NCBI GenBank assembly: GCA_002269645.1
Contig: NIVC01000952.1
Coordinates: forward strand, 214,967-278,966
DNA length: 64,000 bases
Direction of reading: 5' to 3'
DNA from: Macrostomum lignano
Lineage: Eukaryota
The position numbers and the translations under genes are program-made. The notes beneath the pieces were generated by a model. The model worked only from the letters and a program-made list of their open reading frames with translations, was not told the origin of the DNA and ran no database searches. Positions 1 through 64,000 of the stretch are shown here, one piece after another; positions within the stretch are counted from its first letter, which is position 1; each line of letters opens with the position of its first letter.

Positions 1-426
1 ATATTTTTCCTTTCTTTTTTTTAAGATATAATTTAATTGCTAAAAGTATTGATAAGTTCTGATCAATTCAAAACCTGATATTGAGCCAATTGAAATACCT
101 AAAATAATTGAGATAAATTAAGAGTTGGAATAGATTGTAAAATACCTAAAACGATTACACATAACATTGATAAGCTTCAAATCCAATATTGAAAAAGCAT
201 ATTTCTTATATGGTTTGAAACTCTTCTTACTTTTTTAGCATATAAATCATAATCATATTTAATTCGATCAACATTACTTAACATCTGACCTTTACGTTGG
301 TTGAACCGGTCGCGTTCCCATTTATCTGCTTCAGATACCGACATTCTCGTCTATTTTTAATAGCACCAAAATGAATTCCCCGCGCTCTTTGGGGATTTGC
401 CCGAGCTAATAGGTATTGTATTGGAG

Positions 427-654
427 TTATTCTTTCTTTTTTCTCCATTTAAATCCTATTTTCCAAAACTCTTGAAGTATAATATGATTTTTTAATAACT
501 TAATTAATTCTTGAAGCTTCTTATTATCCTGAACATTTACAGTACTAAATAAAAATTTGGTATGAGATTTGAATGTTTTTATATTTGATTCTTGTTTAGG
601 AATAGGAATAATAACATTATTTTGCCGCATCGATGGAGTTCTACTAAAAGCCAT
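427..654 (-). CDS. Small basic hypothetical viral protein (~75 aa, MAFSRTPSMRQ...)
   Basis: ATG at 654 preceded by TATAAA, an A-rich context like the other viral starts. No recognisable domain. Confidence 0.4.
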   Translation of the reverse strand: MAFSRTPSMRQNNVIIPIPKQESNIKTFKSHTKFLFSTVNVQDNKKLQELIKLLKNHIILQEFWKIGFKWRKKKE

Positions 655-737
655 TTTATATAGATAATATATTTTATATTTGAGTAGGAGGTTTTTCCAA
701 ATAAGCAGTAGAGGGAAAAACATAACCAAACGACGTA

Positions 738-1260
738 CTACCACATACAACCTGCACCACGAATAAAATGTGCAGCATCCGCTCCACCAGTTCGAGCACC
801 AAAACCCATAAGGGTTCCAGATTTATCTAAAGTTCCCAAGTTCCACTATCATATGTGAAAACGTTCTGTCCAATGAGGGTAAAAGAATCACCAGCAACAT
901 TGTATGACTGTAATCGGTACCAAACCCTTTGATTTAAAATATTAACTTCAAATAAATGCCAATGCCGTTATCAATATTAGCATAGGCTACAGTTTGATCT
1001 GCATCAGTATTAACATCGCGCGTGATCCGTCTGATTTTTTATTACTCCAAACAACTCCAAACCTATCAGTCCACTCACTAGCAAACACTATCAATCCGGC
1101 GTCGGTTGATAATCCAGTTCCAAATTCCGATGTTGGACGTTGGTGACAGTATGCATAAAACCAAACCGCATCTGCACCATCTCCTGTAGAATTAGCAACT
1201 CGGAAAAAGAAAGACGCAGATATATTTTGAAAATGTGTGAAATTGAATTGTAAAGCACCA
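738..1260 (-). pseudogene. Frameshifted C-terminal continuation of the fibre gene; legume-lectin/ConA-like domain
   Basis: Hand translation across about 3 frameshifts gives ...STGDGADAVWFYAY...NIDNGIWHLFEVNI...MGFGARTGGADAAHFIRG, resembling L-type lectin motifs (GxGADG-like and GFxAxTGG...H). Confidence 0.55.
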
Positions 1261-1261
1261 C

Positions 1262-2713
1262 TTACTCCAGAGTTTCACGAGTAATTCTAGCGCCGTTTTG
1301 ATAATCGATATAAGAAGCATCGCTAATTAAAGAACCGACTGGATATATATCTCCGGCGGTTGTTGGATTTTGATATCCAGACCAATTGCAAATTACTGGT
1401 TCGAACAAGGCCGCATCAATAGCAGGTATTCCATCCAATTTATTTTTATCGCTTCCAGACATTCTACCATTTGATGTTGGAGTAGCTAGCTGATCTACGT
1501 ACGCTCGCGGAACTGCAGAAAGTATTTGAGTTGGCCAATTAAGATCTTGAATTTCAACACGGTGTTCAAATAATTGTATTTGACGAACCTCGATAGGTTG
1601 TGTACCGGTACCACCAGTTGGGAAGAATACGCTATAATATTTCCAAAAATTAGTCGTTAAATTAGATAGAGCAAATGATGTTGCTTGAACTGGTGATCCC
1701 GACGTAGTTAATGTTGTCCATGAATCGGTAGCAACATTTTTTGCGCGAACCGACCACCCCGAGGGTATCTCAATTGTTTCACTGCCTGTAATTCTTAATT
1801 CAAATATTCTTCTATTATAACCTAAAAATTCAAATTGAATTTCCATATTGGTTGTGGTTCCGGTATTTGGTGACCATTGTGTCGCAAGGCTTCCATCTCC
1901 AACTCGAAAAGCTGTGTTGCCATTTTCAGATGCTGTAAGAACAACATCAGGATTTGAAGTATTTGATGTAAGCGGCGTGGTAAAAATATCGGCGTCGGTT
2001 GCATTAGCTCGCTCGTTTACTTGGCCTAGAGTTATCGAGTCTGCGTTCTCTGTTCCAAATAATAAATTTGTTAATTTAAAATTATTCATATTAATATTAC
2101 CACTACGAGTGGCAACTTGATTATCGACATAGTTCTTATCAACCACTGAATCACTAGTTGTAATTGAAACATTTATAATTCGGTTGTTGCTCATATCTAG
2201 GTTTCCGGTTGCGGTGGTTTGAACATAACGTGAATCAGAATCAGTTCGAGAATAAGAATCAGTTACATATCTTTTTAAATTTAATCCATTATCAACTTCG
2301 GTTTTGGTATAAGAATCGGCTACGTTCCGTTTCAAATTTAATGAATTATCAACTTCGGTTTTGGTATAAGAATCGGCTGTATTGCGTTTTAAATTTAATG
2401 AATTATCAACTTCGGTTTTGGTATAGGAATCGGCTGTATTGCGTTTTAAATTTAATGAATTATCAACTTCGGTTTTGGTATAGGAATCGGCTACGTTCCG
2501 TTTCAGATTTAGTGAATCATCTATTTGAGTTTTAGTATAGGAATCTGCAACGTTTCTTTTTAAATTTAGTTTAGTATCAACTTCACTTTTTTTATAACCT
2601 TCATCTTCATTAATATATCGATTATCTCCAAATGTAACACTTATTCCACCAGATGTGCCACCACCACCACTACTTGTTGTTCCGTTCCATGAGGGTGTTC
2701 CAGAAAATAACAT
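1262..2713 (-). CDS. Fibre/spike-like virion protein
   Basis: About six 17-aa repeats (LNLKRNxADSYTKTEVD), trimeric-stalk-like motifs (NLDMSNNRIINV, DKNYVD, DSITLGQV) and a discoidin/F5-8-type-C-like segment (GDGSLATQW...WTTL...EVRQIQLF). Confidence 0.65.
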   Translation of the reverse strand: MLFSGTPSWNGTTSSGGGGTSGGISVTFGDNRYINEDEGYKKSEVDTKLNLKRNVADSYTKTQIDDSLNLKRNVADSYTKTEVDNSLNLKRNTADSYTKTEVDNSLNLKRNTADSYTKTEVDNSLNLKRNVADSYTKTEVDNGLNLKRYVTDSYSRTDSDSRYVQTTATGNLDMSNNRIINVSITTSDSVVDKNYVDNQVATRSGNINMNNFKLTNLLFGTENADSITLGQVNERANATDADIFTTPLTSNTSNPDVVLTASENGNTAFRVGDGSLATQWSPNTGTTTNMEIQFEFLGYNRRIFELRITGSETIEIPSGWSVRAKNVATDSWTTLTTSGSPVQATSFALSNLTTNFWKYYSVFFPTGGTGTQPIEVRQIQLFEHRVEIQDLNWPTQILSAVPRAYVDQLATPTSNGRMSGSDKNKLDGIPAIDAALFEPVICNWSGYQNPTTAGDIYPVGSLISDASYIDYQNGARITRETLE

Positions 2714-2723
2714 TTTTTACTGT

Positions 2724-3191
2724 CTATTTTATAGAGTCTAAAATCGTGCCATCGGCACGCATGCTTTGCATGATACCCCTAAAGTCTTCGGGTCTTTCCT
2801 TCGAGTTATTAATTTTATATAAAAAATACAACGCCGCTTGCCCGCAATAACTTTTGTCAAATGTTTGAAATTGTTCGTGATGATCTCCACATAAACGATT
2901 TTTAGTATGATTAAATTTGTCTTTTATTTCCTGTAACGGAGGAAGCGCGTATGAATCAAAAAAATAAACAAGTTTTGGTTTTGAATAAACTGCTGACCAA
3001 TGAACACCGTTTTCTTTTGTTGTTTCAATATTAACAATGAAAGATCCATATTGTGGTAAGTCTTTGATCTCATCTCGCATAACACATCTGAATGGTTTTA
3101 TTTTTAACTGCCTCGCCCAATTTGTTAATTCGATATTGCTTGTTGTGTCCGTTCCATATCTTTGTTTAAAATCATCCCACGTCATGGTCAT
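2724..3191 (-). CDS. Adenain-like (Ulp1/adenovirus family) cysteine maturation protease
   Basis: Motifs GVHWSAVY (His), YFFDSY (Asp), QFQ (oxyanion Gln) and SYCGQ (Cys) in the expected order; 155 aa; Polinton context. Confidence 0.9.
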   Translation of the reverse strand: MTMTWDDFKQRYGTDTTSNIELTNWARQLKIKPFRCVMRDEIKDLPQYGSFIVNIETTKENGVHWSAVYSKPKLVYFFDSYALPPLQEIKDKFNHTKNRLCGDHHEQFQTFDKSYCGQAALYFLYKINNSKERPEDFRGIMQSMRADGTILDSIK

Positions 3192-3411
3192 TTTATGTTC
3201 CTGAAAAACTCTTGGTTTTAGTTAGTTTCGTAGGTGTGGGTTTTAACAATTCCTTTCTTATTTTATCAGCTTGTAACTGCCTTAATTTTGCTAGTTCTAT
3301 TCGTAATTATCTTCAGCTTTTTTAACTTTTTCTGATTGTTTTTTTATTAAATTATTATTATTATCGTGCTTTGCACGCGAACATGTTGTTCGATTACCCA
3401 TTTTTACAGTA

Positions 3412-4197
3412 CTAAACCTGTTTTATACGTAAAATCACTGTTATTGACTGCCCACCAAAACTTATTAATCTATCGCTTTCATCTACAATCCTAATATAAA
3501 TTGATTGAACATTATATTGATTTAATGGGTAATATATTGGGGTTTGGGGTGCAACAATCATTTTCTCTCCAATTGGAACAGCAAGAAATGGGATTGAATA
3601 AATAATTCCACGTTGAACCAAAACTCCGTTATCGTCTGTTATATAACCACCGTTTGAAATGTCGGTTGTTATATTAATTGTATTTACTCCACCCTCTATA
3701 TTTCCAACTGTATCACCGGTGCTTGATGTGGTAACTATTCGGGAATTAAATCCAAGTATGGTTCTGAGTGAATTTGCAATTGTGAAATCAACCTGATATC
3801 CGGATCCTAGTGATAGTGTGAATCTGCCAGACGGTAAATCAACACCTATAACAATTGCTCCTGCTACCCAATCACCATTAGTTGTTAATTCTCCTTCTAT
3901 ATAAGCATTCAAATCAGTATAGCTATACGCTCCTGGGTTAACGCTAAATGTTGTCCAATTGGCTCCGGAATCTTTAGAATATCTAAATTGATTATTTGTT
4001 GCATTAATTAATTGAGGCATGTTGAAAACCGAAAATAGTATTAAACCTATTTGATAACTTAGGCTTTGATCAAGTTGTAATGGATCGCGCAATTGAATCC
4101 GTTGCTCGCTGGTTGTCATTATAAACTGTAATGTTGTACTAAATTTTGAATTAGTTCGATCTACCAATTGTTTTATAGTATTTAAATTTGTAGTCAT
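3412..4197 (-). CDS. Minor capsid protein (penton, single jelly roll)
   Basis: 261 aa, beta-rich. C-terminus PIYYPLN...IYIRIVDESDRLISFGGQSITVILRIK is typical of Polinton pentons. Lies between the ATPase and protease genes. Confidence 0.82.
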   Translation of the reverse strand: MTTNLNTIKQLVDRTNSKFSTTLQFIMTTSEQRIQLRDPLQLDQSLSYQIGLILFSVFNMPQLINATNNQFRYSKDSGANWTTFSVNPGAYSYTDLNAYIEGELTTNGDWVAGAIVIGVDLPSGRFTLSLGSGYQVDFTIANSLRTILGFNSRIVTTSSTGDTVGNIEGGVNTINITTDISNGGYITDDNGVLVQRGIIYSIPFLAVPIGEKMIVAPQTPIYYPLNQYNVQSIYIRIVDESDRLISFGGQSITVILRIKQV

Positions 4198-4296
4198 TTT
4201 TATAGTGGGAAATTAATTGGACGAAGTCCGCGTTCCGAAGGAACGATCGAACGAAGTTCGCGACCCTATGGGGCGATCGTACCGAAGGTACGCGTG

Positions 4297-5097
4297 CTAT
4301 GCACGATCCTCTTCTTCCTCATTATCTTCTTTTATCAAATTTGTTAAAATTCTATGTTTCCTTTCTAACCTCGGATTGATATAAATATGTTTGTATTGTT
4401 TTTTTTCCCAAATTTTTTTACACATACTTTTAAATGGTTTTGCATCCAACCCGGGATTAAATCTAGCGTGTATATTTTGTAAATCATAGTTATCTAAATC
4501 AAACATTACACAACAACTTGCATTCTTTTTTATAATCGATTCTAATTCTCTAAAGGATTGAGTAAGATAAAAAGCTCCAATTCCATCTCCTCTACCACTA
4601 ACAAAAATTTCCTTTTGCAATTCTTGATCACCGTCATTAATACAATCATCAAAAATAATTAGTGTTTTATCATGTTTTGGAATTTGATCATAGGCTAATC
4701 GGGTTGATACTCTAACAGTTGGGGCTCGATCGGACGAAGTCCGCGACCCTTCGGGGCGATCGGTGATGTTTTCTGGCTGTTGTGCCATTGTTTTACATAA
4801 ATCCTCAATGTCTGCTAGATTAAATCGCGGTTCGTCATCATCCTCATATTGCTCATATGCTCTTAACATTCTAAACAAGACATCTTTTTTTAATTTGTTT
4901 TTTAATCCATGTTTAAGAAATTCATAATATTTTATTCTAGGTTTGTTAGTATAAATTATTAAATTATTATAGTCTAGCATTCCATCGGTTGTTAACAGGT
5001 CATAAACAAAGTGTGTTTTTCCTTTACCTGATCCTCCGATTACTAAACAAAGAAAAGGATCATTTGGAAATATTTTATTGTGTTTTGCCTTTACCAT
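4297..5097 (-). CDS. A32/FtsK-like genome packaging ATPase
   Basis: Walker A GGSGKGKT, Walker B LIIFDD, followed by SGR and LTQS motifs. Confidence 0.92.
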   Translation of the reverse strand: MVKAKHNKIFPNDPFLCLVIGGSGKGKTHFVYDLLTTDGMLDYNNLIIYTNKPRIKYYEFLKHGLKNKLKKDVLFRMLRAYEQYEDDDEPRFNLADIEDLCKTMAQQPENITDRPEGSRTSSDRAPTVRVSTRLAYDQIPKHDKTLIIFDDCINDGDQELQKEIFVSGRGDGIGAFYLTQSFRELESIIKKNASCCVMFDLDNYDLQNIHARFNPGLDAKPFKSMCKKIWEKKQYKHIYINPRLERKHRILTNLIKEDNEEEEDRA

Positions 5098-5145
5098 TTT
5101 TAAAGAAATAATTTAAATAGGCGCGACGGTCGGAGACCTGCGACA

Positions 5146-6618
5146 CTAAAGTGGTGCGTCCCGAACAATCGTGCCATCAGCTTTAGCAATTGACATATAT
5201 TCCTCTAGAAACAATACGTGTGCGTCAAGTGCCTGATTACCGGTTTTATTAATCTCTAACATATAATTAAGTCCAATATTGGCTACGTTTTCTTTCTGTG
5301 CCGTTAGATCATAAACAACCACTGGATGAATGTTTAGAAACTCTGTGGGTGTGTACTGAGGGACGGCATACGCTTCATTTTTAGCATAATCTTGATAATA
5401 TTTTATAAAATCATTAACATTATTATTTGCTATATTTAAATTTAGGGGGTCTTTAACCGGATAATATTGATCATCAACCTGCAGGCGGATATTCTGAACA
5501 TTAAACTCGTTAATAGCTGCAGCCGCATTGTCTGTTGCGGTGGCTGCTTGTTCTGCTATGGCACCGGATTGAAGCCAATATAAATCCCCATTTGCTCTTT
5601 TACTCCTTCTATTTGTTATCTTAAACCAAACAAAAATATATCTCACCCGACGTTTTGATGTCAGTATTTGCCACTGGAATGAATCCTGGTTATTATTAAT
5701 GGTTCGCATAAAATGTCGACGATTCAAATAAAATATTTCCTGATCATGCGTTAACTGATTATCGATGTGTTTTAAAAGTGGGGCTGTTACCTCAATAGTT
5801 GGTACGACTAATTGAATTGAATCTATACGAACTGCTATATCGGTTGAAATTGAGGTTCCATAAAGTATCCTAGGCTGATATCCACCAGATATTTGCAACT
5901 GTATCCCAAATTTTAATCCTTTCCATACCCGATTTGGTGAGAAAAACCCAAATAGTGGAAAGATTGAAAAGTCCTGCTCATATGCTGTTGCTGTTGTTAA
6001 AACCGCGACTGGGAATTTATTCTGACGATCTATAAAACCAGTATTAATATCTTTTGTATTAGTCATAGTGGTTACAACTGGAACTATGTTTGTATTAAGG
6101 TAAACAATTAGCGCTGCAGTATCTGCACCGGCTGCGTTTTGTACATTAGGGAAAACTACTGCTTGACCGTTACCTTTATCCGGCATCCACCCAACATTAT
6201 CACCAACTTGTTTTGATAAATAAGTATAATTTAAATGTTTCAAAACTCCATTAATCTCTGCGGGGTTTGATGATGTCTCAACCTCAGCACCATTAACAGT
6301 TAGTTGAGCTTGGGAAAAACATTTATAAAACCAATCATTTTCTATTATTATTCCGGATCGATCTGCGATATCTCCGGCTGCAAGAGCAGTTCCATCATTT
6401 CTAGTATACAACCATCTAACGCGGAAAAACGCATTTTTCATATCCAATATAGTGTTGGTTGCGCCGATGTCAAAAGTTACCGTTCCAGTAGTAAAGTTAT
6501 TTGAATTATCACTTGTTGGTAGGGTATAATTTAAATCTCTTGCTCTGACCTCATTAATATACTGTCGGTGCTTTTTGAAATGAAATTTATCACTCCACAT
6601 AGTTTTTGTTTCAGCCAT
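5146..6618 (-). CDS. Major capsid protein (double jelly roll)
   Basis: 490-aa beta-strand-rich intact ORF next to the ATPase. Size, position and segments such as FSQAQLTVNGAEVE and RLQVDDQYYP fit a Polinton MCP. Confidence 0.85.
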   Translation of the reverse strand: MAETKTMWSDKFHFKKHRQYINEVRARDLNYTLPTSDNSNNFTTGTVTFDIGATNTILDMKNAFFRVRWLYTRNDGTALAAGDIADRSGIIIENDWFYKCFSQAQLTVNGAEVETSSNPAEINGVLKHLNYTYLSKQVGDNVGWMPDKGNGQAVVFPNVQNAAGADTAALIVYLNTNIVPVVTTMTNTKDINTGFIDRQNKFPVAVLTTATAYEQDFSIFPLFGFFSPNRVWKGLKFGIQLQISGGYQPRILYGTSISTDIAVRIDSIQLVVPTIEVTAPLLKHIDNQLTHDQEIFYLNRRHFMRTINNNQDSFQWQILTSKRRVRYIFVWFKITNRRSKRANGDLYWLQSGAIAEQAATATDNAAAAINEFNVQNIRLQVDDQYYPVKDPLNLNIANNNVNDFIKYYQDYAKNEAYAVPQYTPTEFLNIHPVVVYDLTAQKENVANIGLNYMLEINKTGNQALDAHVLFLEEYMSIAKADGTIVRDAPL

Positions 6619-6652
6619 TTTTTTAAGTTAAAAAAGTTTTTTATGTTAAAAA

Positions 6653-7324
6653 ATGAGTCAATTTATGGACGTTGATGGAGAGTTAGCGATTTATAAAGAG
6701 AAGCAAAGATATTCTGATTTTGTTAGAAATTTACAAAAAAGAAAGTTAGGAATGCAATTAGCTGGCGAAAGATTTGCTGCTCCTTTTGTTAATCCTATTA
6801 CTGGGAAAATTAGTGAACTAGAAAAAACAGATAAAGATCTTCTGGAAAAAATTGCTAAAAATACGGAGCCAAAAGAGGATGAAATTTTGGATGAGCCGCC
6901 TGCTTATGAGGCTGATCAAGCATTATTTAGAGTTGCAGAAATTAGACGTGAAGAGATTAGGGGTGGAGTTGAACAATATCCGAGACCTGCACCAACTAGT
7001 ATTGCTGTGACAGATTTAGGTGGTGGTAATTATCGAATTGGTAACGTAGTTAAAGATCGAAATGAACTATATAGAGAATTGGGCGGAGCATTTAATATTA
7101 TTACGAACCCTAGGGTAAAATTTAACCCCGATTTATATACTAGGGATGAATTAATAAGTGCTAGAATTTTTTATGATGAGTTAGGAGGAGCTGTTAAAAA
7201 TACCAGCTTGTATAAATGGATTGTTAATTCTATAAATAACAAACCAGCTGTTGGTGATGGATTTAAAACACCGCGAAAACTTGTTTTAGCTGCTGCGAAA
7301 GCTGCTGGACATACTGGAGTTTAA
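6653..7324 (+). CDS. Hypothetical viral protein, possible protease-processed core protein
   Basis: Intact 223-aa ORF with an A-rich start context. Contains IRGG|V and LGGG|N, matching the adenain consensus (M/I/L)xGG|x. Confidence 0.6.
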   Translation: MSQFMDVDGELAIYKEKQRYSDFVRNLQKRKLGMQLAGERFAAPFVNPITGKISELEKTDKDLLEKIAKNTEPKEDEILDEPPAYEADQALFRVAEIRREEIRGGVEQYPRPAPTSIAVTDLGGGNYRIGNVVKDRNELYRELGGAFNIITNPRVKFNPDLYTRDELISARIFYDELGGAVKNTSLYKWIVNSINNKPAVGDGFKTPRKLVLAAAKAAGHTGV

Positions 7325-7351
7325 TTAATTGTTAAATTTATTTTTTATAAA

Positions 7352-7921
7352 ATGGATGAAACAAAAATTTGTACTACGTGTAAAATTGAGAAACCGATGA
7401 CTAAAGAATTTTTTTGTTGGAGAAATGACACAAAAAAATTTAAAAATCTTTGTCGATCTTGTGAGAAAGTTAAATGCACTATGTGGAGAATAAACAATAA
7501 AGATAAATGTAATAAATATGCAAAAAATAAATATCGCACTGATGAAAATTTCAAAAATATTAGTCTAATTAGAGCTAAAATAACTTGGGCATTGAGAACT
7601 TTTCATGACAAACATTATATCTCATATCTTGGTTGCACAAAAGAATTCTTTTTTGATTGGTTAAATTTCACAAGAAATTATTATGTTCCAAAAAATTATA
7701 CTGGAAAGTTAGATATTGATCATTTCATTCCCGCTTCTTCATTTAGTTACAAAGACGATGATCAGATTAAAAAGTCTGAAAATTGGAGAAATAAAAGATA
7801 CTTAACTAGCGTAGATAATAACTATAAAAAAGTTAAACAACCAACAATTGAAGAATTTGCGAAACAATTGGTGCTATCATGTATTTTTAAGGCTATTAAA
7901 AATGAACCAAATAGTGTTTGA
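7352..7921 (+). CDS. Free-standing HNH-family endonuclease with N-terminal CxxC...CxxC zinc finger
   Basis: CTTC...CRSC, then YLGCT...LDIDHFIPASSF...ENWRNKRYLTSVDNNYKK, matching the H-I-P...N...N pattern of viral HNH/EndoVII-like nucleases. Confidence 0.75.
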   Translation: MDETKICTTCKIEKPMTKEFFCWRNDTKKFKNLCRSCEKVKCTMWRINNKDKCNKYAKNKYRTDENFKNISLIRAKITWALRTFHDKHYISYLGCTKEFFFDWLNFTRNYYVPKNYTGKLDIDHFIPASSFSYKDDDQIKKSENWRNKRYLTSVDNNYKKVKQPTIEEFAKQLVLSCIFKAIKNEPNSV

Positions 7922-9509
7922 AGGAGGATTTTTAGACTTACAAAAAGGATTAACAAGCTTACCACCAATCTTTACTACTGGGAGGTATACGGGTGAGCTA
8001 CACCTACCATCAATGAACTTCACAGGTTAACCCGTGGCCTGAGTGAGGAAGGCAATGTCCTTGCTAGTCACTATTTGTGGCGACATCTCCAAATTGCGTG
8101 AAACCCGTCATACAGCTTCAAGTACCACTTCAAGTGAGAAATCTTTTGAAGGAACAGAGGTAACTCCTCTTCCCAATCGGACTTCGTCCGCGAACCTATG
8201 GTTCGATGGTAACAAGCTTGAAGACACGGTGGCAATGCGCAGCCAAGCTCCTAAGTATTTTAAATATAAGGAGAAGGTTCAGAGAGCAGACGGAGATGGG
8301 CGGTAATTATCGCCGCTTAAGGTGTGCTCCAGCCTCATTCGAAAGATTGAGGGTAAACAGCCGGGGACTAGACTGGATTTAAGATTAAATCCTGACAATA
8401 CTCCAAAATCTGATTCAATTCCAATAAATGGGATTGATTGGTTAGCATACTATCACGACTTAGCATATAGAGATGCTGACAAGAACCCGCCCGAGGAAGC
8501 ATTAAGATTAAAACATGAAGCCGATCAAAAAATGATTCAAGGATTAGATAACTTGCAGGGATTATCGGTAGGTCAAAAATTAACTAGGTGGATGGTTAAA
8601 AAGATCTTGCAGTCTAAAGTTAAATTTGGTTTGGGAATTAATTATAATCAACATGGAAATAATTGTGTTGAGTGTTTACTATTAAGTGGCAGTGGGTTAA
8701 GTTCTGATGAGGCAAAGATTCTTCATAAAGAATATCGAAAACCTAAATTTTATAGAAAAATCATGAACTTCAAAAAGAATGAAATTTGGTATGCTGATTT
8801 AATGTCGATGCCGAAAGATCTGGGATATAAATATATCTTAACCATATTAGATGGTTTTACTCGATACGCGTGGGCTGTTCCTTTGAAATCCAAAAAAGGA
8901 GAGGATGTTGCTGCTGCTTTTAGAAGTCTTGGAGAAAAAAGCGAACGTTTGTGTGTTGACGAAGGAAAAGAATTTTACAATCCTCACATGTATAAATTGT
9001 ATCATTTTGAAAAAGGACAAGAAAGGAAAAAGGACGCGAATGGGGAGTATATTAATAAAATTTATTCTATTTATGGAGAGAGTAAAAACGCATTAATAGA
9101 AAGATTTAATAGAACTTTAGGTAAGAAATTATGGTTTCAGTTTAGTCTTAATGCTAACCAAAAATGGGTAAAAATATTACCAGACGTAGTGAAAGATTAT
9201 AACAATTCATATCATTCGGCGATAAAGATGACTCCTCAACAAGCTTATAACAATCCTGAAAATGTTAGGGTTACTTTTGGAGAATTTGAAAAAAAGAAAA
9301 CTAAAGATTTTAAAGTTGGTGATTCTGTTTATATCTATAAATGGAAAGATAAGTTTGAAAAGGGAAGAAAAGGATATTGGAAAATAAGTGAGAAATTTAC
9401 TATCAGTAAAGTTTTAAATACCAATCCCACAACCTATATAATTGCTGATAAGGATGGTGAAGAAATATTGGGTTCTTTTTATGAGAACCAGATAATGTCT
9501 GCGAACTAA
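7902..9509 (+). CDS. PLA2 (parvovirus VP1u-like)-retroviral-type integrase fusion, join(7902..8027,8361..9509), 424 aa
   Basis: Joining the exons gives HLPSMNFTG|PGTRL...PINGIDWLAYYHDLAY (PLA2 Ca loop and HD motif). This is followed by the integrase core WYADL...LTILDGFTRYAWAVPL...CVDEGKEF...LIERFNRTL (DDE) and a Maverick-type C-terminal domain FKVGDSV...GEEILGSFY. Confidence 0.88.
8028..8360 (+). ncRNA. Group I self-splicing intron (IC1-like), 333 nt, no substantial internal ORF
   Basis: 5' exon ends in U8027; intron ends in G8360. Helices read by eye: P1 CAGGU/GCCUG(8037-41) with U.G wobble; P2.1 GUCAC/GUGGC; P3 CAUCUCC(8084-90)/GGAGAUG(8292-98); P4 UGCGUG/UGCGCA; P6 GCC/GGU; P7 G[A]GAGCA(8282-88)/UGCUCC(8325-30); P8 GGCGGU/AUCGCC; P9 CCUCA/UGAGG with GAAA loop. 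P, Q, R and S elements are recognisable. Confidence 0.93.
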
Positions 9510-9519
9510 GTTCAAACAG

Positions 9520-9744
9520 TTACTTAAGACAACATGGTAGTAAATTTTTTATAACAAACAAAAACAATATTATTACTATAATTGTTACTAATATTATTAT
9601 TGACATTTGTTCAACTGTTATCAAACTTAAATTTTCATTAAGTTCATTAATCGGCACATTTCCGATGTAGGAATAGTTTACCTTCATTTTTTTATATATA
9701 TTTTTCACAATAAATGTCGTTTCTGTTATAGAATAATAGTTCAT
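9520..9744 (-). CDS. Small single-pass membrane protein (74 aa), viral
   Basis: Hydrophobic stretch SIIILVTIIVIILFLFVI near the C-terminus; A-rich ATG context. Confidence 0.45.
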   Translation of the reverse strand: MNYYSITETTFIVKNIYKKMKVNYSYIGNVPINELNENLSLITVEQMSIIILVTIIVIILFLFVIKNLLPCCLK

Positions 9745-9760
9745 TTTTTAAATATTTTTT

Positions 9761-10075
9761 TCACATAAAAATTTCACTTTCATTCTCTGATTCACTGGTT
9801 TCATATGAACTATTTGTTGATTCGGAATCTGTTGATCTAACCTCCCAATCATCCGAATTTAAATAATCTCCAAGTTGAAATATTAGCTCACCCTCTTGTT
9901 CTAAATCATACATCTCATCTAGCTCTAATGGATAAAGTTTTAGGTCGTGCTTGTCGTCATATTTTAAATAAACTTCATCAATTATTCCATTCAAAATATG
10001 TTGTTTTATTATCTCTGCATTTTTAGCAACAGTCTCAAAAGTATCACTAACAGAAAAGGTGTAAACTCGGTTCAT
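9761..10075 (-). CDS. Small acidic hypothetical viral protein (104 aa)
   Basis: Intact ORF with an A-rich ATG context and an acidic/Ser-rich tail. Confidence 0.5.
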   Translation of the reverse strand: MNRVYTFSVSDTFETVAKNAEIIKQHILNGIIDEVYLKYDDKHDLKLYPLELDEMYDLEQEGELIFQLGDYLNSDDWEVRSTDSESTNSSYETSESENESEIFM

Positions 10076-10129
10076 TTTTTATAACAGAAAAAGACCCTTC
10101 GCGCCTGCGGCGCGTGCGACGGGTTATAG

Positions 10130-10423
10130 AGAATTGGAAGTGTTAGAAGTGTTGGAAGCGTTGGAAGCGTTGATACGATACAAAATACCCAGCAAACCGA
10201 AGCGAACGACGAGAGTGTGTTCTCACCATTCAAAAAGAATTAATCGTTGTAAGTGTGAAATGGGGAGATTGACCGAAATGAAGCGAGGATGAGCGAAGCG
10301 AGTTGAGCGAAGTGAAGACGAGCGATAATGAAGGGAAAACGAGTCATTTCACACTGATAAAGGGTTAAATTGTTTGCAATGGTGAGAATGGTTTGCTGGG
10401 TATTTTGTATCGTATATACTACT
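10130..10423. repeat. Probable right terminal inverted repeat region of the Polinton
   Basis: Short 9-nt tandem repeats (GGAAGCGTT), an internal inverted repeat, and terminal ACTACT at 10418-10423. The following TCTGTC would be the 6-bp TSD. The partner TIR is not in the window, so the inner boundary is approximate. Confidence 0.65.
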
Positions 10424-10905
10424 TCTGTCGCTTACTTTTATCTGCCAATTATACAATTTACAATTATTAAAACTCGCCATCTTAGTTTTCTCCCATGTCT
10501 GTCACTTATCTCTTATTTGTCGCCTACTAAAATTCACCATGTTAATTTCAAGGACTACTCGAATACAATAAAAAGACGGGATTCGGAAAACGTTTTTTTT
10601 TTAAAAAACTGGAGGCAGTTTTACCGACAACGGGGACTGTTTCCCTTTATTCTGCACAAAAAATGGTTAATTAAGGAAGGCCCGGTGTTCATCTATCGAT
10701 AGAGCACTCTGGGGTCCGCCTCCTATCAAAAGCAATAACAATTTTTGTGCTTTTCTCGGTAAAACCGGCCTCCTTAAAGTTTCCAAGAATCAATAGTTTA
10801 CCGTCCTACTTGAGTATCTGCCGCGGTATCTCTATCTGTCGCTCATGCAATTATTTAAACCATGTTAGCTGTCAGCCAAGCCAAGCAGATGAAGAAATGG
10901 ATTAC

Positions 10906-13184
10906 CCTGTCAGCAGGCTGGCCGCCCCCGCGCACCAACACCTGGTGCTTGAGGCTCTCCTGAATGTAGGTCAGCTCCTCCCGGCTAATCCAGGGATTGA
11001 CGGCTGGCGAGCTGTGCGCCAGAATGCTCCAGGCGATGAACCATGCGATGCCGGATGCACCTGGAGTATGACAATCGTTTGCGAGCGTTGCTATGCGTGA
11101 TTGCTGCTATTGGAACTGTTGCTATGCCGATGGCCCTGGGAACTCACCAAACGTGTAGAACACTGCTGGCCAGCCGCCTAGGAAATCGGTGGAGCACAGG
11201 TAGCCGCTGAGCGGCAGGCCAATCACCGTGCCCATGTGGCTGCCTGCTCGAGTAGGAATCATTTGGCGATTGGTTCACTGTTAGTTGCTATGCGGATGAT
11301 TGCTACGCAACTGCGTAGTAACAGGGTTTTTGCTAGTGAATGACTGCTACAAGGGTATGCAGATGGTTGCTATGCGAATGGTTGCTACGCGGATGATTGC
11401 TTTGCTGAGGGTTGCTATGCGGATTGTTCCTTTGCTAAGGGTTGCTATGCGGATGGTTCCTTTGCTAAGGGTTGCTATGCGGATGGTTTCTTTGCTAAGG
11501 GTTGCTATGCGGATGGTTCCTTTGCTAAGGGTTGCTATGCGGATGGTTCCTTTGCTAACGGTTGTTATGCCTATGCGGATGTTTGCTGTTGGTGGTTGCT
11601 ATGCGCATAGTAGCTACGCGGATAGTTGCTATATGGATAGTTGCTATGCGAATGGTTGCTATGCCGATGGTTGCTATGTTGATGGTTGCTATGCGGATGT
11701 TGCTATGCGAATGGTTGATGCTATGTTGATAGCTGCTACGAGGATGGTTGCTGTGCAGATGGTAGCTATGCGGATGGTTGCTATGAGGATGATTGCTATG
11801 TGGATGATAGCTATGCTGACGGTTGCTATGCGGGTGGTTGAGATTAACTTTTAAACTTTCGCGTACCTGAAATGATGAAGACGGCCATGGTGGTTCTCTC
11901 GACCGGCGGCGCCCACTGGCTCAGCATGGCATTCAATGAGGGAAACGTAACGCCCTGTCGAGATCGGGATGAACTTGGAGTTATGAGTACGGATTTTTGA
12001 AAAAAAATGCAGAAATTCAGAGCCCTCGCTGACCTCGCCGACGCCCTCCAGCACGCGCAGGCAGATTAGGGCGGCCACGCCCCAGTGCGCAGCCAGGGGG
12101 GTCAGCAGCGTCAGGGCCGCGGTCCACAGAATGCCGATGCCGAGCACCCACTTGGCGCCGAAGCGCTCGGCCAGCAGGCCGCCGGGGATCTGCGTGACGA
12201 TGTAGCCCCAGAAGAATGAGCCCAGAATCAGGCCCTGGGTCTGCTCGTCCCAGCTGAACTGCCCGGCCTGCGGGGCCAACGTCGGATCAGGGATGCACCG
12301 GTAGGGCAAAATGCATCGGGGAGGGCAAAATGCATCGGGGAGGGCAAAATGCATCGGGGGGGGGGCAAAATGCATCGGGGGGGGGCAAAATGCATCGGGG
12401 AGGGCAAAATGCATCGAGGGGGAGGGCAAAATGCATGGGGGGCAAAATGCATGGGGGGCAAAATGCATGGGGGGGCAAAATGCATGGGGGGCAAAATGCA
12501 TGGGGGGCAAAATGCATGGGGGGCAAAATGCATGGGGGCAAAATGCATCGGGGAGGGCAAAATGCATCGGGGAGGGCAAAATGCATCGGGGGGGGGGGCA
12601 AAATGCATCGGGGAGGGCAAAATGCATGGGGGCAAAATGCATGGGGGCAAAATGCATGGGGGGCAAAATGCATGGGGGCAAAATGCATGGGGGGCAAAAT
12701 GCATGGGGGGCAAAATGCATTGAGGGGCAAAATGCATTGAGGGGGGGCAAAATGCTTGGGGGGGGGCAAAATGCATTGAGTGGGGGGGGCAAAATGCATG
12801 GGGCAAAATGACAATGTATCGGGGGGAGGGCAAAATGCATTGAGTGGGGAGGGCAAAATGCATGGGGGATGTATCGTGGGAGGTAAAAATGCATCACTTG
12901 TGCAAAATATGACGAACTTGAATAGCTTAGCTTAGAAGCAACAAAAGAAATCGAGCCAAAGTCCCTCGGCTTACCCTCGCAGCCGATGTGTCATTCGAAG
13001 CAGAGTCAGGCGGGCAGACCTCGTCATCGCTGGGCCCGGACTGATTCAAACTCGCAGGCGATATCCTGCCCGTTGCGTTTACCATGGCAACCAGAGCTAC
13101 GCTGAGGTTCACGCGCAGCATGTACACGATGGCGAAGCCCATGAAGCTGAGCACGCATAGCAGAGCGCGCTGGCTGACCGCCAT
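10906..13184 (-). CDS. SLC17/sialin-like anion:cation symporter (MFS), 5' five exons only
   Basis: Exons translate to [34 protein letters not shown]; [25 protein letters not shown]...RVLEGVGE; [20 protein letters not shown]; [13 protein letters not shown]...GWPAVFY; [13 protein letters not shown]...[18 protein letters not shown] boundaries seen where checked. Confidence 0.9.
11270..11835. repeat. Degenerate ~15-bp minisatellite (GGTTGCTATGCGGAT) in SLC17 intron
   Basis: Direct reading of the sequence. Confidence 0.9.
12301..12865. repeat. G-rich ~17-21-bp minisatellite (GGGCAAAATGCAT(C)GGG) in SLC17 intron
   Basis: Direct reading; it explains the spurious HFAP/GAKC ORFs. Confidence 0.95.
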
Positions 13185-14877
13185 CCTTCGCTGTGTTGTG
13201 CTATCAGTGCTGTGCAGCTGAGCGAAGTACTCTGTGCACTAACATTAGTTTGCCTGACCTATTATTGCACTATTTTATAATGCTAAACTACTGAGTGTCA
13301 AATACTCGTACTTACTAAGCACAAGGCAAAGGTAAATAAATGCTATAAAATTGTTTCGAAAAGTCAAAGTGGTTTAGTGTTCTGTAACTGACTCCTGACC
13401 TGACTCTGAACTGGTTTTGCTTAATAGGACGCACACACGCAACAACACTATACACGCGAACCTCTATCTCGGTCCAACCCAAAGAGCTGGGGGAGGGCCG
13501 ACTCGTGTTTAATTGTGGCGGGCGGAGTTTCTTACCCCACCCCTCTGTCCCGCCACAACACCCCCCCCCCAATGTACATACTTCCCAAGTGTACATGTAG
13601 TAATGAATGTACACTATAGAGAAGTGTACAATTCTCTCTTGGTCGACGTTCTCCAATGCCGGCAGTGCTTTGGCCAGATATCTTTTTTTATCAAATTAAA
13701 AGCTTAAAATACTGATTTTTTAAATCAGTTTTTAACCCTTAAGAAAAATACTTCAAGCAAATAATTTCGATTTTTTGCTGCTCCTGAAAGCAAAACAGTC
13801 AGTCTACTTTGGTCGCCCTCGAAAAATATGGTAATTGTAATTGTTCAATTAAAACAGCACCCTCAAAAGTTCAATCCTAACCTTAGCAATAGCATTCACT
13901 CGTATCAAGAACCACGGCTAGTACATTCACATTGTGGGCTTCTAAAATTAAAGTAGTGCTTGTGCTTATTTTATTAATGCTAATTATTCTTATACCTTTT
14001 GAGCTCGAGAAGATTGATAAGAAACCCCCTCTCCAGTTCACAGTTTCCCTCTCCAGTTGTATTTTTTCAAAGGACAATTCTTTCAATGAACTTTTGAACG
14101 CACCTCCAAGCAAACGCATGCAAGTCCCTGAAAATGAGTCCAGCAATAAAAACCATACTATTCTACTTGCAAACAGTAGCGTATCTAGAATTTAATTAGA
14201 AAAGGAGAACATGCAGAAAAATCTGATATGAATTTTCGCGTCAGCGGTCCCTAAATCAGCAATCAGATTGCACTTTATCCTGCCGACCGGAGCTGCATTT
14301 AAGAGACCAATTGAGATGCCAGAAATGCAAAGAAAGTCCGCAGTTAGCTTGAAATCAAGTTGCTCAAACTCAATTTTTATTTATTTATATTTTTTGCGAA
14401 AGCGTCTGTGCCACAAACTAAAACAACATTAATTCGATTTTTTGTTTATTGATGAGGCAGCTTTGAGTCGGGAAGCTGTACGAGTTAGCTCGTACTTTTT
14501 TTTGGCCTGCTGCAGGTTGCTGCAGTTTTAATTGTGGGCAATTGGATCGATCGCTGCGATTTAGCGGCCCAAAGCGCTGCAGAAGACGAGTGGGAAAAGC
14601 TTTCTATGGAGATGTCAGCAGCAGTTCCTGTATGATTCATGCGCGAAATTCAGGGCAGAGCGTAATTGCCAAATGCTGGGCTGCAGCCACCGCAGGTCTT
14701 TGATGCCGCTCTGCTCCCGCACCCAGTGGGCTCATTGTTGACCAGAACCGTCTTGGGAGCGAAGAGCCGATAAAATTTTTTGTTCTGGGATTTGAAAGTG
14801 CAGAGAAGATTGACTAATGGGCTTTATAGACAGCTTTTAACATTTTATACAACTGTTGAATTCTCGGTTTCTGCTGT

Positions 14878-15325
<448 letters not shown>

Positions 15326-16545
15326 CCATCGGCATATTTGCTAGAATGCATGCTCTGAACGCGCCCGAGTCGAGCAGGTTCGCAACCAGCTGCGATCCGG
15401 CTCCCAGTCAAGGTTCAAACTCGGCAAGCCCCCCTTCCGAGAATTAATTGGCAATGCCGATTCCTGCAATTCTCGTCACCTTTCACAGGAAATTTCACAG
15501 GAAATTATTCCTGCCGCCAAGCAGACGACTTTCCGAAGATCACAGGGACACAGCAATGTTTTTATTGATCTTTCCGATACAGCGGGCTGCCTGCCTCCCG
15601 CAGCCAGTTGCGAAGCGCAGCAACGGGGCACGCAGATTTCTTAGAAAAAACCGCGGCCTTGCCGGCTCTGCCGCCCGCTGTTTGCTTTCCTTTCTGGCGC
15701 CTTTGCACCCGGCAGTTTTAATTCTCAGGAGATTTGCATCTTCATCCCATTCCTGTTTTACTAATCCGGCAACGCAGTTCCATGGGATCAGCCCCACCCC
15801 GCCCCCAATTGCTCCCCACCCATTATTTATCTGCCAGCTCCTCTCCTCTTCTCCCTTTTCTCCTCATCCATTTTTCTTTTTTTCTCTCTATTCAGAAATC
15901 AGAGCAAAGCTAAGTTAAGCAGAGTTGGCCGCGGTTAGCACTGGGATGAATAGGCTGCAGTGCGCCACCGCGGGTCTGGCCCCCGTTTTTGTTATCTTCA
16001 TCTTTTTGCAACCAGTCATTTTTCTCCCCTGATCCCAAGTAAAAACGCCAAACTGAGTGCAACAATGGCCCAGCTTTCTGTAGCGGAGATTCCGCTCAAG
16101 CCTCACCAAAGTAAAGCCCGAAGGGATTCAATTTGGCAAACAGCCCCGGGGGTCTCCCCGGATTCAAAAGAATTTCTCCCGTGGAATCTGCGCCAGTCAG
16201 TGAAATCCCGAGATCTCTGGGCCCTGAACTGGATTGATCGGCCCCAGGAGCAGATTGGTTTTGTTTTAATCCCAGAAAATATCTGCGGGAAAAATTTACT
16301 CGCGTGTTGAAGCTGAGCCTCCAATTGCGGAGCTCCACATTTCATTGAAATTTTCCTGCAGCCCTGCCTGCCAATTGCTTTCACTTAATTAATTAGCCGA
16401 TTCATGGACTCTGGCAGCCCCGCATCGGGCCGGCTGCAGCCCTCGGCGGCACGACTTGACAGCCCCCGGCCCGCTGCTTCCAGGAGCGGAAATCGGAGAT
16501 TTCTGGGACTGGCGACCGGCTTGCCTCTACCGGGCTGATGAGAGC

Positions 16546-16618
<73 letters not shown>

Positions 16619-17471
16619 TTCTGTCTGTGTGTCGCCTGAGCATGCGCAGCTGTCGCACTCAAGCTATCAGCCAGTCTGCATGAAGTGTCCTCACTGTGAA
16701 AGTTCTTAGAATTTTTCCTTGCCAAAACTGCGTGACAGCCGAGAGACGCTCAGGTAGAGCAGGTGAGCTCGCCTGCCCAGATCGGACACGCGCCGGCAAT
16801 GGGGGATAATTCGGAGAGCTGATGGGAGAACAGCAGATCTTCAGAGTTCAGAGAACTGTTGAGGCAGAGGCTTTTAACCCCGATTGAGTCATCTGCAAGA
16901 ATTAGCTGAGTAAAGCAACTACTCTTTAGATGAAGCGGTGCAGCTCATGCAGGCAGCAATTTCGCATCGACCCCGCAAGATGATACCCGTTCGGTTCCTG
17001 CTGTATAACGTAGAAGGTCCTTGAGTGGACTAGAGGGAACAAAATTATACAAAACTGTAAACTAAACTTTCTCTTAGGTATGAATATGAATGCGCTACAC
17101 ACGTGAGGCTGCGCTTGCAATTATTTTATTTTTGGTCCGGGCTGTTAAGGAAAAGTGCTGGAATTGAAACCGGAAGAAAACCGGCCATTCCTCCCTAGCC
17201 GTTTTAGCTATCCGGAATTCATTTGAACGGATAAGAGTTTTTGCTTAGAAATAGGGCCCGGGCTCTGATTGGCCCAGGGAAGTCACGTGCTGGGGTGGTG
17301 GGGCAAAAAGGGGTGCTGTCACAAAAATTCTAAAAATAGCAACATTCTTTAGCCAATCAACCAATGAGATTTGCTTAGCCTGTTTTCATTCAAGTCAGCT
17401 CGTAGCTTGCAGCCCTCAGGGCGGCTTCAACTTTTGAAGTAAGTCACGGGTTCGCAGATCGACGCCTTGAC

Positions 17472-20400
17472 TCAGCCGCAGTCAGCTGTCCCGTCTTCGT
17501 TCCTGAGCTGCTTGCCGGAGTCAATTAGGTTCAGGGCCTCCCGAGCGGCGGGGCCGCCTCCGGCATCATTGTTACCTTCTCCGCCTCTCCGGCCGGCGTA
17601 GACGTCGCAGCAGTGCACCAGGAAGTCGATCAGCTCCACGATGAAGATCATCGTTAGGCCGACAAAGATCGACAGCAGGCCGCCGACCTGGCTAAGAAAT
17701 GATGTCAGCGACAGGACCTCCTTTTCCTCTACTTGGTGCAGGTCGAAGTTCGGTCGGATGAGCTGGATGGACAGCAGGTTCCGCTCCAGGATGCTGACAT
17801 TTTGCACCAGCTGGAAAGCGGAGTCCAGTCGGCCCGCGCGCTCCAGCTCGATGGCCTTCGCGTAGATCTGCATCTCCGGCCGCTGCTGCAGGCGGCTGTA
17901 GACGCGGGTCTGCAGCAGGTACAGCTGCCACGCCTTGGTGGGCCAGTCGGAGGTCGACCGCTCGGTCTGGTAGCTGTAGAAGGCGCACGGAATGCTGCAA
18001 CTCTCCACCACGTCCTTGGAGTACTTGGAGATCACGGCCTGCTTGCAGCGGATGTGCTCGTACGCCCTGTCCAGGGCCGCTTCGCAAACTTTGCTGCTGC
18101 TGTTGCCGGCTGTGCAGGCGCCCAGGGGCAGAAATTCTTGGAGACCGGTGCAGTAGGTGATGTTGCTGCCAGCCTCCTCGGGCACCAGCGGGTACTCGAT
18201 GGCCTGTTGCGGTGGTTCAAGTAACTGAGGTGAGCAAACGGGTGATCTTTTATTGACGTTTTTAGTGAGTTGTGATGATCCGTCAGGATTTGGTGAATTT
18301 TCTAAGAAACAAAGGGTCAGCAGGGAGCCGCTGAGGTCACCTGACAGCCGCAGGAGGCTCGGATGTCCATCTGGATGGTCATCTGCCTGCAGGCGTCCTC
18401 GCTGTAGCTGTACTCCCTGCCCTGCAGCCCCAGCGACTGCGGGGTGTCCGCTGTCCGGCGAGCAGCGCCCGTACGGCGGCTGCTTCTGGACGTTCAGCAC
18501 GTGCTTGAGCTTGACCTCGGTGAGCGAGCCGGACTTCAGGTGCACCGCGTTGTTGTTCACATCCGGGTGCGTGTCGCCGGAGTGAATGGTCAGCACCGCG
18601 CCAGACAGCTGCGTGTTGATGTCCTGCGGGCGGGGCGAGCCAGGAATCAAGTCCTCAATGCCTTATTGAATGCACCGGTAGGGGGCAAAATTGAATTTAT
18701 TGCAGACTTGCGCTGCGGACCGCGCTAAGTGCTCGGAATGACTTGCAGCATGAAGGCAAAACAATAAAGACGGAAGCGTACCGGCCAATTTATAATTCAG
18801 ACCGATGAAAGGCAAAAAGATAATGTTTCATATCCCTCATTTGCTATTTGTGTTGGAGATCCCCTATTGTCACCTACGCCACTCTCGATCAGCCTGCAAT
18901 CGATCCGGATAATCAGTCTGCAATCTAATCAGTCTGTAATCTACGCTCGTAATAAGTGTACAATCTAATCAGTGTACAATCTAATCAGTCTGCAATCTAA
19001 TCAGTGTACAATCTAATCAGTCTGCAATCTAATCAGTGTACAATCTAATCAGTCTGCAATCTAATCAGTGTACAATCTAATCAGTCTGCAATCTAATCAG
19101 TGTACAATCTAATCAGTCTGCAATCTAATCAGTGTACAATCTAATCAGTCTGCAATCTAATCAGTCTGCAATCTAATCAGTGTACAATCTAATCAGTCTG
19201 CAATCTAATCAGTGTACAATCTAATCAGTCTGCAATCTAATCAGTGTACAATCTAATCAGTCTGCAATCTAATCAGTGTACAATCTAATCAGTCTGCAAT
19301 CTAATCAGTGTACAATCTAATCAGTCTGCAATCTAATCAGTGTACAATCTAATCTGTCTGCAATCTAATCTGTCTGCAATCTAATCAGTCTGCAATCTAA
19401 TCAGTCTGCAATATAATCAGTGTACAATCTAATCAGCCTGCAAGATAGTCTGCAATCTAATCAGTCTACAATCTAATCAGTCTGCAATCTAATCAGTCTG
19501 CAATCTAATCAGTCTGCAATCTAATCAGTCTGCAATCTAATCAGTGTACAATCTAATCAGCCTGCAAGATAGTCTGCAATCTAATCAGTCTGCAATCTAA
19601 TCAGTGTACAATCTAATCAGCCTGTAATCTAATCTGTCTGCAATCTAATCAGTCTGCAATCTAATCAGTGTACAATCTAATCAGTCTGCAATCTAATCTG
19701 TCTGCAATCTAATCAGTCTGCAATATAATCAGTCTGCAATCTAATCTGTCTGCAATCTAATCAGTCTGCAATCTAATCAGTCTGCAATCTAATCAGTCTG
19801 CAATCTAATCTGTCTGCAATCTAATCAGTCTGCAATCTAATCAGTCTGCAATATAATCAGTCTGCAATCTAATCTGTCTGCAATCTAATCAGTCTGCAAT
19901 CTAATCAGTCTGCAATCTAATCAGTCTGCAATCTAATCAGCCTGCAATCTAATCTGTCTGCAATCTAATCAGTCTGCTATCTAATCAGTCTGCAACCTAA
20001 CTAGTCTATGCTCGTAGTCAAACATAAATCTTCAAGCCTGCAGCTCACCTGCAGGTAGCAGTCGGTGCAATAGAAATGCTCCGGGCTCCACTCGTTGTCC
20101 AGGTACACGGCCATCTCAACCAGAGACGCGTTCTGCCGCAGCTTCTCGTCGATGTCCAGCGTGAAACAGTTCAAGAAGCTGCCGTGAACGAATGCGTGGA
20201 AGCGGCCGGCCCAGAGGTCCAGCGGGCTGGGCGCGAACTCGCGGGCAGTAGTACTGGTTGCGGGCGCTGCCGTTGCGCAGCAGCACCTTGCATTCCACGA
20301 TGAAGTCAACGAGCTCGTGGCCCAGCTGGCTGTCCTGGCCGCTCGGCAGGCTCTCCAGGAAGGCCGGCAGGCCGAAGGAGCCGGTGAAGTAGTGGTACTT

Positions 20401-20814
20401 GTGCCGCGTCTCCGGCTTGTCGAAGTACTGCCTCCTGGCCGCGACCTCCAGCGCCATCGAGAACTGTCGTGGATTCTTCCAGCCGTGCTGCCGGATCAGC
20501 GACTTCCCGCGCGAGGACAGCGGCCGCATGTTGCAGATGGTCAGCGAGGGGAACGGCGAGCTGGCGTCCTTCAGCACGCGCGGCGGGTGCATGACGTCAT
20601 ACTCGAGGAACTGGCCGACGAGGAAGCTCAGGCAGACGAGGCAGCTGGCGAACAGCATCAGCACGAAGAAGGTCCACAAGAGGCGCAGCCGGGTGGACTC
20701 GGACTTGACGATCCGCGGGATGCCCCGGATGGTGGTGTTCTCGCAGAAGCGGACAAACTGGCGGCGCAGCTCGGAGCCGCGGCCTCTGGGCGGCGGCGGC
20801 TGTGGCGGCGGCAT
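17472..20814 (-). CDS. DEG/ENaC/ASIC-family ion channel (about 3 exons; two apparent frameshifts near 20250 and 18450)
   Basis: FCENTTIRGIPRI, TM1 LWTFFVLMLF..., FPSLTICN, NCFT, PYGRC, Cys-rich thumb, and TM2 FLSQVGGLLSIFVGLTMIFIVE. Confidence 0.9.
18905..20000. repeat. 16-bp minisatellite (CAATCTAATCAGTCTG / ...GTGTA) filling the DEG/ENaC intron
   Basis: Direct reading. Confidence 0.97.
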
Positions 20815-21039
20815 GGCGGGGGCAGCTGCTGGCTCGGCGAGGCGCTCCGCAGGGCTGCCTGCATTTTGAAGGCTCGGCTGGCCGGCTTGTGCGAGAGGCG
20901 AAGCGGCCGGATTGGTTGAGCGGTGCTGGCGGTCGGGGATCAGAGGGCAGGGCGGGCAGTTTTGGGAGGGAAATGGGATGCGAGGAGGAGGGGACAAGGA
21001 GACCTGTGGCCAGAGTCTATCATATCGTCGGTTATGAGG

Positions 21040-21370
21040 AGGGCCGTAGCCCGGAGGTCTAGCTTGGCACTGATGTGCCAGCGGCCCAGGTTCGATTCCA
21101 AGTGCAGTCACATTCCATTGGGGCTGAATTGGAATCTCGGCTTGGCTCTGCTTGTGCAATTAACGGCCTTGACGGCCAACCCCAGTGTGCATGCCTAACG
21201 ATAGATAAAGTGTGAGTGTGTACCTGTGCGTATGACTGCGTACGCATCCGCGCGCTTGTGTGCCTGCTCAGGGGAGTCGGCGAACTGGGCAGCAATGCCT
21301 CTCGCCGGTTGTGTGACAAAGTCGCTTAAAGTGCGCCAGGATGCAGAAAGCCCCCTGTCTCTAATCTACG
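21040..21370 (+). mobile_element. tRNA-derived SINE, copy 1
   Basis: A-box-like TAGCCCGGAGG and B box GGTTCGATTCC; body shared with the copies at ~33970 and ~62070. Confidence 0.75.
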
Positions 21371-22539
21371 CTCGTAAAACGTTGGTTAAGAGCTATTGCT
21401 GACAGATCCAGTTTTATTTTACCTTTTAAGCTGGATTTGTTACAGAGACACTTTGCTTGGCTCAAAATGTAAGCTTCTGTTTTTTAAACCAGCCAAACAA
21501 TAAAACTCCTTTCTGCTGCAAAATATACTTTTATGCCCAGCTAATAATAAGAATAAAATTAATTCTTAATTACACCTGTCCTAACGGGCAGATGTGCAAC
21601 GGCTGCTCAGTCCAAAGGACTGGGGGGGGGTCGCCACACACATTCAATTATCCCAGCTAATGCTGGCAAACACCCTCTCCAGCTCCTTACGGCCTCCACC
21701 TTATTTCTAAGAAACTGATCGTGGCGTCCTGTCGCTTCAGCTGTCCATGCCGCAAAACACGAGCAGACAAGTAATTAAAGCAGAGAATATTGAGAACCGT
21801 CTTTGATGACATAAAACACGAGAGCCAACCCGATGAAGCGTGGCCATAAATGCGATTCAATAGACAATAGAGGACAGATCTCAAACCCTGTCTCCCTGAG
21901 CACTGCCCGCCCTCCGCAGCTGAAGTGTCGCAGATACTTCATGATTGGCATTGAAATTCAAGCCAGAGTTTGCGCCAGCCAGTTCAGCTTGTACTCGTGC
22001 AAATCTCCTTTAATTTGCTGATGCAGGGCCTGTTTGATTGCACAGCTTCCCCAGCTCTGATGGAGCCCACGGTTCGTTCGTCCTCAACTTTCAATTAGCT
22101 TTTGGATTTGACCTGGGCGCCCGAAATGCAGTTTGGCGGAGGCTGGCGACCGGCGAAATCCCCCCGGTGCTGAGCTGGGGGAGTCTGGGAATCCCGGCTG
22201 GGACAAATCTAATTTCCACACTGGCTTTCTCAGCCGCCGCTCCGCAGCACTTCTTCTTCCGCGCTCCGCGAATCGTTTTGCCTGCTTCCGCTGTCTGCGT
22301 CCCTACCGGATTCGCCCTGATCGAGTTCTGCTTTGCTCGGCTCTCACCTGCCCGCCGTCCCCGCTCTTCATGCTCTTTGAATTTTTTAGTTCACTTCATG
22401 GCTTGGCCTCAACGCTGTGCCGCCGTGGCCTGCGCTGAGTCATCGCATTTAATTAACGGCTACAACTCACTCTGACTGGCGACTCCAGCAGCTCACACAC
22501 GGCGCCTCCTTACCTGACCTTTATCTCTGCTCTCGATTC

Positions 22540-23165
22540 TTCAGCCCAGTGTCTCTCCCTGTATTCTGCATTCCTACCCCCTTCTATTCCCTCTCCACCC
22601 CACGTCCATCTCTCATCTCTAATCTCTTATCTGTCATCTGTCATCTTTTATCTCTCACTTCCCATCTCTCATTTATTATCACTCTTCTATCGTCCCTCAC
22701 TTCTTGTCTCTCCCCTTCCATCTCTCATCTCTCATCTATATAACTAAATCTCTCACCTCATCTCTTATCTCTTATCTCTCTTATCTCTTATCTCTCTTAT
22801 CTCTTATCTCTCATCTCTTATCTCTTATCTCTCATCTCTTATCTCTTATCTCTTATCTCTTATCTCTCATCTCTTATCTCTTATCTCTTATCTCTTATCT
22901 GTCGACTGTCATCTTTTATCTCTCCCCTCTCATCTCTCATCTCTCATCTCTCATCTCTCATCTATAATCCCTCACTTCTTATCTCTCCCCTTCCATCTCT
23001 CCTCTCTCATCTCTTTATACCATCTCTAATTTCTCGTCTCTAATCTTTTATTTTTCACCTCTCATCTCTCATCTCTCTCATCTCCTTTCATCCCTCGTGT
23101 CTCTCTTATTTCTCCTTTCTCTCTTTTCTCTTTTCTCTTATTTCTCCTATCCTTCTCGTCACTCC
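22540..23165. repeat. TC-rich low-complexity tract (TCTTATC/TCTCATC)
   Basis: Direct reading. Confidence 0.9.
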
Positions 23166-23364
23166 TTAATCCGTATCAGCTGTACCAAACAGCTGGAATT
23201 TCTTAAGGCAAATTTCGCAATCTCTTCGCAATATTCTTAATTAGCGATCATCCTCTCCAGTCCACTCTTAGCAGCTGTCCGTCTCTTTTTGCACCACTTT
23301 GAGTCTCAATCAGGTTTCACCTTGTTTATTTAATAGGAAAAAAATTCACATCCGCACAGGTGAT

Positions 23365-23765
23365 GCCAGTTCACCAGTTCACCAGTTCACCAGTTCACCA
23401 GTTCACCAGTTCACCAGTTCACCAGTTCACCAGTTAGGCAGTTCTCCAATTCACCAGTTCACCAGTTCACCAGTTCACCAGTTCACCAGTTCACCAGTTA
23501 GGCAGTTCTCCAGTTCACCAGTTCACCAGTTCACCAGTTTACCAGTTCACCAGTTTACCAGTTCACCAGTTCACCAGTTCACCAGTTCACGATTTCACTA
23601 GTTCACCGGTTCTTCATTTCACCAGTTCACCAGTTAGGCAGTTCTCCAGTTCACCAGTTAGGCAGTTCTCCAGTTCACCAGTTCACCAGTTCACGATTTC
23701 ACTTGTTCACCGGTTCTTCATTTCACCAGTTCACCAGTTAGGCAGTTCACCAGTTCACCAGTTCA
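23365..23765. repeat. 8-bp tandem repeat (CCAGTTCA)n with variants
   Basis: Direct reading. Confidence 0.95.
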
Positions 23766-24157
23766 CCTGGTCTGTACCGGGGCCCAGTTGCCAAGCTATC
23801 AGATTTCCTAACGGCCGTTTAAGCCGCCCTCTGCCCCACGATTTTCTCTCGCTCGGACACCCGCAATCGATAGCTGCCCGGCCCGCTGGACACATTCCGC
23901 TGTCGCGACTCGGCCACCGGGTCGAACACTGCGCCCTGCACCCGGAAATTGAAATCGCTGGTTTGCCCTCCTCCAATTTCCCAGCTGCCAGCCGGATAGA
24001 ACTCTCCCACTCGCCTCTGCAACACTGAGTGGCGCAGAAGTCTTCTGCAGCTGAGAGCTTCATGCCACCTCATACCAGCGATTTTCCATTGGCTTGGGAA
24101 ATTGGGGGCGGTTTGGGGATCAACTTTCTGCTTAATCAAAAAGCTTTTAGTCTGCAG

Positions 24158-24724
<567 letters not shown>

Positions 24725-25291
24725 GTGTAATTTTTCCTTGCCCTCTACTTGCAGTAGCAGATTAAACAAGTAAGATGTGTTTCTCTAAGTATTCGTAGGC
24801 TGCAAATCTGAAAAGCTGACAAACAAATATTTCAGGGGTTGCGCAGATTCTGCGGCTCAGTGAGGCGCGATGGATGGCCTTTGCAAAGCTGCGGCTCCAT
24901 CCGGGCAGCTGACTCGTATAATCCACAAAATTTTTCAACGGCTAGCGAGGATTTGTGGAAGCTTGACAACCGGTGCGCACTTGAAATTCCTATCGAAGCG
25001 GTGGTCCCAAACTGCTCGCCCGGACTTAAAGGGGCCAAAACAATGAAGGCCTTCTTATCAACTGCTGGCTCCAGTGCACCGAAGGGGATGTTGTCACAAG
25101 CGCGGACTTTCCACAGGGTCCGGTGGAAATGAGAGCCAGATTGGCTCCAGTATGACAGTCAGAGTCAGCACTCGATTGCACACAACACTTGAGAATTGTT
25201 CACCAGCCATCAAATGAACCTTTCAGTGCAAAGTGGCAAAAAAATAAGTACGAGCCGTGCCAGCGTCAAAGAAGACGCCAAGAGCAGATGG

Positions 25292-26823
<1,532 letters not shown>

Positions 26824-26953
26824 GGCTCTAAGACTGCCTCCTTCCAGCCAATGGCAGCGCGAGCAGCCCATAAAAACAGCCAGACAAAAGCGGCCGCACA
26901 GAAGTCAAGAGTGGGCGGCTACTCCGAGCCAACAGCGAGGACCCAAAGCAGCG

Positions 26954-29584
26954 ATGCCGTCCGTGAACTGTCAGCAGTGGATTTCAATATTTGCCATTGC
27001 CCTCGCAGCAGCAGCTGCGGCGACGGAAATCACTGAGGCGCCAATCAGCTGCAGCGGATCCGGTAGCGCGGAGCAGCGGGCTGCCCAGCTGGTGTCCGGG
27101 CTGCTGTCCGCCTACGGTGACTCCGGCCGCTTTGTCCAACCGGACATCGGTGGGCCAAGCGGCAGCTTCCGGGTGAACATGAGCTTCCAGATTTTGCACT
27201 TCTACGGCCTCGACGAGAGCGAGATCCTTGAGATCGGCGTCTGGGCCGCCTTCCTGTGGCGCGACAGTCGGCTGGCCTGGCGCTGCCCCGGGCTGGCGGT
27301 GCTGAAGCTGCCCGCCGACAGGATCTGGCGGCCCGATGTCGGCCTCAGCAACACCAAGAAGGACAACCAGTTCGACTTTCGGCTGATGAGCGCGCTGGAG
27401 GCGCTGGTGTACCCGGACGGTTCAGTGTACACCTACTACCACCTGGTGACCAGCGTGGCCTGCCCTGTGGACGTGACCTTCTTCCCTTTTGACTCGCAGC
27501 TGTGCCGCTTCCAGTTCGGGCCGTGGACCAGCTACCGCGGCGGATACCAGATCCACCTGCCGCCGGCCAAGGTGCGCATGGCCAACATCTCCAAGTTCGT
27601 CAGCGAGTGGGACTTGGCGGGCTTCGATATCCAGGCCAGGTGAGCAACTTCTTTCAAGAGTAAAAGTTTTCTCCCGAGAAAGCATGCGACACTTCCAGTT
27701 CTCACAAGGTGCATGCTATGAGCTGGAACTTGCACCAAGGCCGCGCCACCACATCCCTCCCGGATGAAGTTCAAAGCTCGGAGCGCAAAACACTTGCGGA
27801 ACATTGTGGGAAAGATACGGAAATGTCAGTAGCGAAAATATTTAGCAAAATTAGAAAATCGAGAGAAAAGTCAGCAACCGAATGTAAAAAACAAAAGCGA
27901 AAAAATGATGTGCATGTGCAAAAGAGCAGCCTTTGGCTGATGAAAAACAGTTTCATCAGCTTTTCAGCTCTTCATTTCCTCAGCTACCGTCCCACGAGGA
28001 GCTCGCAGGGAGCAGCACCGTATTTGCCACAGCCATGGACAGACACACCGATGCGGCCTTCAGTGGCCACCATCTCGCCCGGATAAGGACAGACACACCG
28101 ATGCGGCCTTCAGTGGCCACCATCTCGCCCGGATAAGGACAGACACACTGATGCGGCCTTCAGTGGCCACCATCTCGCCCGGATAAGGACAGACACACTG
28201 ATGCGGCCTTCAGTGGCCACCATCTCGCCCGGATAAGGACAGACACACTGATGCGGCCTTCAGTGGCCACCATCTCGCCCGGATAAGGACAGACACACTG
28301 ATGCGGCCTTCAGTAGCCACCATCTCGCCCGGATAAGGACAGACACACTGATGCGGCCTTCAGTAGCCACCATCTCGCCCGGATAAGGACAGACACACTG
28401 ATGCGGCCTTCAGTGGCCACCATCTCGCCCGGATAAGGACAGACACACTGATGCGGCCTTCAGTGGCCACCATCTCGCCCGGATAAGGACAGACACACTG
28501 ATGCGGCCTTCAGTGGCCACCATCTCGCCCGGATAAGGACAGACACACTGATGCGGCCTTCAGTGGCCACCATCTCGCCCGGATAAGGACAGACACACTG
28601 ATGCGGCCTTCAGTGGCCACCATCTCGCCCGGATAAGGACAGACACACTGATGCGGCCTTCAGTGGCCACCATCTCGCCCGGATAAGGACAGACACACTG
28701 ATGCGGCCTTCAGTGGCCACCATCTCGCCCGGATAAGGACAGACACACTGATGCGGCCTTCAGTGGCCACCATCTCACCCGGATAAGGACAGACACACTG
28801 ATGCGGCCTTCAGTGGCCATTATAGCTGGTTATAGCGCGCACAGACGCCAGGCTTAGAGCCGCGCACAGACCGGTAGGTTCTCGATGAGATCAGAGACAC
28901 CGAAGTTCCGGTGTCAGCTTCAAAGCCCCGGTGAGTACAAAGTACGCTCGTGTATGCTCGAACTGGCACGATACCACAAAGGAAGACGTCTATTCAATGC
29001 AAAGTTTTATAACTGAAGATAATTCACACATCTGACGTCAATCTAGAGTATTTTCAATGTTGGAGTGACAACTTCAAAGCTGGAGTGACACCGAGCCGCA
29101 AAACCCCCAAACCAACAGGCAGTACTTCGACGACAACGTGCAGCAGATCTGGGACTATTTCGAGGTGCAGGTGAAGCTGCACAGGAGGCCTTACTACTAC
29201 CTGTTCGTCATCGTGCTACCGTTCTTCATGCTGTCCATCACGGCCTGCCTGGTGTTCCTGGCTGACGAGCCCGGAGACCGAGTGAACATGTCCATCGCCA
29301 TCCTGCTCACCATGACGCTGTACATCATGATCAGCAGCTCGAGTTCGCCCAAGTCCATGCAGACAATTCCGCTGCTGGGCATCTACATCATGGTGCAGAT
29401 GGCGGTGCTCATCCTGCTCACCTTCTGCGCCATCTGGAGCCAGCTGCGCCCAGGCAGCGGCAGCCAGGCGGCTGCATCGCGCCGGCAGCGGGACGCGTTC
29501 TTGATGTACCTGTACATCGGCCTGACCCTGGCCAACGTGTGCGCTTGCATGCTGGTCACCCCCCTCACCAAGAGGATGATGTGA
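26954..29584 (+). CDS. Cys-loop ligand-gated ion channel subunit (nAChR-like, non-alpha), join(26954..27639,29119..29584)
   Basis: Signal peptide, IWRPDV, Cys loop CPVDVTFFPFDSQLC, EW, RRPYYY and four TM segments. The phase-2 GT/AG junction joins in frame. Confidence 0.92.
28038..28818. repeat. 50-bp minisatellite, ~15 copies, in Cys-loop gene intron
   Basis: Unit GGACAGACACACTGATGCGGCCTTCAGTGGCCACCATCTCGCCCGGATAA. Confidence 0.97.
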
Positions 29585-29639
29585 CCCCGGGGGGTCCGAC
29601 TGGGGGCTCGGAGCTTCAGCTAAAGATTAGAGGGTGGTG

Positions 29640-30740
29640 GGAGCGGGGAGGCCTGAAGATTGGAGGATTGCGGGAGCGGGGAGGCCTGAAGATTGGAGGA
29701 TTGCGGGAGCGGGGAGGCCTGAAGATTGGAGGATTGCGGGAGCGGGGAGGCCTGAAGATTGGAGGATTGCGGGAGCGGGGAGGCCTGAAGATTGGAGGAT
29801 TGCGGGAGCGGAGAGGCCTGAAGATTGGAGGATTGCGGGAGCGGAGAGGCCTGAAGATTGGAGGATTGCGGGAGCGGGGAGGCCTGAAGATTGGAGGATT
29901 GCGGGAGCGGAGAGGCCTGAAGATTGGAGGATTGCGGGAGCGGGGAGGCCTGAAGATTGGAGGATTGCGGGAGCGGGGAGGCCTGAAGAGTGGAGGATTG
30001 CGGGAGCGGGGAGGCCTGAAGATTGGAGGATTGCGGGAGCGGAGAGGCCTGAAGATTGGAGGATTGCGGGAGCGGAGAGGCCTGAAGATTGGAGGATTGC
30101 GGGAGCGGGGAGGCCTGAAGATTGGAGGATTGCGGGAGCGGAGAGGCCTGAAGATTGGAGGATTGCGGGAGCGGGGAGGCCTGAAGATTGGAGGATTGCG
30201 GGAGCGGGGAGGCCTGAAGATTGGAGGATTGCGGGAGCGGGGAGGCCTGAAGATTGGAGGATTGCGGGAGCGGAGAGGCCTGAAGATTGGAGGATTGCGG
30301 GAGCGGGGAGGCCTGAAGATTGGAGGATTGCGGGAGCGGAGAGGCCTGAAGATTGGAGGATTGCGGGAGCGGGGAGGCCTGAAGATTGGAGGATTGCGGG
30401 AGCGGAGAGGCCTGAAGATTGGAGGATTGCGGGAGCGGGGAGGCCTGAAGATTGGAGGATTGCGGGAGCGGGGAGGCCTGAAGATTGGAGGATTGCGGGA
30501 GCGGGGAGGCCTGAAGATTGGAGGATTGCGGGAGCGGGGAGGCCTGAAGATTGGAGGATTGCGGGAGCGGAGAGGCCTGAAGATTGGAGGATTGCGGGAG
30601 CGGGGAGGCCTGAAGATTGGAGGATTGCGGGAGCGGGGAGGCCTGAAGATTGGAGGATTGCGGGAGCGGGGAGGCCTGAAGATTGGAGGATTGCGGGAGC
30701 GGGGAGGCCTGAAGATTGGAGGATTGCGGGAGCGGGGAGG
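29640..30740. repeat. 33-bp G-rich minisatellite, ~33 copies, just downstream of the Cys-loop stop codon
   Basis: Unit GAGCGG(G/A)GAGGCCTGAAGATTGGAGGATTGCGG. Confidence 0.97.
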
Positions 30741-31139
30741 CGGGAGCAGCGAGTGGGATTGGAGCCGTCAGCTAAAGATTTGTTTCATATGTAAGTGCCA
30801 TGGGTTCAGACGCTGAAGAATCGCTACCAGAGAAAATTTTCACAGCAAGAATTCATCAGGTGGTGCAAAAAGGATTTTAATCAGTACTCGTAGGAAATTA
30901 AAGTGCATTGGTTTATTTCAGTTTCCGACTTTGAAAAACGTGAACTTTAATGAGATTTGAGTCAAATTTGAGTCAAAATGTTTTTTGAGCATGCAAAATA
31001 GAAGTGCTCTTTAACCTTCAAATCGTGGGCATGACGATTTAATGAAAAATGCTGTCTTGACGGCTGAGTTCACTTTGGAAGCAGAAAATGGCCAGTGAGT
31101 AAAAAACTTGCTGTTAACACAATTGAGCCAGCAGAGGAA

Positions 31140-31905
31140 GGGGGTCACTTGCACAGGTGGACCAGCACAGGGGGGTCACTTGCACAGGTGGACCAGCTCA
31201 GGGGTCACTTGCACAGGTGGACCAGCACAGGGGGTCACTTGCACAGGTGGACCAGCACAGGGGGTCACTTGCACAGGTGGACCAGCTCAGGGGGTCACTT
31301 GCACAGGTGGACCAGCACAGGGGGTCACTTGCACAGGTGGACCAGCACAGGGGGTCACTTGCACAGGTGGACCAGCTCAGGGGGTCACTTGCACAGGTGG
31401 ACCAGCTCAGGGGTCACTTGCACAGGTGGACCAGCTCAGGGGTCACTTGCACAGGTGGACCAGCACAGGGGTTATTTGCACAGGTGAACCAGCTCAGGGG
31501 GTCACTTGCACAGGTGGACCAGCTCAGGGGGTCACTTGCACAGGTGGACCAGCACAGGGGGTCACTTGCACAGGTGGACCAGCACAGGGGGTCACTTGCA
31601 CAGGTGGACCAGCTCAGGGGGTCACTTGCACAGGTGGACCAGCTCAGGGGTCACTTGCACAGGTGGACCAGCTCAGGGGTCACTTGCACAGGTGGACCAG
31701 CTCAGGGGTCACTTGCACAGGTGGACCAGCTCAGGGGTCACTTGCACAGGTGGACCAGCTCAGGGGTCACTTGCACAGGTGAACCAGCTCAGGGGGTCAC
31801 TTGCACAGGTGGACCAGCACAGGGGGTCACTTGCACAGGTGGACCAGCACAGGGGGTCACTTGCACAGGTGGACCAGCTCAGGGGTCACTTGCACAGGTG
31901 GATCA
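31140..31905. repeat. 29-30-bp minisatellite, ~26 copies, derived from the last codons and stop of Wnt5
   Basis: Unit GGGG(G)TCACTTGCACAGGTGGACCAGC(A/T)CA; its reverse complement contains CCACCTGTGCAAGTGA (H-L-C-K-stop). Confidence 0.95.
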
Positions 31906-46900: not shown

Positions 46901-49259
46901 CCCAAGACTTAGAAAAGCCAAAGCCCAAAACCCCAACACACATGTAGGATCATGCTAAAAGGTGCGGGGGGCTCCAGACCCCCCCATGCCCCCAGGGTTA
47001 CGACACCCCTGCGCATAACGATTTTAAGGCATGTTGTGAACAACGAGTAAACAGTGCTCAATAGTTTATATGATGTATACTCACTCATTTGACAAGTGAG
47101 CACCGTGTACATCGCACGCTGTAAACGATATCAATAGCTATCAATGTCTGGAATTTGGGCCAAACGTTTTTGTAGTTTCACTCGCCATAATTAGCTGGCA
47201 CCATGAAAAAAGGTCGGCATTGAAGTGGCTGCCGCTGCACACCATCTGCAGCTTGTTAGACAAGCTCTGAGCACAGGGCAGGGCGGGACAGTCGCGGCTC
47301 CCCTGCGCTCTGATTCTCACCCTCCGACTGCCGCCTCCAGCTCCGCCCTGGAGTGTTTTAAAGTGTTAATGGAAGCCCCCGACAGTGCTAGGAGAGGCAG
47401 ATTGCTGCAGCACAGCCTGTCATGGGCGCTGGAACACAAGCGGTCTGGAGTGGCAGCACCGGAGCCCCAGCTGCTGTTAACAACGACTCGCTCAGGGCGG
47501 AGTGACACTCTGGCGAGTCTCTGAGAGAGGCCGGGCAAGTGGCGGGAGCGGCAGAGCCCCTATACCACTCGAGAGAAGCCTCAGACCCGAGCCTGACAGC
47601 TCAATTCAATGCTTATAAGTCCTGCTCAGCCTCACAGGTTAATTGAAGCGCGCAGTCCAATTGCTTTGTTAAAGCATGATATAGCGAAATACAAACAAGC
47701 TGATGGTTTTACAGCAAGGTTACAATATTGTCAGTGTCTAATGCCTGTGACCTCCGCTTACCTACCTACCTGTATGTCAGCTCTCCAGCTTCCAGTTGGG
47801 TGATTCTGGGTCAAATAAACCCATCAGATCAAATCTCGTAAATCGTGAACCGCTTTAAATCGACTATACCATAACCTGTCAAGCAGGTGCTACGCTTGTA
47901 GCCTTGGTTATAATGACCCTAACTGTACTTTACACCTTTTTGTCTGCATCATCAAAGCCGTGACTACATGCAAAACACCTGACTCCCTGTCTGCATCATC
48001 AAAGCCGTGACTACATGCAAAACACCTGACTCACTGTCTGCATCATCAAAGCCGTGACTACATGCAAAACACCTGACTCACTGTCTGCATCATCAAAGCC
48101 GTGACTTCATGCAAAACACCTGACTCACTGTCTGCATCATCAAAGCCGTGACTACATGCAAAACACCTGACTCACTGTCTGCATCATCAAAGCCGTGACT
48201 ACATGCAAAACACCTGACTCACTGTCTGCATCATCAAAGCCGTGACTACATGCAAAACACCTGACTCACTGTCTGCATCATCAAAGCCGTGACTTCATGC
48301 AAAACACCTGACTCACTGTCTGCATCATCAAAGCCGTGACTACATGCAAAACACCTGACTCACTGTCTGCATCATCAAAGCCGTGACTTCATGCAAAACA
48401 CCTGACTCACTGTCTGCATCATCAAAGCCGTGACTTCATGCAAAATACCTGACTCACTGTCTGCATCATCAAAGCCGTGACTTCATGCAAAACACCTGAC
48501 TCACTGTCTGCATCATCAAAGCCGTGACTACATGCAAAACACCTGACTCACTGTCTGCATCATCAAAGCCGTGACTACATGCAAAACACCTGACTCACTG
48601 TCTGCATCATCAAAGCCGTGACTACATGCAAAACACCTGACTCACTGTCTGCATCATCAAAGCCGTGACTACATGCAAAATACCTGACTCACTGTCTTCA
48701 GCCGCAATGCCGAGTGTGAAGGCTGCATCCCCGCCACCGCCGCCGCCGCCGCAGTTCCAGGTGCGGCCGCTGAACTGGCGGGCGCATTCTCGAATGCCAA
48801 GTCGAAGACCGTCGGTCACCGCCGGCATCAGAGTCAGGTGGCGCCGGCAGAGGCGGGTCTGGCTGCCGGAGAGGCCGGCGACGTTGGCGCACAAATCAGC
48901 GACCGGGGCGGCTTCGCCGAGAGCGGCAGCCCGCCATGAGAGGTGGCCCAGATTCCTGCGAAATCGGGTTCCAGATGATGACGGAAATTTGCGATTGCAG
49001 TACGTGTACCTAGGTGACTTTTATACATGTATGAGCTGCCTTGCAGGTGAGTGTACTATCTTACAGACAGTTCACGGCTTTACAGGTAGCTTTGCCGTTC
49101 AGCAGCTGATCCCCTCCCTAGCCTCAGAGTGACTCCCCATCAGACTGGTGATCCAGCCACTCACCACCAGGAGCCGGCAGCCAGGGCGCAACCGGACCAC
49201 AAGAGGCAGCTTAGGCAGCTGAGCAGTAGGCCGATAAGTGGCAATCTGAGGGTCTGCAT
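31886..49259 (-). CDS. wnt5: Wnt5; exons ~49165-49259, ~48693-48955, ~33298-33670, 31886-~32420
   Basis: Signal peptide ending AGSWW; [15 protein letters not shown]...[13 protein letters not shown]; REAAF; [23 protein letters not shown]...FVDARE...[15 protein letters not shown] ([14 protein letters not shown] is Wnt5-typical); [18 protein letters not shown]; terminal Cys cluster. Confidence 0.9.
32460..33290. repeat. 16-bp minisatellite (AGGACACCAGTCTGTC/G) filling a Wnt5 intron
   Basis: Direct reading. Confidence 0.96.
33970..34250 (+). mobile_element. tRNA-derived SINE, copy 2
   Basis: TAGCCCAGTGG A box, GCTCGATTCC B-box-like sequence, shared body. Confidence 0.72.
34566..36541 (-). CDS. 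Orphan secreted/GPI-like surface protein, copy 1 (intronless; 1-bp frameshift near 34981)
   Basis: Signal peptide [20 protein letters not shown], long ORF, RSKR furin-like site, Cys-containing C-terminal region and hydrophobic tail. Paralogous to 41152-43415. Confidence 0.7.
37045..37739 (-). mobile_element. Crypton-like tyrosine recombinase C-terminal remnant
   Basis: [30 protein letters not shown] (HxxR motif), then after a frameshift EATVRRY (candidate catalytic Tyr) and a C-terminal FENCSFTF-like tail. Confidence 0.6.
37764..37848. repeat. 9-bp tandem repeat (TTTTAGGTG)n
   Basis: Direct reading; lies at the Crypton/Gypsy junction. Confidence 0.9.
37900..40020 (+). mobile_element. Ty3/Gypsy LTR retrotransposon internal fragment (gag zinc knuckle, protease, RT, RNase H; truncated before integrase)
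   Basis: [69 protein letters not shown]. Interrupted by stops and frameshifts; no LTRs recognised. Confidence 0.9.
41152..43415 (-). CDS. Orphan secreted/GPI-like surface protein, copy 2 (intronless; one frameshift near 42150-42300)
   Basis: Signal peptide [20 protein letters not shown], two blocks near-identical to copy 1, Thr-rich linker [13 protein letters not shown] and hydrophobic C-terminal tail. Confidence 0.7.
47941..48695. repeat. 47-bp minisatellite, ~16 copies, beginning at a Wnt5 splice donor
   Basis: Unit CTGTCTGCATCATCAAAGCCGTGACTACATGCAAAACACCTGACTCA. Confidence 0.96.
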
Positions 49260-49599
49260 TTTGCCGCTGATCCACTTGCTTCAAAATGCGGCAAGGAGAA
49301 TACCCATAAAGCGCCGGACGGCTCTGATGCGAGTGGAATACTCGCTTGATAGCATTGGGTTTTGAATGCCCCTCAGCCATTCGATGGCATCTAGCACGAC
49401 CAATGGAGATTGGGCTGACCGGGCGGTGCAATGCGAACAATGCCATTCAAGTACGGAGCGAAACCACAAGGTTTGCGGCATTCTGTTTCAATATGTTTGT
49501 CTTCAAGGCAATTTTTCAGGCCTTAAGGCAAATTTCTGGTATCTTCTAGCACAGGTGTGCATTGGGTTTAGGACATTGAAACAATTGTGGCCTATTTAC

Positions 49600-52355
49600 C
49601 CTGAGACATGCAGGTGATTTACCCTGAGACTTGCAGATGATTTACCCTGAGACATGCAGATGATTTACCCTGAGACATGCAGATGATTCACCCTGAGACA
49701 TGCAGGTGATTCACCCTGAGACATGCAGGTGATTCACCCTGAGACATGCAGGTGATTCACCCTGAGACATGCAGGTGATTCACCCTGAGACATGCAGGTG
49801 ATTTACCCTGAGACATGCAGGTGATTTACCCTGAGACATGCAGGTGATTCACCCTGAGACATGCAGGTGATTTACCCTGAGACATGCAGGTGATTTACCC
49901 TGAGACATGCGGGTGATTTACCCTGAGACATGCAGGTGATTCACCCTGAGACATGCAGGTGATTCACCCTGAGACATGCAGGTGATTTACCCTGAGACAT
50001 GCGGGTGATTTACCCTGAGACATGCAGGTGATTCACCCTGAGACATGCAGATGATTCACCCTGAGACATGCAGATGATTTACCGAGACATGCAGGTGATT
50101 TACCCTGAGACATGCGGGTGATTTACCCTGAGACATGCAGGTGATTCACCCTGAGACATGCAGGTGATTTACCCTGAGACATGCAGGTGATTTACCCTGA
50201 GACATGCAGGTGATTTAACCTGAGACATGCAGATGATTTAACCTGAGACATGCAGGTGATTTACCCTGAGACATGCAGGTGATTTACCCTGAGACATGCA
50301 GATGATTTACCGAGACATGCAGGTGATTTACCCTGAGACATGCGGGTGATTTACCCTGAGACATGCAGGTGATTCACCCTGAGACATGCAGATGATTTAA
50401 CCTGAGACATGCAGGTGATTTACCCTGAGACATGCAGATGATTTACCCTGAGACATGCAGGTGATTTAACCTGAGACATGCAGATGATTTAACCTGAGAC
50501 ATGCAGGTGATTTAACCTGAGACATGCAGATGATTTAACCTGAGACATGATTTACCCTGAGACATGCAGATGATTTACCCTGAGACATGCAGGTGATTTA
50601 ACCTGAGACATGATTTACCCTGAGACATGCAGATGATTTAACCTGAGACATGATTTACCCTGAGACATGCAGATGATTTACCCTGAGACATGCAGGTGAT
50701 TCACCCTGAGACATGCAGGTGATTTACCCTGAGACATGCGGGTGATTTACCCTGAGACATGCAGATGATTTACCCTGAGACATGCAGGTGATTCACCCTG
50801 AGACATGCAGGTGATTTACCCTGAGACATGCAGATGATTTACCCTGAGACATGCAGATGATTTACCCTGAGACATGCAGGTGATTTACCCTGAGACATGC
50901 AGGTGATTTACCCTGAGACATGCAGGTGATTTACCCTGAGACATGCAGATGATTTACCGAGACATGCAGATGATTTACCCTGAGACATGCAGGTGATTTA
51001 CCCTGAGACATGCAGGTGATTTACCCTGAGACATGCAGGTGATTTACCGAGACATGCAGGTGATTTACCCTGAGACATGCAGGTGATTTACCGAGACATG
51101 CAGGTGATTTACCGAGACATGCAGGTGATTTACCGAGACATGCAGATGATTTACCGAGACATGCAGGTGATTTACCGAGACATGCAGGTGATTTACCGAG
51201 ACATGCAGGTGATTTACCGAGACATGCAGGTGATTTACCCTGAGACATGCAGGTGATTTACCCTGAGACATGCAGATGATTTACCGAGACATGCAGGTGA
51301 TTTACCCTGAGACATGCAGGTGATTTACCGAGACATGCAGGTGATTTACCGAGACATGCAGGTGATTTACCGAGACATGCAGGTGATTTACCGAGACATG
51401 CAGGTGATTTACCCTGAGACATGCAGGTGATTTACCCTGAGACATGCAGGTGATTTACCCTGAGACATGCGGGTGATTTACCCTGAGACATGCAGGTGAT
51501 TTACCCTGAGACATGCAGGTGATTTACCGAGACATGCAGGTGATTTACCGAGACATGCAGGTGATTTACCCTGAGACATGCAGGTGATTTACCGAGACAT
51601 GCAGGTGATTTACCCTGAGACATGCAGGTGATTTACCGAGACATGCAGGTGATTTACCGAGACATGCAGGTGATTTACCGAGACATGCAGATGATTTACC
51701 GAGACATGCAGGTGATTTACCGAGACATGCAGGTGATTTACCGAGACATGCAGGTGATTTACCGAGACATGCAGGTGATTTACCCTGAGACATGCAGGTG
51801 ATTTACCCTGAGACATGCAGATGATTTACCGAGACATGCAGGTGATTTACCCTGAGACATGCAGGTGATTTACCGAGACATGCAGGTGATTTACCGAGAC
51901 ATGCAGGTGATTTACCGAGACATGCAGATGATTTACCGAGACATGCAGGTGATTTACCGAGACATGCAGGTGATTTACCGAGACATGCAGGTGATTTACC
52001 CTGAGACATGCAGGTGATTTACCCTGAGACATGCAGGTGATTTACCCTGAGACATGCGGGTGATTTACCCTGAGACATGCAGGTGATTTACCCTGAGACA
52101 TGCAGGTGATTTACCCTGAGACATGCAGGTGATTTACCCTGAGACATGCGGGTGATTTACCCTGAGACATGCAGGTGATTTACCGAGACATGCAGGTGAT
52201 TTACCGAGACATGCAGGTGATTTACCCTGAGACATGCAGGTGATTTACCCGGAGACATGCAGGTGATTTAACCTGAGACATGCAGGTGATTTACCCTGAG
52301 ACATGCAGGTGATTTACCCTGAGACATGCAGGTGATTCACCCTGAGACTTGCAGA
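49600..52355. repeat. 21/23-bp minisatellite (CC(CT)GAGACATGCAGGTGATTTA), ~2.7 kb
   Basis: Direct reading. Confidence 0.97.
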
Positions 52356-53781
52356 TGATTTCAATGTTTCTGAGAACACGAAATACATTGTAAGCTATTT
52401 TAATTGTAAGGTAAAGCGCACAAAGAGGAAATGAAATTCAGTTTGCCCATTTTTATTGTTAGAAATAAGCAACGGAGAATGAAGGATATCGCTGAGATCA
52501 ATATTTGCTGCAAAAATAGACGAAACGAGGCTGAAAGTCATCATCCTTCCGGCATCTTCGCTCACTGCGGTCTGCTCTTTTATTTTCAAGTTCTTGGAAA
52601 AATCTAATTTTGAAATGGCGCCAGACTGCCAAAGTTTGTTAAATAGAGACAAACAAATCAACGTGTTGGTGAAGTGGGTTAAAAAATAATTATTTAAGAG
52701 CAGCCAGTTACCTCATAGTTAGCAACTGGTGGCGTGCAAAACCTGCACAGAATCGGAAATCAAACAGGTAAAAAATTATTGGATTTTTACGAGACGCTTT
52801 GCAGTCTTTCATCCTCATGGGTTTCCCCGCGGTTAAAAAGCGACATAAAAGCAGAGAGTTGAATTCGGATGCGGTGCAGTCAGGGGGCGCAGTGTTGAAG
52901 CTCCGTGGCGCATTGATCTATTATAATGGCGCACTTCGCATACTACTTACAGTTTTATGTGTAAGTAGTCTATTCAGGAAATACATGTAGTATTCACCAA
53001 CGAAACTCGTAACAGTTGGCTTTAGAACGCTTTAGAAAAACAGCAACAAAATGATTGGGCGACAGTCTTGACACAGAAAACAAAGTTTTTTTTGTACTTT
53101 TAGAATCTTTTTTGTCGCAGTGGAACAGCAAAAGCACCAGAAAATAACTGACACAAACGGAGCAGTGGCAAAGCATCCCCAGGTGCTGGCAGGGTTCGAC
53201 ATCAACACGAATTTCATAACTAAAAACATTGAACACAGAGAGAAACTCGCTTTCAAATTCATGGTCATGGTCAAAGCATGCCGACACAGATTCGCTGTTA
53301 TGCTACTGTTAGTAGTGTGGGCTCTCGGGCAAGCATTATGTCTAAACTTTCGAACTACCAAAAATATCAATAACCAGTAGACCGGTCAACCACAGCACTA
53401 GCAAAAATCTAACGACATGTGTCGAAAATAACGTATCCTGTATATAGTGAATTGAATAACGACCACAACAGCATGTGATGCAACAGCTACATGTGCCGGT
53501 CAATTGAAGAAAATGGCGCCTGTAAATGTGAAAAATACCGGGGGGGGGGGAAGCGGCATCTCATTGGTAAGAAGAGCGCACGATATGATATTGAAGGCTG
53601 AGTAACATGTGCATGGATGCCGTAGTGAGAGAACAGATAGGATTTGCTGGCATGGCGGCTCGCCCCGCTACCGACTACTTCAAGTAGCCAGCTATGGGAA
53701 AATTATTTTGAAATTTAATGCAGAATGAAAAATATTACAGAATGACGCCACCAGCTCTGCTGGTTCCCGCGGGCAGCAGCC

Positions 53782-56700
53782 TCACGGCGCTTCCTCCATC
53801 GCCGACGGCCCGTCCGCCTCGCCGCCCTCCTGAATGTCCGGCAGGCAGTTGGACAGCTCGTGCCGGCAGGTCATCAGGTGCAGCTGGGTGGTGATGTTGC
53901 GCAGCGAAGGATCGCCAGCTGCCTCGCTGCCGCTGTTCGCAGCCTCCCGACCGGCCACGCTAACGCCGGTGGCAGCTCCGTCGCTGCAGCTCTCCAGCAC
54001 GGCGTCCGTCAGCGACTCGATGAGCAGCGTTTCGATTGGCTGGCTGGGGTCCAGCAGGCGGTCCTGTGGGACCAGCTGGTGCAGCACGTCTGCCACCTGC
54101 CAGGGTGGGGCGGTCGGGGTGGATGACAGCAGGCTTACAGCATTAATATGACAGGGTTACAGCTTAAATATGACAGGCTGACAGCTTAAATGTGACAGGC
54201 TGACAGCTTAAATGTGACAGGCTGACAGCTTAAATGTGACAGGCTGACAGTTTAAATGTGACAGGCTGACAGCTTAAATATGACAGGCTGACAGCTTAAA
54301 TGTGACAGGCTGACAGCTTAAATGTGACAGGCTTACAGCTTTGAAGTGACAGGCTGACAGCTTAAATGTGACAGGCTGACAGCTTAAATGTGACAGGCTG
54401 ACAGCTTAAATGTGACAGGCTTACAGCTTTAATGTGACAGGCTTACAGCTTTGAAGTGACGGGCTGACAGCTTAAATGTGACAGGCTGACAGCTTAAATG
54501 TGACAGGCTGACAGCTTAAATGTGACAGGCTCACGGATCTAAAGCGACAAGCGAGGCTGAAACAAAAAGATTCAAGACGAACCTGCAGCTCTTGCGGCGG
54601 CATCGGCTGCGGCTGCTGCAGTTCCATAGGCACCGCAGCGGGCATCAAGGACGGCGACGCGGCATCCGAGGACATCGACGAAGACATCTGGCCGGTGCCG
54701 CTCCCGCTAGCCTGTCGGCAGTTTCCTCTGCCTGTTGCAGCGGCGGCGGCGGCGGCTGCAGCAACGGCGGCGTGCCGCTTCTTGAGCATCTCGGGGCTCT
54801 TGGTGACGTCGGCTGTGGCGGCGCGGCGCCGGTAGCTCGCCCGGTCGCGCACGCCGTAGTCGATGGTCCAGTAAGACGACTTGCCCGTCTGCTCGTTTTG
54901 CACGCGAACGAACTTGCTGTGCAGGGAGAGGTTGTGGCGCACCGAGTTCTGCAACCGGGGTCAGACGGGGACAAAGGTCAGCGAGCGCGGAATTTGAATC
55001 TCATTCTTGAGATCGCATGAGACTGTAGAATCTGATGCTTGAGATCGCATGAGACTGTAGAATCTGATGCTTGAGATCGCATGAGACTGTAGAATCTGAT
55101 GCTTGAGATCGCATGAGACTGCAGAATCTGATTCTTGAGATCGCATGAGACTGTAGAATCTGATGCTTGAGATCGCATGAGACTGTAGAATCTGATGCTT
55201 GAGATCGCATGAGACTGCAGAATCTGATTCTTGAGATCGCATGAGGCTCTGAAATGTTAATTCTGAGCATTACTATGAGATTTTTTAAATCTCATTTTGG
55301 AGATTCTAATATCTAATCCATGAGATATACGTGAGATTCTAATATCTAATCCCTGAGACATACACGAGATTCTAATATCTAATCCCTGAGACATACACGA
55401 GATTCTAATATTTAATCCCTGGTTTATACACGAGATTCTAATATCTAATCCCCGAGATATACACGAGATTCTAATATCTAATCCCCGAGATATACACGAG
55501 ATTCTAATATCTAATCCCTGAGATATACATGAGATTATAATATCTAATCCCTGAGATATACACGAGATTCTAATATCTAATCCCTGAGATATACATGAGA
55601 TTCTAATATCTAATCCCTGAGATATACATGAGATTATAATATTTAATCCCTGAGATATACACGAGATTCTAATATCTACACACGGCAAGTGCATTAACTC
55701 TATTAGTACAGATTTATGGCACTCTGTTGCTGCAAGTCGCACTCTGAGCAAACAGCAGCAGCAGTAGCAGACCCACCTTCCACCCGGCGGAGCTGTTGGT
55801 GTCCCCCTTGTTGCCGAAGTAGCTAATATTCTTGATCATCCAGTCGTAGATCTCGGACAAGGTCAGGCGGCCATGCGGGCTGGACTCGATGGCCTGGGAG
55901 ATCAGGTCCGCGTAGCTCTGGTTGCCCCAGGCGTTGCGACGCTTCTGCGAAGCCGACGAAGCGTGCAGATGCTGCGGCTGGCCGTCAGAGGGGCGCGGGC
56001 TGAGCGAACTGCGGGCGCTGCCGCCGCTGTGATGGAATGGGCTGTGCCTGGCCGAGCTGCGGGGGAGGCGGGGGCGGAGCTGCAGCTCAGTTTAGTGGCA
56101 GGGCTAGCGGCTGACACAGCAATAAGCCGATCTGACACATTTATGACCTATCTGACACATATTTATGATGCAGCCTGACACATTCACGACCGATCTGACA
56201 CATTCATGACCGATCTGACACGCATTCATGATGCAGCCTGACACATTCACGACCGATCTGACACATTCATGACCGATCTGACACGCATTCATGATGCAGC
56301 CTGACACATTCACGACCGATCTGACACATTCATGACCGATCTGACACGCATTCATGATGCAGCCTGACACATTCACGACCGATCTGACACATTCATGACC
56401 GATCTGACACGCATTCATGATGCAGCCTGACACATTCACGACCGATCTGACACATTCACGACCGATCTGACACATTCATGATGCAGCCTGACACATTCAC
56501 GACCGATCTGACACATTCATGATGTAGCCTGACACATTTACGACCGATCTGACAGTAATGACCCAAGCTGACACAGAAATAACCCGATCTGACACAGTAA
56601 TGACCCGATCTGACATCATTCACGGCTAGAGATGATAATGACATCTGAGTCATAACAAAAGATAACATTGTATGACCAAAGCTGACGATAACTTAGTTAC

Positions 56701-57283
56701 TTTACGGGTTGGTTGACTTTATGACGGGATTTGACAGTCTGCATGACCCCAACTGACAGTTTTATGACCCCCTAGATAACAATCTTTACGACCTGAATTG
56801 ACAATGACCTGATCTCTCTTGTATGACCTGATTCAAATTATTACCAATATCAGAGGTGACAAAAATTAAAAAACCTGACTTGCTATTCCACGGATAAGAC
56901 ACGACATCTTCTTCAACAATTTTGCTGTCACGGCAGCCAAGACATTTCAACCAGAAAGCCTCTGCACCCAAATTTGATCTCGGAGGGACTCCGCCGTCCC
57001 GCTCTGCTCACCTCTCAGCGCTCGGCCCCAGCTCGGGCGTCCCGGACAGTCCGCTGGGAAACGGCGACTGCGGGCAGTGGACGGTGAGCGGGGCGACCGA
57101 GCCAAGCTGCTCAGCTGGCCTGTCCGAGCAGTGCCAGGTGGACGAGCGCGGCCGAAAGTCGACGCAAGACTCGGCGCTGAACTGCGTCTCGAGCTGGTGC
57201 GGCAGGCCCATCATGTCGTCCATGTCGTCGCTGTCCAGGCTGCCGGCGGCGAAGTCGGGGTCGGGCTTGCACAGGGAGTCCAT
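53782..57283 (-). CDS. foxO: FoxO forkhead transcription factor; exons 57012-57283, 55777-56056, ~54580-54948, 53782-~54100
   Basis: RPRSSTW (Akt site), RRNAWGNQSYADLISQAI...LTLSEIYDWM...SSAGWK|NSVRHNLSLHSKF...GKSSYW, RRRAAT. Splice phases are consistent for exons 1-3. Confidence 0.93.
54130..54530. repeat. 22-bp minisatellite (TGACAGGCTGACAGCTTAAATG) in FoxO intron
   Basis: Direct reading. Confidence 0.95.
55010..55680. repeat. Two adjacent minisatellites (32-bp unit ~55010-55245; 33-bp unit ~55300-55680) in FoxO intron
   Basis: Units GAGATCGCATGAGACTGTAGAATCTGATGCTT and GAGATTCTAATATCTAATCCCTGAGATATACAC. Confidence 0.93.
56128..56615. repeat. Higher-order minisatellite built from CTGACACATTCA(C/T)GA subunits in FoxO intron 1
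   Basis: Direct reading. Confidence 0.9.
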
Positions 57284-57724
57284 GGCGGTGCGGGAAGCGA
57301 GATGCGTGCAGGTGAACGGGACTCCGGCACTCACATGCAGCTCAGTGCTGGCTGGAACAGGAAAAAGTGCATCAGGGGCACACAATGCCCAACCTCAAAA
57401 GTTCACCCATCCAGTGCGACTTAGTTTTGTCCAGATTTGCGACTTACCTATGCACCACCACACTGAAGGACCGGGGAAGGGGGGGGGGGTAGCACGCCTT
57501 GCGTGCTTGTGCTTATTAAAAATTGAAGTACCTCATTTCTCTTCTTTTTTCCTGCCCTTACTTTCTTTACTGATTGATTTATCATTCACTTATTCACTTA
57601 TGCAGCATTGCAGACTGCAGTCTAAACTGCACTGTAGCCTGTACCCTGTAGGCTTTCACCTCTTTCCTCATGACTGCCCTTCTGGGTCCGCTTTGTTGGG
57701 CCCCTAAGCGAAGCGAGGAGTCCT

Positions 57725-58230
57725 GATGACAGCGGGCCAGAGGTGAGGAGAGAGGGTAAGGAATAGAGAAGAGAAATACGAGCATAGGATAAAGGAAAGG
57801 CGAAGGAATAAAGGAGAAGAGAGTTGATGAGAGGAGAGATAAATACGAGTGGAGAGGAGAAGGGAGATTAATGGAGAGGAGAGAGGAGGGAAGGAGAAGA
57901 GAATGAAGAGGAAAGAGGTGAGGAGAGAGGAGAGGATAGAGATGAGGAGAGAGAAGGAGAGAGGTGTGGAGAGGAGAGAGGAGAGGGCAAAGATGAGGGA
58001 GGAGAGGGCAGAGATAAGAGAGGAGTGGGCAGAGATGAAAGAGAGAACAGGAGAGGAGAGGGCAGAGATAACAGAAAAGATGAGAGGAGAAGGCAAAGAT
58101 GAGAGAGAAAAAGATGATACAGGAGAGGGCAGAGATGAGAGAGAAAAGATTAGAGATGAGAGGGCAGAGATGAAAGAGAAAAGATAAGAGATGAGAGTGC
58201 AGAGATGAGAGAAAAGATGAGAGACAAGAG
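57725..58230. repeat. GA-rich low-complexity tract
   Basis: Direct reading. Confidence 0.9.
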
Positions 58231-59162
58231 GGCACTCCAATTTTTGCTTACTTCTATCATAACTCATACCTTTACCCTCTACATTTAACTTTTAACATAT
58301 ATAAACAACATGTCAGTTTTAGTATATTAAGATAGGTTTGAAACTATTATCCATAATACAAAAATCAAATGTCTTGTGCTAGTAGTACTATTAGCTTTAG
58401 TAGGTAGTAATACCTGCTATAAAAGGAAGTGTTTTTTGTTTTACTAATCTAATTTCACTAATGAAATCTGTCTTCTCCGAGACTTGAAGCTAGGTCATAC
58501 CTTACCCCAATCACAGCCAATAAGAAATGAGGAAATATATATAGACCTATTCCTATCCAAGTAGCCATTTAGAGCTGTGGCCATCTTAGTATGTGGCCAT
58601 CTTGGTCATGCGCCATTTGCCAATATCCAATATATGCCTTAGACAAACAGATTTAAAGATTTATTTAGCATGGCATGTCATCTAACAAGATCAATGTTTG
58701 CCTTAAATCTTAATTGAACATGAATTTACTTAATTTTTCTAAACCTCTAATGTAACTGGGGAAATCCAAAAATCGGGGGCAAGTTTTATGAAAATTCGTT
58801 TTTTGGCAATTTGAAAGCAATAAAGCTATAAAATAAATTTATTCATGTTTTTAAAAAGTAAAAAAGTCTATTAAAGCACAAATTATTTTCGTATAGCTTT
58901 ATTTTTAATAAAATGATTTGTTAAAACGGTAAGTTTAATTACGACCTAAAATGAGTCTAATGAAAATGATTAAAAAGCTATAATAATGTATTTTATTAAC
59001 TTTAACTATCTTATAATGTTACACTTTATAATTCTACAACATATTTAACATTATTTTAAGGTTTTATTTGTTTATCACTTTCGTTACTCTTGACAACGTG
59101 TATTTTGTAGAGTTCGTTTGCAATAAATTGTATTCAACGTAAGTTTATTATTTAAACATACA

Positions 59163-59690
59163 AATTCCCGTAAGGATCGGAAAATTGCATTTTACTCAGC
59201 TTCTACTAAAGCGATTTGGAAAATTCTTTTTTTCCTGCATATACGCCGCGATGATACATGTTTTAGTGTAATTTCATTGTTCTTCGTCGCTTAATAAGCA
59301 TACAGTAAGCATCTGATTTGGAAGCCGGGTAACACATTGGAATTCCCATAAGGATTGGAAAATTGCATTTTACTCAGCTTCTACTGAAGCGATTTGGAAA
59401 ATTCTTTTTTTCCTGCATACACGCCGCGATGATACATGTCTTAGTGTAATTTCATTGTTCTTCGTCGCTTAATAAGCATACAGTAAGCATCTGATTTGGA
59501 AGCCGGGTAACACATTGGAATTCCCATAAGGATTGGAAAATTGCATTTTACTCAGCTTCTACTGAAGCGATTTGGAAAATTCTTTTTTTCCTGCATACAC
59601 GCCGCGATGATACATGTTTTAGTGTAATTTCATTGTTCTTCGTCGCTTAATGAGCATACAGTAAGCATCTGATTTGGATGCCGGGTTCAC
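59163..59690. repeat. 178-bp tandem repeat, ~3 copies
   Basis: AATTCCC(G/A)TAAGG... recurs at 59163, 59341 and 59519. Confidence 0.92.
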
Positions 59691-62069
59691 ATCTTGTGGT
59701 ACCATTTTTTACCCAAAATTTTTAAGTCTAAATATAGGCATATTACAAATACTATTACAAATAAGTTGATATTTAAATGAAAGAAAACAACTTAAAGATT
59801 ATTTTGCAACAAGGAATTAGCGATATATTTACTTTTAGAAAAAGATGTTTGCTGGCAAACTTTGCACTTTATATTAGTATGAATTTTTGCGAGTTTATAT
59901 GGTTTTAGAAAAACTTTAAAATCCTTAGAAATACTTCATCTTTTTGAATTGAATAAAAAGTAAAACACAGATTACTTTCTGTTTTGTAATTAGTAAAAAA
60001 AGTAGCCTTCTCTAAGGCCTACAAGTCTTAAAATTAATTGTTTAATAATGAAAAAAAGTGAAACAAAAAATTGCAAATCGGTCAACTCGGACTTTCAAAA
60101 TGCTTTTTTGTGGTTTTTTCTTATTTATTCAACAATACAAAGCATGAAAACAATAGTTTTTATCCAGAACTATTTTCTAAAGACATATCTATCTTTCAAA
60201 AACCTTTTTTAGATACATTACTTTCCATCGAATGTCCGCAGATTTGTTTTACCGTTTTATCCCACGTTTTTGGATTTCGCCAACTATCACCAAGTTTTTG
60301 TTTGAGTTTGAGTAGGCCTATGACTTCAAATTTAAGAATTTTTGCAATTTAGGATTTTGGATTGGAATTCAATCAAATGGGTTCAAAATCTATAGGTTTC
60401 AACAGCTTTTGTTGTATATAAATTATAAGCCAATATATAAATAGCGAATGATATATACTTTAAATCAAAATACAAAGTGCTATATGATTATGAATAGGGA
60501 CTATCAATATCATGTAAATGGGAAATCTATAAATAAAAATTTACAACGATTAAGAAGTATAACTAACTTAACTAAGCTAGTATTAGTAATTTAAATGGCC
60601 TAGTAAAGTAGAAGGCCTAGCTAGCCTAGACCTAATATAATAATAACATGAAGTAGGCCTAGTAAAAAATTATTAGGAATATAAAATTAATAAGTGTGAT
60701 GGACCAACGATAGTCACCAGTCTTTGAGTCTAATGCTTCGCAGAATTTGAATGCAGTTAAATGTGCGTGGCGAGCGGCATAATACTGCGTTGTTTTCGGC
60801 TTACGGTTTTGCGTAACAATGTGAATAAAAACGTACTTTTTCTTCAAAAACAAAAAATAGGATGCACTAAAAATAACTCCGAAACCCAATAAACAACAAA
60901 AAGCGGCTCACCTTTTAGTTAAACATTTCAGTAAATTATTTGCGTAGTAGCAAATATCACTGCTCATTATTTAACTCTCTGGTTGCAGAAGGCATACTGT
61001 TTTGTTACTTTGCTTGAAGGTACACTTTTCAAATTGTAGTATTTTCGTTCCACGATTCATTTTTGCTCGCGAATCACACCTTTGTCATTAAGCTGAAACC
61101 TGAAGCTGAAACCAGCCGAAACCATGGAAACAGTAAACTACTGATTTTTTCGCTAATAAAAACTTGTGAAAAAACAATAAGTGCTATGAATATACGCATT
61201 ATAATGATGTATCATACATGCAGTATTTTTGTTTAACCTGGCTATAGCCTTTATGCCTAGCTTAGCTTTTAATGGCTTGGGGCCCGGGGTCCTTATTTAA
61301 ATAGATAAAATACTAATTTACTCAATTATATTGTGCAATAGTCGAGTAAATAAGCCTGGTTTTAGACTTTAGGCTTAGTTTATAATTTATAATTTTAGGC
61401 AATTTAAATAATGACTATTTGATTGAATTTAATTTACCCATCTATGCTAGGTCAATAAGCATTGTACAAGAATAGTCCAGTTTATATAGTAAGTTAGTAT
61501 TAGTAATTAGTGCCACTGCTAGCACTGTAGTCTGCTATAGTGCATGCATGCTGGAATAAAGTTTTGAGTCAAACTGGCAATCTGTTGGCAATAGTGCCAT
61601 GGTCAATGACTAGATGAGTTTTAAATATGGAAATCATATATGCCCAACCTCAAAATTTCACCTGTCTGGTATGACTTAGTTTTGTCTAGATTTGTGACTT
61701 AGTTTCTCCCAATTTCAACTTAGTTCCTCCCAATTACAACTTACAAACTTAGTTCCCTTGATTGCAACTTAATTTTCACTTGTATAGGCCCTTTGACTTT
61801 TCTTGCCTTTTTTTCTTTTCTTTTTCTTTCTCTCTCCTCTTTCCCCTCTCTCTTCTCCCTCCTTTTTTCCTCTGCTTTCTTTCTTCCCCCAATTTTTTGT
61901 TTTTTGCATTTTCAATTTTTGCGACTTACCTTGCTTAGGCTTGGCCAGGGGCCATTTCACTTGTCTGGTTTAGATGGGTCGTACAGGTGGAAGTGTTGGG
62001 CACATATGATGAAATGACTTACAAACTACAGTTAAAGAAATACTTCATGGTGTGTAACTCATATATGCC

Positions 62070-62437
62070 AGGGGGCCGTAGCCCAGCGGTAGCGCAGCTG
62101 CTCTAGTGTGCCGCGACCCAGGCTCAATTCCAAGTGCAGCCACATTAATTTGGGGCTGGATTGGAATCTTGGCTTGGCTCGCTTGTGCAATTAACGGCCT
62201 TGAGAGCCAACCCCCCCCCAAGGCGCAGTGAAGTGTACATGCCTAACAATTGATAAAAGTTAAGGCCGCTGTACACTCCTGTGTGAGTGTGTGCCTGCGT
62301 AATATATCCGCGCGCTTGTATGCCTGCTCAGGGGAGTCGGCGGAATGGGCAGTAATGCCTCTCGCCGGTTGTGTGCCAATGACACTTAAATTGCGCCAGG
62401 GTGCATACAACTCCCTGCCTCTAAAAAAAACAAAAAA
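62070..62437 (+). mobile_element. tRNA-derived SINE, copy 3, full length with A tail and 14-bp TSD
   Basis: A/B-box-like head and A-rich tail. AACTCATATATGCC occurs at both 62056-62069 and 62438-62451. Confidence 0.85.
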
Positions 62438-62600
62438 AACTCATATATGCCTATATATTGGCTATTATATAAGTGTGGACTAACTGGATGATAGTATACA
62501 ATACAGCACCCCCAAAAAGAGCAATGTACAATATATATGACAGGTGATCCTTGTGTACTATAGAAATTTCCATTGTATACCTGTTCTTCCATACTATGGC

Positions 62601-63213
62601 CCATAGTCAGGAAGGTGTCCAATGTACACAAGAACTAATTTTGGGCAAAATTAAGCCTGTATGCCAACGTATGCCAATTTTTTTAGCTTCATTTCGAACA
62701 TTATGCTGTACGCTGAAGTCCTTTTTCAGTATCATTTTTCCACACTTCGAAACATTTTAATGTACGTGTTTTTGAAATTGGATTTTACCATTTTACAAAA
62801 GAATGGACTACTTTATTGCATGCAACAATTTGAAAAAATTGAAAACAGAAACAAATAAAACAATTCTTTTTTCACAAAAGTGCAAAATAACAATCTTTAG
62901 AAATAGTTTTCCATTATCTGCTTACTTTTTATTATTCTTTAATTTTTTCAAAGGCCATAAATCAGCAAAGACATACAATACAATGCAAATGAGATTGAAT
63001 ATGATTTGTAAAAACGGTCACAGTGCTTGCTTATGTACACGCCCGCGGACAGTGGTTATGATGCCGCCAGTAAAATTGGTATGCTGATTTTGTCATTCTG
63101 TTGTGTATGTACGCAGGTACGCCAGTTTTCTGAAGATCTGTATGCCAAAACTGATTCTAATGGCCAAGTGTACGCGGGAATATTCCTGCATATGGACACC
63201 TTCCTGACTATGG
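62601..63213. mobile_element. Non-autonomous DNA transposon (MITE), 20-bp TIRs, 8-bp TSD
   Basis: CCATAGTCAGGAAGGTGTCC (62601-20) is the exact reverse complement of 63194-63213. ACTATGGC flanks both sides (62593-62600 and 63214-63221). Confidence 0.85.
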
Positions 63214-64000
63214 ACTATGGCCATGGGCAATCCTGATTCCTTTTGGTTTATGATCACCTCAAATATAAAATAGTGACAATCATCATAAAAAAGTTATGAC
63301 ATAAAAACCAATATACTTGGTAGTCTCAAATAAAAAGAATTCAAAAGTTGGTAAACTAACTTTGTTTATTTCAAAGGATTGTATGTTAGTTTGCTAAGTA
63401 GGGCCTAGGCCTAGCTTATATATTACCTTCGCTTTTCAATTACCCAAAAAGGCCAACTGTATATTTTTCATTAAAATGATCATAAACTAAAGCTGGCTAT
63501 AAAAAAGCATATCAAATAGTCACAGAAAACTGCTGCTCATTCTAGATTGAGGGTATTGAAATCTAGGTTGAATAGTCACTTGTCTAATATCTTTAAATAT
63601 GCTTTGGGCTCATTCCATATAAGATGGACATATTTGGAAAATAGAAAAAAGTCAATATTTTTGCTTGCCATTGCCTAATTAGCCTATTTTTTTTACCAAA
63701 TGTTTATATTGTGCAATATATACAATCTAAGAATAAAGGAATGGTAAAATGTTGGATTAGTATGTTATCAATTGGCAAAAAGTCATTTTTGTAAAAATTT
63801 GGACATTTTTCGAAGCAAAAGACATCATTAAGATTTTGTACCTTTTAAAAACAAATAGAAAGCTTTTGAAGGTTGAAACAAACTATAGATAAAAGTATAG
63901 TACTTGCATCATCAGATAAAAGCATTGGTGACCAAATAATCTATTATATTTTTAATGTATTAGTACCTCAAAGTTACTGAATTGACAGAAAAAAATATGT

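Follow-up and report, generated by a model that had tools for sequence, protein, structure and literature searches.

The window analyzed here, a stretch of 64,000 nucleotides from Macrostomum lignano, contains a probable nuclease-intron collaboration in an animal integrating virus. The feature is real and richer than on first reading, and its HNH nuclease is a possible participant. The intron splits one DNA word that the element cannot otherwise avoid, probably shielding the element from a restriction-type nuclease encoded by its sister copies.

A Polinton-like Element in an Animal Genome

The element is recognized by its AT-rich base composition, which extends from window position 1 to about 10.4 kb, and similarity to sister copies stops near position 10423, the right boundary of the insertion. 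By copy comparison and word counts, positions 1..10423 represent the right part of a Polinton-like insertion; the DNA to the left of the window is largely masked. The minus strand encodes an A32-type packaging ATPase (4297..5097; PF04665, E 7.3e-7) and a probable major capsid protein (5146..6618). The capsid gene is named from its size and position and has no curated Pfam match itself; a gene of similar size beside the ATPase matches a double-jelly-roll family, in a second family of copies (family 2) only. On the plus strand, a conserved 223-residue gene of unassigned family (6653..7324) forms the upstream border of a nuclease slot (7352..7921), which is occupied here by the gene for a 189-residue zinc finger and HNH (DH..N..N) endonuclease of subtype H1. 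The slot is followed on the same strand by exon 1 of a PLA2-integrase gene (7902..8027, 42 codons), a nuclease-free group I intron of type A (8028..8360, RF00028), and exon 2 (8361..9509, 382 residues), which encodes the rest of a parvovirus-type PLA2 and then an rve integrase.

The rve integrase, A32 ATPase, and PLA2 by which Polintons and adintoviruses are recognized are thus all present. The large polymerase-like ORF of sister copies has an Endo VII domain and gave no Pfam match to PolB. In family 2, some elements are flanked by a primase-D5 helicase and others by a polymerase-like ORF with Endo VII (L169 7250-9748 versus L171 7502-9961), and these differing genes suggest replicase exchange or nesting. 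The genes flanking the insertion in the window encode an amiloride-sensitive channel and a neurotransmitter-gated channel domain, with exons at 20116-20814 and about 27100-27640, and they fit an animal host. Long simple and short tandem repeats at 11357-12894 and 24062-27100 give rise to spurious repetitive ORFs.

Searches of the same genome gave 150 scored PLA2 exon 2 matches of 509 candidates, 130 HNH matches, and 103 matches to a second nuclease. The copies examined (110 of the 150 matches and 30 further loci) correspond to 126 distinct places; the set is biased toward window-like copies, and some of its members may be assembly duplicates. Family 1, which includes the window copy, has 120 loci, and family 2 (about 58% PLA2 identity) has 6 in this set.

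A Group I Intron Splits the PLA2-Integrase Gene

The PLA2-integrase gene starts with an ATG at 7902, overlapping the HNH gene by 20 nucleotides, and the HNH stop codon lies 106 nucleotides before the intron, both as given in the preliminary description. Exon 1 comprises 126 nucleotides and ends on a Gly codon within the GPG loop of PLA2; the reading frame of exon 2 begins with a Pro codon at 8361 and stays open to 9509. Removal of the intron would rejoin Gly and Pro in frame. The PLA2 match (PF08398) has an E-value of 0.0014 for exon 2 alone and 3.4e-9 for an uninterrupted family 2 copy, and the integrase matches PF00665 with E 4.8e-7. Across copies, both exons and both nucleases are under selection, with a pN/pS of 0.28-0.36 for exon 1. 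A spliceosomal intron (GT..AG, 8026-8360) was excluded, as its 335 nucleotides would break the reading frame. Short palindromic insertions of about 30 nucleotides occur at the overlap of slot and exon 1 (window 7905-7908 region) and at the upstream border in L009, L025, L038, L067, and other copies, and a similar hairpin of ~30 nucleotides accounts for a length variant inside the intron (303 versus 333 nucleotides).

A local E-value Rfam scan assigns the 333-nucleotide intron to RF00028 with 64.6 bits (E 5.2e-16; cut-off 50); a whole-window scan at gathering level with fast filters missed it and returned 0 matches. Introns of sister copies score 62.2 and 88.9 bits. The sequence folds better than 100 of 100 shuffled versions (z -2.8). 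The internal guide is located at about 8037-8041, the P7 strands are at 8284-8288 and 8325-8329, and at the 5' splice site the last U of exon 1 enters into the U.G pair of P1. P3, P4, and P7 are paired and the G-C guanosine site is present, as expected of a group I core; P7 differs at three pairs between families 1 and 2 with pairing kept. The single long open frame in the window intron is a read-through of the ribozyme core, and no nuclease is encoded there. The preliminary description was therefore right that an intron without an ORF adjoins a free-standing nuclease gene, the arrangement of a collaborative pair. The in-frame exons and an exon 1 pN/pS of about 0.3 lend indirect support to self-splicing with exon ligation.

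A terminal G is near-universal in group I introns, and the window copy ends in G at 8360. Among type A introns (L001-L133), 26 of 93 end in G and 67 in A, with the P7 G-C pair unchanged; in the latter, the terminal A follows an intact P9.0-like dinucleotide. All 15 parsed ends of family 2 introns are G. A Coxiella intron is reportedly a precedent for a terminal A. Constraint on exon 1 is similar whether the intron ends in A (pN/pS 0.28) or in G (0.33), which suggests that A-ending introns splice, though recombination could blur this signal. No joint across the intron was found in contigs of three presumed-RNA runs and one unlabelled run, a result that is uninformative either way. A-ending junctions predominate in the unspliced contigs of the three presumed-RNA runs.

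A different intron, type B, occupies the same site in 24 copies (L067 2168-2493 and 23 other loci). It has the same 5' start and a different core, and it gave no Rfam match at E 0.01. No in-frame 3' site restores Pro-Gly exactly, and in 24 of 24 copies the 3' end is two bases longer than a simple Pro-Gly junction would require. Type B would be a second, group I-like intron at one site. The type B intron of L115 holds an insertion of about 830 nucleotides with six GGNCC sites, which was probably gained after integration.

The Free-standing Gene Encodes a Predicted HNH Endonuclease

The ORF at 7352-7921 on the plus strand is intact, and its 189-residue product is a predicted HNH (beta-beta-alpha-Me) endonuclease on the basis of both its modeled fold and its catalytic His and Asn. 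A word-index search returned 0 matches and a profile search 17,442. The model has a pLDDT of 94.9, compared with 58.5 for an earlier model built from 15 close copies only, and it matches viral HNH proteins with E<1e-8, among them an "intron encoded endonuclease" of Bodo saltans virus (E 5.7e-9). His-124 and Asn-147 are invariant in 100 aligned homologues, and Asp-123 and Asn-156 are conserved at 90% or more. Structure prediction thus bears out the identity first proposed for the protein. Pfam gave no HNH match for it, PDB sequence searches yielded nothing informative, and the PDB structure matches of the model were weak only (Cas9 HNH and Cap5, Z 4-5).

The nuclease half of the protein, with a dN/dS of 0.14-0.68, is under purifying selection by this measure, and the N-terminal half (0.64-1.27) is not clearly so. 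At least four HNH subtypes have a common nuclease half joined to a strongly differing zinc finger and helical N-terminal half (window 7352-7620 versus sisters), as if specificity domains had been swapped.

Relatives outside this genome connect the HNH protein with the intron. The metagenome HNH proteins P0012 (36% identical to the window protein), P0178, and P0180 and the Eco47II-like nucleases P0166 and P0172 carry an identical translated intron core at their C terminus; therefore, HNH and Eco47II-like genes look like cargo of one intron lineage. The tail occurs in one of the best 150 profile matches (P0012), in four members of the P0012 cluster, and in 6 of 9 Eco47II-like matches. The intronic location of these outside relatives is read from protein tails, because scans found no DNA context for nuclease relatives outside the worm's own genome.

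An Eco47II-like Nuclease Alternates with HNH in One Slot

The second nuclease is a predicted PD-(D/E)XK enzyme that lies inside the intron in family 2 and is free-standing upstream of exon 1 in family 1. Against Pfam RE_Eco47II (PF09553, cut-off 25.9 bits), the intronic form scores 26.2 bits and the free-standing form 20.6; the Atlas neighbors belong to the Eco47II and EcoO109I families (Atlas 0.94). The protein has about 150-167 residues with no added DNA-binding domain, and its dN/dS is 0.16-0.25. In family 1, the HNH and Eco47II-like (167 residues) genes share start and stop context and the same borders. HNH occupies the slot in 85 of 118 typed copies and the Eco47II-like gene in 33. Intron A occurs with HNH in 65 copies, with the Eco47II-like gene in 26, and with the slot missing in 2; the corresponding numbers for intron B are 17 and 7. 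Of the six family 2 copies, five are uninterrupted and have no upstream nuclease, and one has the nuclease inside its intron. When 20 further loci were chosen by the Eco47II-like protein, 19 carried it within the intron at an identical codon boundary (including one shortened locus), and the remaining one was a family 1 slot copy. Both states thus occur, and the many intronic relatives favor exit from the intron or turnover as a possible origin of the slot genes.

The exchange of slot genes bears on a reading in which HNH is a domesticated viral protein with a packaging or replication function unrelated to homing. Such a role has a parallel in a protist Polinton-like virus (PLV), for which packaging was suggested for an HNH protein beside the ATPase (PMC12220804, in the part available), and the gene is under purifying selection. 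Against it, the gene is dispensable, an unrelated fold taking its place in 33 of 118 copies, its N-terminal half diversifies, and its relatives are intron cargo. We regard domestication as very improbable.

The preliminary description would take equal presence of HNH in intron-less relatives as a refutation of its pairing with the intron, and the copies do show HNH there, so that an exclusive pairing is not supported. All 3 intron-less copies among the 120 carry HNH (p=0.56), two of the three with a complete reading frame and unaltered catalytic residues, and they belong to at least two distinct lineages. Conversely, 33 intron-bearing copies lack HNH, and the slot gene is independent of intron type (Fisher p=1.0). 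HNH or Eco47II-like state is also unlinked to flanking variants (maximum r2 0.26); the window and L027 carry different slot genes despite only 6 differences across 672 upstream positions and 5 across the 333 of the intron. Such near-free shuffling implies recombination among these Polintons as viruses that occur together.

For the expected co-conversion, the copies give a mixed picture. All 12 copies of subtype H4 have intron B; the linkage is strongest over the intron (r2 as high as 0.54) and low upstream, and the linkage of H1 likewise points downstream. HNH as a class is unlinked, and exon 1 distances within subtypes of 6.7-10.3% leave no clean co-conversion tract. Four-fold-site diversity, based on few sites, is highest on the two sides of the intron (0.27 and 0.31, versus 0.03-0.23 elsewhere in the flanking genes).

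These data can be read in a second way, in which HNH nicks or cuts the uninterrupted junction and the intron blocks it, making HNH an interchangeable collaborator beside the Eco47II-like enzyme. The intron-less HNH copies would then survive by variant flanks or would have arisen after integration; their exon 1 ends are diverged, so they might be immune, and three such copies are too few for significance (p=0.56). HNH stays a candidate second collaborator because the same intron lineage carries its relatives as cargo, with intron-core tails identical to those of Eco47II-like proteins. The constant pairing of H4 with intron B and the subtype linkage that leans toward the intron agree with this role, as do the diversity peak at the intron flanks and the lower dN/dS of the nuclease half relative to the N-terminal half. 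The presence of HNH in three of three intron-less family 1 copies from at least two lineages, the missing linkage of slot state to intron type and flanking variants, and the lack of a clean tract over exon 1 speak against it. On balance, a collaborating HNH is a minority reading, though one to be taken seriously, and the window HNH looks like a rival occupant of the Eco47II-like nuclease's slot rather than the intron's proven partner.

The Element Has Lost the Word That the Intron Interrupts

The specificities of Sau96I and EcoO109I, alongside that of Eco47II, are the background for a GGNCC target. An Eco47II homologue has been tied to GGNCC, in the available part of PMC10305163, with the authors' caveat "without certainty." Carried over from such distant bacterial relatives, the inferred specificity of the Eco47II-like enzyme would be GGNCC. 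Gly followed by Pro is always encoded with GGNCC, and the insertion point of the intron falls between those two codons; loss of GGNCC was therefore predicted before the words were counted. Observed and expected numbers were compared and the word was ranked among 256 gapped words.

In window 1-10200, GGNCC occurs 0 times versus 9.3 expected, and GGACC and GGGCC are both zero. It is the most depleted of the 256 gapped words there and in both families 1 and 2. Six other family 1 stretches gave 0/8.2, 0/8.3, 1/9.1, 0/8.5, 3/10.2, and 0/8.7 (observed/expected). Seven family 2 stretches gave 0, 0, 0, 0, 0, 1, and 0 versus 5.9-11.6 expected, with rank 1 of 256 in each; an eighth was short and uninformative. 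At the protein level, nine window ORF segments contain 0 Gly-Pro pairs in 2,491 residues, compared with 5.5 expected. In 252 kb from the 120 family 1 loci, only 11 GGNCC sites remain, of which the uninterrupted junctions account for 3 and a single insertion for 6, with the other 2 scattered. The predicted target is thus present at uninterrupted junctions and absent from those of intron-bearing copies. The host flanks show no depletion (25/17.4 and 9/8.8, observed/expected). Because copies within a family are not independent, the purge amounts in effect to two observations.

Other words are affected less. Family 1 shows partial depletion of CCNGG and CTNAG, and in window 1-10200 CGAAA/TTTCG (CGAAA 16 versus 38), CTNAG, and CCNGG are under-represented and not absent. 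No missing word specific to HNH was found, that is, none at zero with a high expectation save a few 6-mers as in the control family. HNH gave no match in 26 family 2 loci, so the purge common to families 1 and 2 tracks the Eco47II-like gene.

A third abundant Polinton-like family (family 3, L178-L190, 150 scored PLA2 matches) encodes PLA2 and integrase as separate, divergently oriented genes and keeps its GGNCC sites. Its PLA2 has an intact Gly-Pro, with 16 GGNCC versus 13.5 expected; over 12 loci including host DNA the count is 144 versus 198, a mild depletion with rank 3-7 in 5 of 12. No intron or nuclease match was found in family 3, which makes it a candidate victim of the Eco47II-like nuclease.

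The purge could also be due to an outside enzyme from a helper giant virus or a former host, with the Eco47II-like protein acting as a long-site homing endonuclease and the intron merely residing in a conserved motif. Clusters of the Eco47II family do exist in Nucleocytoviricota, introns generally favor conserved motifs (PMC2988022, part available), and uninterrupted copies of families 1 and 2 persist. However, both purged families carry the gene while co-resident family 3, without the gene, keeps its sites, and the protein has no added DNA-binding domain. An outside enzyme therefore appears improbable to us.

The Intron as a Probable Shield against a Sister-encoded Nuclease

We consider it somewhat better than an even chance that the intron is an immunity device against the lineage's own Eco47II-like nuclease, and not primarily against HNH. 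The Eco47II-like enzyme would cut GGNCC, and the element would protect itself by removing every other GGNCC site. The remaining, unavoidable GGNCC would be interrupted in the DNA by the intron, and RNA splicing would restore Gly-Pro. A purged, intron-less sister would then have exactly one cut site, at the insertion point, and the intron and adjacent nuclease could therefore spread by repair, that is, by collaborative homing; unpurged DNA would be cut many times. The general scheme of the preliminary description, a free-standing nuclease, an intron without an ORF, and a protected site, is retained in this model, with the Eco47II-like enzyme favored over HNH as the nuclease. All 33 Eco47II-like family 1 carriers have an intron, though with p=0.56; the gene accompanies an uninterrupted junction in 0 of 8 cases, of which 5 are family 2 copies where its absence is automatic (family 1 p=0.56).

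HNH would be another mobile endonuclease, whose most likely mode of spread is intronless homing of its own, and its carriers could be immune through sequence variation at the site. Continued circulation of Eco47II-like copies would explain why HNH copies keep the intron. The mild GGNCC depletion of family 3 and the partial depletion of CCNGG and CTNAG in family 1 count against this model, as do a specificity transferred from distant bacterial enzymes and the HNH relatives that are intron cargo. Chromosomal expression of a 4-base cutter would be toxic and would have to be limited. Pfam scans found no methyltransferase among 9 window proteins and 11 further proteins, a part of the full element's ORFs.

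Taken as a whole, these elements may be animal Polintons with methyltransferase-less restriction, purged of GGNCC and with the last site hidden by an intron, in which one enzyme acts as shredder and as one-site homing endonuclease, HNH variants and two introns compete, and splicing uses mostly a terminal A. This full combination falls slightly short of an even chance. Nuclease family, insertion site, and missing word agree exactly, which provides a rare direct target prediction. If correct, the model adds a new form of immunity to a self-encoded restriction enzyme and accounts for the retention of an intron that brings no homing advantage. The Eco47II-like enzyme would shred the unpurged DNA of hosts or competitors and, in purged sisters that lack the intron, act as a homing endonuclease, and group I ribozymes would be at work in an animal nuclear genome.

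Comparison with Known Systems

Collaborative homing is known from phages, for example cyanophage S-PM2 (F-CphI/psbA), T3-like phages, and the terminase intron of ICP1 (PMC3984707, PMC10448857; see also PMC2988022, PMC11296320, and 10.64898/2026.10.13.758929 on homing and turnover; all available in part). As in those systems, a group I intron without an ORF interrupts a conserved motif, with a free-standing nuclease gene by the 5' exon; here both free-standing and intron-encoded nuclease states occur. The "HEG turnover" alternative, as given in the accessible part of PMC10448857, fits the slot exchange. In contrast to the phage systems, the present one belongs to a eukaryotic virus that has integrated into the genome of an animal. 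Two unrelated nucleases take turns in one slot, a single site accommodates two different introns, and the best-fitting nuclease looks like a short-site restriction type with genome-wide site loss.

No report of group I introns in animal Polintons, or of intron-based immunity to a short-site nuclease, was found in the literature searched, in which subscription journals are mostly uncovered; reports of such introns concern protist PLVs. Group I introns of 309-376 bp from Rhodomonas, Paulinella, and Desmodesmus (PMC12220804, part available) are likewise short RF00028 introns in PLV genes, in the same size range. In the available part of that source, they are confined to a small number of protist groups, the interrupted gene is unannotated, and neither a nuclease partner nor site avoidance is described; its supplementary ncRNA tables may list more hosts. 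Intron nucleases serve as weapons against co-infecting relatives in Bodo saltans virus (PMC5871332) and phage PhiPA3 (gp210, PMC11620839), according to the parts of both sources available. There, as proposed here, the intron masks the nuclease target; ORF-less offspring introns occur, and the window HNH is predicted to fold like a Bodo saltans virus intron endonuclease. Those nucleases are intron-encoded, however, and the available text describes no genome-wide purge of a short site.

With adintoviruses and Polintons that carry PLA2X (PMC8502044, part available), the element shares an rve integrase, an A32 ATPase, a parvovirus-like PLA2, and integration in animal genomes. It differs in that a single reading frame joins PLA2 to the integrase and a group I intron divides PLA2; the accessible part of that source mentions no such intron. 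Polinton polymerases that bear HNH domains are described in the available part of 10.1101/2023.08.22.554363. The Eco47II-like enzyme resembles the type II restriction enzymes of PF09553 in sequence family and in its inferred GGNCC target. Unlike type II restriction, protection appears to come from site avoidance and an intron, with no methyltransferase among the nine window proteins.

Follow-up and report, generated by a model that had tools for sequence, protein, structure and literature searches.

The insert at positions 8028-8360 of the window (the whole 64,000-nt stretch of DNA analysed here) is almost certainly a real group I intron, and it interrupts a PLA2-integrase gene of a Polinton residing in an animal genome. 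The ribozyme is of a known kind, its setting in an animal nuclear protein gene is new, and the natural series around it is unusually complete. The multi-copy population of three intron types, together with its nuclease genes, forms a stronger part of the story than the single intron. Taken as a whole, the system is likely to be one of nested parasites: a mobile group I intron living on a Polinton, which itself lives on the animal genome.

Read in frame, HLPSMNFTG is followed by a stop at 8028, and PGTRL continues from 8361 in the same frame. The initial annotation had described this PLA2 motif as split by 333 nt opening with an in-frame TAA, which translation confirmed. The 333-nt insert begins with TAA, ends with G and is preceded by U; in-frame stops occur in it at 8028, 8040 and 8304. 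Its G+C content is 0.477 against 0.39 and 0.35 in the exons, and its fold has a z-score of -2.93, with none of 100 shuffles equally stable. A covariance-model search of the region matched 8018-8351 to RF00028 (64.6 bits, gathering cut-off 50, E 3.9e-16). The whole-window Rfam scan with fast filters gave no matches, having missed this one because of a filter effect. In an intronless copy from the same genome (L073), the two exon matches abut (2176/2177) within an open 424-aa frame, so the splice site is fixed exactly and independently of any manual joining; the boundaries are those earlier proposed from the frame that exact removal of 8028-8360 restores. In the PLA2 domain, the insertion point is in the G-P-G loop, behind the glycine codon.

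Table 1. Features of the intron, its host gene, the element and the flanking animal DNA in the window
Feature	Position	Strand	Basis or remark
Candidate virion module	2724..6618	-	Size, gene order, motifs
A32-type packaging ATPase	4297..5097	-	PF04665 29.4 bits, above cut-off
Free-standing HNH-like nuclease ORF, 189 aa	7352..7921	+	Overlaps exon 1 start by 20 nt; PD-(D/E)XK ORF in this slot in other copies
Exon 1 (42 codons), PLA2-integrase gene	7902..8027	+	Translation; N-termini homologous to uninterrupted relatives P0023, P0025-P0027
ORF-less group I intron (type A)	8028..8360	+	RF00028 64.6 bits, helices, L073 allele; IC1-like with P2, P2.1, P5abc and two extra hairpins
P1	8023-8029/8035-8041 (span 8023..8041)	+	Exon end paired to internal guide; U8027.G wobble at 5′ splice site
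P2	8043-8049/8058-8064	+	Pairing by coordinates
P2.1	8067-8071/8077-8081	+	Direct reading of sequence
Catalytic core	8084..8330	+	RF00028 match and pairing by coordinates
P3	8084-8090/8292-8298	+	7/7 pairs
P4	8095-8100/8236-8241	+	Pairing by coordinates
P5	8105-8108/8226-8229	+	Pairing by coordinates
Two optional peripheral hairpins in P5 extension	8176..8205	+	Absent, cleanly, from 303-nt variant
Extra hairpin	8178-8190	+	Direct reading of sequence
P6a/b	8248-8273	+	Pairing by coordinates
P7	8284-8288/8325-8329	+	G-site pair G8284-C8329; bulged A8283; G8282-C8330
P8	8299-8317	+	Pairing by coordinates
P9, GAAA loop	8333-8352	+	7/8 pairs
P9, P9.0, terminal G8360	8333..8360	+	Terminal A in 22/37 type A copies
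Exon 2, rest of PLA2-like domain fused to retroviral-type integrase	8361..9509	+	PF08398, PF00665
Right terminal inverted repeat, at least 324 nt	10100..10423	+	Ends ACTACT at 10423, then host DNA
Animal host genes flanking element: MFS transporter, ASC/degenerin channel, Cys-loop receptor, Wnt	11854..48882	.	Encoded in host DNA beside element
Wnt	31889-48882	-	Same contig as element

The window copy contains both the P3-P7 pseudoknot, with its G-C guanosine site and bulge, and the P4-P6 scaffold, and P5a/b also pairs by the coordinate check. Most of the structure sketched in the initial annotation was found at definite coordinates (Table 1): the P1 guide with U.G at the 5′ splice site, the terminal G, a perfect 7-bp P3, the retained G-binding pair with its bulged A, and the P5abc-like, P6, P8 and GNRA-capped P9 elements. 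The P10 that it considered possible is a 4-bp duplex of -7.5 kcal/mol. The compensatory changes claimed for P4 and P7 stood as covariation, but the change in P4 gives a U.G wobble in place of a G-C pair. P9.0 is mismatched in the window copy (AG/CA, as in 10 of 37 type A copies) and reads AG/CU in 27 of the 37. The architecture is IC1-like, with P2.1 and an extended P5abc present; a tentative assignment to subgroup IC1 follows general features of that subgroup and the available text of PMC3679873.

Genome-wide we counted at least 92 intron-bearing places, with three intron types at one site; such place counts are lower bounds and are inflated by duplicated regions. Wnt and other host genes are duplicated in the assembly, so the places are not independent insertions. 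With 7900-8700 as the query, the intron was present in all of the best 40 of 204 candidate places, at 86-100 % identity. The RF00028 search of the genome resulted in 28 further places (72.7-91 bits), which represent type B and lie in the same gene of a second Polinton family; the insertion site was identical in all 23 of the 28 that could be anchored. Type C, with a different core and shared peripheral parts, occupies the site in 24 of 40 scored places. Its RF00028 scores of 33 and 29 bits are below the cut-off (E 7e-7 and 2e-4), and its 3′ end could fall in frame at any of three G positions (2534, 2540 and 2543 in L077). Of 40 scored places, just 3 run across the junction without a break, and the site is therefore close to saturation. 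For comparison of copies, 78 loci were reduced by 10 without an anchor and 8 duplicates to 60, comprising 37 of type A and 23 of type B.

Several individual copies showed further peculiarities. The type C example L077:2210-2543 (G000:C103) shares P2.1/P5abc and differs in P4, P6, J3/4 and J6/7; it perhaps belongs to another subgroup. Mosaic types also occur: in L060 a P2 that begins like that of type C is combined with a type A core, and types B and C (L031, L077) have in common an elaborated P8 that is lacking in type A. About 830 nt are inserted in the P8 region of one type C intron (L080:360-1190), with imperfect inverted ends and the look of a small transposon fragment; we rejected it as a candidate nuclease ORF, as it contains none. 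Two truncated and diverged (73-74 %) type C relatives, L081 and L082, have kept the core and P9 pairing and lost the 5′ part.

Conservation of the fold was summarised over 42 pairs. Between types A and B, 33 are the same, 3 show one-sided and 6 double changes, and between A and C the figures are 22, 2 and 18, with the exon strand and guide of P1 changing jointly; none is broken in either comparison, which is partly by construction since the helices were assigned by hand, and the three types amount to few independent events. The double changes agree with the earlier description of the ribozyme as covarying. P1 is intact in all 37 type A and all 23 type B copies. Among the 21 type A copies of 333 nt, six carry two compensatory double changes in the first hairpin of the optional segment, and a 303-nt type A variant lacks exactly the two peripheral hairpins (the deletion was mapped in L003 only). 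On the opposing side are the P9.0 mismatch of the window copy, a P5 mismatch in 6 of 21 copies and a broken G-site pair in 2 of 21 type B copies.

The terminal nucleotide is G in the window copy and in 23 of 23 type B copies. In 22 of the 37 type A copies it is A, with the standard G-site pair retained. This terminal-A class always has a distinct exon 2 start and includes all 11 copies with a free-standing PD-(D/E)XK gene. A terminal A is a departure from a near-universal group I feature, one with a precedent: the sea anemone mitochondrial intron ND5-717 is spliced though it ends in A, according to the available text of PMC8146996.

Regarding the host gene, exon 2 matched PF08398 just below the cut-off (E 0.0017), and the PF00665 integrase match had 31 bits in the window (E 3e-7, cut-off 32.6) and 39.7 bits in type B. 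PLA2 and integrase are joined in one protein in five of seven outside homologs, and the G-P-G-T loop is uninterrupted in P0023 and P0025-P0027. Exon 1 has a pN/pS of 0.21 in type A (12 distinct sequences) and 0.18 in type B (7 distinct); judged by this ratio, it is under purifying selection. It can be translated together with exon 2 only if the intron is removed. In-frame ATGs are present at 8532 and 8592, from which the integrase could arise without splicing. Uninterrupted PLA2-like domains were also seen in shorter frames at a minimum of 150 PF08398 places in the genome, which form a separate multi-copy family (e.g. L084). One PLA2 relative from the viral contigs (L085) carries no interruption and did not match RF00028.

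By its sequence features the element is a Polinton/Maverick (adintovirus), with the integrase and ATPase read in the window and pPolB and the repeat spacing taken from sister copies. In six sister copies that also hold the intron (C2140, C4889, C3109, C506, C5207 and C2506), a pPolB gene (PF03175) is flanked by the inverted repeats. The terminal-repeat matches end at query 321-330 in most copies, and inverted pairs are 17.1-17.5 kb apart on other contigs. On the minus strand, by size, order and motif, we take 2724-3191 to be a candidate protease, 3412-4197 a candidate minor capsid and 5146-6618 a candidate major capsid gene. No family or structure match was obtained for the capsid and protease candidates, and a comparison with the candidate capsid of L085 gave marginal similarity (E 0.007). 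A 483-aa ORF at 1262-2713 (minus strand) contains about six tandem 17-aa repeats and may encode a fibre-like component of the virion.

The host is an animal, probably a bilaterian. Prospero domains, which are not known outside bilaterians, occur in the assembly; a mir-124 search of the assembly gave no match and is uninformative on the host. The placement of the intron in a Polinton protein gene of an animal nuclear genome, proposed in the initial annotation, is upheld by the integrase, pPolB and Wnt, and the gene is more exactly a PLA2-integrase fusion, open to 9509. Elsewhere in the window, 58000-64000 is a second AT-rich block (G+C 0.31-0.39) without long ORFs, and long simple tandem repeats in the host DNA at 11300-12900 and 24000-27000 give rise to spurious ORFs.

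A nuclease-like ORF lies directly upstream in all 37 type A copies, HNH-like in 26 and PD-(D/E)XK in 11. Residues D123, H124, N147 and N156 of the HNH-like ORF are invariant across seven giant-virus homologs. In the family search one of eight members matched HNH_4 (E 0.049), and the nearest named Atlas cluster is HNH (0.89). The model of this ORF had no PDB match at E<=0.001, and its top fold matches were mostly HNH domains with E>0.7. In type B, a PD-(D/E)XK ORF lies inside the intron as a loop extending from P2.1 and closed by a long stem (-21.9 kcal/mol), and it reads into the core; no nuclease ORF was present upstream in the four type B copies tested. The intron-borne ORF is 61-62 % identical to the free-standing version, has D65, E76 and K78 invariant and matched RE_Eco47II slightly under the cut-off (E 1.4e-5, 25.2 bits against 25.9). 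The fold of the PD-(D/E)XK ORF resembles type II restriction enzymes, with EcoO109I as the best PDB match (E 1.2e-4), and the type B intron ORF is thus a predicted PD-(D/E)XK nuclease with a restriction-enzyme fold. Three intronless copies also carry the HNH-like gene upstream, which means that nuclease and intron are not strictly coupled.

Between types A and B the exons are 59 % identical (pS about 0.8), whereas the intron is 97 % identical over P1-P2 and 94 % over P5abc; the P4′-P7′ core is 72-77 % identical. Intron parts at 94-97 % against exons at 59 % point to lateral movement between the families. The intron-bearing L070 differs from the intronless L073 at 5 of 120 nt upstream of the site and at 2 of the first 150 nt downstream. 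Type C differs from L073 at 11 of the first 30 nt after the site and at none of the next 90, a co-conversion-like foreign tract such as co-conversion would leave (available text of PMC3984707). We lean towards nuclease-driven homing as the way in which the intron moves.

We also searched viral sequences for relatives. An 18-nt core motif was found in at least 122 viral contigs, and 70 of the 80 examined align to the window intron, the best at 63 % over 293 nt. The 12 translated viral intron loci include genes that we take, by eye, to be giant-virus-type capsid and RNA polymerase genes. Of 80 viral intron loci, 8 have a relative of the HNH-like ORF, which was located inside the intron in all four tested. 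None of 29 giant-virus PD-(D/E)XK homologs lies near an intron core. The single-sequence search of viral contigs with the PD-(D/E)XK ORF yielded 0 of 17 candidates and the alignment search of metagenome contigs 0 of 593. The search of a phage collection returned only four weak 48-nt matches, which were disregarded. The composite intron is also present outside this assembly, since four of seven outside PD-(D/E)XK homologs end in tails whose reading frame continues through the same ribozyme core; one of these tail-bearing homologs belongs to a cluster of 30 members, with contigs of 7-65 kb among 15 listed. The related cores and the intron-encoded HNH-like relatives point to giant viruses as the source, in line with the ribozyme exchange with viruses suggested in the initial annotation. 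Separately, giant-virus-type contigs (L144, L145, L151, L122 and L152) were seen to pack three to four group I introns into 3 kb, along with HNH or GIY-YIG-like ORFs; several of these introns lie in capsid genes.

Since, to our knowledge, Polintons encode no RNA polymerase, the gene would be transcribed by host polymerase II. The intron would then excise itself in two guanosine-initiated steps, with P1 setting the 5′ site, P7 binding G and P9.0/P10 setting the 3′ site, and excision would give the full fusion protein despite the opening in-frame stop. Spread between Polinton copies would take place by homing at the DNA level. In the window's family the free-standing upstream nuclease may help the ORF-less intron (collaborative homing), and in the sister family the same PD-(D/E)XK gene, looped out of P2.1, would turn the intron into a composite mobile one. 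Both the ribozyme and the HNH-like gene may be part of a pool in which giant viruses of protists share. The ribozyme is probably functional, which conserved pairing and purifying selection on exon 1 support indirectly, and there is good reason from the sequence to expect that the intron splices in the animal. The proposal in its full form is tentative, and we would stop a little short of calling it probable: that bilaterian Polintons carry living group I introns that work in polymerase II mRNA, come from a giant-virus pool, are caught at both stages (nuclease beside and nuclease inside), and form with their nucleases a set of rivals competing for one site.

The copies could also be read as a real intron that now splices poorly and is multiplied as a passenger by whole-element copying, with the integrase made from internal starts or other copies and PLA2 supplied by uninterrupted genes. 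The type A copies ending in A (22 of 37), the internal ATGs and the at least 150 uninterrupted PF08398 matches fit such a passenger, and the selection seen on exon 1 may have acted before the intron arrived. Against it stand the compensatory changes within type A, variation that mostly keeps pairs, a deletion that takes exactly two peripheral hairpins, the terminal G in 23 of 23 type B copies and the three different cores kept at one site, and we regard it as improbable. In four contig-level runs no junction joining 8027 to 8361 was among those listed, and one assembled contig spans 7766-8395 with the intron retained; such contigs drop rare forms and are silent on splicing. Removal of the insert by the spliceosome is barely credible: the window copy does have GT at 8026 and AG at 8359-8360, but this span is 335 nt and shifts the frame, and the terminal AG is absent in 27 of 37 type A and all 23 type B copies.

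Concerning movement, an intron that splices could spread when Polintons that replicate together undergo ordinary recombination or gene conversion, or it could do so through reverse splicing, with the upstream nucleases serving, for example, competition between elements. The L060 mosaic means that plain recombination does occur, and this explanation also draws on the HNH-like gene kept by intronless copies and on giant-virus PD-(D/E)XK homologs that are free-standing in 29 of 29 cases. Near saturation of one site, the short foreign tract adjoining it and the presence of one nuclease family both beside and inside the intron speak against it, and it appears rather unlikely to us. It is very improbable that the element comes from a protist symbiont or contaminant misassembled into animal contigs. 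The nearest relatives of its intron and HNH-like ORF come from giant viruses, and neither the left junction nor a target-site duplication was seen for the window copy; however, the element sits on a 615-kb contig with Wnt and other animal genes, ends sharply at 10423 followed by a host repeat, and recurs in dozens of copies across different contigs. Moreover, four runs from one organism and four studies cover 29-30 of 30 bins (one of them may be the source of the assembly).

With a multi-copy group I intron in a protein gene of animal chromosomes, two old questions become directly testable: whether group I ribozymes can work in animal nuclear mRNA, and whether the entry of an adjacent nuclease gene is how mobile introns arise. 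The system also connects animal Polintons with the mobile gene pool of giant viruses and carries a warning that ORF-based screens will call such intron-bearing genes broken. In a literature search mostly outside subscription journals, no group I intron was reported in an animal Polinton or an animal nuclear protein gene; the supplements of PMC12220804 and the database of PMC11835236 could hold animal entries. The novelty claimed in the initial annotation thus holds for the animal nuclear setting, for which we found none in print, and not for polinton-like viruses, as protist cases have been published (PMC12220804, available text). These are RF00028 introns in polinton-like viruses of Paulinella, Desmodesmus and Rhodomonas, only a few protist groups. 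Like the window intron they match RF00028, measure about 300-380 nt and interrupt a protein gene in a polinton-class virus that integrates; there the gene is a short one upstream of the capsid gene, whereas here it is a PLA2-integrase gene in an animal host with linked nuclease genes.

Bodo saltans virus and other giant viruses, in the accessible part of PMC5871332, resemble the present case in having introns in protein genes, HNH-type ORFs and related cores and HNH family, and their ORF-less intron offspring are thought to use trans-homing. They are cytoplasmic, have protist hosts and their own RNA polymerase, in contrast to the present element, which resides in the DNA of an animal nucleus. 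Nuclear IC1 introns of rDNA, such as Tetrahymena L1925, share P2/P2.1, a complex P5abc, the P1 guide and the P7 G-site. The sections available of a review confine nuclear group I introns to the rRNA genes of eukaryotic microorganisms, unlike the window intron in a protein gene of an animal genome (PMC3679873). Group I introns in animal protein genes are described from mitochondria of sponges, placozoans and cnidarians (PMC11835236, PMC9240083, PMC8146996; available text); in contrast to the window intron these are mitochondrial, mostly IB4 and from non-bilaterian hosts. Among animals, a survey of 42,459 introns lists, in its available text, only placozoans, corals and sponges, mostly with mitochondrial introns (PMC11835236).

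Adintoviruses and animal Polintons with PLA2X have, as here, a PLA2-like gene, integrase, ATPase, pPolB and terminal inverted repeats. The available part of their description mentions no group I intron and refers to an intron once, for another group of viruses, and PLA2 carries a pX-like domain there but is fused to an integrase here (PMC8502044). A paper on nematode Polintons, in its available text, offers no more than a guess that such an intron was the origin of an HNH domain (10.1101/2023.08.22.554363), and collaborative homing is raised as an idea in the accessible part of PMC11296320. The closest parallel to the nuclease arrangement comes from phages, where collaborative homing likewise involves an ORF-less intron and a free-standing nuclease by the host gene, plus a composite form, and where a nuclease moving from beside to inside the intron is the route proposed for the birth of mobile introns (PMC3984707, available text). 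According to the same text, collaborative homing was shown experimentally, in phages only, whereas in our case it would operate in a eukaryotic element, with both stages found in one genome.
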